A stretch of DNA of 61,284 bases, counting the filler, from Basidiobolus ranarum (Eukaryota), in assembly GCA_040143965.1 (NCBI GenBank). It is 13 parts of 13 records of this genome, joined end to end, with 100 filler letters (N's around TTAATTAATTAA, not from the genome) between each part and the next. Parts side by side here need not be neighbours in the genome. Positions count along the whole stretch, not along the records: positions 33,127 to 37,744 come from JASJQH010001890.1; 12 more parts are not named here. One strand, 5' to 3'. The notes under the pieces are model-generated. The model ran no database searches, had not been told where the DNA came from, and worked only from the letters and a program-made list of their open reading frames with translations. Positions 1-61,284 of this stretch are shown in pieces (the first letter of the stretch is position 1; each line of letters opens with the position of its first letter). Both the position numbers and the translations under genes were made by a program.

Positions 1-145
1 CTTTTCTTAAACATACCACATAAGTAAAATAAACTGTTTCAAAAATGGTAAATAACATCGTGCCGGATAGTGCCCAATCATGCCAATTTGTGCTGGCACA
101 CTTTTTAGCTGGCCTGATCTGGCTCAATAAAATGGAACAAGTCTA
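1..145 (-). mobile_element. Terminus of a TIR (hAT-like) non-autonomous DNA transposon
   Basis: Reverse complement is nearly identical to 8910-9054; it begins TAGACTTGTTCCATT at 145. Confidence 0.6.
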
Positions 146-147
146 AT

Positions 148-870
148 ATGGCAGGGTATCCACCAGATAGCTGGAAGAATGTTGATTCAGCAACATTTAT
201 AAAATGGTTGGCTCTGATGAAGTTGTTGATACAAACTTGTGTTGGATATGAGCTAAACCTTGGGTATGAAGAACTCTATAAAAATATTGAGGAGAATATT
301 TCAAAGAAACTAGGGATATCAAAGGTGACAAATTAGTGTTCCAGCGGTAATGTGTAAATTTTGAGTTATGTTTTTTGCACATGTGTTGATCCAAGTTCTG
401 TGAAGTTGTAGCCAATCAAGCGCATTTATTTTGCAAGATCTTGAAATTTCACTTCTGAAACTGAAAAATTTGAATAAAATCAAATGTTACTTGATAATTT
501 TATGATGATAAGTAAATGGTCAATCCAATATGGATTAAAATTGTGATGGTTTTCCTATGATAACAATCCTCAAATTTCTGTTAGGGATCAAGGAAACTAG
601 GGATTTTGAATGTGACAAATTAGTGTTCAAGTGGTTAATATGTAATGTTTGAGTTATGTTTTTTGCTAATGTGTTGATACATATTTTTCGGAGATTTTTG
701 TCAACATACGCAACTATTTTGTGAGAACTTGAAATGTTACTCCTGAAACTGACAAAATTGATAAAAGTAAATATTGCTTTACAATTTTGTGATGGCAAGT
801 AAATTATCAATCCAAAATGGATCAAAATGTTGACAGTTTTCTTACAACACCAATCCACAAATTTCTGTCA
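148..870 (+). repeat. Degenerate repeat family, transposon-derived coding remnant
   Basis: Related copies at about 150-535, 500-870 and 1540-1970, plus an inverted partial copy at 2446-2497. Many stops and few CpGs. Confidence 0.6.
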
Positions 871-1970
871 GAGATACTTGATTCAGAACATTCCCCACTG
901 CATCTTTCATAATGCTCAGAGATAATAGGCCCATGCTATACATTTTGGGAGTTCACAATGGAGTGTAACTGTGCTGAAATGATGTGCAATGTGAAACTGT
1001 CAGTGTTACCATATGCAAATCTGATTAACAATGTATCAGCACAATCAGGGATAGATGTAATGCAATGGGTTAAAGATACTCTAAACTATATTGACCTTCT
1101 AGCGCAGGGCTCCATTCAATGTGCTTGTGGGTTTTTGCATTGTTTGAGCACAACAACAGCAACAAAACCCAATTTATGGACACATAGTAAATATCTCAAT
1201 AATTTGGACTATTTTGTTTGTGTGATAATCTGACAGTATTACTAGGAAACCTGAAAGACAGACTTCTTGGTGAGATAGATTAAGACACAAAGTATTGTTT
1301 TTTTGACCATGGGGTAGTCTATCCAAGCAATGATATATCTATTTGTGGGCAGATATCTGTTGACCACAAGTTGTAGATATTTTGGCTAGATTCTTTACAA
1401 AAACTTGCCAAACTCCAAGAGCTTATTTTCATTGTTAGTGGTAACAAGCATCAGTTATTTTCCCAGTATGAGTGCCACTCTAAGTTTCAGATGTTTAGCA
1501 GTTTTTCCACCATTTGTTTAAGTAGAGTGGCACAATATTACAGTGTTTACACCCAATAGCTGGATGAATGTTAATAAAGCTGCGTTAATAAAATGGTGGG
1601 ATTTGATGGAGATAAAGATACAAATTTGTGTTGGATATGAGCTAAACCTTTTGAATAAAAACTCTATAAATATTTCTATGAAAATATAGCAAAGAAACCA
1701 GGGATTTTGAAGGTGAAAAAATAGCATTCAACTGGTTAATGTGTAATATTTGAGTTCCGTATTTTGCACACATCCTGATCCATAGTTTTGTGAGATTGTA
1801 GCCACTAATATGCAGCTATTTTGGAAGATCTTGAAATTTCACTGATGAAACTAAAAAAAATGATTAAAATTAAATGTAACTTGATGATTTTTTGATGCTA
1901 AGTAGATGTGCAATCCAGAATGGATTTAAATTGCAATGGATTTCTTACAATCACAATCCTCAAGTTTCCG

Positions 1971-2430
1971 TTATTGTAGAGCCATTACTTGGCTCTGAAA
2001 CTTGAGTGGCAGTATATTCAGGACTCTACCACTGATATCCAGATCAGTAGTAGGTACTTCAATGCATTGCATTTCATTCACTGAAATAGTGAATCTGTTG
2101 ATTAGTGATTCCATATCTGTTCCTAACTTTTTTAAGTTAAAGAATTGTCTTCTTAAAAACATCTTGTTGGCAGCAGAAACATGTTTAATAGGTGGTTTTG
2201 AGGCTTTCCTTACCTTCTTGGCATTTTGAGCCCTTGCCATTGAGTTAGCAATTTGTCTCTGACATTAAGACAATTTATGTTAAAGGCACCATGTTTTTTT
2301 CCAACCAATAGTAAAGTTTTAGTTTCTGATAGTTTTGCATAGTCTTATTCTCCTTCAACAGCTTCACTTACTGATTTATTGAGTACAAAGTTGACATTTG
2401 TAGTTTTACCAAGATGTACACAAAGTTATT
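1971..2430 (-). mobile_element. Ty1/copia remnant: LTR fragment plus gag (UBN2-like)
   Basis: Translation AANKMFLRRQFFNLK...NEMQCIEVPTTD matches the gag at 46900-47160. 2370-2430 is the reverse complement of part of the LTR at 46560-46625. Confidence 0.75.
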
Positions 2431-3159
2431 TGTACACCATTGTATTAACGTTGCTGAATCAACAATCTTCCCACTATTGGGTGGATACCCAGCAATATTG
2501 TGCCACTTGGAATTAAGTTCTTCCCAGATATCTGCTCAATGAACACCAGACTGGGTGTCAAGTCAAATCTTCTTTTTCTGTATTCACCTGCTTCATACTT
2601 GCACTGCATTTTTCCATATATATTTTTGAAATTACTCTTTGGCACTTTAAATATTTTTGTACATCCTTGTAATGTGATACTAACCAGTGTGCCATGCAGA
2701 GTTTGTGATGCTTTTGCTTGCATTTTTGTTTGGAGCTATTTTGAACACTTTGAAAAGTACCAGTTGAGGTTGGAGAGCTATGAGCTTTATTAGATGATGT
2801 TTTAGCTTCTTGATAGGTGCCAGGTGTTGTATATACTTTTAACTTTTGAACTCTTCCAACTATTTTTCTTAGCTACATGGTAAAATCAAGCCTTTCAACA
2901 GTATATCTGCTGGTATATCCAACTCAGGAAATATTGGTCTTTGTAATGGCAGGTGGGATAGTTGAGCCACAAATCACTGGCTCCTTTGCTTTACCCTTGA
3001 GTTCACAAACTTCCTGCTCCTTGAGTACAGCTTAATATGCTTTCCTTTCTTTTTCAAGTCAATAATGGCATGCATTTAGAGGATGTACTATGACTAGGCC
3101 TATACTTGCCCATATTCCATATAAATGCAAAAAAAAGATTCCATATAAATACTGTCAGG

Positions 3160-4560
3160 TTTTCACACAAACAAATTAGTCTAAACTATAGAGGTATTTA
3201 CTCTGTGTCCATCCGTTTGGCTTTGTTGCTGTTATTGTGCTCAAACAATGCAAAAACCTGTGAGCACATTGAAATGAGCCCTTTGTTGGAAGGTTAATAT
3301 ACTCTGGAGTCTCCTTAACTCATTGCATTTCATCTTTCACCAATTTTGCTCATACATTGTTAATCATATTAGCATACAGTAATACTGACACATTCACATA
3401 GAGCATCATTTCATTGCAGGTGTGCTCCATTGGGAGCTCCCTCAATGTATAGCAAGGTCCTCTAATCTCTAAGCATTATGAAGAAGCAGCAGGGAATATG
3501 TTGAATACTGGCACAGATTCAGTGTGTCTTCTTTAAACCTGTAATAAAGTTTTTCTTATCCAATTACAAAATCTTTGCACAGTTGCTGTATCTGCCTGAG
3601 ATCTGCCATTGTGAGCTGATGCCATAAGAGTATATTAACAATATCCACAAACAACTCCCCATGTTGTCAATGCTTATCAGGCAGAAATCTTTCTAAGATT
3701 CTACTTGAATATATATAAGTCCAATACTTCCAGTCTTTGCAATTGAATAAAAAACTAGATGAGTGTATATTGATAGGAGTCCTGGTAAAATATGATAGTA
3801 TCATGCCATTTTCAAGCATTTTGCCAATTGATTCAAACTTGGATCCTATCTTGAATGGCTCATTCATGTTGAATTTTCCACTATATAGCTGAGTAAGTAG
3901 TATTGGAATTTTGTTGAATAGTAAGTGCATAGTGACTAGTGGGAAGCTCTGGCTCCAGCCAATCCCCTTTAGCAATATAAGCTTAGGCTTATGGCTAATA
4001 CCAAGTTTGATGTGAGACTGACTCTTTGGCAAATTGATATTAGTGATCATATTGAAATCTGACTGGCCTCTTGATGGTAAAATCATGAAGTTTAGTTTTA
4101 TATTTGGATAGTAGTAATGCATGTGCCTAATAGAGTAGACTTCACTGATTTGACAAAATCTACAGCAAGATAATGCATTGTGCCCATGAAAACCTCCAAA
4201 TTTACTGATGGCATGAGTGTCACCAATACACACAATGATATTAGCTATAATAAGATATTCACCCATTTGAAACCCACTAAATAACCATTCAAATTCCGCA
4301 ATTATAGGCTCCCAGAAGCTCTCCATAGGCACTGGTGATTTAGGTCCAGATATGATGGAGAGTATCAAAATATTATGACTGTTGCACTGTTCAGAAGGAG
4401 GAAGATTTAAGTTAATCAAATTTTTTGGCCAGCAAGCCTTTCCATCATGATATTTGTTCAGCAACAAACCATCCAGAGCCAATGCAAATGCATGATCATA
4501 TGTGTTTGCAAAGAAACCCGACCTTTGAGCCAATTTCCTAGCACTGTACTATTCAAGGCT
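3160..4560 (-). mobile_element. CACTA/EnSpm-type (Tnp2, Transposase_21-like) transposase pseudogene
   Basis: ORF 3667-4533 has ALALDG...CWP...NLNLPP...ILILSIISGPKSP...FWEPIIAE and GDTHA...GHNALSCCRFC...MHLLF motifs; it is disrupted at both ends. Confidence 0.8.
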
Positions 4561-4639
4561 GGTTATTCATCTTTTGCACTGCATTGACTTTGCTTTAAGA
4601 TCTTCCCATACTCATTGTTACTTGGCCCCATTTGTATTC

Positions 4640-4739
4640 NNNNNNNNNNNNNNNNNNNNNNNNNNNNNNNNNNNNNNNNNNNNTTAATTAATTAANNNNN
4701 NNNNNNNNNNNNNNNNNNNNNNNNNNNNNNNNNNNNNNN
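4640..4739. other. Artificial contig-joining linker (first of 12)
   Basis: N44-TTAATTAATTAA-N44, with stops in all six frames. The same linker occurs at 9378, 14115, 18850, 23579, 28306, 33027, 37745, 42457, 47168, 51877 and 56583. Contig lengths fall monotonically, so neighbouring contigs are unlinked. Confidence 0.98.
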
Positions 4740-5560
4740 AATTAGAGCAATAAACACACATTTTTGAATGACAGAATTAAGTACTAAATAATCTGAATAT
4801 GAATAAACTAACTACTAAATAATGAGTTGCTATTTACCTAATTTCAACAATTTCAACATTCTGACTCAATTAGTTATATTGTATCTCTCTTATACCCAAC
4901 TTTTGTCATAATAACTCAAATTGTGCTTTAGCTAAAGGTTTGGTTAAGATGTCAACAATTGCTCCTTCAGCAGAGCAATAGACATGTTGAATTACATCAC
5001 TCTCTATTGCTTCTCTAATAAAATGATACCTAATATCTTTATGTTTTGTTCTGGCATGGAAAGTCAGGTTTTCAACTAATGAAATACAACTTTGATTATC
5101 TTGAGGTACAGTAATAGCATGCTTTTGGATGTATCCTAAGTTAGGAAATAAATTGATAAACCACATAGACTCTAGCGTACAACCAGAGGCAGCTATACAC
5201 TCTGCTTCAGTAATGGAAAGTGCCATGGTTGGTTACTTCATACAATTCCAAGTTATGGCTCCTTTGCTAAAGAGAAAGATGTAGCCAGGCATAGCCAGTT
5301 GGTGATCTTCTGCCATCAATGGTTCCGCCCCAGTCTTCATCATGATAGCCTGCAAAAGTATCCACATCAGGCATGCCAGAGAATTTTGGAAATAGATAGA
5401 CAGTTCCTGTCAAATAGCAAAATATTTTTTTACTGCAGTTTGTGCTCAGATCCTGGATATTTGGATATTGGCTGACAGTTCCCACAGCCACAGCAATATC
5501 TGAATGTGTGCAAACCATTGTATACATTAAGCTACCCATTATTGGTTCATGAGAGAACTC
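4740..5560 (-). mobile_element. Ty1/copia RT-RNase H 3' end with start of the 3' LTR
   Basis: GSLMY..VCTHSDIAVAV, DWGG..DGRRS.TGY, ALSITEAE..AAS, DNQSCI, HARTKHKDIRYHFIRE and DILTKPL motifs. 4740-4849 is the reverse complement of the TGTTGAAAT-started LTR at 54041. Confidence 0.9.
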
Positions 5561-6079
5561 CTGGCTTTGATTTGCATTGACTTTGGGCCATAGCTGATAA
5601 AATTTTGATTAATTCAAAATGATGTGAATATGGCTATAATATATAGAAGTATCAATTATATCACTTTTATCAATTTTACTATTGTTCACAAAACCTCTCC
5701 AAATCTCCTCAAATTCTTGCCTATTGTCTACAGGCATGTTTGTTATGATCTAAGCACATCCAGCAGTCCTATTTGACAGTCAACTTTAATAGGGCATACT
5801 GAATTCAATAACTCTAAAGTGTCTGATTCTCAAATTCTAATCTTGTCAAAACACTTCCAAATCCCATAAACACATTTATCAGCCATGTTGGTGGGAACTG
5901 ACAGCCAATACCTGAGAATTTCAGGATTGGAGCACAAAACTGCAGTAAAACAGTTATTCAAGTATTGAATAGGAATTGTAGATCTAGTTCAGGAATACTC
6001 TAGTGCTCCTGATGCATGAATTTTGAATACTACTGTGATGCAGACTTTGGAAGAAACCTTGATGATAAAATATAAACAA

Positions 6080-6750
6080 CTAGGTATGCCTTTCTTTATG
6101 GTAATGTGGTTAAAACTTGTAATAGTAAGAAGCAACGAACCAGAGCATTTTCTGTAACCAAAGCAGAGTATATGGTAGGCTCTGTTACCACACAAGATGT
6201 TCAGACATAGACAGAGAGATTTGAAGGTAAAGATTTCAATCTTTGAAAGCTTAAGACTCAAATAGTGCTGGAAGGCAAGGACCTTTAGGTATTCATTAAC
6301 AATGGAGAAAAAAGTCAATTGGACCACCAAAAGTTATCCTTCACTTTCACAAGAAGCAGAGGACAGATATCTCCACATTGTGACTTCATCTGAGAGACCC
6401 TCACATCAGGCACATACACTGAGCTGAAAACCTACAAATCCTTTGTAAACATTCAATAGACTATTTGAGGCTTAAAGTTTAATTCTATATTTCAGATAGA
6501 CATCATTTGCACTTCAGGAAATTTTTTGTGAGGACATGGTTAATCACATGAAGTGGACACAAGCTGGGGTAGATCTACTTGAATGAAGCATCTCTAAAGT
6601 AAGAAGCTATAGTTATGATACCACTTAGTAGCCTGCCAAACATGTTTGAAAACCTCATAGTTGGCCTAGAATCAGGGTCAGAGTTTTAAAAATAGAATAT
6701 GTTGGTGCTGGCTTATAAAACAGATATTAGGATGAATCTAATCTGGGCAA
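6080..6750 (+). mobile_element. Highly decayed Ty1/copia fragments (RNase H start and gag)
   Basis: KKQRTRAFSVTKAEYMV near 6127 and SSLPNMFENLIVGLES near 6625 resemble copia RNase H and the gag at 54443-54865. Confidence 0.55.
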
Positions 6751-7559
6751 AATATTGCAAATCAGGATTGATTTGGACTTGTCAAACAGCTAACAGCCCT
6801 AGGCAATGGTGCCTTTACTTGTCTTTACATCATTAGCAAGTATTGTAACAAATCAGGTGTTAACATAGTTGGTTGACAGACTCTGTTTCTCAAATGTAGC
6901 CCAGAATCAGCTCTTTGATGATCAAACAACAGTTAAGGGACTGATCTTTATGCTCAGCCAGGCTGGAGACAGTATGAAAGATTGGAAAACACCAAATTAG
7001 TTGCAAGGATTTTGGGTCAAAACATATGTAGGCTGAACATCAACAAAGTGCATTGTTAGCTTGAAAACTTGACCAAAACTGGTTCAACAAGCTGTTGAAT
7101 AAGGAATGGAGGATCAGAACCCATTAGGAAGCAGAATTGACCCAAATGGCTTGAAATCAGCTTTCTGAGGTGTAGAAATAGAAAGTATTTCCAATTTAGA
7201 TCTTTTGTCATGTTACATATATTTAAGCATCACATATTGCCTTTTCAAGCTCTGTAGAGTGTAAATATAACCAGAATTGTGCCCTGTTTCTTTCTACCAT
7301 ATATGGGTCTTTGAAAAAAAAATCATTTAATGGTTTTGTAGCTTTTGAGCCAGCCACCACAAGGAATTGCTAATGATAAGCAGGACTAGCCATGTCAAGA
7401 AATACAATGAGTATCCCAGTTGAGCAGTTCCTTTGAAGAGTTGATAGAAGTCCTGGAACTTGAAACTTTCAGCTAGAAGAAGGGTTTGGAGCCAGAGGAG
7501 CTCAAGATGCCAGCCGGCAGCACTATGCAGCCACATATCCAACCAATACAGCCTTCAGT

Positions 7560-8680
7560 AGTATTGTAACAGGGTTAGAGCATATATGCACATACTTGAC
7601 AGATTAGATATAACTCAACAACATCAATATGCCTTACCAGCATATTATGTTGGAAAAATTGCTAATCATCTGATATTTCAAATAGCACTGACACTTGGCA
7701 AATAGCTGACTCTTGTTACCATTCACAATGAGAATAAGTTCTTGGATTATGTCATATTTTTGTAAAGAATACTGCAAATATATCCCCAACTTGCGGTCAA
7801 CAAGTGTCCTGCCACAAGAGGATGTGTCACTGCTTAAATAGATTACCCCAGGGATAAAACTATAATACTGCATATCTTGATTTATCTCACCTCAAGTCTG
7901 TCTTACAGCTTTCTTAAAAATACCATCAGATTATCACACAAACAAATTAGTTCAAATTATAGAGGTATTCACCCTGTTTCCATGCATTAGGCTTTGTTGC
8001 AGTTATTGTGCTCAAACAATGCAAAAACCCATGAGCACATTGAGAAGAGCCCTTTGTTGGAAGGTTTATATACTCTGGAGTCTCCTTAACCCATTGCATT
8101 ACATCCATCACTGATTTTGTTATACATTGTTAATCAGATTAGCATACTGAAATACTGACAGTTTCACACGGAGCATCATTTCACCACAGGTGCACTCCAT
8201 TGGGAACTCCCAGAATGTATAGCAAAGGCCTATAATCTCTAAGCATTGTGAAAGATGCAGCAGGGAATGTATTCAATTCTGGCATAGATTTAGTCTATGT
8301 TCTTTCAACCTGTAATAAAGGTTTCACATCCAATTACAAAATCTTTGCAAAGTTTGTGCATCTGCCTGAGATCTGCCAATGAGAGTTGGTGCTATAAGAA
8401 TATATTAACAATATCCACAAACAACTGCCAATGTTGCCAATACTTATCAGGCAGAAATCTTTGGAAGATTTCACTGGTATATATACAAATCTAATACTTC
8501 CAGTCTTTGCATTTGAATAAACACCTAGATGAGTGGATATTGATGTGAGTCTTGGTAAAACATGCTGGTATCTTGATGTTTCAAGCATTTTCCAAATCAA
8601 TTCAAACTGTGATCCTATCTCAAATGGCTCATTCATATTGAATATTCCACTACATAGATGTGCAAGTAGTATTGTAACCT
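7560..8680 (-). mobile_element. Second decayed copy of the CACTA-like transposase C-terminal region
   Basis: 7935-8670 aligns by eye with 3160-3900. 7630-7860 aligns (inverted) with 1310-1510 and 52650-52850. Confidence 0.75.
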
Positions 8681-8909
8681 TGTGTTTTCCACTTGTACCA
8701 GCTCTGGAGCTAGCTACAGTTGCCAATCAACTATGGTAAAAGTGCAAGTAAACCAATAAATACCTGGTTGCCAAGATTGGATTGAACTCTCCACTCCTCA
8801 ATAATCAAAGCTGCTTCCTTTACAGTAAGTGTTATGAGTGGACTAATGTTTGCCAATAGCAAAGAGTATGTAACAAAACCATTGTCTTCTTCTTCAACTT
8901 TGGATATAC

Positions 8910-9335
8910 TAGACTTGTTCAATTTTATTCAGCCGGATCAGGCCAGCTAAAAAGTGTGCCAGCACAAATTGGCATGATTGGGCACTATCCAGCATGATGT
9001 TATTTACCATTTTGGAAACAGTTTATTTTACTTATGTGGTATATTTAAGAAAAGTACTTTTAGACATTATTGCACATTCAAAAGATGATGAAAGCTTTAT
9101 TCATAGTGTCTTAAGTCTAGAGCTCTCAATGGATATCTTTGAGTATGGATGTATTGAGAATTAATCAAGATTTTGACTACTTTGCCTAACTTTGATTGAG
9201 GCCCACAAAATGATTTTCCTCTATACTTTCCTGCTACAATGCTATATCTCTTTAGGAAACCAAAGCCATGTTGTACTCTTGCTCTAAAATGGGAAAAAAT
9301 GTCAATATAAAGCTTTTGCCTCTCTGTGAGTATCC
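8910..9335 (+). mobile_element. Left end of hAT-like non-autonomous element
   Basis: Starts TAGACTTGTTCAATT. Homologous to 1-145 (inverted) and, further in, to 28711-28950. Confidence 0.55.
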
Positions 9336-9477
9336 CTCCTTTAGGCCTCTTGTAAGCAGTGACACATCCTAGCCTTCNNNNNNNNNNNNNNNNNNNNNNN
9401 NNNNNNNNNNNNNNNNNNNNNTTAATTAATTAANNNNNNNNNNNNNNNNNNNNNNNNNNNNNNNNNNNNNNNNNNNN

Positions 9478-9569
9478 GGGGAAAAACCACCTGGTCCAGG
9501 AGTGATATGAAGTGGATTGAGACCACTCATAAGATGACCACTTCCGTAATTGCCCCCGTTATTGTACAT
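9478..9569 (-). CDS. Possible 5' end of an unknown gene, cut by the contig edge
   Basis: Open from ATG at 9569 to the contig edge (MYNNGGNYGSGHLMSGLNPLHITPGPGGFS); no recognisable domain. Confidence 0.3.
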
Positions 9570-10816
9570 TTGATCTCTCTATTTTGGAATAGTAAAAGAT
9601 TGGGCTAAGAGGAAAATTGTAAAGGTAAAAGTATAAAAATATCCTGGTGTAGTACACGCTTTTTTGAAGCCTAAAAACGCAAGTGTCGAAATAACCCGAG
9701 AGTTGATAAGAACCAAATAGTTTATAGCCTACAGACCAAATTCATGACTTGGTTGATGACTTGTATCATGCCTCGAAAACCACATCAAATATCCGTAGAT
9801 CTGATTGACATCATTGGTAAATTATATGCTGACAGAATACTCCAGAATGATGTATACCCGAATAGATGATCCAAAGTTAACCCCATTTACACTTGCAATA
9901 AGAAATTTCGGTTTCCTGCACTTAAAGTAGCACGATCTATCCTTTGCAAAAGCTTCAAAAGACTCTGAGACTTCCATATTTCAAGTGAGCCGGACTATAT
10001 GTTCAACGGAAAATAATGACTGTGTATTCGAGTTCTTAGACGCGTACTCAAATCAATATTGGCATAAGATTATGCTTCTTGCGTGCAAAAACATACAAAA
10101 CAGGCGGATATGCAAGCCACTTGTGTGTAACACTGGAGTAATCAATACAAATCAGATATTTCCCAGATTTACAATAAGATGCCGCTCGAGAGGCTGCCTT
10201 CCAACTAAACGGTGCGGGTCAATTTAAATTGTAGCCTAAGGAACAAATCACAGTGCATCACCTACTTTAGGCATTGGCAAGCTATTCTTAACTGGGGAGA
10301 ATCACATCAGGATTTTCGCAGCATGTATAACCATGGCATGTCGAGATCGACTGAAGGAGTTACAAAAGAAATGAGCTTGCCGCTTTGGTTGAGCATATAC
10401 TACTTTCAACTGCCTGGAACGCATCTTGCTTTTCTAAACGCCCAGTAAGGAAATGTATTTAAAGTAAACCGGTTATTAGTATATATAAAGTGATATTCAG
10501 GTGATGTCAATGTTTTGATAGAAGAGACGGATTCGAATAGTAGACGTTGAAAGGAATCCAGAATTCAGAAAACTAGTTCCTCAACGGGAATAGGCAAAGA
10601 AACGTTAATGAGTGACTTCAAATATAACATGAAACTTTTTACTAGATCTGTAACTGGCTACCCAAAACATGAGGCTTATCTCGCTAGGATTGTTGTACCA
10701 TTCGAGATAATTTTAGGGAAAAAGGGCTGAAATACAAGTAGTGTGAGTATAAATAGTCACTAACTGGCCAGAAATCATCTCAATCACTTTTTCGTGTTCG
10801 CTTTTTGCAACAATTT

Positions 10817-11724
10817 ATGTCTTCTCTTACAACTTCTATCGACTTTGAAAGCCAACTCCGGTTTTTCATAGTCGCCGTTTCCCTTCCCGTGGCGTGTAGA
10901 GATGCTTACAGATCCATCAGGATAGTGATTCGTGACGATCCAGTCATCTACAAACTTAACCTTGTGCAGACTTCTCTACTGTTAATCAACATCCTAGCCA
11001 ACATCCCATCATTCTTTGGACAGGAGACCAATTGCACAATACTCAGCATTATCACATATACCATACATTATCTCTCACTGCTTACAATCAACATCATTCT
11101 CTACATCGAGGCCTACTACTCATCCAGGCGGAACAGACTTATCGCGTGTGTATGTATACTAATACTAGCAGTTCAAACTGCTTGTCTGGTTCAAAACCTC
11201 CGCGGTGGAGAGTTTGCTCTCTCGCCCCATGGAGGATGTAAGATTCATTTTCCCACCGGTTGGAGTATAGGAATGTCAGTCGCCACTTCGGTTCTTATGC
11301 TCTTCCTCATAGGGATGTTCATTATGAACCTTTACCGACTACCAGATCTGGACCACAACCAAGCTTATCGAATTATGATTCGTGATAGCGCAATGTTTGG
11401 CTTGGCTATCTACCTCTTCGATATTTTATTTGTCATCCTGGAGGCGATTAAAATAGTGGATCCTGGAATTGCCTTGACTTTAAATTGTAAGAAGCTCTAC
11501 CGTTTATCTCTAATCTTCTCTTTTCAAATATACTAATTTGGTGTGATCATCTAGGGGTAATTAAGTCTAGGCTGATGACTGTAATGATGACCATAGCGTA
11601 TCGACGCCGTAAGTCTCATCGTAAAGCATCTCTTGGGATAGTGGAATCATCCACCGAGCTCGAAACTAAAATTAGCTATGGGGACTGTCATGCCAGTGAC
11701 AAACACTTCTGTCGAGTAATATAA
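10817..11724 (+). CDS. Multi-pass (about 7 TM) membrane protein of unknown function
   Basis: ATG at 10817, GT-AG intron 11487-11554, TAA ending 11724. Repeated hydrophobic segments and a basic cytosolic tail; TATAAATA near 10748. Confidence 0.75.
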
Positions 11725-12418
11725 TCCAGCATGCGATAGAAACTAATCTAAAGACTTGCCCAGACGCTCTTATATATATTCTTTACTCTTTCGTGTAAAT
11801 AAAAGTTTCCATCTCTGGTGATTTAACTTACTCTCTATATTTTTCGATCGATGCGTTGTGGGGTTCTTCAAACTGAATGCCTAGATCAATGCATAGCAGT
11901 ACGAAGGTCGAGACATACAGCCCCTTGGTAAAATAGTAACAAAAGGCAAGTTGTACCATCCGTGATTCCAGTATTGATCCAATAGGGATTATAGCAATGC
12001 TTTGAAAAGATCTTCCGAAATTATGGAGGAATTAGGCCTCGCGGAGAGTGATGTGGGGATTGAGTGTATTCAAGAGGTATTGCTAGAGGATCTGCGAGGT
12101 TCTTTCGAGTTACACGATACTTCGGTCGAGATTAACATTCCGATGAAACGTCCGTGGAATTTCCCACAATAAATCGGAAATGGGAGATTCGATCTTGGGA
12201 AACTAATGAAAGTCAGTTAATGACACAAAAATGAATCAATATTGCATATTATTATGAAATGCTTGTGTATGTTATTTGATGGTTATTCTTTTTATCTGTT
12301 ACGGGGGGTAGGGGTGATTTTATAGATGTGGCGTGGAGGATAACAGAAGAGAAAAGAATGGCTGCGCTGTATATTATAAAAAATGATGTGATTTTGTAAC
12401 ATGAAAGGTGATGGTTAC

Positions 12419-14060
12419 TTAGAACTTGTTGGAGCTCATGAATCCTCTTACACGGCTGTAGTCGGGCAAGGCCTCAATGGGTCCAAGACCAACAACTGCA
12501 AGTTCTTTATCCCAGAGACGCTCATCGGCAAGTCTCTGAATATCTTTTACGGTGATTTGGCTAATCAAACGATCAATGGTCTTAGCTTCGAGACGTTGGC
12601 CCTTGGCAGTCAATTGAGTTCCGATGTCACGGGCAATGGAAGTGGTGGAGTCGAGGTTAAGAAGTAAAGCACCCTTGAGTTGCTGCTTGGCGCGTTCAAC
12701 CTCGCCTTCTGAAACAGTGGTACTGTAACGGTGCAATTCTTTTTGGGCAAAGTAGACCAAGTCATCAATATGATCACGGTTTTGAGTAACGGCATAAAGA
12801 CCGAAAAGTCCCGTATCAGCATAAGTAAGGTTGAAGGGGGTGAAGGAATTGGCTAAATGGTTAGTGTCGACAATATGGGAGAAACGAGAAGACAAGTAGG
12901 AGGCGGATCCCAAAGAACGATCCCATGAGCCGAAAAGATGTTCCAAGACACGAATCTTATAATAATCCTCAGAATCGTAACCGACACCTTCAACAGCAAG
13001 AGCAATATGAGCAGCGGGAGCAAGATCATCACGGTATCTTATTTCGGAACCGGTGAAGGATGGCTTGTAATCCTCAGTGGGGCGAGGACCAGCGGTGGCA
13101 AGGGAAGAAAAGTGCTTGTGGGCGAGATCAACTAATTCTTCATGGTTAACAGCACCTGCTCCAACGAGAACCATGCGGTCAGCCTTGAAATTCTCAGTAT
13201 GATAGCTAACAAGCTGTTCACGGTTCATCGACAAAGCATTTTCATTCAAACCCATAACAGTATGACCCAGAGGATGGTTTTGGAAAGCGGTGGCGTGTAA
13301 ATTGTTGAAAACAACTTCGGTCATGTCAGCATCAGCTTGCTGTTGCTCTCCGATGATAACCTTTCTTTGACGTTCGATGGCACCATCTTCGAGAGTAGAA
13401 TTCTGTAACATATCACCGAGAACATCAACAGCGAGAGCTACATCCTTCTTGGTGGTTTGAGCATAGAATGCAGATTGTTCGCGGCCAGTATAGGCATCAA
13501 CATGTCCACCAATTCTTTCAACGGTAGCTTCTAATTCAGCTTGGGAACGAGATTGGGTACCCTATCGATCCGAGTGATTATTAGATTAATCTCATAGCTA
13601 TACTTTCTAAATTCCCCAACGAAATTGAAAACTAACGAATTACCTTGAACAACATATGTTCCAAGAAGTAAGCAGCACCGCGATTAGGGCCTTCATAACG
13701 ACTACCTGAGTCGATCCAAACACCGACAGTGGCGGTTTCAGATTGAGGATTGGCTTCAGTGGCAACGGTGAAGCCGTTAGGAAGTGTGGTGGTACGAGTT
13801 TCAGCAGCTTGAGCTACGGAAGAGTACTTCTGAGCCAAAGCAGCGGAAGGACGAAGTGCCTAAGGAACAGAGAAAAATATTAATACTGACTGTCTTACAA
13901 AAACAAAATAGTTTGATATGGAACAAAGAAAAGCAATAGCAATGACAGTTTCGGTATATTTTTGTTTAATCAAAACCGGGAAAATATGACTTGCCTGGCT
14001 ACGGAAGCCGGAAGAGAGCTTAGATTTCAAAGAGTTGGAAAAAAGTGTGCGAGAAGCCAT
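12419..14060 (-). CDS. QCR1: M16 peptidase: mitochondrial processing peptidase beta / cytochrome bc1 core protein 1 family
   Basis: Exons 14060-13995, 13859-13644 and 13561-12419. Arg/Ser-rich presequence, [54 protein letters not shown]. The family call is secure; core 1 versus MPP-beta is inferred from the His-to-Tyr change. Confidence 0.9.
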
Positions 14061-15487
14061 GATGCCGAATCTCTCTAACAGTGACAGAGTGAGTGCTGCC
14101 AATTTTGATTAGAGNNNNNNNNNNNNNNNNNNNNNNNNNNNNNNNNNNNNNNNNNNNNTTAATTAATTAANNNNNNNNNNNNNNNNNNNNNNNNNNNNNN
14201 NNNNNNNNNNNNNNTTAGAATCGTCGTTTAGACTATAGCTCTATCTACAATAAGATAGCTTGAAAAGTATCTAAGCTCTTACTATCATCGTCCGTATGCC
14301 AGGTACGTTGCATCTCGTACTCTTCTTCCAAACTTAAAGGCTCCGAGGCAGTCATCTCTAATAATCCCGTACATAAGTTAAAGAACTAGGAGAAAATACT
14401 CCTTCAGAGTAAGCTCTAGGATACCTTGTAAAAAGGGAGATTTCATCCATTCATGATAGCGCTCAACGTGCTCTTGTTTGTAAGGAACTAATACCACGGT
14501 ATTTCCAACCTTGACGAGATGGTATTTCAAAATAAAGAAAATTCATAGTTAGGTCTGAGAAAGCGAATATTTTTTTGAAATTCAAAGTTGGCGCGTATAA
14601 ACACTTCAAACATTAGTAAAAGATAATATAAAGGAAAACACTTCTACATACAATCACTAGGTTTTCGTTCTTACGCATTGTGGACAGCACGACAATTTTC
14701 TCGAAGAGAAATTCATTTTGATATCACTTTTTATTAAGAAAATAAAATCCTATAAAACGCGTTTGAAATTATCCCGATTTGAATACCTAAAATCTGGTTG
14801 ATTGAATCGTGTATATATATTTGGCTTAACTATCGAAGCTTTTGAATTAACTCTGTCTGAAAGCACTACCGGTACTCCAAGGTCAATACCACACGTATCA
14901 AGGTAACGGAGAAAATATCATACCACACTTATTGTGGTGAAACTAAAGTATGCACTCCGACATTAGTAATGGCATTCCAATTGAAAAGAAATATTTCAAC
15001 GTGTTACGGAGAATTTTCCTGAATTGAATTAGAGAATAGGTGGTGGAACATTGAAACGGATGATAATAATAACAATAAATCAAAGGATGTTAATGGTGAT
15101 GGGATGCTGATGGGATACTGATGAAATGGATCGTAATTTGTATGGTAATAATGGGCTAAGAATGCACAAATCCATCACACAAAGGTTCCACGGTGGTATC
15201 GATTGTAGAGCAGCAAGAAATGGTCCAACAATGCAAACATCATGTATGCAGAGACCCAACATCTGCGATAACCATACAACACTCTTACATAATCTGTCGG
15301 ATGTCACGAAGCTGAATCATTTATTCTATAAGTATTATGGTGCTACAAATGTGAAAGCTAAATTTAAATGACACGGCTATATATACGAATTTTTCCTCCG
15401 GTAAGTATTTACAGAAAATATTAAAAGTGCGACATAATTAACAAATAGATTACACGCATGTGCATATACGCATGGACAATGCCACAA

Positions 15488-16774
15488 TTAACGTCGAAAT
15501 TGACGCTCCCAGATATTGGACTGAGTTAGCCTTGATAGGGAATGTACGATTAATGCTGAGCGATGACCACTATGCGGCTGATGACATAGGTGCTCTATGG
15601 ATGGTAGCGAAACCAAATTGTGATTCAGGCTGGTAGGTTCGATGGAAGGATGATCGCAGCTACTATGACCCACAACACGATTCCTTTTTAATGCAACGCC
15701 TATGTATGCATTAGGATCGTAGTTTTTCAATGGCCGTTTTCTGGAGGGTTTTGAGGTAGAATAATCAATATACAATAATCTCCGGGTACTACTCTGGTTC
15801 TGTATGACTTGCGGGTGAAAATTAATTCCATAGTTCGCATCTAAGGAGTTGCGAGGTTGTCTAGATGTTAGAAGTGAGGGCTCTACGATGTATCGCTCTT
15901 GCATGTAGTTTGGCAGCTTCATAGCATAGTCATCAGAGTATCGACGTTTGTTACCACAGTTATATGGCGAAGGAATAAGGGCAGGTGACAATGTACTGGA
16001 GTAGCTGAGCTTAGGCCAAAGACCTCCCAGTTGTTGGTGAAGTTCTTCAATCGTTATACGCAAATTGAAATCCTGTAAAGAGTCAATATATAAGTGATCC
16101 ATAAATTAACAAGCACATATGCCCACTTACCAACAATCCAAGAAGCTGTCTTTCCATTAGGTTCACTTCAGCCAGAGAAAATACGGATGTGTATCGTGCC
16201 CAATAAGAATTTTTGGGAGACGCATCATTGAGATATTTACTAGCAATTATAAGGGTAGCTAGGAAAATTCGGTGGCAGGTACACTCCATTCCTGATTACG
16301 CAAAGGGTTCCAGAGGTTAATGATAAAAATGGGAGGTGAAGTACTGTAGCATTTCATTACCTCTGGCGAACTCGGGTAACCGTTTTCTTAATCTATCAAG
16401 GTAGATAACAGTACACAGGAAGGAGGGTGTATGAACCTTTGATTTTGCCGCTAGCTCTTTTATGAACAGCTCAAGTGACGGAATTTGCTTGTTGGTTGCC
16501 ATACGATTCGAAGATGTAGTCAACGGAATATCGGATGATGTTGGTGTCGAGGGAGGGGAAGGCAACTGTCTATTATCTGTATCACTTGGAGGATTACACT
16601 TTATCACCAAGGCCGCCCTGTCAGTAACATAGGCTATTTCAAATGAAATAATTCAGTCTCAGAAATAATGAGGCAACACACAGAAGTATAACTCATACCA
16701 ATCATTTCTTCAGTGATTGGGGATTTCATTAACATAGCAATGTTGCTTTCTCTTAAGCTGTAGGCTTCCTGCAT
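15488..16774 (-). CDS. Pho85-type cyclin (Pcl1/Pcl2 family)
   Basis: Exons 16774-16699, 16633-16361, 16291-16131 and 16072-15488 splice in frame. Cyclin box ARGMECTCHRIFLATLIIASKYLNDASPKNSYWA...LAEVNLMERQLLGLLDFNLRI. Confidence 0.92.
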
Positions 16775-18949
16775 GTTTGGCGGTGAAGAGGCCGAAAGAA
16801 TAGGGAAATCAAGAGCAATTAGAAGGTATAAGTTGATTTTTCCTTGTTGAATTAATAGCTGAAATCAAATGTAAAATGTAGTTAGATCGAGGGGAATGGT
16901 CACTTTTATAGTGTCCATAATATGGGGGTGGGTTCACAATGGTATTTCCTCACTAAACTACTTTCCAGAACAAGAGCGATAACAACCACGATGATTATAA
17001 TAGTCAAGATTTGGAGCAGGGGTAGGCAAGAATCATTTGGGCTCCCTAATAACATTTGTATGAATATCCACAAAACTGATACACCGGTCTCTAAATTTAA
17101 AAGTAGATACCACCAATCAAGAGCAAGAAAACCGTTACCAAATATCAACTGGGAAATTGATCTATATATACATACAGCATCCAATTGTATTGATCCTAAT
17201 TCAAAGGTTGTTTTCATAACAACTGCTCTGATTCATCCAGGAGAGTCGGTATAAATGACATTCATGTTGATGCCAGCACCTTCTTGTACTGGCCAAATGG
17301 TATTACGTCGTGATAGTATATGCGGAATGGATTTTCAAGATACCTCGTATCGCTTTAGCATCCCTACCGTCAACTCAATTTTACCTTGGTATTATATCAC
17401 GTGCATCAAAGTCATGTAAACAGCATTAACCCTGACTAGTGCACCATATTTTAATTAGCTATAAATTGATCAATCACAGATATATCCATGTTGTATGGCT
17501 TGTTGCGAACCATACCAATCGCTGTGGAAAAGAACCTTCTCAATCATTGAAACAAGAAACAATCAAGACATGCTGTTGGCTATAGTTTTCAAACCTCTAG
17601 TTACACGGATATAGCTGCGCCTACGCCAGCTTTTGCAGTCTTCCAAAATAATCTGACACCAAGATAGTATTTCTCAAAACGAGACTTTCGTTCGTTGAAA
17701 AATGAAACTTATAGGAAAGAACTCTTCCTACATACCAATAATACACCTTCATTTATTCACCCTGTTATCTCATCAGAATAGCATACAATGAACATGAACA
17801 AGAAGGTAAACTCTTCCAAGTATCAAACCTAAGAAATCTTCACCGACCGCATTAGTAACCGCGGCTTGACTCGAGATTTGTTGCAAGTAAACCTGGGTAA
17901 CATACATGAAACCTTGATATGTAAAGATTGAGTTAGTTGAATTGATTCTACTCTCATAGTAGCAGGATCATCCTATGAGCAAGCTTGATGATACGACGCA
18001 TCGTTAGAACAAAAGATTGAATTATCTTTACACCGTTTAGCCGATAAAAGCATGATGTAGGTAACACCCTTTTAATTGAATTCTGGATTTCTCTGGGGGG
18101 CGGTTCTCCGAGAGGAGGGAGGTTCAAACAAGGAACACCAACATCACCAACTGGTTCACTTCCTAAAGCAATCCAAGTCATTGATATCATGAACTTGGTC
18201 TTTTTCAAACGTAGTTATCAATGATTATAATGATGAGCAGCAATACGTTTTCATACGTTTTCTCCGATTGGGTTAGAATTTCGTTTCTATTCTAGTATAT
18301 TTATTCTCGTAATATTATATACTGGAACATCCAGAATAACCCTAAAATTGTGCCTCTCTGCTTTAATTTAGCGTACCAATCAGGTGGCTTTTGAGAGTGG
18401 GTGCTGCACAGGTTCGTACAGCCAAATATGTAATCGGTACCGACCTATTGGCTTTTTGTCAATCAAATTTAGTATGTACTCTATCATCTTACAAAACTGA
18501 AGGAAATGTGGAGGATTACGAAATCATTTGAATGCCTAATTACGCTACTGTAAACACAGCTACCGGAGAGATGGAGGAGCATATCATAATAGCATCCATC
18601 TATTGTCTTAAAGTAAAGGCAAACACTTTGATATCTTTGGAGAATCATCAGAAGATATATTACATCCACCTTAAATTTGGATATGAACGAAACTCATGGA
18701 GTGGTTCAACTTGTATGGCACAGACCGGCTATTTTTATTGCAAACCACAATTAGGACAAAGGTATTTTGTAAGGAATGATTATATTTATATATGTGAGTT
18801 TGTTATCTACAAGCATTGAAAGGCTGATTGAAAATACATGAATTCGTATNNNNNNNNNNNNNNNNNNNNNNNNNNNNNNNNNNNNNNNNNNNNTTAATTA
18901 ATTAANNNNNNNNNNNNNNNNNNNNNNNNNNNNNNNNNNNNNNNNNNNN

Positions 18950-19473
18950 GGATAACAACAGCGCCTGAAAAAAGAAAAGTTAGATACGAATGAAAGTAAG
19001 AGTACTGAGCATGCCTACGTACCGATGAAATCGTTCGCCTTCAAGTAGTCATAATCATAGCATTCAAGGTGAAGATTGGAATAACCATCAGGTACGTCAC
19101 TAAAGAAACTTTAACACAAATATTCAAGCAACGGGAATTTAGTAAAGTTTATAACTTACAATGAGAAATGTTCTTGCCAGCTGGGAGCACGGGAATTCTT
19201 TACAACTTGGGTCTTATGGCTGTGCTTCTTATCGACAGTGAGAGTGACAAAAGGGTCAACCTTGCCTATTGAAGATAAAAACCAATATTCAGTACTTGAG
19301 AGAAAAGAAACCCATTTTTACAGCCCACATACCAAAGGTTTCCACGTTACGAAGCTCACGAGCGGAAACTGAAGAATAGTATCGATTAGTTTTAACGAAA
19401 AGTGGTTTTCTACAACATAGCAACAAAACGAGAGTAGATACTAACCAACTGTTACTTCCAAAGTTCCTCTCAT
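18950..19473 (-). CDS. C2-domain protein (3' end truncated by contig edge; absent from ORF track)
   Basis: Five small exons splice to MRGTLEVTVVSARELRNVETFGKVDPFVTLTV...KTQVVKNSRAPSWQEHFSFDV...LHLECYDYDYLKANDFIG, a typical C2 domain. Confidence 0.88.
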
Positions 19474-20703
19474 GTTAGTTTACTAAGTGGGAATAATGCT
19501 CACACAAGTGGCAGGTGTAAATGAAGAAAAGGTGAAGGAACAACAGCTATCGTTAACTGCCAAAGAAGAATTTAAATAAATTATCAGCTAATCAAAGAAT
19601 TCTAAGTCATGGATACAATGTCGTACAGATGGTAATGCCAACTCCAGCAAACAATATAATTGACTAATTCAAACATATATTCGGTACTTTTCTGTATTCC
19701 AGACGATTATAAAAATACAAAAGAATCAAATTGGTCCAAGTAGCTAAGCCCTCATAATTTATTGCAGGGCTCCCCTTAATATAGTGAAATATACTTTTAC
19801 CCTGTAACAGGCTCTGAGCCTCTCACAGCAAATCAATGGCCAATCAAGATGCGCATGTGCAATAAACGGACAGTGTAATTTAGAATAGATCCAAGAATGT
19901 GAACCCATGGGCACAATAACGATATCCAGAATTGCTATGGAAGAGGTGGTGAAGCTTGCCCATGCATGCAGAGATGCGCATTGCTGGTTCAAATTGCTGT
20001 AGTTGCTGATTGATGTGGCGCGGCCGATAAGATTTATTCGTTCCAAGATATAATCAACAGTGGAGTGCTATGTACGAGAATGCCCAAAATCCAATGTTGA
20101 TTTGCGGATAGGTCGGGTATTGCCATGAATGTTTGTGCATATTTATGAGAAACCACAAGCGTATGCTAGACAAATACAAACATTGTTTTAGCCCATACAC
20201 TAATCGAAAGATCATGTGTATGCTGCTGAATCCCAATGTCATTGCTGCCACTACAAAGCCGCTTCCAATAGTTCCATTGATTAACAAAGTCAACGCTAGG
20301 GGCGGACAAAGTGTATTTACTCCTGCCATAAGTTCATTTTATACAGGCTCTATAAAGACCAAATGCCCTCAACCAACTAAGTTGTCAATGGCGACCATTC
20401 AGTTTCCTTGTCTATCCTTTGAAGCATACGATGATTCGCAGGTCATCCAGAGATATTGCCTCAGATTGACAGTATCTACAAACGGGGTCCAAACCCGGAA
20501 TGACTCCTGATGCAGTTTCCTCATGTTTCATAGCTCCCGAGCTGTGTGATATCTGGATATAAATAGTTTGTGTTAGTCGTGGATAAATCAGTGATCACCA
20601 ATTTCCACCATTACATCATTAATTAATTCGTTTTTGATAAGCCAAATTCACAGTACCAAATCATCTATTGGTGTGACCAATATATTACTGAAACCAAGGC
20701 CAA

Positions 20704-22274
20704 ATGCATATCAAACTACCTTCTGTAAATCTATTTTCACTTCGCAATCGTCCACAGCATGATGCAAAAACTAGGGAGCAACCTCCAAAGGATCTCATAT
20801 CAAAATCACTTCCATCAGATATCAATTCCGAGGACTTTTTACCAAAAAAGAAGCCTCTCTATAGAAAGCTCTCCAGCAGTCTTTTCGAGAAACTAAATCA
20901 TAGTGAAGCATCCCTATGCAGCAACATAGGCAATCCCTCTTCCTCCAGTAACAATCTCCTTGGTACATCAAATTCTGGAAAACTCTTCAGTGGATTGCAT
21001 GGTTCGCGATACAATTTCAGCCGCTTAGTTGACCATTATGGTCCCTTGTTTTCACGCCTCGACTTCATCATCTCTTTGTACAGGTGGAGAAACGATCCAC
21101 TGTATTCCTGGTCTTTACTAGCACTTTTATGGGGGATTTGTATATTCCCACGATTGAGCGTTGTATGTGGTCCACACTTCACGCTTCTTGTTTGGATAGG
21201 CTACAAATATCATCTCAAATATAGTGAGCCTAAACGAGTTGCACCTTCTGGACTGAAGCGGAAAGCTTATGACTTTCAAAATATCCTTTGCAAGCTTACT
21301 CAGATAGACTTGTTCATTAGCATTCAACTTGGTAGATTAGATTGGTCCAATTCTACGGAAACCTATCGCATTATTAAGCTTATACTATTCGCCTATCCAT
21401 TTTGGGCTGTGGTTTCCTCGCTGATACCTTTAAATTACTTGTGTTTAGTGTGTGGGACCATCTGTCTAACTTGGCATCATCCTGAGGTGATAAGATTAAG
21501 AGCACCATTCACTGATGATTCTCCTATATATCGTGCTTTCGTGCGTTCTGCTTTTACTCCGGTCGAAGATTCCAAGACGGTTCCGGCTAAACATTGGAAA
21601 TCCCCTTCGCACAAATTAACCGCTGGGTCCAAATTAATCAATGAAAAGACATTCAATTTAATGATCAGACCGCGGAATGAGCCACCTACATTGAAGGTTC
21701 AACATACTGAATATTTTGAAGATGAGGATGGAGTCACTGAGTTCCTAATATATGAACATCAAAGAAAATGGCCAGGGCTTGGTTGGACCACACGGTTGAT
21801 GAAAAATGATCCGTATTCGTGGTAAGCTTGTATAAGAGCATCCTTTCGGGTCTTATGATCCGTACTTGGCCTAATCCACTATTTCTACAATTACTAATGA
21901 ACTTCTCATTCATTATTTACAGGACCGATGAGACACTTCAGTTGGTGAAGTTCCCAAAGGCATTTGTGCCCCCTATAGTCTCAAATATTGTCAACAAGAT
22001 CACATACGAAAATGGAAATGCAGTCTTTCTACAAAAGCGGACTTGTTGGGAATGGATTGACGACGATTGGACTCCAGTCCTAGGACTCAATACGGATACT
22101 GAAGGCTGGGAATATAGTGGAAGAAAGTTCGACATGTTTGCAAACCGTAACGGTACCACCAAATTTACTAGACGAAGATGCTGGCGTCGTAAAGCACTAA
22201 AAATCATGAAGCACGAAGTATTGATAGACTACTTGCCAGAAGTAGTTGAATTTAATCCTTTGACCACGTGCTAA
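20704..22274 (+). CDS. Pex23/Pex24 (Pex28-32) family peroxin with dysferlin domain
   Basis: Exons 20704-21821 and 21923-22274. Hydrophobic hairpins, then YEHQRKWPGLGW, WEWIDDDW, DTEGWEYS and FTRRRCWRR DysF motifs. Confidence 0.88.
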
Positions 22275-23205
22275 TATTTTGAAGCACGAGGTTGAGTCTT
22301 CTCATGCAGAAACAAATCTTTCGTAACAGCATATATTTTATGTTGAATTGAGTACATTCATTTCTTTTTCTGTTCTTCAGGATATATGGCTCTGGCTATT
22401 TGCTTCTCACTATTTTCCGTATTATTGTACAAACAGCACACATAATTAAACACATGTATATTCTTGAGTTACTTACGCAATGGCCAGACCAATGGATTCC
22501 AATTTGTGCATCTGGTCGTTTCAACACACTTTTCAGGCTGCGAAAAATCACACGCTAAGTTGTGTCACAAATATTCTTGTACTATATATATACAATCGTA
22601 ATATGAACAGCAGGATTCAGACAATTCTTGTTTCTCCCTATTAACCAATTTCCGGCACGGCTCCAATCTATCAGATCAGGTTGGTGGTTTGTAGCAGCTA
22701 AACTGTATCCTACACAACTACAATGCAAGTTATGATAACGCTTATTGTAATTAAGTGGCTTATGAGTCAAATTTTAAGACCACTTGTTGCTAGTAGCCCA
22801 TTTGCCGCGGTTCATTGTGGGAGAAATATCACGCTTTAGACAAGCTTAGGTTCTAGTGTTGATTTCTTTGTATGCGATTTACATTGAAGGATAATCAAGC
22901 TCCATATTTCGATCCAGAAACTGGGGATGATTGGCCATCCATGATGATTCACTGTTGTTCGAGCTCGTTTAGGTGAGACAATTGAGTCCAGGACGCTTTC
23001 ATTTAAATACCAATTGAAATATCAAAACTAAGCAGAATATCTCTGGAGATGTTAATAACAAGATGATAATCTCGATACTATATAAAATGCGGGGTAGTAA
23101 GCACTTCGATTGAATTGTTAAACACCACATTATCTTCGTCACCTTACACTTTTTCGATACCAACTGTGCCTGTGCGATTCATTTATATATAGTTTATTGG
23201 AGAGA

Positions 23206-23578
23206 ATGACTACGAAAAGTTACTCTAATACACTCACTTTCTATGTGAATGGCTCACTAGTGAAGATTCAGAACCCAGACCCTGCGGTGACATTGCTCCA
23301 ATATTTACGTAGTGCCGGATTAACGGGTACAAAGCTAGGCTGTGGTGAAGGTGGTTGTGGTATGTATACAAACTTTCATTGCGTGTTCCAAATTATGTGT
23401 TTACTCAAATTTATCAAATATCGTAGGTGCTTGTACGGTTATGCTCTCATCTTACGATGCTAAATCTGGAAAGATAATGCATAATTCAACAAATGCATGC
23501 TTAGCACCACTGTGCGCAATGGATGGCAAACATGTCATCACCATTGAGGGCATAGGAAACTCCAAGAATCCTCATCCT
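23206..23578 (+). CDS. XDH: Xanthine dehydrogenase, N-terminal 2Fe-2S domain (truncated by contig edge)
   Basis: LTFYVNG...[26 protein letters not shown]...[25 protein letters not shown]; intron 23360-23426. Confidence 0.93.
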
Positions 23579-23678
23579 NNNNNNNNNNNNNNNNNNNNNN
23601 NNNNNNNNNNNNNNNNNNNNNNTTAATTAATTAANNNNNNNNNNNNNNNNNNNNNNNNNNNNNNNNNNNNNNNNNNNN

Positions 23679-23885
23679 TACAAATCTAAGGGATACTACA
23701 AGACACCTCTTACCATTCCGGTACTTGCTGTAGTTGATACTGTTGTTGGTGCGCTCATTGCCTCAACTACGAAAGACTATGCCTCCAACCTTACATTACA
23801 GACTTACCATGGTGGTCATTATATTTGGGAAGAGGTACCAAAAGATACAACCAAGGGACTGATTAGCTTCTTGAGTCATGTATGA
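23679..23885 (+). CDS. Alpha/beta-hydrolase fold protein, C-terminal fragment
   Basis: Open frame from the contig edge: PLTIPVLAV...GGHYIWEEVPKDTTKGLISFL, the catalytic-His region typical of epoxide hydrolase-like enzymes. Confidence 0.7.
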   Translation, partial: YKSKGYYKTPLTIPVLAVVDTVVGALIASTTKDYASNLTLQTYHGGHYIWEEVPKDTTKGLISFLSHV

Positions 23886-25325
23886 AAATGGAATAATTAT
23901 CATTTCTTCTTCAACCATAACGTACAATACATAACATTGTATAGAATGCACTTTGAATGTTACAACAAATGCACTCTTTATTGACAAATGCACCCTTTAT
24001 TCATTCAAGGCTAATAAAGTTTCAGATCACCACCACCAGTATTGTATTTATAGTTGCCATTTATGGGAATATTCTCAGACTAAGATTTGATGGCAGGTGT
24101 GGGCAAATGGCGATCGTGATGAAATTCTTGAATTTTAATGGATATCACAGGAACCACTCGAGAATATTTATACCAAAGCTTAGATACATTTAACTGATGT
24201 TTGCAGATATAAAATAACTGATTAAGCTGAGCAAGGACAGTCATTGTTGTGGTTGTTATCTTGCTATATCTAGTACACACGCTAGTTCTTCTATTTGATG
24301 CTGCTCCTCATTTAGATAATTCCGTAAAGTGTTGAACGATTGAAATGTTACTTATGTGATTTCATGGTTAAACTTCAAACGGGCATCGCTTATGTGCTGA
24401 AAGTACAGCTGCTTTAGCTTTAGCAAAGACATTAATCAATAGAATCAGCAGGATGTTGCATTTTGGAGATAAAATATATATGTGTTTAGTTGGCTTCATC
24501 ATTATTTTGGAATTGTCGTTCACAATACTTGGTGTTTACTAATTCACATTATAATCCCAAGCATGCCATATCAGATGTTCCAGCACGAGCCACTCATTGG
24601 ATATGACAATATTATTTGAAGACTACAATTAGCAACGTGGTAAGATGGTAAAAATTGATGAATAAATAGGTACTCTGTAGTTGGCCTATTTGGATGAGTT
24701 TGGAAGTAGATGAAAATAGAGTAATGATGTTTTTTGCAAGTTAAACAGATCAACAAGAATCTCTTTGATGTTCATGCGTTATTAAAGTGACACAGATACT
24801 AGAGGAACATGTTGTAGAAGTGTACAGTTGGTCTTTTGGGTTATTTTTGAGGAATATCTTGACTTATACGTAGAAGATCAATCCTAATACTAAGCATGAT
24901 GATATTGCTATTTAGCTTCTAGATTCTCGGTTTTTGAATCCTCATGTATCAATAAAAGCATATCTAATTATCACATATTCACTTAACCAGTACACTCAAT
25001 ATCGCTCTCATGGCAACGGTTTTTTCCACTGTAGATTGAATTTGTTTTGAGTGGCAGGCTGTATTTAATAGTCCATGATATTCAAATATTAATGGAAAAT
25101 TTCTATAAAATTGGATGGACAATGTTAGAATTCGATTGGATTGGATTGGATTGCAAATATTCTGGTGAAAATTATCCCAAACTTTCTTACCTTCAGATTT
25201 CTCTAACCCCCCTCTCCCCGGGTAGGTCACGAAAAAAATCATTATCAAACCAAAAGGTTTCTCATCAGTGTTTGTTTATCTTAAGGCACGCTACTTTACC
25301 AAGAAAAGTAACCAACCTAACTGTT

Positions 25326-26690
25326 ATGACGTCTCGTAGTGTGGCCAGGACTTACGCCAACGTGAATCAAACTCTTCCCAAAGAGTACTGGGATTACGAT
25401 AATCTACAAGTTCAATGGGGGTTAGTTAAACTACAACCATCATTCACCCCTTATTTTACACCTGTTTTTGGAGTATTACTTGGGTCCTTTGTCTTCCTTT
25501 TCAACACTCACACTTCTGTTTAGGGGACAAGAAAATTATGAGATCGTACGTAAAGTAGGACGTGGAAAATACTCGGAAGTTTTCGAAGGGGTTGATATAG
25601 AGAAGAATCGTAAGGTAGTCATCAAGGTGTTGAAACCTGTACGTAAGAAGAAGATCAAGCGTGAAATCAAGATTCTACAAAACCTAGCCGGTGGTATCAA
25701 CGTGATCAACTTATACGATGTTGTTAGAGATCCACAAGTAATAAGAAATTGTTTAAAGATTATGTACTACTCTGTTTACTAACCTAGAAATGATGTAGAG
25801 CAAAACCCCTTCACTTATCTTCGAACAAGTGAACAATATCGACTTCAAAATTCTATATCCTAAATTTACCGACTATGATGTTCGGTTTTACATCTTCGAG
25901 TTGCTCAAGGTACTGCTGAGTAGAATCTAACTTTGACCTAATCATTGTGAAGCTAAACATCTGCAACCATTCAGGCTTTAGATTTTTGCCATTCCAAGGG
26001 TATTATGCATCGTGATGTTAAACCTCACAATGTTATGATTGACCATGAGAAACGCCAAGTAAGTTTGATTTCTTGTTTCATTCAGAAGCCTTAAGATTAA
26101 CTTCTGACCAACTATAGCTTCGTCTTATCGACTGGGGTCTTGCTGAATTCTACCACCCTGGCACCGAATACAACGTTCGTGTAGCATCCAGATATTTCAA
26201 AGGACCTGAGCTTCTAGTAGATCTTCAAGAGTATGATTACTCCTTAGATATGTGGAGTTTAGGATGTATGTTCGCGGGAATGATTTTCCGTAAAGATCCA
26301 TTTTTCCATGGCCAAGACAATTACGATCAACTGGTGAAGATTGCCAAGGTTCTCGGCACTGATGAGTTGTTTAGCTATCTTGAAAAATACGGGATTCGTT
26401 TAGACAATCAATACAATTCCATTCTGGGTAGATATGCTCGTAAGCCTTGGAGCAAGTTTGTTACAACCGAGAACCAGAAATACGTCTCCCCAGCTGCTCT
26501 TGATTTCTTGGATAAGTTATTGCGTTATGATCACCAAGAAAGATTGACTCCTAAGGAAGCTATGGACCACCCTTACTTTGGTACTGTATGTTAAATTTGA
26601 ATTTTCTTGCAAGCATAATGACTAATGCATGAGCCATTCCAAATAGATCCTGTGAAAGAGAAGGAAGGTGTTTCCGAGACTCAGGCCTGA
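25326..26690 (+). CDS. CKA1: Casein kinase 2 catalytic subunit alpha
   Basis: Exons 25326-25420, 25524-25737, 25799-25909, 25975-26058, 26118-26580 and 26647-26690. [44 protein letters not shown] and [14 protein letters not shown] motifs. Confidence 0.97.
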
Positions 26691-26979
26691 TCTTGTGTTG
26701 CTCTCAACATGGCAATATAATACTATTCAGATACGCACTCCTACTAGTTTGGTCTACCATCTTACCCTTACCCTTACCCTTACCTTTCCCAATCTCTACC
26801 TACTTTCCCGCGCCTCCAACCCTGTTTCTTAATAATGTGAAAGTACATTCTTGACCCTTTATTTGTAATTTCAAGGGATTTTTCTATAAACACTGATTGT
26901 AACCACATTTAAATGGCGGGTAAAGGAAATGCAATGAGATTTATTGTGACATTGAAAATATACAAGATTACAAATGAAT

Positions 26980-27572
26980 TCAATGATCTCTAAGAAAGTA
27001 ATCTATAGCGGCAGAGAAAGCAGCAAAACCACCGCATCCAAACATCACTCCTCGTGGTCCAGCTAAACAACAAATTCTTAGTGAGCAATAGTGTAGATGA
27101 GCATTGACTAATAGTGATATGAACTTACTTTGTGCAGCTAAGATTCCGCCAGTAATACAACCAGCAGATACACTATTCCACAAATCATTTTTAGCACGAT
27201 ACTAATGAATGAACAAATTATTGGTTAATAAGAGTGTTCAAGGCTCTAACTTCTTGTTTAACTTGATATACATACTCCTTCAATGATGCATTCAGTTCCT
27301 GAGTAAATGGCACCTACGACCGCAAAGTTCTTCGCTGTACTGTAACTTTTTTTCCCCATCTCTCTAACCATATTTCTAAGTTGAACTCGTGTAGGTTGTT
27401 CGATCGCTTCTGGTGGTGTGAAATCCATACTAGACATAAAAATCCCGAAAACACCACCTAAAGCGAATCCGATAGCTGCACTACTAGCAAACTTAAAAGG
27501 GCAAGATTCCATGACCGAATGGATTAAAGCTACCTCCTTAGGTGTGGGTTCTTTACTGAATGGCCCGTTCAT
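26980..27572 (-). CDS. TIM22: Mitochondrial inner-membrane translocase Tim22
   Basis: Exons 27572-27276, 27201-27129 and 27062-26980. MESCPFK...[48 protein letters not shown]. Confidence 0.95.
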
Positions 27573-27888
27573 TTGCTAATATTAGTGGAGGTTTATCGTA
27601 GTAGGTGATATTCAAGATAACAAACTTGAAGTGGTATATAAAGAAATCCACTTTTTTCCCAAAAATTTTCGACCCATTTAGTTACCTTGGAATTTTCAAA
27701 ATGGTTCATTCAATCTAACCGCAATTGTGGTGTGGATTAATTTAAACTGGATTTCTTGGTTAACTTGGTTATTTGGATATAGATGTAACGGATTTTTTTG
27801 CAATTAAATGTATATAATACACCCACTATAGTTCTAAATCATCTAACCTCTTGTATCACTTATACTAGCTGCTCTCTCTATCAGTACA

Positions 27889-28305
27889 ATGGAAATCCTT
27901 AGAAATCTGGTGGCTAGAGTAGGTCGTGCTTTTTACGAGCCAAAATACATGGCAGTTTTAGATGCACTTAGTAAGAATGAAACGTAAGTATCAAGAAATG
28001 GGAAAAAGGGTTGCACTTCAATAATATAGTATGATTGATATATTTTTCATGGCCTTGAAATTTCTTACCTTTAGAGTTATCGATGATAAATTAGCAGTAT
28101 ATCTAAAGTTACCCATCAGAGAAGTACACAAAATATGTGGTAAATTAAAAGAAGATCGCCTTATCAAAGTGTAAGTATAACTTTCACGAAATTCACTTTT
28201 ATTGAGAACGATATGAAAGGGTTTATTTGGTTGAAGTATTTTAACTAATCTTTCTTTATCTATTCAAAATTTAGTATGACCAAAAAAGAATCTCGAAGAC
28301 CGGAA
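27889..28305 (+). CDS. TFA1: Transcription factor IIE large subunit, 5' part (absent from ORF track)
   Basis: Exons 27889-27983, 28075-28170 and 28275 to the edge give MEILRNLVARVGRAFYEPKYMAVLDAL...DDKLAVYLKL...ICGKLKEDRLI, the TFIIE-alpha winged helix. Confidence 0.85.
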
Positions 28306-28405
28306 NNNNNNNNNNNNNNNNNNNNNNNNNNNNNNNNNNNNNNNNNNNNTTAATTAATTAANNNNNNNNNNNNNNNNNNNNNNNNNNNNNNNNNNNNNNN
28401 NNNNN

Positions 28406-28710
28406 GCCTAAAATATCTAAATAAAGGCATGCATATTAATTCAAATTCCTACAGCAGTAAACCTAGTAATTTGCCATTTGAAAATCATATTTTTGCAAAA
28501 ATTGCTGGTTATTGAATAATGCGTGCCAAATTTGAGGATCAATATTTTAACATGTATCAATACCATATAAATACCATCAAGAAACCGCCGTCACACCATC
28601 AAAATCCCTGGCAGAATGCGAGCCAGTGATATTGTGATGGTTCTCTGACAGTTTTGCTATTTTGGAGGGTGGATCCGATCCGGATCAAATCAATTTTATT
28701 TTTGTTAGGG
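28406..28710 (+). mobile_element. Terminal region of CACTA/CMC-like element ending ...TTGTTAGGG
   Basis: Homologous to 52975-53281; homology stops at the same GGG in both copies. Confidence 0.55.
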
Positions 28711-30058
28711 GAAAGCTTTGTTCATAGTGTCTTTAGTCTAGAGCTTTTAATGAATATATTTAAGTATGAATGTATTAAGAATTAATCAAGATTTTCACAG
28801 CCTAACCTAACTTTGATTGTGGCGCACAAAATGAGTTTATACTATACTTTCCTGATACAGTGCTATATCTCATTAGGAAACCAAAGCTATGCTCTACTCT
28901 AGTACTAAAATGGGGAAAAAATCATTATCAAGCATTTACCTGTCCACATGTATTAAGTGAAGGCTCCACATCTGAACAGGAGACTGTAGGTATAAACAAA
29001 CCACAAAGTAGACTGGACCAGCCAACAAATACCACAGTGCATCACTCTCAAGCCACCACTCATGCTGTCCAAAGCAGAGGAACTTTGGCACAATTTAAAC
29101 AACCAACCTAGCATAGAGGCTCAAGCTAAGTTTCTTTTGTGGAAATCTTAAGGAGTCAACAAAAATAACAGAAGCAGATCAGCATGTGTTGCTTCAAGCA
29201 TTGGTAACTCTGGAGTGCCCTTGTTAATACTTACATTATCCTCTCTTTACTGCTTGGCACATCATGTGCAATTGAAATGTATTGAAGTTAAAAATAGCAT
29301 CACTTGCATCATTGTGATCCTGATTGTGTATGTCTTTATCAAACACTGCTGGTGTAAGATCATCACATATCAAAAAAATGCAATGATATCCTACTAATTC
29401 AAACAATAACATCACAAAGATATATGAAAAATGTTTGTCAATCAAAAGCAGGTGCAGCCATATTGGCTTGATAAGGCTCAATCTTTTCATGATCTCACCT
29501 AAATCAAAACTAACAAGATTGAATGAATAAATTACTGATCCAAAAATGATATATCAAGCAATCCTGAACTAAGCTATCTTACTGCAGATCAATTCATTGT
29601 TGAGTGCTGTGATTTTCCACCAGTATGCAAAAACTATTGGTGCTTCATAATACAGGAGCCAATATGTCAAATTGAAGGTGAGGATATTGAGTAAGTGAGA
29701 GATATATGATTACCCTACAAACATAGATGTGTATGGGTTAAATATTTGATTGCATGAGTTAAAGAATAATTTGTTGATTGTCACACATTCCACAATTAGC
29801 AAGTTACAAACTAGGGGTTGTAGTTGCATTGTTACTTACCCAAAAATCCAACTCTGCATGCTAAATTGGGTAACTTGGTACAAGCAGGCACCATGTCTCC
29901 AAAAAATCATTGTTTCTGATTGTGATGGGATGTTGCCATGTTGTAAAATAAAGTGTCCAGTTGAGCATTATATGACCTAGCCATGGTAACAGACTGATTG
30001 CACCAGATTGTGTGTCAGTGGGCTGGTTGGGCTGCACAATCAGACCCAGTCTAATGGC
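28711..30058. mobile_element. Body and right end of hAT-like non-autonomous element
   Basis: 28711-28950 matches 9090-9330. 29238-30058 is the inverted match of 54950-55745 and 55752-56582. Confidence 0.55.
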
Positions 30059-30059
30059 A

Positions 30060-32350
30060 AATTCTTGTGTTGACTAACTTGTAAGGATCTAATTGGTGGC
30101 ATGTAGCAATAACAATAATGCATAGTAAATAGATTTTCAGGCAAGCAAACCTGCATCTTTCAGCATTGAAGATAAGTCCAGCAAAAATAAGATGGTTCAT
30201 AATATCAGTAACATGGGTTGCATGATCATCTGTATCAGTTGAGAAAATTATATCATCATCAACAAACAATAAAGAATGACTAGCATGTTTGAGAATGATT
30301 ATCATAGTGGTTTGAAACTTGCTGGTCAATGTCTTAAGTCCACAGGATGCTCCTTAAAACATCCATTGCATGTTTCCCCATGTGAAAGTGGTCATGTGAA
30401 AGTGGTCATGTGATGCAGGTCTGGATCAATATGAAGTTGGTGAAAAATATCTTTTGTATCCAATTTAGAGAATACTTGTACTGCTGAGTAAAAATGTCAT
30501 TGATCCTAGCAATAGGAAATTTATCATCCTGTAGTAGTTTGTTTAGAGGCCTTGGATGTAAACAAGGTCTTTTTGGCATATGACTTCCTTCCAAATCCTT
30601 CTTTGGTGCTAAGGTCAAAGGGTTGTTGAAGGTAGTGGTGATAGGTACTTGAGTGATGATGCTACTATCAACCTATTTTTGTACTACTTCATCAACTAAA
30701 GGTTGTAGAGTATTTGGAATTGAATATTGTCTTCTCCAAGTTGTTTTTCCGGGTAACATTTTGAAGATCACATGGGACTCTGATATTCTGAGTAAGCTGC
30801 TCTTTGGGATTTTCTGGTTTCCCTCAATAGCAAGTTGAAAAGCCAACTTGACAGAGCTGGCATATGCTTGGAAGGAAGGCAATAATTCTTCTTGCTCAGG
30901 GGTTTCTGAGATTCTTCTGGTTTGCAAACAGAATTAGGCAGTAGAGATTTGCTGAATCCTGGATAAGAGACTGGTAGTCCTCCTGTATTGAAGCCAAGTT
31001 GAGTGTACGTATCCACATCAATAACAACTAATGGTACATCAGGGATATTCATGACTTCCTTGTGTTGTTAAATTTGAGAATTTCCACATCAAATATTGAC
31101 AGAGTTGGTGACTCCTATTCTTGGGGCAGAAACATCTTTGGCAGCAAGAATGATGTTTCAGGTTGCTTTTCTATTTCTAAATTGAACTCTTCAACTATAT
31201 GGGGTGAGACAATAGAGCTGGTAAATCTAGTATCCAATAGTGCTATGTATTGGTGACCATTAAGTAATAAGGGTACTTCAACAGTTTTAAGGTGGTTGGT
31301 TGACTGCTTCTCATCTTTGATGGTGGCAACTTTAGCTCATCAGTCAGGGAGATTTTAGTAGTCTTGTGCCATAAGATTCTTGATACATTTCTTCAAAACT
31401 TTTGAAATCTTCTGCAGGATTGTCATCCACTTCAGATCTTAAATCCTCAAAGACTTGGGTTGGTTTAGCAGTAGGTGCTTTGTTTTATGGACAGGCAGGC
31501 ACTCTACAACCAAGTTCCTTGCATTTAAAGCAATGGTAATCCACATGGAGAATTTCTGTCTTGGTAGTTGGTGTGTTTGGCTTGCCCAATGTTGAGTTTG
31601 CTTAGTGGCTTGATAGGCTAAAGTTCTACAAACATTGGTAGTGTCGGAACCTTTCCCATGAAGTTGGCAGTACTTTGGACTTAAGGGGTTCCTAGCAGAA
31701 TTGGTGTTTTGGAAACTTGATTTATAAGGTTGGCAGTGAGCAGAGTAAATAGTACTACTTGTAGCAGTAAGCATGGTGATTACTATGGAAGCAAATTCTG
31801 AAACCTTATCACAGATACATGTTGGATTTGCAGCTTTAATAAACTCAAGGTTGTTCTGCAGAGTGGTATTGAAGTTTGAGAAAATGTAGGCACTAACTGA
31901 TGGATTGAAGTCTGGTACTCCAGCCTCTTGCATATGTCTTTGGAACCTGTCATGGAAGTGTTGGACAGTTTCCTTTTTTGCATTCTACTTCTCCAAAGAT
32001 CATGGTGCAAGTGGACTTTTTTGAGTGGATCATTAAAATACTTGCAAAAGTGATCTTGGGCATTTTTTCAGGAACTTGTAGCTGGCATGTTGTGTTCTAC
32101 CCAGTCAGCATCTTGCACAATGAGACAAAGCGATTGTAGTCTTGCCCCGTTGGTGAGCAACTAAGACATTGATAAGTATGTAAAGAATTTTAGTGGGATC
32201 TTTGATGGCATTATGTCCTTCTGCAAAGAGAGGTGTGCACTTAGGAATATTGGCTGTACTTGATCTAAGGGTGCTGGTAGGATTAATTGTGGCAGATAGA
32301 AGAGTGGTTCTTTATTGAGATTGGGTGCAAGTTGGCCACTTTTCCATGTT
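30060..32350 (-). mobile_element. Ty3/gypsy remnant: gag, protease, reverse transcriptase
   Basis: FVDDDIIFS...HATHV, TLAPKKD...KRPCLHPRPLNKLLQDDKFPIARINDIF, TWRRQYSIP and a gag knuckle-like KYCQLHGKG..TTNVC; many frameshifts. Confidence 0.85.
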
Positions 32351-33126
32351 CAAAATTGTTAGGACAAGATCATGGAGACTTTCCTTAGCAATGTAGTATA
32401 TAGATAGTTTAGCAAATTTCAACAGATACAGAGTAAAGACCATCAACTTCCAAAATGGCTACTTGGCCAACTATAAAACACCTCTCTGTAGAAAGTTTAG
32501 GATACTAATATTATAACAAGGGACTCTCAGGCAGAACATCATAATGACTTGTATGCAATCATAAGTAAAAACTACAGAGCTGCTTTACAGGCTTTGACAA
32601 GCAGTAATGCTGCAATATTACAATTACTTCAGCATTCTGAAATAACTACCCAACACTTACAGAGTTACCCAACAATGTTACAAGACCTTCAGGAAGCTCT
32701 ACCTGAGCTACAGCAACATGTTGCTCCTATCATCCAATCTAATATGGGATTTCAATCAATCCCACATCATACATATAAGCATCCCCGTCATAATCTAGCA
32801 GAGCAGAATATGAGTTGGATCATTAAGCTGTCATGATTCTGATTGCACATACTGATCCACTGCAAATAGAACTCTTCTATTATTACATTATGACATTATG
32901 TCTGCTATGCCATTGCTTCTTGGCAATCTGGTGTTAGTTCATCCAGATTACTTTATATGGAAGTCATGTTCTTTGGAACATTCCATGAAACCTAACCAAT
33001 CATGTCATCCCACACATAGTGTGTTTNNNNNNNNNNNNNNNNNNNNNNNNNNNNNNNNNNNNNNNNNNNNTTAATTAATTAANNNNNNNNNNNNNNNNNN
33101 NNNNNNNNNNNNNNNNNNNNNNNNNN

Positions 33127-33237
33127 TGTGGCACGATTGACCATTGATTAGGAGCGATTGTATTATTTGAGGATACGTTGCAACTTTGTAAGATTTATTC
33201 TTTTCGAACATGACACATCATGTGCACTTTGGAAGCT
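33127..33237. repeat. 111-bp exact direct terminal repeat of contig 8 (left copy)
   Basis: Identical to 37634-37744 (TGTGGCACGATTG...CTTTGGAAGCT). Confidence 0.95.
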
Positions 33238-33302
33238 TAACGCACAAATGAGTATGTGCTCCCAAGTGTTTTTTAAGTACATCGATTGTATCAAAAGACA
33301 AC

Positions 33303-33386
33303 TCCGAACACCCGGATTTGAACCAGGGACCTAAAGATTGCTATGAACGCTACAGTCTTCCGCTCTACCAACTGAGCTATGTTCGG
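33303..33386 (-). tRNA. tRNA-Tyr(GTA) with intron of about 11 nt
   Basis: CCGAACA/TGTTCGG acceptor stem; GAAGA-CT-GTA-G, intron, A-TCTTT; GGTTCAAATCC T arm. Confidence 0.95.
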
Positions 33387-33527
33387 AGATTATTTAAGCG
33401 CAGAGTATTTCTTGTCGCGAGGACTCCCAGCCTAAGAAGAGATATAGTATAGTTAAGGCCTGTTACATGGTAATTACATACATGTTAAAGTAAGATATCT
33501 ACTCAAAACCAGCACACAAAAGTATAT

Positions 33528-33610
33528 GGAGAGATGGCCGAGTTGGTCTAAGGCGTCACGTTAAGGCCGTGATCTCTTCGGAGGCGTGGGTTCGAATCCC
33601 ACTCTCTTCA
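33528..33610 (+). tRNA. tRNA-Leu(AAG)
   Basis: GGAGAGA/TCTCTTC acceptor; TCACG-TT-AAG-GC-CGTGA; long variable arm; GGTTCGAATCC. Confidence 0.96.
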
Positions 33611-33803
33611 TACCTTTTATATTACTGTACCCGCAACCGTTTTACTGGTTTTTGCTTAGCAAGTAACAATGAAATGCAAATGTGAGATTACATATAGTAA
33701 TCTTTTGATATCATTCCAACAGAAACGCAAACATTTCTCATGATTTAACTGTGCAAAAGTTAGGGCGCTATTTCCAACAAAGCAAAGTCTGGACTGGTAA
33801 AAA

Positions 33804-33876
33804 TGCCTTCTGCCGGAATTGAACCAGCGACCTTCTGCTTACTAGGCAGACGCTCTGCCAACTGAGCCAAGAAGGC
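33804..33876 (-). tRNA. tRNA-Thr(AGT)
   Basis: GCCTTCT/AGAAGGC acceptor; TCTGC-CT-AGT-AA-GCAGA. Confidence 0.96.
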
Positions 33877-34418
33877 ATTCGTACCATATATAGCCATGTA
33901 TATAATATATACTAACAAAAAGCTTTGCCTGCCTTGCATCTATTATATCTTAGCATACATATGAGTAACATAGGTATGGTGGCAATAGAAAATAGGGCGC
34001 CCTGTTTGAGCACATCATAGGTGGGTTCAATTTGCGATTAGCCGTAATACACCAGGAGTATAATTAGAGTACAAGTTGTAAAGCCGTCATGCAGATATTT
34101 TTTATGACTGATTTTATAATTTACACGTGGTTTAAATGATAATATTCACGGTTTCTTAACTAACCCTAACCTTAAAAAGCTAAATCAAGCACTTGGGAAA
34201 TTCTGACTTTTACCACCCAAACCCTTATGTTCCTTGTAATAAACACCAGAATAGAGACGGTGGCACTTCTATAAGTAATAGTAATACGACAGTATTATCG
34301 ACTGCTATCCTAATAAATGTATTTGCAGATAAATAAGCTAAAAGACGGATAAAGATAGACTCTTGGTAGTATACTATATTAGCGGACTAAATACAAAAAC
34401 AAAGGCCTTGCTTCAAAA

Positions 34419-34489
34419 TGCATACTCGGGGAATCGAACCCCGGTCTACCGCGTGGCAGGCGGTAATTATACCACTAAACCAAGTATGC
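34419..34489 (-). tRNA. tRNA-Gly(GCC)
   Basis: GCATACT/AGTATGC acceptor; ACCGC-CT-GCC-AC-GCGGT. Confidence 0.96.
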
Positions 34490-34617
34490 TGTTATTGAAA
34501 CTTGTAAACTTGTTTATACTACGAATCATAATTAGGGGTTGCAACTATATTGTCAGTATTATCGGCTAAATACGTATTTCAAAGATATGCATGGATGTGC
34601 TAAGAGACAGATAATAC

Positions 34618-34690
34618 GGGCGTATGGCCAAATGGATAAGGCGCCTGACTACGGATCAGGAGATTCCAGGTTCGATCCCTGGTATGCTCG
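34618..34690 (+). tRNA. tRNA-Arg(ACG)
   Basis: GGGCGTA/TATGCTC acceptor; CCTGA-CT-ACG-GA-TCAGG; T-run terminator follows. Confidence 0.96.
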
Positions 34691-34885
34691 TTACGTTTTT
34701 CTTTACCGTTGCAATATCGAGTTTATGCAGTGTCATGAAACGATATGGTATTTACACTTTTGGACAACAGGAACTTTATACAAAATTCTTTGTTGCAAGA
34801 ATATATACAAGATAGCTACTCTGGTTTTCGATAATAGGATTCAATTTATAAAAGATTGCCAATACCCAGTTATTTTAAAAATGTT

Positions 34886-34957
34886 TTCCCCATCGGGGAA
34901 TCGAACCCCGGCCGTCTCGGTGAGAGCGAGAAATCCTAACCACTGGACCAATGAGGA
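34886..34957 (-). tRNA. tRNA-Glu(CTC)
   Basis: TCCTCAT/ATGGGGA acceptor; TCTCG-CT-CTC-AC-CGAGA. Confidence 0.96.
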
Positions 34958-35433
34958 ATTGTTATGAAACTTAAAGTATTAGCTAGCTTTCACCTTTAGC
35001 TACCAATATTTATGTATATGTATATCTATATCTGGTATTATACCGCTCCTTAAAATTAACCTAGTCACCAGATACCGTTAAAAATTACAAAAATGTATTC
35101 ATGCTAAAAAAAGGGATACTTTAAGAAGCTCATTGCCTGATGGAAAATCTCTGGGAATGGACAATGCATTTAAGTTACATAAAAGTAAACAACGGAGTCA
35201 AAATATGAGTACAATCAACAATTTAATTCATGCATACAAATCAAGTTGCTTCTGCTGTATCACTCACGTAGCTTAGTTGATTTATCACCTTCATGAATGG
35301 ATCTGATGATAATGGGGGATGACCTTTCTTTCTCCATGGCCAAGGATGTGAAGCCCAACAATATGCCATGTTCCAAAGTACTAAACAAGAAGTATCGTAC
35401 TTATGTGTATGGGGGAGGTTTTTTCCCATTCTC

Positions 35434-35481
35434 TCCCCGCCTGTCATACGGGTGACCCGGGTTCAATTCCCAGTTTGAGAG
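35434..35481 (+). pseudogene. 5'-truncated tRNA-Asp(GTC) (anticodon arm, T arm and 3' acceptor strand only)
   Basis: CCCGC-CT-GTC-AT-ACGGG TGAC CCGGG-TTCAATT-CCCAG TTTGAGAG then a T5 run; no D arm or 5' acceptor strand upstream. Confidence 0.8.
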
Positions 35482-35849
35482 CATTTTTGAGTTTACTCCC
35501 GGTATACAGATATAGATATTGTATATCTGACTTAAACTTAACCCACACAGATGAATTGGTTAATTTTGGAGCAACCCGAGTACTACAATCCTTGAAACAC
35601 TATACTTCAAGGCATACATTTGCTATTTGGAGCTTTCACTTCTGGCATTATATTCAACAGAATACAGAAGAAAACAATTCAATATTAGTATTTTTGACAT
35701 CAACACTTTTGCTGTCAATGTAAAAATAGTATAACGTTGAAAGTATGTCATTGTTTCGCCAAAAGTAGCATATGCGAGCTTAGTCTTCAAGTTGGCAATC
35801 TAATGCTCAACATCATCGATATGACTCTTCATAGGCCTGAGAAAAAGAT

Positions 35850-35921
35850 GGGCTCAACTGGGAATTGAACCCAGGACCTCTCCCACCCTAAGGGAGAATT
35901 ATACCACTAAACCATTGAGCC
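35850..35921 (-). tRNA. tRNA-Pro(AGG)
   Basis: GGCTCAA/TTGAGCC acceptor; CTCCC-TT-AGG-GT-GGGAG. Confidence 0.96.
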
Positions 35922-36044
35922 AATGTTGAGCAAAAGCTAGCCGTATTTGCTTATATATCCAAGAAACCGAAATTGCTGTCTGTAGTTCCACTGCATACTA
36001 ATAATAACAAGATAACATAACAGCACTAGGCTTATTAATATAAT

Positions 36045-36117
36045 GGGGGTCTAGCTCAGATGGTAGAGCGCTCGCTTAGCATGCGAGAGGCACTGGGATC
36101 GATACCCAGGTCCTCCA
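36045..36117 (+). tRNA. tRNA-Ala(AGC)
   Basis: G3:U70 identity pair; CTCGC-TT-AGC-AT-GCGAG; ATCGATA T loop. Confidence 0.96.
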
Positions 36118-36215
36118 CTTTTATTTGGTTAAATTAAAAAGGTATTTTCTTAACTATTGTACTAAACAAAGAGATTGACGGCAACTTTCGAATTCATGGA
36201 AAGGAAATGCTAAAA

Positions 36216-36287
36216 AGGACGCAGGCGGATTTGAACCACCGACCTATTGATCTGCAGTCAATTGCTCTACCACTGAGCTATACGTCC
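36216..36287 (-). tRNA. tRNA-Cys(GCA)
   Basis: GGACGTA/TGCGTCC acceptor; U73 discriminator; ATTGA-CT-GCA-GA-TCAAT. Confidence 0.96.
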
Positions 36288-36635
36288 ATGTATAGATTGT
36301 TTCAACATTATTAATCTACAAATATCAAGACCTATCGGTTGGTTCTAGGATAAATATCATTTGATATAGTATACTTGAATGTAAAATTAATATACACACA
36401 CCCGACATGAGAGTAAAGCACATAACCGTATGATCAAGGTTTCATACCTATTGGGCAAGCGAGTATCCGCGTGGCTATGTAAGCGTTGGTTTTTTTCTGA
36501 AGTTCCGTAGAACTTTAGTAGAATTTGCCTGCGCATAAGTTACAATTCTAAGTACACACGAATCCAAAGAGTTTCAAGCTATCAAAAGAGAAAATCTTCA
36601 TAGTAAAGTAAGTACACATCCGGTAAAAAAGAGAC

Positions 36636-36708
36636 TGCTCCCTGCCAGGATCGAACTGGCGACCTTCAGATTATGAGACTAACGCGCTGCCAACTGCGCT
36701 AAGGAAGC
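36636..36708 (-). tRNA. tRNA-Met(CAT), elongator
   Basis: GCTTCCT/AGGGAGC acceptor (G1:C72); TTAGT-CT-CAT-AA-TCTGA; TTCG T loop. Confidence 0.95.
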
Positions 36709-36874
36709 AATTTCTTGCAGGTAGAAACTGCCATTACACCTGACGAGTTTAACTCAAACGAGAAGCACAAACAAAGGAGGGCTAATGATAAGAGTGCATC
36801 TGAAATACAGGATTTCCAGAGCGTACAGAACTTCCAAAAGTAATATACTTATAAGGATAATTAAAATGTATGCA

Positions 36875-36946
36875 TTCCCCATCGGGGAATCGAACCCCGG
36901 CCGTCTCGGTGAGAGCGAGAAATCCTAACCACTGGACCAATGAGGA
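36875..36946 (-). tRNA. tRNA-Glu(CTC), second copy
   Basis: Identical to 34886-34957 but with different flanks. Confidence 0.96.
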
Positions 36947-37345
36947 ATAGTTAGTATGTACAATATGATAAGTCAAAGCCATTTGGTTAGGCATGAAAGT
37001 CGAGCATTCCATATCAATATGCATCACCTCCAAGAAGGGTCACATTCTTTAGCGACTTTAAGAGCTGGCATAAGGCAATTGAGGGATTCATTGTTGAAGT
37101 CAGATATTGTATATTAGGACAGTCTAGGCTAAGGGTGGGTATTGTTATAGGGTTAGGAATCTGAAGTTTTACTCTATCGGACCAAGTCAAACAATGATTC
37201 CTGCTTGAGTACCATAAACATATCGGTGGATGTTAGCTTTAAATAGTATTTCCCTTGTCAATCAACTCAAGGATATATACACTTTTATATCGAGCATCTT
37301 ACATAGCAGGTTGTGAAATATAAAAGCAACCAAAAGAAGAAAATA

Positions 37346-37374
37346 TGCCGTCTCTGCGGATTGAACGCAGGACA

Positions 37375-37411
<37 letters not shown>

Positions 37412-37418
37412 AGACGGC
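37346..37418 (-). tRNA. tRNA-Phe(GAA)
   Basis: GCCGTCT/AGACGGC acceptor; TCAGA-CT-GAA-GA-TCTGA; intronless. Confidence 0.96.
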
Positions 37419-37633
37419 TATACACAAGACTTGGTTTGTTTTGAAAATACGCTTGGCTAACAACAATAGCAACACTATGAGTACTCATACTATAGCAGTA
37501 AAAAGCGTACTCTTGTCAGATGAAAGAGGAGCCTAGCCTATGTGCACCAAGTTTTACTTGAACCTAGTCTTCAGCGTGGCAATTTTTAAATGATAATTGT
37601 TCGGATCGTCGTTACTGCACTGGTTAATGCTAT

Positions 37634-37744
37634 TGTGGCACGATTGACCATTGATTAGGAGCGATTGTATTATTTGAGGATACGTTGCAACTTTGTAAGA
37701 TTTATTCTTTTCGAACATGACACATCATGTGCACTTTGGAAGCT
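37634..37744. repeat. 111-bp exact direct terminal repeat of contig 8 (right copy)
   Basis: Identical to 33127-33237. Confidence 0.95.
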
Positions 37745-37857
37745 NNNNNNNNNNNNNNNNNNNNNNNNNNNNNNNNNNNNNNNNNNNNTTAATTAATTAA
37801 NNNNNNNNNNNNNNNNNNNNNNNNNNNNNNNNNNNNNNNNNNNNGAATTTAGCAACA

Positions 37858-37931
37858 GCTCGCATAGCTCAGTTGGTTAGAGCGTGGTGCTAATAACGCC
37901 AAGGCCGCAGGTTCGACCCCTGCTGTGAGCA
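37858..37931 (+). tRNA. tRNA-Ile(AAT)
   Basis: GCTCGCA/TGTGAGC acceptor; TGGTG-CT-AAT-AA-CGCCA. Confidence 0.96.
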
Positions 37932-38177
37932 AATCCTTTTGCAATAAGGACGCATCCAGTATTGGTCTATGATTTTATTAATACATAGCTATTCTATTCA
38001 AGGAATACATATTATTCAACTAGTCATCTATATCTCACTCAGTTGAATTTTAGCATAGTTCGTAGTTCCATATTCACACACACATTAAAACATGAAGTTG
38101 GTTGAGACATTATATTGTCTCTGAAATTGCCGTCACTTTTTGTTCAGTAATCCAATTTCGTAACAACCATACGAATA

Positions 38178-38250
38178 GGCCCTGTAGCTCAGTGGAAAGA
38201 GTGTCTCCCTCCGGAGGAGAAAGTCGTGGGTTCGACCCCCACCTGGGTCG
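38178..38250 (+). tRNA. tRNA-Arg(CCG)
   Basis: GGCCCTG/CTGGGTC acceptor; TCTCC-CT-CCG-GA-GGAGA; TTTT terminator. Confidence 0.94.
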
Positions 38251-38593
38251 TTTTGTAAGCGACGGCTTTGGGATTGGAGCCTTAGTGATGGTTCGAAGAT
38301 TGCGATCAGTGTTCCACAGTTATCCTGCAAAGCTGAATTTAATTAGTCTACTGATCCCACCTGTTGGTTTTCCCACTGACTCGACTTAGTCCTGCAGATG
38401 ATCATTCAGGATTGCTCCAAAGGAAAGGTATCACTCGATTGATACCGTTTGAAGTATAACTATTACAATTTGAATATGTACTTTTCATAATCCTGAAATC
38501 AAGGTTTTCGAGGAGCTGCGTTCGTGGTATCATTGATTAGTAAAAAGTAAACAATTCATCTTCATGCAAGCATCAATTTCTAGTTTCAAAGTA

Positions 38594-39400
38594 ATGACAG
38601 TTGAAAGCGGTAATGGTAGCTTTGGTACTCCGATCCTTCAAGCATTGTTAGCACGTGGCCCACTCCAGGTGAAAATTTTATCCAGAAGAGCACGGGTATG
38701 AATAGCAAAGATGCTAATCAGAACTCTAACAACTTCTTCGTAATTTCACTCTTACAAGATTGACGTAGCCATCATAGGCTATTCTAACAATGGCACCCTG
38801 GTATAGGCATTGAAAGCTGTCGTTGTTGTCATCAGAGTCCTAAAAGATCATGCCATCACAGAGACACAGTCGGTTGTATTAAAGATATCTAAGCAAACAG
38901 GTATAAATGGTTTGTTCCTTCCGAGTTCGCCACTGATGCCGAAGGGTAATGGGAGTGCTTTTCATCATCAATAAGTAATCATCCTCTTATGTTCTATATT
39001 TTAACTAGCACCAATGCATCTTCCAGAAGAGAAAGCCTTATTTGAGAGCCTAGTAGAATATTTGTGGATGCCTTGAAACAATCTGATCTGTCTCATACAA
39101 TCTATAAAAATGGATTGTAGAATATGTCACTTCTCCATTGTTTGTTATCGATATAGCTGCTGGACCTATCAAGCCCTACGGAAAGGGACACGCCCCATTA
39201 CTTAGTAATCAGTGACAGGGATGTTGCTCACTTTGTAACAGCTGCCATTGAAGACCCATAAAATGAAAACCGAGTTTATTATATTGCCGGAGATAATACA
39301 AGCATGAATCAAATAGTGAATTCGATAGAACAAAGGACCAAGACTTCACTCACGGTGACCCATGTGGAGAGATCAGATCTAAAGGTATGTAAATATCTCT
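38594..39400 (+). pseudogene. NmrA/isoflavone-reductase-like oxidoreductase pseudogene
   Basis: G.G.FG.PILQALL...VKILSR, then an in-frame TAG in TLV*ALKAV, a frameshift before WFVPSEF, and later DRDVAHFVTAAIEDP*NEN. Confidence 0.7.
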
Positions 39401-40033
39401 CTGAAAGTTAGTTGTATTTCTCCGGCTGTTTCTGCAGACATTGGCGCTTTAGTGATGGCTTTAGTAATTGCGAGCTGTGTTGGAAAGGTACAAATATGAA
39501 ACTAATAATATGATGAGTGCTATATTGACTTAGGCGAGAATAGTAAGTAAGAATGGAGTAAGTGTTGTTTTGAATTCTCAGGCTATATTTGTTAACTCCA
39601 TAATTATATTTATAGATATTTAACCTTTTAAGAAACAGTCATTTTAGAACGTTTCTTGGTTAGTAAGTAATTTCATATTTCCTTTGTTTACTTAATTGCA
39701 CAAAGGTTGAGATTTGCTTATGCTTTATATGTGTGCGAAATATTGGGTTGATTGAGGCAGTATATTGTCTCCGAAAATGCCATTGCTTTTTGTCTGATAA
39801 TCCAGTTTCATAACCAACAAGTGTTATAGTTCTATCAATAAAATATAAAAGGACCTGCTTTATTGCTAGTTGCTTATACTTCTATTTACACGCACTACTT
39901 GTTTGATCTATATATTAAGTTGGCTTTAGGTAGCAAGACTTCGTTATGGTGATATAACTTGGTTGACGCTACTTTGATCAGTCTATATACTATATATAGA
40001 CTTGATTAACTTTGGTTTCAAACACAACCAGCT

Positions 40034-40115
40034 GGTGAGATGGCCGAGTGGTCTAAGGCGCTGCGTTCAGGTCGCAGTCTCTTCGGAGGCGTGGGTTCGA
40101 ACCCCACTCTCATCA
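40034..40115 (+). tRNA. tRNA-Leu(CAG)
   Basis: GGTGAGA/TCTCATC acceptor; CTGCG-TT-CAG-GT-CGCAG; long variable arm. Confidence 0.96.
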
Positions 40116-40411
40116 CGTTTTAGGCTAATTTTATTTTATGTAATCAATGAATATTCTATGATTCAACGATGTATACAATTCCAAATGTAATATATGTACA
40201 AATGATAAATGCTATACATAAGCTATTGCAAATTAAGTTAGAAAGATGGCATATCTTTCATCAGTGTATCCTTTTCTAACATGCACTTATTATTATTGTA
40301 ACGATACCGAGATATTAGAATAAAAGAATATGGGTAATTACGCGAGAGCCAAGTGTCTCTCAACTGTTACATGTGTTGGAGGTTATTGTTAACAAGGCGG
40401 TTATCACAAAA

Positions 40412-40484
40412 GGCCCTGTAGCTCAGTGGAAAGAGTGTCTCCCTCCGGAGGAGAAAGTCGTGGGTTCGACCCCCACCTGGGTCG
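40412..40484 (+). tRNA. tRNA-Arg(CCG), second copy
   Basis: Identical to 38178-38250; about 60 bp of 3' flank is also shared. Confidence 0.94.
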
Positions 40485-41995
40485 TTTTGTAAGCTATAGC
40501 TTTGGGATTGGAACATTAGTGATGGTTCGAAGGTTGTGATAAGCGTTCTCTATATATACTTCTATATCAGTGATATGATGGAAGAATACTTGTTATCAAT
40601 CCATATGTACCCCATCAAAACATTGTCTCTGAATAGATTGTTATGAGTTTAGATGAATAAATCGTAGTTAATCAAGTACCATATTATTAGAGTAATGACA
40701 TTAATTGCTTTGAAGGAGCTTTAACCTCAAAGTTAAACTTACATTTTTAGTTCTACTAGTACTCATATGCCAGAAATTTGACATGGTCTCTGGTGCATGT
40801 AAAGAATGTTTCTGTATTTTACTTGTGCCTTCCACAAATGAGTTATATGTTTCCTAAATATTCCTACCGATCAAGTCTCTCATGACGGTTATCAACGGAG
40901 ATTACTGGCTATTTCTGCAAGATCCAATCAGACGTTTATGGTAAATGATAGCACCATGTCGGCTATAAATAGGACTTCTATATACGATGATATTTTCCAT
41001 TTCGACCAAAGTACCTCTCTGTTTAGGCTGAAAACAACCATCAATGGATTTTCAATACAACAATATATGTATAGCAAAGGGGCTTCATTACAGTATAGAA
41101 TAATAAATTATAAATCAACTACTGCTTATTTCATACATATATTCTCACTATTACTCAAAGATCCGTAGTTAAACAATAATAGTAAATGTATATTTACCTG
41201 TATTCCCCAGCAAAATTCTAGCTTCACCAGATCAAGAAATTTGTAATTCATTAGAGGTTTGGTGAATATATATACATTCCAAGAAAGAATCATGTTGCAG
41301 AAAAAAGCAAAAAATTGCCAATTTTCCATGTCATGAACATGCTTCAAGAAACTGAAAAAGGAAGAGACTACTTTTTTCGTTCCAATGGTTGAAATTGGAT
41401 GGAAGGTGTATATCAATTCATATACGAACATGTAGCTAAAATAACAGTATTTGTTGATTTCAAAAGATTAAAAATGATTCTCAAGTCAGTAACGGCGATA
41501 CCCGGGTTGCAATCCGAGTACACCTGGGTTTTTCTAATCAAAAGTTAGTCATAACACCCGGTTTACATCATAAGAAAACTAATTGTTATTATAAAATAAC
41601 AGGTAAAAGTTTCCTACTGAGAATTAATTGACAACTGAGAGATTCAGTTCCTTTTTGACCGAATTCTAAAGCAATTTGAATTATGGGATTCTGATTATGT
41701 TAAGAATTTTCGTTTGGTAATTTCAGAAATTTTTTCATTCATTTGATTTCACGCGTATTAAGATTTTTTGCATAGGTAGGTTGAGGATAATATTTATAAA
41801 TAAGGGAATAGAGTTTGTATAATATATGAGGATATCCAGGAAGTTGTAAACGTTTTCCCCCAAGTATATGGGTTATAGTTTATGGGCTAAGCATCATCAA
41901 TAGGTACTTATTTATTAATAATTAATTTTAGTTATTCAAAACAAACATTATTTCTACATTGGATGAAGTTATAGGTGATTTGGATGGGTGTGCAT

Positions 41996-42291
41996 TTATC
42001 GCTTAGGTTTCCTGTTCAACCAAACAAACAGTACGAAAACTGCCACATTAAAGGCATAGTACGCCCACAGAATGCCAAAGTTTCTCCACCTATGATCGAT
42101 GGACCATTCAAATACTCGAAGAAATTCTGCGCCACTCGAGTATTCACAGTACTTACATACATCAGTAGCTGATGGATCCTGTAAATAACCAGTAGCGTAC
42201 TTCAACCATTCGGCACTGTACGCACCACACGTTTGGCCACTTGGTGGAGTGAATCGCGTGAAATCGGCCTCTTCACATCTTACTACCATGT
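41996..42291 (-). CDS. PDR/ABCG transporter, C-terminal fragment
   Basis: VRC...FTPPSGQTCGAY...GYL.DPSATDVCKYCEYSSG.EFL...RWRNFGILWAY..FN is the PDR C-terminal extracellular domain and last TM helix. Confidence 0.88.
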
Positions 42292-42556
42292 TGTTGAAAA
42301 TGGTTGGTGTTAAGTTCTGAGTTTGAGGAGCTACCGAATTTTTCCTGATTTTAGCCAAATCGAAAATTAGTAAAATCGACTTGGCACTGTGATTTGAATG
42401 AAATCAAAGTCAGATCGCAAATTCAGAAGGATCAACTTTTCAAAAATTACTAATCGNNNNNNNNNNNNNNNNNNNNNNNNNNNNNNNNNNNNNNNNNNNN
42501 TTAATTAATTAANNNNNNNNNNNNNNNNNNNNNNNNNNNNNNNNNNNNNNNNNNNN

Positions 42557-42654
42557 CATTTCACTTTCCGTTGACGGCACATATCACAAGCTCTTCCTAT
42601 CCTCCGTCTCCTTTGAGGAGTAGAGCTTGCTGCACTATCGTTGCTCGTGGCCAT
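42557..42654 (-). CDS. Zn(II)2Cys6 transcription factor, 5' end (truncated by contig edge; absent from ORF track)
   Basis: MATSNDSAASSTPQRRRRIGRACDMCRQRKVKC from the ATG at 42654. Confidence 0.85.
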
Positions 42655-43312
42655 TTAGGTATGATATAAGTGATAGAGAGAAATGGTAACCCACACTTGG
42701 AAATAAATGAATCAAATTTCGTAAAGCGGAACCACAAATCTCATCACTAGACAGTCAAATCAGATTAAGGAGTAATTCCGAGGCTATTGGGTTTAACTAT
42801 TCCATATGGGAAAACTGAGAGATTCATCCGTGTCCACCCACATTGTATCATTCATTTCAAATATGCGCCCTTGATGACTAGAAAATCAGTAAGCATGTGA
42901 ACCCTGGTACCTGAGTGGTCTATTGTAGAATTGTCTGCTATCAGATACAGGGTTAGGCAAATGGTGAATGGCTCATGCTGATGCTGAATCATCTGATTTA
43001 ACCTATCATATCATGTTATCAGCGGTATGGGTCGTGCTTATCAAGCACAAAGACGTGAAAAATAATCATTCATGGAGCATAGAATTAGGATTGGAGTTAG
43101 GACTAATGAGTCTATGTTACATTTGTGAGGACCATGAACTTGTTCTCGTGATTTGGTAGGGATTCATGTTTAGGGTTGATTGAAACCACGCCGTAGCGCC
43201 TAACCATAATCAATAAATCATAACTTGTCCTTCTAATAAATCAGTGTGGAAGTATATGTATAGTTATTCATTAACTTTAATCAGATTGTGTAGATTATCG
43301 TGGTAGTGTTGT

Positions 43313-44641
43313 TTATGCTACGGGCTGTTGCTGTTGATACATATGATTGAATGGTGTTCTTCTGCTTAGGAGTAACCCTTTGATACTTCGAATATCCGAG
43401 CGGATTTGTGCAGGTAATCCAGAGCGATGTTCAGCTTGCAATTTGTAAATAGAGAAGTATCCAGTACTACCTAAGGATCTAGTTAAATCGTAGAACGATG
43501 CTTTCACCTCATCCATAGCCCTTTCTCTAGATTTATTGATTTCCTGATAAACCATCAATTGAGTTTCGAATTTTTGTAAAGTCTGTCGTAAAGAATGGCC
43601 GGATTTTTCAAGGGATTTCACTGTGATTCCTTCTGAGGTTTCTTCTTCACTATGGAGTGTTTGATGATAGGTGACTAATTCATCATGGAATTTCTGGAGG
43701 CTCTTCGATTGTTGTTCATATCGCAAATGCTGTTCTTGGGTAAAGGAATTGCGAATAGGCAACATTGCCAGCTTGACTAATCCCAAAAGACCAGCAGTGA
43801 CACCACTTGTAATCATTAAGGCAACTATCGTATTACGTATACGTTCTGCATTAGGGTTTGGCGCCACTAAAATAGAGATCTGTTGTGGAGCTAAACTAGG
43901 TTGATTATATGTGCGGGGAGGGACTGGAGGAAGGCCGGTGGCTTGATTGTTACTAATACAAGGATCTTACTATTTGTCGGGAAATAAAGTAGGCATAAAG
44001 TAGTAACTTACATAATTGGAGTACTATTGGATGGAGAAAGCTAACCAGAATATCAATTCATTAGTACCACGCTAGAATGTTTATTAAGAGAAATTCTCGC
44101 TTACCTCAGTATGACCACCTTTGAGGGAAACCTTCTCAAGTGCCATATCAATTTCAGCTTGTGTGAGTCCTTTTTTCTTTAAAAAGGCAATCTTTTTGGA
44201 TAGAGGGGCAGTTTGAACGTTTGGTGAGTTCAAAAAGCTTAACGCTTGAGCAATCATTGGAGGTCTTGGCTCAGGCTCACTATCGTTGGGGTTTGGTTCG
44301 GTTTTTTGTATGCTGGGGCTCACTTCAGTGGGAATAGAGGCTTCGACAATTGCTGGTTTTTCTACAATTGGAACTGGGTTTGTGATTGTAGAGTCTACTG
44401 GAGGAGCTTGAGATTGTCGTGCTTGTTGTTGGCGCTTGAGAAGCTCCTCTCGACGTTGTTGTCTCTGTTCAACAGCACTCGAAGGATTTTCTGTTGCAAT
44501 GGTATTATCGGCTACTACGGGAGAAAGATCATTGCCTGAATGTTCGTTTTCAGAAACCTCAAATGTATTCGAAGATGCCTCGGAACCATTAAATGAATCT
44601 CCTTCGAAAGAGTTGGGAGAAGAAGGGTGGTTGTCAGACAT
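43313..44641 (-). CDS. PEX14: Peroxisomal docking protein Pex14
   Basis: Exons 44641-44105, 44040-44012 and 43952-43313. ALSFLNSPNVQTAPLSKKIAFLKKKGLTQAEID (Pex14_N), TM segment, coiled coil and IRSIKGLLLSRR. Confidence 0.92.
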
Positions 44642-45027
44642 TTAATGTTTCTCCAAAAAACAGAGATAAAGAGGAGTAAGGTGATTACAGAAAATATGAA
44701 GTAGTGTATAGAGCAAACGACCAAATGGAGATATAAGAGGAAGAACCATGTGACTTTCATCTATTTCTATATAATATTGATAATCATAAAACTGCTTACG
44801 AAAAAATGAAATCGTACTAAGCATCGTGTATCACTCATTCTCTACATCTTTATATAAACTGATATACGTATCAATTTGAAATTCCTTTAAAATAGCCTCC
44901 GAGATAATCAAATATATGAGTGAGTTTAGTAAATTTTCAAATAGTTATCTAAATAAGCTACAAAAATATTATGGATTAGTTTCAAATCCAAGTACCTGAT
45001 CTTGGTTAAACACACCTGCTCAAGTAT

Positions 45028-46065
45028 ATGAACAAAATAGCCGTATACATAGCACAAGGCCACGGCTTTCTTCGGGATGCAACAGGTAACTTTGATATCC
45101 TCTTGATTTTCCGTTCGCCAAACATAAACCAAGTTCTTTAGCTGCTTGTACCCTGAGGAGTGAATATAGGATCGTGGGTGTTTTGGTTGGATCCTTACCT
45201 CGCTTACCACTACAAAATAGCTTCTTTTCATTACCAATTTTACTGATGCCCGAGGAAGTTACTTTTCTGTTGGAAAAAGGTCGATCACTTGTTGCTTTCT
45301 TTGACTAACTTTCCTTTACGATTTACTTATAAGTTGTCGATACCCAGGACTTGTAAGCTTAATTGACGATAAAGATAGTTACAGGGAACCTACAGAAGCT
45401 GAGATAGAGGAGTATCAGGGAAATTTATCTCGAGAGGAGCATTTTCGACAACAATTGTTTGAAGAGAAAAAGCGAAATAATCCTAAAGCTCAGGCGAATT
45501 CTATTGATGTGGATTTGAAGGTTAATGGAAAAAGTGAAGAGGAAATCCCTTCTATACCAACTCAAGAACTTCGCAAAACGAGGAAAGCTGTGAAAGTCCC
45601 AACTTCCTCTAGTCAATATGCTTGGCACGATCCTAAGAAGGTGTATGATACCATCGAAGAAGCTAGAGCTAATGGTGTATGGGAATTTCCCTCCACTGCT
45701 GCCGAGAAACTTCGATACAAAGTATTTGTTGATCTAAGGGAGAAAGGCTATTTCATTACCCCAGGGTCCAAGTTTGGTGGCGATTACTTGCTTTATCCAG
45801 GTTAGTTTATCTGTATTTGTTAAACCCATTCCCAGTCTGCAAGAAACATAACCACTTTTACACCGATCTTCTTCTAGCCGACCCCCTTCGATATCATTCC
45901 CATTTTGTTGCCTCAATAGTTCCATATGATAAGGAATTAATGCCAGTTGATTTGGTAGGTTTTGGAAGGTTAGGTTCAGCTGTAAAAAAAAGTCATCTTC
46001 TTTGTAGCTATGATTTGGTTCATGATAGTTTCAAATATTTTTGTGTGGAGTGGACAGGCATGTAA
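45028..46065 (+). CDS. SEN34: tRNA-splicing endonuclease subunit Sen34
   Basis: Exons 45028-45085, 45142-45279, 45348-45800 and 45878-46065. GVLVGSLP..PLQN...LP.LLMPEEV, GYFITPGSKFGGDYLLYP.DPLRYHSHF and GRLGSAVKK motifs. Confidence 0.94.
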
Positions 46066-46332
46066 ACTTGTGATTCTTGGCTATTTATATACTGTAGATT
46101 TGTCGCCTTTCCTGTAATACTCTGAAGCACTTAAAAGTAAAATATTAGAAAACATCATTTTGACACATATGTTTTGGAGATGCAAAATCAGTACTGATGC
46201 TTGAGAGATAGTTACTCATTGCGAGAGAAAAAGATATTGAATTTATCCATGGGGACGGAGCTGTGTCTCCGTGAGAGCAAAGTCAAATATTCTGATACCA
46301 CTTCAAGGACCTTGAACTTTATTAGTTGATAT

Positions 46333-47167
46333 TGTTGGAATTAGCTTTGCCTAAACACCTATATAGTCATATATAGCTTAGTACTTAGTTATCTTATAAT
46401 TCACTAAGATATTATCCATTATTCTGATAAGGAATTTACTTAGAATATTGACACCAACTTCAAAGTTCTCAGATATATAGATTTTTTCAAACTTGTGCTA
46501 GAAGCCCCAAACTTTGCACACATGTTCCTGGGATCTTCCTTAACACATTCTACACGTTTGTTTGTTTACATCTTGACAAAACTATAAATGTCAACTTTCT
46601 ACTCAATAAATTGATAAGTGAAAACCACCAATTCCTCTAATTCTCCAAACCACTTCCAACAGGCTCCCAGATACTTTAACAGGCTATGAGCCCCAAGCTT
46701 GCACTATCTGTAATGTCTACTTCTCAAATCTATGGAACTTTTCCCTCTTCTGAAAAATTGGATGGAACCAATTATCAAGTTTGGAAAATTAAAATGAAAA
46801 TGCTGCTGCAACAAAAAGGACTTTGGGACACTGTTGTAGGAAAAGAAAACAATGCAAAACTATCTGAAACCTAAACTTCACTCCAAGTTAAAAAAGAACA
46901 ACGTGCCTTTAACAAAATGTCTTAATGTTAAAGACAAATTGCTAATTCAATGTTCAAGAGCTAAAACTGCCAAGAAGGTATGGAAAGCCTTGGAAGACAC
47001 TTACCAAACAGTTCTGCTGCCAACAAGATGCTTCTAAGAAGACAATTCTTTAACTGAAAGATGAAGCCAGGAGAAGACATTAAATCACTAATTAATAGAG
47101 TCACTATTTTAGTGGATGAAATGGAATGCATTGGAGTACCTACCACTGATCAAGATATCATAGTTAC
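46333..47167 (+). mobile_element. Ty1/copia element 5' end: LTR (46333-46681), PBS, disrupted gag
   Basis: LTR TGTTGG...TTAACA followed at once by GGCTATGAGCCC, then EKLDGTNYQVWKIKMKMLLQQKGLWD with downstream stops. Confidence 0.92.
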
Positions 47168-47267
47168 NNNNNNNNNNNNNNNNNNNNNNNNNNNNNNNNN
47201 NNNNNNNNNNNTTAATTAATTAANNNNNNNNNNNNNNNNNNNNNNNNNNNNNNNNNNNNNNNNNNNN

Positions 47268-47472
47268 GAAGGTCCCAGAAACATGTGTGCAAAGTTTGGG
47301 GCTTCTAGCACAAGTTTGAAAAATCTATATATCTGAGAACTTCTAAGTTGGTGTCAATATTCTAAGTAAATTCCAATTTAGAATAATTGATAATATCTTA
47401 GTTCATTATAAGATAACTGAGTACTAAGCTATATATGACTATATAGGTGTTTAGGCAATGCTAACTTCAACA
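47268..47472 (-). mobile_element. Partial copia LTR (cut by contig edge)
   Basis: Reverse complement of the first 200 bp or so of the 46333 and 48086 LTRs, starting TGTTGAAG at 47472. Confidence 0.9.
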
Positions 47473-47638
47473 TATCTGAAGTCCAAAATCTGCCGCGGAA
47501 AGGGCTCACTTGGTAGCAACATATCAAAGTACAATTGTAATACTCTGAGATGACTGCATCAGTAGCATTCTGAACAAAATTACAAACATCTCAGAGTTCT
47601 GAACTGAAAAATAGCTTTTGAAGGAAAATACTTAAACA

Positions 47639-47968
47639 TGTTGAAATTAGCATAGCCTAAACACCTATATGGTCATATATGGCTTAGTATTTAGTTATTC
47701 TATATTTCATTAAGATATCAATCATTATTCTCAAGAGGGGTTTATTTAGAAGTTCTCAGATGTATAGATTTCTCAAACTTGTGCTAGAAGACTCAATCCT
47801 TACACACATGTTCCTGGGACCTTCCTTGACACATTTTACATGCTTGTCTGTTTACATCTTGACAAAACTATAAATGCTAACTTTCTACTCAATAAATCAA
47901 TAAGTGAAAACCACCAATTCTTCTAGTTCTCCAAACCACTTCCAATAAACTCCCAAAATACTTTAACA
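47639..47968 (+). mobile_element. Copia solo LTR with AAACA target-site duplication
   Basis: TGTTGA...TTAACA; AAACA at 47634-47638 and 47969-47973. Confidence 0.92.
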
Positions 47969-48085
47969 AAACACTGACCATTAGTAAGTCTCTTCCACGT
48001 GTATTTCAGATATCTGTGAAAGTGTTTCAAAGAAGTGTATCTGAAAAGAAAATAGAATAGTGGCATAAGCACATGATATATCGAC

Positions 48086-48433
48086 TGTTGAAATTAGCAT
48101 TGCCTAAACACCTATATAGTCATATATAGCTTAGTATTTAGTTATCTTATAATTCACTAAGATATTATCAATTATTCTAAATCGGAATTTACTTAGAATA
48201 TTGACACCAACTTAGAAGTTCTCAGATATATAGATTTTTCAAACTTGTGTTAGAAGCCCCAAACTTTGCACACATGTTCCTTGGACCTTTCTTAACACAT
48301 TCTACACGTTAGTTTGTTTACATCTTAACAAAACTATAAATGTCAACTGAATACTCAATAAATCAATAAGCGAAAACCACCAATTTCTCTAATTCTCCAA
48401 ACCACTTCCAACAGGCTCCCAAATACTTTAACA
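48086..48433 (+). mobile_element. Copia solo LTR with TCGAC target-site duplication
   Basis: TGTTGA...TTAACA; TCGAC at 48081-48085 and 48434-48438. Confidence 0.93.
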
Positions 48434-49333
48434 TCGACCACCATTTCATAGAGCCTTGTTCAACATCTAAGAGCTGTCATCAATATGTAAGTGAAAGAAA
48501 GTACTTGTATGTACCCTGAGTTGTTGGGAGATTGTCGAGAAATTTAGATCAGTATGAGAAATATAGTTGTTGCGAGTAGAACTTGATCTTCAGAAAGCAA
48601 GCCATAATCACGATCCAGACATATCAGTACATATACGTGCTTACCTGCAATATTGCAACTAGTATCCTTTATATACTGAAAGGTATCTTTAGTTACCATA
48701 CATACAGAATATACTGATGCTGTTATTCTATCATCCTGATGTACCAATTGGGATACTCTAACTATACTGCCTCTAGTCAACTAAGATTAAACTAGCGCTA
48801 ATACATGCATAGGTAGAAATTGTAATTAAGTTAACTATACTCTACACATGTTACACTTACTATGTTACGGCATAGTGTTTAAGCTCAGTAGCCCATAACT
48901 TGCATGCATAGCAAACGAAATCCTAATCCGTAATTTTGATATTATGGATTGAAGTTGCATAGGTCTGGCATATTCAGTGATGCATCATATTCAACGAAGC
49001 CGTTGCTAGCATTACAAGTATGCACCTGTAACCTAAAAACCCGTTTGGATTGGATAAGTCAATAATTGCCAACGGTGGTATTACAATTCCATAATATTTC
49101 ATCAGAAATAGCAATGTAACATTATTCGATTAGAAAAGTTCTTTCCTTACTATGACGACTATCATTTGTATACGATTCATGGATCATACATAGTGTATGG
49201 TCCTGTTTAATGATGATGTGCATATTTTATACAAATGTGTAATTGACTTATGCTCTAATAAAAGTAAGAGAATGCGAAATAATTATGGCAAGTCGGAATC
49301 CTAGGGGTAGAGTGGTGGGGAGCCGATCTTCAA

Positions 49334-50776
49334 TTAAACAAGAACCTTAAAGCGCTCGAAGGCGGCTTGATGAAGCTCCTCGCGGTGAGCAGGGTGAGCA
49401 ATATCAATCATGGCTCTAGCTCTTTGTAGCATGTTCTTACCAAATAGATAGGCATAACCATATTCAGTAACGATGTAATGGGCATGGTATCTGGAGGTTA
49501 CAACACCAGCGCCTAGCTTAAGGGTAGAAACAATTTTGCTTTCACCAACAGCATCAGGATTTCCCTTGACTTTAGTGGTTGAAGGAAGACAGATAATGGG
49601 GAGACCACCTTCGCTCATGGCAGCACCACGCTCGAAATCAACTTGACCACCAACACCAGAAATATGGCGAGTGCCTACAGAATCAGCACAAACTTGGCCG
49701 GTCAAATCAACCTCGATAGCGGCATTAATGGCTGCAACCTTGGGATTGCTGGCAATAACAACTGGATCGTTGGTAACGCTAACATCAACGAATGCAACTT
49801 CCGGATTATCATCAATGAAGTCGTAGAGACGATTGCTACCAACTACGAATGAGGTGACAACCTTGCCTGGAAGGAACTTCTTGTTTCTATTGGTAATGAT
49901 GCCTTTCTCCATCAAAGGAATCAACCCTTCTTGGAACATCTCGGTGTGAACTCCGAGATTCTTATGGTTAGTCAAGGAAGAAAGAACCGCGTTGGGGATG
50001 GCACCAATTCCCATTTGCAGAGTAGAACCATCATCGATCAACCCAGCAATGATTTTGCCAATTTCACGATCAGCATTAGTCATGGAGCCACTGAAATGCT
50101 CAGGCAATTTTTCGTCAACATCGGGGACTATGTAATCAAAATGATTAATATTAATCAAAGCGTCACCGTGAGTACGTGGCATATTTGGATTAATTTGAGC
50201 AATAACAATATCTGCTGTTTCAATAGCAGCGATAGAAGTGCAAGCCTCTACTCCGAGTGATACAAAGCCATGCTTGTTTGGAGGGGAGACATTTAGCAAA
50301 GCGACATTGGGACGGGTTATGTCCCTACGCATTAAGGCGGGTAGCTCGCTCAAGAAGCATGGAACATAGCTGGAAATACCCTCACGAACAGCAGCTCTTT
50401 GATTGGGGCCAACAAAGAAATTGTTAACGAAGAAAGCTTTCTTCATCTCCTCAACAGTAGGGGGAACAGGAAATTGGTCAGCCATCTGTGTAGTGGCGGT
50501 CCATGCACACATTGGATTGGGAGACTCGATATGAATGTGAATACATTCAACATTTTTAAGCTCTGGGTACCGCTTAGCAAGAGCTAAGGACAAAGTACGA
50601 GGGAAAGCAGCGACACCGTGCAAATAAACACGATCATTATCCTTTACAACAGAAACGGCTTCCTCGGCGGTGACAACTTTAGGAGTTTTTTTCGTAAAGA
50701 GTGTTCTACGAGAGGTTCTGAACAATGATCTGCTAAGAGATGCGGCACGAAGAGTAGGTTGGCGAAAAATACTCAT
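49334..50776 (-). CDS. Mitochondrial acetyl-CoA hydrolase/transferase family protein (4-hydroxybutyrate CoA-transferase-like)
   Basis: Intronless 480-aa ORF with an Arg-rich presequence; TLQMGIGAIP, LGVHTEMF, EVDLTGQVCADS and SGVGGQVDFERGA motifs. Confidence 0.93.
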   Translation of the reverse strand: MSIFRQPTLRAASLSRSLFRTSRRTLFTKKTPKVVTAEEAVSVVKDNDRVYLHGVAAFPRTLSLALAKRYPELKNVECIHIHIESPNPMCAWTATTQMADQFPVPPTVEEMKKAFFVNNFFVGPNQRAAVREGISSYVPCFLSELPALMRRDITRPNVALLNVSPPNKHGFVSLGVEACTSIAAIETADIVIAQINPNMPRTHGDALININHFDYIVPDVDEKLPEHFSGSMTNADREIGKIIAGLIDDGSTLQMGIGAIPNAVLSSLTNHKNLGVHTEMFQEGLIPLMEKGIITNRNKKFLPGKVVTSFVVGSNRLYDFIDDNPEVAFVDVSVTNDPVVIASNPKVAAINAAIEVDLTGQVCADSVGTRHISGVGGQVDFERGAAMSEGGLPIICLPSTTKVKGNPDAVGESKIVSTLKLGAGVVTSRYHAHYIVTEYGYAYLFGKNMLQRARAMIDIAHPAHREELHQAAFERFKVLV

Positions 50777-52199
50777 ATTTGTCCTAATGAAAAGGGATGC
50801 AACAGGAGCGTTGATTAGTACCTAAACTGCCATCACCTTTATATACCATTTACTGAGCGTCGGCTTGAGTTGGTACCACTTTAATGCCTCTTGGTTCGAG
50901 GAAAAACTATGTCTGACTGTGTTGGAAATGATTTGATTGTTGATTATCCGAAGCTAGAATATTATAATTAATTTCCTTTCGTACCTGTTTCAAAGGTGTC
51001 AATTTACCCATATAACTGGAAGCCCTACTATTATTTAAGAAAGCATTTCCGTGAGTAGGTAGATATTTGGCAATACTGGCGTAATCCAAAACAACGAATA
51101 TTCCCACAACCTTGCTAAATCCCAACCGATACAGGACTGTATATAGGTTGCTTTCGGGTGTAATACTCGTATTCGAACAAATAACATCTGGTGCTCATTT
51201 GATCAGGAATATATTTTAGTTAAATTAGATCTTTGGATTTGACTGACCTCCCTTGGCTTACGAAAACGACAAATGAGCTACTTCCGAAATTAAGATCATG
51301 AGGTATTCGCCCTAGATCTACATTGTTACTCAGGTCTCGGGTAGACTACACACTAGAGATGAATCAGGTCGAATTGTCATAGCATAAGTGATACAACTAC
51401 ACAGTAATTTTGATTTTCGGATGAAATATTGCTGCCAACGACCTAATACAACCTCAACGCTGCAATCCCGAGGCAGCCACCCAAATTAGGCAAGTTCTCC
51501 GCATTTTGTACTATCTTTATAGGCTGTCAGATACCGAGATATTAAAACGTCGATTTCCATCCGACGGACTCTATAACAGCGTCTGCTCCATTCCAGAATC
51601 ACACATCCTGACGGCCGATCGGTCAGTCAGACTAATCGGCCAGCTTCGCAAAATCCGGAACTATAAGAATCGTATGTAGCTGATCGCGTTTCCTCAAAAT
51701 CACCGAATTTCCATTTGTAACTACACAATCAAAAATCACTTCAGCATTGTGATCATTTAACTTGTGATTGCATTCGGTCAGCTACAATGGGATATTTTTG
51801 ACGGCAAACATACCGAAGAATACTACCCGTCTTGCTGAAGCGATTTCGATTAACTAGACCATGATCGTATCTGAATNNNNNNNNNNNNNNNNNNNNNNNN
51901 NNNNNNNNNNNNNNNNNNNNTTAATTAATTAANNNNNNNNNNNNNNNNNNNNNNNNNNNNNNNNNNNNNNNNNNNNTACATTCCACCATGGTTGAAGAAG
52001 CAATAACTGTCAAGCATGAACCTCAAGGTAGACAACTTGCTCCAACACATACTGCCATGAAACCATGGCCATGGCCAGCCAAAAGAGATCAAGCTTCTAC
52101 CATGGTTGAAGAACCAATAACTGTTGAGCACAAACCCCAAGTGGGACATTCTGGGTCAATGCACAGAACTGTATTCTGCCCAGTATCATAGTAAGATAA

Positions 52200-53281
52200 T
52201 AAAGATTCCTATTGCAACTCAACTAGGCATGACTATCAAAGATTGCGGTACAGATTCTTTCATAGTTATCGTCACTTTTACAGCCGTAAAATAAATCCAA
52301 ATCTTAATCAAAGTCTTTGCCAATCTCAAAAGAACTATATCTTTTTCTTCAGACTTCAAGTTAGAGAAACCATCAAAGTTTTATCTACCCTTGTATTTTT
52401 GAGGATTTTTGATTATTCTATTATCAGAAATAATCTTTTCCCATAAAAGTCTTCAAGCTATTGACATACTAAAGTGTGTCTTTACCCTTTGAAGATTGAG
52501 TGAAGAATATATCTCCTATTGATATTTTTAAGCTTCCAGTATAAAAAATTCAGCTTTGCTGGAAATTTGTAGTGGGATTAAGCTTTCTACTAAATATTTA
52601 AGTTAGCACCCCTATCCCACACTACTACACAGTATTATCATGTTAGCCATGGGGTAACCTATTCAAGCAATGACACATCTAAATGTGGCAGGACATTTGT
52701 TGACTGCAAGTTGGGGATATTTTGGCTGAATTCTTTATGGAAATTTGCCAAAATCCAAGAGCTTATTCTCATTATGTATGGTAACAAGAGTCAGCTATTT
52801 GACAAGTGTCAGAGCAATTCAAATTTCAGATGTTTAGCAATTTCTCCACCATTAGTTTGCTGGTAAAGTGTATTGATGGTGTTGAGTTTTGTCTCATCAG
52901 TTCAGTATGTTTGTATGTAGAGAACAAACACAACAAGATTCTTGTATTTTTGATTCTGGTTATGACTGGAAAACATAGCCTAAAACATCTAAATAAAGGC
53001 CTGCATAGTAATTAGAATTCCTACAGCAGTAAACTCAGTAATTTGCCATGTGAAAATTAGATATTTGTCAAAATGGCCAGAAATTATATTATGCATGCCA
53101 AATATGAGGTTCAATATTTTAACATGTCAGAATACTATCAAAACACTGTCAAGAAGCCACTGTCTCTCCATCAAAATCCCTGGCATAATGTAACCTACAA
53201 TATTGTGATGGTTCTCCAATGGTTTTGTGATTCAGAAGGGTTGATCGTATCCAGATCAAATCAATTTTATTTTTGTTAGGG
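52200..53281 (+). mobile_element. CACTA-like element 3' region and terminus
   Basis: 52650-52850 matches the remnants at 1310-1510 and 7630-7860. 52975-53281 matches 28406-28710 and ends in GGG. Confidence 0.55.
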
Positions 53282-53399
53282 TATATACTTGGGTATCACA
53301 GACAAAAAGGCTTGATTAATCTAATCATCCCACTTGTGGCATGATTAATTTGCAAGCTTGGATCACATCTTGCCAAAAAGTCCATTAAATATCTTGGTG

Positions 53400-54040
53400 G
53401 GTCTTTTAGTTTTTGGATGATAGGCATAGATCTTCAAATGCTTGTTATTTTGAAGTTCCAAATAGGCTCACAGTATTTTGGTCAGAAAGCTAGCTGCTCT
53501 GTACAGCAGAGTCTTGACAGGGCTTCCAAACTTCTTAAAAATTTCATGATATATGAAACTTGCAACCTGGCTCTGGTCTTCAATGGGCTCAGTAATACTT
53601 TAATTCCTAGATATTGATGGTCATTATGTAGCATCTAAACCAAGCCCAACTGGTTGGGATAGGAGCAGTAAGGAATTGGCTGATCATCAATGATAAGGCA
53701 GGGGACTTCTTCTTGCTCAACAAATTTCTCTGCTTCTGGACAAGTTGCTTTTTGTACCTGCACCTGTACACATTCTGAATGTGTTAGGGCCTCCACAAAT
53801 TGTGGCATTAATGCATGCCAATCAGATTCTTAAATGATGTTAATTTCCTTAGGCTTGTTAACTTGAAGCATCTGCCACAACATTTCCAGGTCAATAGGTA
53901 ATATCCAGGTCCAATTGTTGCAGATATTCACTCAATTATGTCATTCTTGTTGATAGCCCCTTTTTGGTACTAACATACTTTCAAGAGGTATGGTTGGTCT
54001 TCACAGTAGTCATGACTTTTTTTAAATAGCATCTTCAGAC
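53400..54040 (-). mobile_element. Ty3/gypsy-type integrase remnant
   Basis: VASFIYHEIFKKFGSP..LLYRAASFLTKIL*AYLELQNNKHLKIYAYHPKTK resembles the retroviral integrase core. Confidence 0.7.
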
Positions 54041-54949
54041 TGTTGAAATCAGGTAAATAGCAACTTATTATTAATAAGTTAGTTTATTCAGACTCTGATT
54101 ATTTAGCACTGAATTATGCCATTCAAAAATGTGTTTTTATTGCTCCAATTGATATTTCTATCAATTAGATCACTTTAACCATCTTTCACCATGCTCTCAA
54201 GACCTCTTCAAATCACCCCAAATTTTCACCCATGCCCCAAGATAGCTGTTGAAGGAATTTCTATCAATACTATTATCAACATTTTTGCATCCTCAGAGAA
54301 GTTTGATGGTGAAAACTTTCATCTTTGGAAGTTTGAGAAGTGAATGGTGCTACAAGACAGGGATCTGTGGGGAATAGTTACAGGAGAAGAAATAGAGCCA
54401 AAGAGACCACCAGAAGCTATCCGTTTCTTTAACCAGAAATAGATGAAAGCACTCTACACACTTTCTCTACATCTCAGAGACTCTCAATTAATGCACACAC
54501 AATCAGCCAAAAACATCCAAAATGCTTGGGAATCACTTGAGGGACTAAATGAGACCAAAAGTCTGGCTAATAGGCCATGTCTTAGGCAAAAATTATTCTC
54601 AATTCAGATGAAATCTGATCATTCTACGCTTAATCATATAAATTGGATAAAAGCTATGACTGATCAGCTAGCATCCATTGGAGCACTTCTAAATGAAGAT
54701 GACTTAGTCATAACACTACTTGGGGGCCTACCAGACAAGTTTGGGAACCTTATAATTGCTCTAGATTCAAGTTCAGAGCCATTAACAATGGAATATATCA
54801 GTTCTTGGCTTTTGAATGAAGAATTAAGGAGAACTATTCTCAGCAAAATAAGGCATTTTTTGTAGCTGCAAACATCCAACAGGAATTAATAATGTGGCCC
54901 CTAAAAGGAAATCAATCATATGCAAGTATTGCAAGAAACCAGGCCATAT
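54041..54949 (+). mobile_element. Ty1/copia element (second family): LTR start and disrupted gag
   Basis: TGTTGAAATC start shared with 4740-4849; EKFDGENFHLWKF...DLWGIVTGEE, DLVITLLGGLPDKF and zinc knuckle CKYCKKPGH. Confidence 0.88.
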
Positions 54950-56582
54950 CAGACTTGTTCCATTGGACCAGGTCTGATTGTATCACTCAATCCAGCCTGC
55001 TAGCACACCATCTGGCGCAATCTGCCAATTACCTTTGTTGGGTCCTATAACACTTGATTGGACACTATAAGGAACAATATGGCACTATCTCACCATATTC
55101 AGACAGGCTGATTTTTTTGGAGATATTAGGCCAGCCCATACCAACTTACCCAATTTAGTATTGCCAAATTAAGATTTTGGGTAAATGACAAAGCAAGCTC
55201 ATCCCCTAGTTTGTAATCTGCAAATTACTAAATGTGTCACAATAAGCAATTTATACTGTAACCTACCCAATCAAATGTATGACCAAGACATTTACATGTT
55301 TTTAGGCCAATCATTTTTCCATCACTAACAGAATATCCTGATTGTCAATTGGGCCCTATGGCTCCTGCATTACAAAACACCAGTAGTTTTAGCACACTGG
55401 TGACAAATCATAGCACTTGATGATGGATCAATCTGCAGTATGATGGTAATGATCAGGATTGCTTGATTCATTATTTTTAGATCAGCTAATTATTCATTCA
55501 ATCTTGTAAGCATCTATTTGGTTGAGAATATGAATGGATTGAGCATATCAAGCCAATACAGCTGCACAAGCTTTTTATTGACACATATTTTTCATTTAAT
55601 CATAGTGAATTTGCTTGTGTTTATAGGCTAACATTGATTTTTTTGATATATGACAATTTCATTCTGTCTGTGTTTCATAAAGACAGAAGCAATCATGATC
55701 CATCTAATGGAATTGATGTTATATTTAACTGCAATCCATATTAATTTTCTATAGACTTGTTCCATTGGACCAGGTCAGATTGTATCACTTGATCCAGCCT
55801 GCTGGTACACCATCTGGCATGATCTGTCAAATACCAAGGCTGGGTCCTGTAACACTCAATTGGACACTATAAGGAACAATATGGCACTATCCCACCATAA
55901 TTGAACACAATGATTTTATTGGAGATAATGTGCCAGCCCATACCAAGTTACCCGATTTAGTATTGCCAAGTTACAATTTTGGGTAACTGACAAAGTAAGT
56001 TCATCCCCTAGTTTGTAACTTACAAATTACTGAATGTGTATTAATAAACAATTTATACTGTAACTTACCAAATCAAATGTATAACCAAGACATTCACATG
56101 TTTTTAGGCCAATCATTTGTCCCTCACTAACATAGTATCCCAATTTTCAATTGGGCACAACAGCTCCTGTGTCACAAAACACCAGTAGCTTTGGCACACC
56201 GGTGACAAATCACAGTACTGAATGATGGATCAATCTGCAATATGATAGCAGTGATCAGGATCACTTGATTTATCATTTTTAGATCAGCAAATTATTCATT
56301 CAATTGTGTAAGCTTCTAATTGGGTGAAAATGTGAACAGATTGAGCAATATTGAGCCAATACAGCTGTGCAAGCTTTTTATTGACAGACATTTTTCATTT
56401 GATTGTAGTGAAATTGCTTGTATTAATAGGCTATCATTGATTTTTTTGAGATATGTTGATTTCATGCTATCAGTGTTTCATAAACACATAGACAACTTTA
56501 ATCTAACTAAAGCAATTTATGCTATATTTAACTGCGATCCATATTGATTTTGCATGATGTGCTAAACAGTAAAGATGGGATA
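54950..56582 (+). repeat. Two head-to-tail copies of about 800 bp of a hAT-like element end
   Basis: Copies start CAGACTTGTTCCATTGGACC (54950) and TAGACTTGTTCCATTGGACC (55752); an inverted homolog lies at 29238-30058. Confidence 0.8.
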
Positions 56583-56682
56583 NNNNNNNNNNNNNNNNNN
56601 NNNNNNNNNNNNNNNNNNNNNNNNNNTTAATTAATTAANNNNNNNNNNNNNNNNNNNNNNNNNNNNNNNNNNNNNNNNNNNN

Positions 56683-58106
56683 GATTTCTCTCGAGGGTAT
56701 TGAGTTTCCGTCTTATTCCAATTCAGTAGTAAGTTCTCTCGCTCCTGATTCTCTAAGAGATTGATCTCTCTTAGAAGTTGAGAAGGAAATGTGGCTACAG
56801 ATTCCAGTAGTCGTACTAAGATTTGTTGCATCCTAATGATCGATTTCTGTTCGAAAGCATCTGGATTGTAAGTGAAATCTACTTTGAGATGCTTATCAAC
56901 CTTCCAAACATGAATTTCTAATTCGTACATGGTAGACATCTCATATCCTTCTACAGCGCTAACAGTTAAATTCTCCATCTGAACATTGCCGATACACCAG
57001 TCATGCAAGTCAAAAAACACCTCTAAATTTTTATGTCCTTCAGCATTATCGGCTCTAAATTCCGACATTAACTTTTGCCAGGGCCAGCCTCGATGTTGTA
57101 AGATGTCTGATAACCTCTTCTCAACTTCCCCTAGATGTTGGGTAAACGTTTTATCATCTCGAATTTCAGAACGGATAATCTGAGTGGTGTTGTAAAGGCC
57201 AATGTTCTCTTGAGTTTTGACGAAGTCTAAATTCGAGGCAAGTGCGTTATCTGTGGTATTGGTAAGGTGATAAAGGAGGATTTGAATTGCGGACAAGAGA
57301 GTACTGAACAGAGATGTTTGATTTTGTACACTAATTTGAACTAATTGATTGGTCAACACTTCGGGAAGGCATATATGCTCTGTAAATGCACGATGGACAG
57401 GGGTAGGTAGTCGAACTTTATCAACAGGCAATGTTGCGTGATTGAGGTCCGCCAATTGCCCCTCCCAGAACTCAAGTTGGGTTTTCAAAACATCGTCGGG
57501 TATTTGTTCTTGTAGGATGCCACCAGATTTATTGTCCATTTGAAGTAGCGACTGTTCTCCTTGAGTATGGGCATTGTATAAAGTAGAGAGTTCTTGTTGA
57601 ATAACCCCAACTAAATTCATATTGGCAGCGATACGATGAATGGTAATGATTAACAAGTGCTTCTTTAAATCAAATCGAAGAAGCTTGCCGCGTATCGGAA
57701 ATTCTTGAGTCAAATCGAACTTTTTTCCAACCTCGCTTTCGACCAAAGAGCTAATTACCTCCTTTCTGGGCAAGTCGGATGAAGTTTGTTCAACGAACGG
57801 AAGATTCAGGTTTTCCATATCTCCGATAACCAGATTAGGAACAGTACTCTCAACGATTCTTGTACGAAGAAGTACATGACGATGAAGTATTTTTGCAAAA
57901 CTGTCTTTCAGTGCTCTGCTATCAATTGAACCCTCCAAAAATAGTGCAAGGGACAAGTTATTTGCGGAAGTAGCTGCGGGACTCTTCTCAATTTCCCATA
58001 GATACTCTTGCTCCAACAGAAGATTTGAGTCATCCTTCATATCGTTTAGTGGCAGCGAGGAGAGTCCACTGTTTGGGCAACTTTGCGTTTCCTTTAAGGT
58101 TAACAT
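56683..58106 (-). CDS. Non-ribosomal peptide synthetase, N-terminal condensation-like domain (truncated by contig edge)
   Basis: Uninterrupted ORF with ILHRHVLLRT, FDLTQEFPIRGKL, HRIAAN, QLEFWEGQLAD, LPVDKVR, YNPDAF and the C-to-A linker LLLNWNKTETQYPRE. First ATG at 58106. Confidence 0.9.
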
Positions 58107-58686
58107 ACTAAAAGTCTTCAATACGACGGATGGATCTTTAGTTACTTGAACTGGTATCTTTCGACTCTATTAAATAGTTTGGCCACTATGCTTCAATTAG
58201 TTAGTGCAACTTCGTGGCCTATTGTCAATATCATTGGTATACCACAGGAACTAACTCACTTGTTTTACCCTTGGCTTATTTCGTTATCATCTTCATCGCA
58301 CAAAGCACCATCAAAGTAACACACTGTATAAATATATGTACATGATTTCCACCGCACTCTTCCACCATAATCTTTCTCCATGCTCTTGGCTTCCGTATGG
58401 CACATCTGAGATTGTTTTTTGCTTCTGTATCACACATCTGAGATAATTCCCGTAGCAGATCTACATTCGACCATTGTGGATATTTTGCATTCTTCATCTC
58501 ACTTTTGATGATTATAGATGAAATAAAGTATTGGTATGGTAGATCTGAGGGCTAGGTAAGTATGCGGTCACATACCCCGTACTGGCTAATAACCAACCGT
58601 GCTAGTGTACGAAGTGACATCACATTACAGTCTACCAATGGACAGCAAACCATTGCAGTACACAAATTCTTTTAGATAATACCAAA

Positions 58687-58756
58687 CATTGATCGAAGTG
58701 AAAAATATCAAGCATTGATCGAAGTGAAAAATATCAAGCATTGATCGAAGTGAAAA
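58687..58756. repeat. 26-bp minisatellite, about 2.7 copies
   Basis: Unit CATTGATCGAAGTGAAAAATATCAAG. Confidence 0.9.
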
Positions 58757-60260
58757 TTAGAGATCTAGTCTAAGATCTGTATGGCATTATTGGATTATTA
58801 AATACTGAGTTGCATGCTTCGTAATTGTTAAATATTTTTATTGATAAGAACTTGGGGTGGCGTTGATGAGAGTCACGTGTTAGAGTGGAGTTAGCTAACC
58901 TATCTAATATCACAAATTGGAGAACTGATGGCTGATGGCTGATAGAGCGTATAAGAGACATGGTCAGTATATCATAGGAATGGCCCTCCAACTTCATTGC
59001 CCAGAAGTACCTTGCTATTGCTCCATATCTTACTATTGGTCCCTCACAAAGGTTACCATGATTAAACCGATACTGGCTTCGTGTGTGAGGATCAAGTGTG
59101 AGGATCCTTACCTGACTTAGACTTAGATAGCGGGTAGATGAAAATAGGCATGTGTTTGGCCTTGTTGGGTTTCATCTCCTGGTCTCATTTCAGTAATAAT
59201 CTAATGGCTGCTAGGGCTAGGGTTAAGGTTAACTGTCAACAATTCCACTATTAATTCCATTGAACGATACCATGTGAATACGAGTAATCACAAGATAAAT
59301 TAAGTTTCAGGAGTAAGTCGATAAAGTTAATGATCACCACTCGGATGTACTTGCATAATTCCCAAAAAGAAGGAATGAAAATGCGAGAGTTAATATCAAA
59401 TGAAAAGTACGGCTCCAACGGACTGTTCCAACTGACGGCCTTATCAATTGCGATTATAACAAATACATTTAGATACTCCTCTCACTCGTTGAAACAAGTA
59501 GCTCGAAGTGTGGTAAATATGATGGTTAGTTGAAATGAGCACCTGCCGAAGATTCGGGCCGAGTGTCACACTAAACTAACAAACAAATGGCCCAGTGGAT
59601 TACTTGCAGACAGAGTTTGGCTTTGATTTGCTGGAGTTGTTGAAATTGCCAAATGGGTATCATAGGGGTATATCAGGCGTATTAATGGATTAATGCCATA
59701 TCTAGGCTGGATGCGAGTAAAATTAGAGTAAAATTAGACCAGTTATTTCTTAGCATTTCTTGGTGCTAGGCAGGAAGTAGGTAGTACAGGAAAGCTAAAT
59801 ACAAAGGCAACCATTGGCCAATCATTTCTAATAACTTACGTAATGCTGATGCGTATGGTACAAACTTAGGGTTAGGTACAAGCAAACCTTTATGGTTAAG
59901 ATCACTGGTCAAACATAATTAGCCATCATATGTCAAGCTCATGCAAACTCAGTTACAAGCAATCCCTGTACTGGGTTAGATATGTAGGAATACAAACCTG
60001 GATTGGAAATTCATCGCCATAAGCACATAACATTTGTTGTGGCTGTGAATGTATAGATAGTTAGTTCACCATTGCATATTGATTGACTATTTTCCAGCAA
60101 CAGAGCTATCTTTGCTATTGATTGGCTGCTTTTCGTAAGATCTAAAAATTTCTTTCATAGAGCAGATTACTTAGAATTGGATTGTTGTAGAATCAGCCTT
60201 GTAAGCAATCAGTTAAATACATATGCCCAATGTGAAAAGCTAATGTGATAAATTATATTG

Positions 60261-60331
60261 GTTATCCTACGGTTATTGACTAGTTATCCTACGGTTATTG
60301 ACTAGTTATGTTATCCTACGGTTATTGACTA
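60261..60331. repeat. 22-bp tandem repeat, 3 copies
   Basis: Unit GTTATCCTACGGTTATTGACTA; a 5-nt partial unit precedes the third copy. Confidence 0.9.
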
Positions 60332-60838
60332 GAATAGTTGATGTATCTATAATACACAAAATCTTCCTTTCCTACGTAGAAGTGGCTGCGTTAACCACAA
60401 AACAATCTATATAGATTTTCTTTTGTAGAACATTGATTGGCTATGTGACAAGTGTAACAGACTGAGCCAGTAGTGACAGTCTATTGCGCTTATGGAATGC
60501 GGGATTTCAGAAAAGAGCATCACAATGTAAGCGACCTCGGAAGAAGTATTGATATCAATCAATACTTCTAACTAACCCTAACCCTTGATATCAATCAATA
60601 CTTCGAGTAGCACATTCACAGGCAATACTGAAGTTGCTCAGCACATTCATTGCAACATTGCTTTATGCAGTCCTGGTTATTCAACTACTTACAATTTGTA
60701 TCTGTTTCATTCTTTGAAAAATCTTGGAAATATAATATAGATCTGGATGGAGTTCTGGTAGCACTGTCATTTAAATGACATCGCTGATGTCAAGAAACGT
60801 TGCCATACTGGTGTTCCTTCCAACAAGAAGCATTACAG

Positions 60839-61236
60839 TTAGGGGGGATGAAAAGCACCATATGGTGTGAGCTTTATTTAGCTTAAATCCCAATCTAAAC
60901 AAAGTGACAATCAAGACATTAATCTTTTAAGAAATTGTGACAATACTGGATCATATCCATACTTAACTTAGGGTGTAGGTGTTCTAGTAAGGGTAAGGGA
61001 GGGTAAGGATGGAAAGAGGGGGTTTGGGGGATGCAATCCCCCATGTACACCCTTCTGTCACAATATACTAAAGTCACTAGTATATGAGAAGAATTGGGCT
61101 AGCCCTTAGGGGGGATGAAAAGCACCAGATGGTGTGGACTTTATTTAGCTTAAATACTAATCTAAACAAAGTCACAATCAAGAAATCAATCTTTTAAGAT
61201 ATTGTGACAATACTGGATTGTATCCATACTTAACCT
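60839..61236. repeat. Diverged direct repeat of about 130 bp flanking a G/C-rich hairpin
   Basis: TTAGGGGGGATGAAAAGCACCA...ATCCATACTTAAC at 60839 and 61106, with TGGGGGATGCAATCCCCCA between them. Confidence 0.8.
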
Positions 61237-61284
61237 GATGACCAATGTAATCAAGCTCAGAGGATGTAAATATAGTGTTAAGGG

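Follow-up and report, generated by a model that had tools for sequence, protein, structure and literature searches.

What kind of locus yields a contig of the Basidiobolus ranarum genome that carries a dozen tRNA genes and ends in the very sequence with which it begins? The contig lies in a window, by which we mean the whole 61,284-nt stretch of DNA that was analysed, made up of 13 contigs sorted longest first, from 4639 to 4602 bp, with N44-TTAATTAATTAA-N44 linkers between them; the 13 span a range of only 37 bp in length, and the assembly is very fragmented. BLAST comparison of the contig's ends aligned 111 of 111 nt as identical and gave a unit period of 4507 bp, bearing out the self-overlap and the period that a preliminary description had claimed; an end overlap of any kind was seen in this one contig of the 13. 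The outer edges of the repeat coincide with the contig ends on both sides, with no terminating mismatch visible, and the exact match is 111 nt long, an odd number, as k values are.

When sequence is assembled through a de Bruijn graph, a closed path, be it an array or a circle, always yields a contig with identical ends, while a two-copy direct repeat around unique DNA does so only when its length equals k. A final k of 111 is plausible. From the behaviour of such graphs we infer, in agreement with the earlier proposal, that the overlap stems from a closed path: a short-read assembler would have collapsed the copies of the unit into that path and written it out with the same k-mer (111 nt) at both ends. 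An array or a circle would each account for the closure, as would, in rare cases, a repeat whose length equals k, and since the single junction visible is the 111 nt itself, two copies look the same as hundreds. On balance, we lean towards reading the contig as one 4507-bp unit of a nuclear tRNA gene block present in head-to-tail copies in the Basidiobolus genome, most likely as a chromosomal tandem array rather than as a circle.

The same ends could have a simpler origin, in a single tRNA cluster with a short flanking direct repeat, in a two-copy duplication, or in an artefact of path extension or trimming. So fragmented an assembly can be expected to contain odd contig ends, and the next contig of the window (37845-42456), which carries four tRNA genes, contains a 141-nt duplication, 93% identical, around two Arg-CCG genes, that is, an old and diverged local duplication and not a homogeneous array. 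Against this stand the confinement of the overlap to one contig, its exactness and odd length, and the fact, which follows from how the graph is constructed, that a two-copy repeat would have to equal the assembler's k exactly; we regard an origin of this kind as rather unlikely. If read depth proved to be single-copy, the locus would be no more than a tRNA cluster of high density whose contig happens to end oddly. The neighbouring contig, with its cluster and its duplication, also shows that tRNA genes in this genome occur in clusters and undergo local duplication.

ARAGORN and Rfam agree on 12 tRNA genes in the contig, for 11 isoacceptors (Table 1), and the list given in the preliminary description is correct. 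All 12 score 53-72 bits with the Rfam tRNA model, whose gathering score is 29. The minus strand carries nine of the genes and the plus strand three; tRNA sequence makes up ~20% of the unit, at a density of 2.7 genes per kb, and the spacers, with a GC content of 0.347, are 99-891 nt long. The two Glu-CTC genes differ only at the last printed base and are alike for ~5 nt of flank on each side (84 nt at 96% in the repeat search, 93 nt at 93.5% in BLAST).

Table 1. Features of the tRNA contig, in positions of the whole window
Feature	Coordinates	Strand	Basis and remarks
Whole contig (4618 bp)	33127..37744	.	One 4507-bp unit plus 111-nt closure
End overlap, copy 1	33127..33237	.	100% identity to copy 2; within Phe-Tyr spacer
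tRNA-Tyr(GTA)	33302..33387	-	11-nt intron after position 37; C1-G72, A73; TTTT 6 nt downstream; acceptor and intron read by hand
tRNA-Leu(AAG)	33527..33611	+	ARAGORN, Rfam; T4 terminator
tRNA-Thr(AGT)	33803..33877	-	ARAGORN, Rfam; T4 terminator
tRNA-Gly(GCC)	34419..34489	-	ARAGORN, Rfam; T4 terminator
tRNA-Arg(ACG)	34617..34691	+	ARAGORN, Rfam; T5 terminator
tRNA-Glu(CTC), copy 1	34885..34958	-	ARAGORN, Rfam; T5 terminator
tRNA-derived 3' remnant	35436..35483	+	Anticodon arm with GTC, T arm with B box, 3' acceptor strand
tRNA-Pro(AGG)	35850..35921	-	ARAGORN, Rfam; T5 terminator
tRNA-Ala(AGC)	36045..36116	+	ARAGORN, Rfam; T4 terminator
tRNA-Cys(GCA)	36216..36287	-	ARAGORN, Rfam; T4 terminator
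tRNA-Met(CAT)	36635..36709	-	ARAGORN, Rfam; elongator type by hand reading (G1-C72, ordinary T loop); T6 terminator
tRNA-Glu(CTC), copy 2	36874..36947	-	ARAGORN, Rfam
tRNA-Phe(GAA)	37346..37418	-	ARAGORN, Rfam; T4 terminator
End overlap, copy 2	37634..37744	.	100% identity to copy 1

ARAGORN labels the first gene of the unit Thr(tgt) or Asp(gtc). These labels are overruled by the call made once the 11-nt intron, located at the canonical 37/38 position, is removed, when the program reports a 75-nt Tyr(gta). The "half Asp" of the preliminary description corresponds to the 3' remnant of Table 1, with GTC in the loop position; it retains a B box (35460-35470) and is followed by TTTTT (35484-35488), has neither D arm nor 5' half, and gives no Rfam match at E ≤ 1. 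It is probably a pseudogene, because its 5' half is missing.

The 12 genes carry intact signals of eukaryotic nuclear RNA polymerase III (type 2) transcription. Every one of them has a T4-T6 run no more than 12 nt downstream of its 3' end, and CCA is encoded in none (0/12); the cloverleafs include A and B box regions, and the B-box motif matches fall inside the tRNA genes; five anticodons are of the eukaryote-type A34 kind (AAG, AGT, ACG, AGG and AGC); and the Tyr gene has its intron. The A34 anticodons and the Tyr intron, along with the T-run terminators and the lack of CCA, led us to reject an organelle or bacterial origin of the unit. Nor is the unit a prokaryotic or phage tRNA array unit, defined in the cited excerpt as having at least 20 tRNA genes at 2 or more per kb (PMC4758250): only the density fits, the genes numbering 12 and showing the Tyr intron and eukaryote-type anticodons. 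Each gene would be a polymerase III unit of its own, having A and B boxes within it and a T-run terminator behind it, and the split of nine minus-strand and three plus-strand genes argues against co-transcription of the unit.

Apart from the 12 genes and the one remnant, the unit consists of spacers. Within it, Rfam finds no family besides tRNA at gathering score; the rows for Plastid-ycf2, mascRNA, YrlA and U8 fall below their gathering scores, lie mostly on tRNA genes and are taken to reflect chance or tRNA likeness. No rRNA or 5S match occurs anywhere in the window, and linkage of the unit to rDNA or 5S genes was rejected on that ground. The contig's 10 longest stop-to-stop ORFs have no Pfam match at E ≤ 0.1 (0/10), and the contig has no long inverted repeat, terminal inverted repeat or long terminal repeat, so that the earlier statement that the unit holds no protein gene and no recognisable transposon stands, with no transposon end seen. 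TRF detects only three tiny tandem repeats, of 2-3.5 copies each, across 33127-42456. The lack of protein domains and of long inverted repeats, together with these three tiny repeats, leaves nothing that points to a mobile element or a self-replicating plasmid, and a reading of that type was rejected because Pfam domains and terminal repeats are missing.

These results bear as well on whether the unit could be a free 4507-bp circle (an episome or eccDNA) of tRNA genes only, perhaps released when units of a chromosomal array recombined, and maintained or continually regenerated in the nucleus. Such a circle would likewise produce an exact end overlap of length k, and a graph cycle without attached flanks would be most simply understood as a circle; by BLAST within the window, moreover, the other 12 contigs have nothing in common with the tRNA contig except a tRNA-Leu similarity, a check that spans just those 12 contigs of the assembly. 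High-copy arrays, however, can produce an identical graph, and the unit encodes no replication or partition gene and no protein domain among its longest ORFs. No fungal nuclear circle of 4.5 kb that consists of tRNA genes alone is known to us, and the literature searched did not list one. A free circle is, in our judgement, unlikely.

Relatives were sought with two DNA patterns, a convergent pair of Ala and Cys T arms with a 100-130 nt gap and a tRNA-Tyr with free intron length; as a control, a slightly longer form of the Ala/Cys pattern matched the window once. The scans gave no match in metagenome contigs (two scans), prokaryote genome contigs or viral contigs, and hence no relative that shares the gene order, none of these collections being built from fungal genomes. 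None of the contig's eight ATG ORFs was found in the protein collection (0/8). A spurious 143-aa ORF compared with 5.8 billion proteins gave three matches, all of them translated tRNA-Arg-ACG; two came from the zoopagomycote Ramicandelaber.

The contig might instead come from another eukaryote in the sample, such as a host animal or a protist that has tRNA arrays. Basidiobolus inhabits amphibian and reptile guts, according to the cited excerpt (PMC7466969), tandem tRNA repeats are classically found in Xenopus and Entamoeba, and the contig holds no protein gene by which to place it. Its spacers, however, fit the other contigs in GC content and trinucleotide make-up: their composition correlates with that of the other 12 contigs at r 0.82-0.94, highest for the second tRNA contig, and the other contigs correlate among themselves at a slightly higher r of 0.91-0.95. 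The presence of another tRNA cluster in the same assembly, the absence from the spacers of short tandem repeats like those in E. histolytica arrays and, as weak evidence, the Ramicandelaber matches all point the same way, and we consider a non-fungal source very improbable.

Returning to a fungal block repeated head to tail, its repetition would multiply the dosage of 11 isoacceptors jointly, mostly readers of the commonest codons. In six of seven multi-isoacceptor families, the isoacceptor of the unit covers the most used codons (1749 codons from four ORFs of the window); the exception is Glu, where GAA occurs 56 times vs 51 for GAG, yet the unit has two Glu-CTC genes. Gene conversion or unequal crossing-over may hold the copies of the unit to one sequence, in the manner of rDNA, 5S arrays and the tRNA arrays known from Xenopus, Entamoeba and Phytophthora. 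More tentatively, and at somewhat less than an even chance, the bulk of the major tRNA supply of Basidiobolus might come from an rDNA-like, homogenised, high-copy tandem array of this 4.5-kb, 12-gene unit, which would possibly shed circles.

Were the unit multi-copy, tRNA counts in draft genomes of Basidiobolus, and perhaps of other early-diverging fungi, would be too low, and the locus would be an exception to the textbook dispersal of fungal tRNA genes. A homogenised 12-gene unit would also lend itself to studies of concerted evolution in polymerase III genes and, like the Entamoeba arrays, to strain typing. Should the high-copy array be real, short-read assemblies would hide most tRNA genes of such fungi in collapsed contigs.

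Tandem multi-tRNA repeats are a known kind of locus in other eukaryotes, including Xenopus, Entamoeba, Phytophthora, plants and humans. No fungal example was known to the preliminary description, and the literature searched listed none; a paper on Phytophthora infestans terms tandem tRNA arrays "infrequent in fungi" in the cited excerpt (PMC9584435). The fungal case nearest at hand is that of Schizosaccharomyces pombe, whose centromeric tRNA clusters are embedded in centromere repeats, where they serve as heterochromatin barriers (PMC1635290). It shares with Basidiobolus many close tRNA genes in repeated DNA of a fungus, but the clusters are not a tRNA-only unit repeated head to tail.

Outside the fungi, near-identical tRNA units in the oomycete P. 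infestans are described as expanded by unequal crossing-over, and short-read and Sanger assemblies as collapsing such arrays, so that tRNA counts are underestimated; unlike the Basidiobolus unit, the units in the cited excerpt are monomers to trimers, among them a Cys unit of 513 nt that occurs 271 times and a dimer of 850 nt, with up to three tRNA genes each (PMC9584435). The human 1q23.3 locus is a GC-rich, 7.3-kb tRNA variable-number tandem repeat that binds CTCF, and the Ser-Tyr-Tyr array of Arabidopsis has a unit of three genes of two kinds; as excerpted, both have kb-scale multi-tRNA units, tens of repeats and variable copy number, in lineages and with a unit make-up other than those of Basidiobolus (PMC4041453 / PMC2886086).

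In Entamoeba, tRNA genes lie in uniform tandem units and several arrays jointly cover the tRNA set (PMC2652664), a likeness to Basidiobolus, where the unit covers 11 isoacceptors and the second contig carries others. By the cited excerpt, Entamoeba units have at most five tRNA genes, some with 5S RNA, and the spacers of E. histolytica and E. dispar have complex short tandem repeats (PMC2652664); the Basidiobolus unit, with 12 genes, no 5S and no complex short tandem repeats, falls outside a narrow E. histolytica type.

In Xenopus laevis, a 3.18-kb tandem repeat with eight tRNA genes (Muller, Clarkson and Galas 1987, cited in PMC1635290) resembles, on the cited account, the Basidiobolus unit in being a few-kb unit of many different tRNA genes, each with its own polymerase III unit, and no protein gene. 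The two are close in gene density (8 per 3.18 kb vs 12 per 4.5 kb); the host is an animal, the gene set is different and the genes per unit are fewer. Head-to-tail repetition and copy number are experimental in Xenopus, whereas in Basidiobolus the contig end overlap alone suggests them. If a high-copy array is present in Basidiobolus, fungi would gain their first described tandem multi-tRNA array, one with more genes per unit (12) than the arrays cited from Xenopus (8), Entamoeba (at most 5) and Phytophthora (at most 3).

The tRNA-bearing contig is exactly the eighth contig of the window (33127-37744, 4618 bp). Comparison of its two ends showed 33127-33237 and 37634-37744 to be identical at 111/111 nt, which gives a period of 4507 bp and upholds the self-overlapping unit proposed in the preliminary description. 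Both outer edges of this 111-nt repeat are contig ends, with no repeat-ending mismatch visible, and an end overlap of any length occurs in just this one of the 13 window contigs; when the 4507-bp unit was modelled as a circle, no tRNA gene lay across the junction. By assembler logic, a contig drawn from a closed de Bruijn path should start and stop with the identical k-mer, leaving an exact overlap of k, and 111 is the largest k in some pipelines for 125-150 nt reads. A two-copy direct repeat R flanking unique DNA would give identical contig ends only if R were exactly k; were R longer, it would become a separate edge, and the middle contig would open with the end of R and close with its start. 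An assembler would normally extend through a two-unit tandem duplication to its flanks, or break it with no overlap. The exactness and odd length of the overlap, its edges at the contig ends and its restriction to one contig therefore indicate, on de Bruijn reasoning, a cycle. We regard a low-copy structure, such as a single cluster between direct repeats of exactly k, or an assembler quirk as rather unlikely. The cycle itself would be either a free circle or an array of tandem units, with continuation around the loop far outweighing exit; the former would also leave such an overlap, and we consider it a poor candidate, while we lean modestly towards a chromosomal array. In such an array, 12 Pol III genes would form a 4507-bp block that is repeated head to tail, its copies having been collapsed by the assembler.

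The same 12 tRNA genes are called in the unit by ARAGORN and by the Rfam tRNA model (see the table). The first, read by hand, shows a C1-G72 pair and A73 and is interrupted at the canonical 37/38 site by an 11-nt intron; the ARAGORN labels for this gene (Thr without introns, Asp with an intron inside the anticodon) were rejected, and once the intron is removed ARAGORN gives Tyr(gta), 75 nt. The tRNA-Met(CAT) gene looks like the elongator type, since hand reading gives it a G1-C72 pair and its T loop is ordinary. A 3' tRNA remnant retains the anticodon arm (GTC in its loop), the T arm and the 3' acceptor strand, with a perfect B-box match at 35460-35470 and TTTTT directly downstream; its D arm and 5' half are absent, Rfam finds nothing there at E <= 1, and it is taken for a pseudogene. 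No Pfam domain is matched at E <= 0.1 by any of the unit's 10 longest stop-to-stop ORFs (64-143 aa). The preliminary description, which had listed the same 12 genes with Tyr first, a half Asp and no protein gene, is borne out in all these details.

Features of the tRNA unit, of the neighboring tRNA cluster and of a taxonomic marker gene (window coordinates)
Feature	Position	Strand	Place and basis
tRNA-Tyr-GTA		-	unit, 1st gene; ARAGORN + Rfam, identity by hand reading
tRNA-Leu-AAG		+	unit, 2nd gene; ARAGORN + Rfam
tRNA-Thr-AGT		-	unit, 3rd gene; ARAGORN + Rfam
tRNA-Gly-GCC		-	unit, 4th gene; ARAGORN + Rfam
tRNA-Arg-ACG		+	unit, 5th gene; ARAGORN + Rfam
tRNA-Glu-CTC		-	unit, 6th gene; ARAGORN + Rfam
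tRNA-Pro-AGG		-	unit, 7th gene; ARAGORN + Rfam
tRNA-Ala-AGC		+	unit, 8th gene; ARAGORN + Rfam
tRNA-Cys-GCA		-	unit, 9th gene; ARAGORN + Rfam
tRNA-Met-CAT		-	unit, 10th gene; ARAGORN + Rfam
tRNA-Glu-CTC		-	unit, 11th gene; ARAGORN + Rfam
tRNA-Phe-GAA		-	unit, 12th gene; ARAGORN + Rfam
3' tRNA remnant ("half Asp")	35436-35483	+	unit
tRNA-Ile-AAT	37858-37931	+	contig 9
tRNA-Arg-CCG	38178-38250	+	contig 9
tRNA-Leu-CAG	40034-40116	+	contig 9
tRNA-Arg-CCG	40412-40484	+	contig 9
Acetyl-CoA hydrolase/transferase	49334-50821	-	conserved enzyme on another contig

All 12 genes score 53-72 bits with Rfam (gathering score 29) and have a run of T4-T6 no more than 12 nt downstream, four to six T being a Pol III terminator; CCA is encoded in none. 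Five of them (AAG, AGT, ACG, AGG and AGC) carry A at position 34, the eukaryotic cytosolic decoding pattern, which together with the tRNA-Tyr intron rules out a bacterial or organellar source. The strand split is nine minus to three plus, and the spacers measure 99-891 nt; the tRNA genes are therefore separate transcription units. Outside them, Rfam returned no rRNA, 5S or other non-tRNA RNA family at gathering score, the tandem repeats across 33127-42456 number three, all trivial, and no long inverted repeat besides the N linkers occurs in the window. The two Glu-CTC genes align over 93 nt at 93.5% identity; because this match reaches just a few bases beyond the gene, the unit is not made of recent sub-repeats. 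Eight ORFs of the tRNA contig had no exact counterpart in the protein collection, and a protein search with the 143-aa ORF gave three matches, each a translated tRNA-Arg-ACG gene. On one 35,476-bp contig of Ramicandelaber brevisporus, two annotated "hypothetical proteins" with adjacent locus numbers correspond to tRNA-Arg(ACG) genes with similar flanks, translated in frame; in this further zoopagomycote, a tRNA gene that was duplicated has probably given rise to two false gene predictions.

Could the tRNA contig be foreign DNA? Its spacers have a GC of 0.347, and their trinucleotide composition correlates with that of the 12 other contigs at 0.82-0.94, slightly lower than these contigs correlate among themselves (0.91-0.95). 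The maximum, 0.944, is with contig 9, the next contig in the window (37845-42456), which bears the second tRNA cluster; the sole match of the tRNA contig to the 12 others also falls there (84 nt, 85.7%), between its tRNA-Leu(AAG) and tRNA-Leu(CAG). We consider a foreign source very improbable. The window holds 16 tRNA genes, all of them on these two contigs; the remaining 11 of the 13 have none. In contig 9, a 141-nt duplication of 93% identity surrounds both Arg-CCG genes, spaced 2234 bp apart, with a weaker 68-nt match nearby; as read from the sequence, this duplication is older, diverged and local. The Basidiobolus genome clusters tRNA genes and duplicates clusters locally. At 41485-41623 (minus strand), also in contig 9, Rfam gives a weak U8 snoRNA match (28.8 bits, below the gathering score of 41; E 0.044), probably due to chance.

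The 13 contigs of the 61,284-base window are arranged from longest to shortest (4639 to 4602 bp), and between them stand linkers made up of 44 N + TTAATTAATTAA + 44 N (e.g., 33027-33126 and 37745-37844). Because they are separate contigs ordered by size, adjacency in the window is uninformative on adjacency in the genome, and because they span just 37 bp of length, the assembly must be highly fragmented. The acetyl-CoA hydrolase/transferase serves as a taxonomic marker, with 89% identity to a Basidiobolus meristosporus protein, 85% to B. ranarum and about 60% to its best matches beyond the genus, which are from chytrids; by such sequence comparison, the assembly belongs to Basidiobolus. Eukaryotic or fungal genes on other contigs encode an M16 peptidase, Pex24p, a tnp2-type transposase and a condensation domain. 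The transposase domain (Transposase_21, tnp2) lies in a contig 1 ORF at 3667-4548 (minus strand), and dispersed repeats of 73-95% identity are common to contigs 1, 2, 7, 10, 11 and 12 (1-9377, 28406-33026 and 42557-56582); transposon remains seem enriched in the small contigs of this assembly. Contig 12 carries two tandem copies, about 800 bp each and 84% identical, at 54951-56551 (contig positions 2975-3772 and 3777-4575). An open frame at 56683-58166 (minus strand) that encodes a complete NRPS condensation domain (Pfam E 1.7e-50) runs into the beginning of contig 13, consistent with the numerous NRPS genes reported for Basidiobolus (PMC7466969).

Codon usage was counted over 1749 codons in four Pfam-supported window ORFs, one of them the possibly foreign NRPS fragment. 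In six of seven multi-isoacceptor families, a tRNA of the unit reads the most used codons: Thr (ACT + ACC, 85/107), Gly (GGT + GGC, 59/90), Arg (CGT + CGC + CGA, 57/92), Pro (CCT + CCC, 51/83), Ala (GCT + GCC, 91/116) and Leu (CTT + CTC, 80/197, the largest block, yet TTG (44) and TTA (36) also sum to 80). The exception is Glu, for which GAA (56) slightly exceeds GAG (51) despite two Glu-CTC genes in the unit. This match fits a bulk-supply role of the unit, within a small sample that includes the NRPS fragment.

Relatives were sought with two DNA patterns tolerant of spacer divergence, the convergent Ala/Cys pair and tRNA-Tyr with free intron length. These gave 0 and 0 matches in metagenome contigs, 0 in prokaryote genome contigs and 0 in viral contigs, results that weigh little because the collections are not built from fungal genomes. 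A tandem multi-tRNA array in Basidiobolus, Zoopagomycota or any fungus was not found in the literature searched, which lay mostly outside subscription journals and supplements; the accessible text of the Basidiobolus genome paper mentions tRNA solely in other senses (PMC7466969), and that of a Phytophthora study terms tandem tRNA arrays "infrequent in fungi" (PMC9584435). Outside fungi, tandemly repeated multi-tRNA units are already known. A 3.18-kb tandem repeat in Xenopus laevis is reported to carry 8 tRNA genes (cited in PMC1635290), and Entamoeba has 25 array units of up to five tRNA genes each, some with 5S, that exceed 10% of the genome, with short tandem repeats in the spacers of E. histolytica and E. 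dispar (PMC2652664). Phytophthora infestans is described as carrying tRNA genes by the thousand, grouped in one- to three-gene arrays that were expanded by unequal crossing-over and are undercounted where assemblies collapse (PMC9584435); a 7.3-kb tRNA repeat is reported at human 1q23.3 (PMC4041453) and a Ser-Tyr-Tyr array in Arabidopsis (PMC2886086). A 2010 survey of 74 eukaryotic genomes states that tandem tRNA repeats had until then been reported solely in Entamoeba (PMC2888827). If the Basidiobolus array is real and high-copy, it would be not a new system but a known kind of array, with an unusually large unit, in a lineage without a described case.
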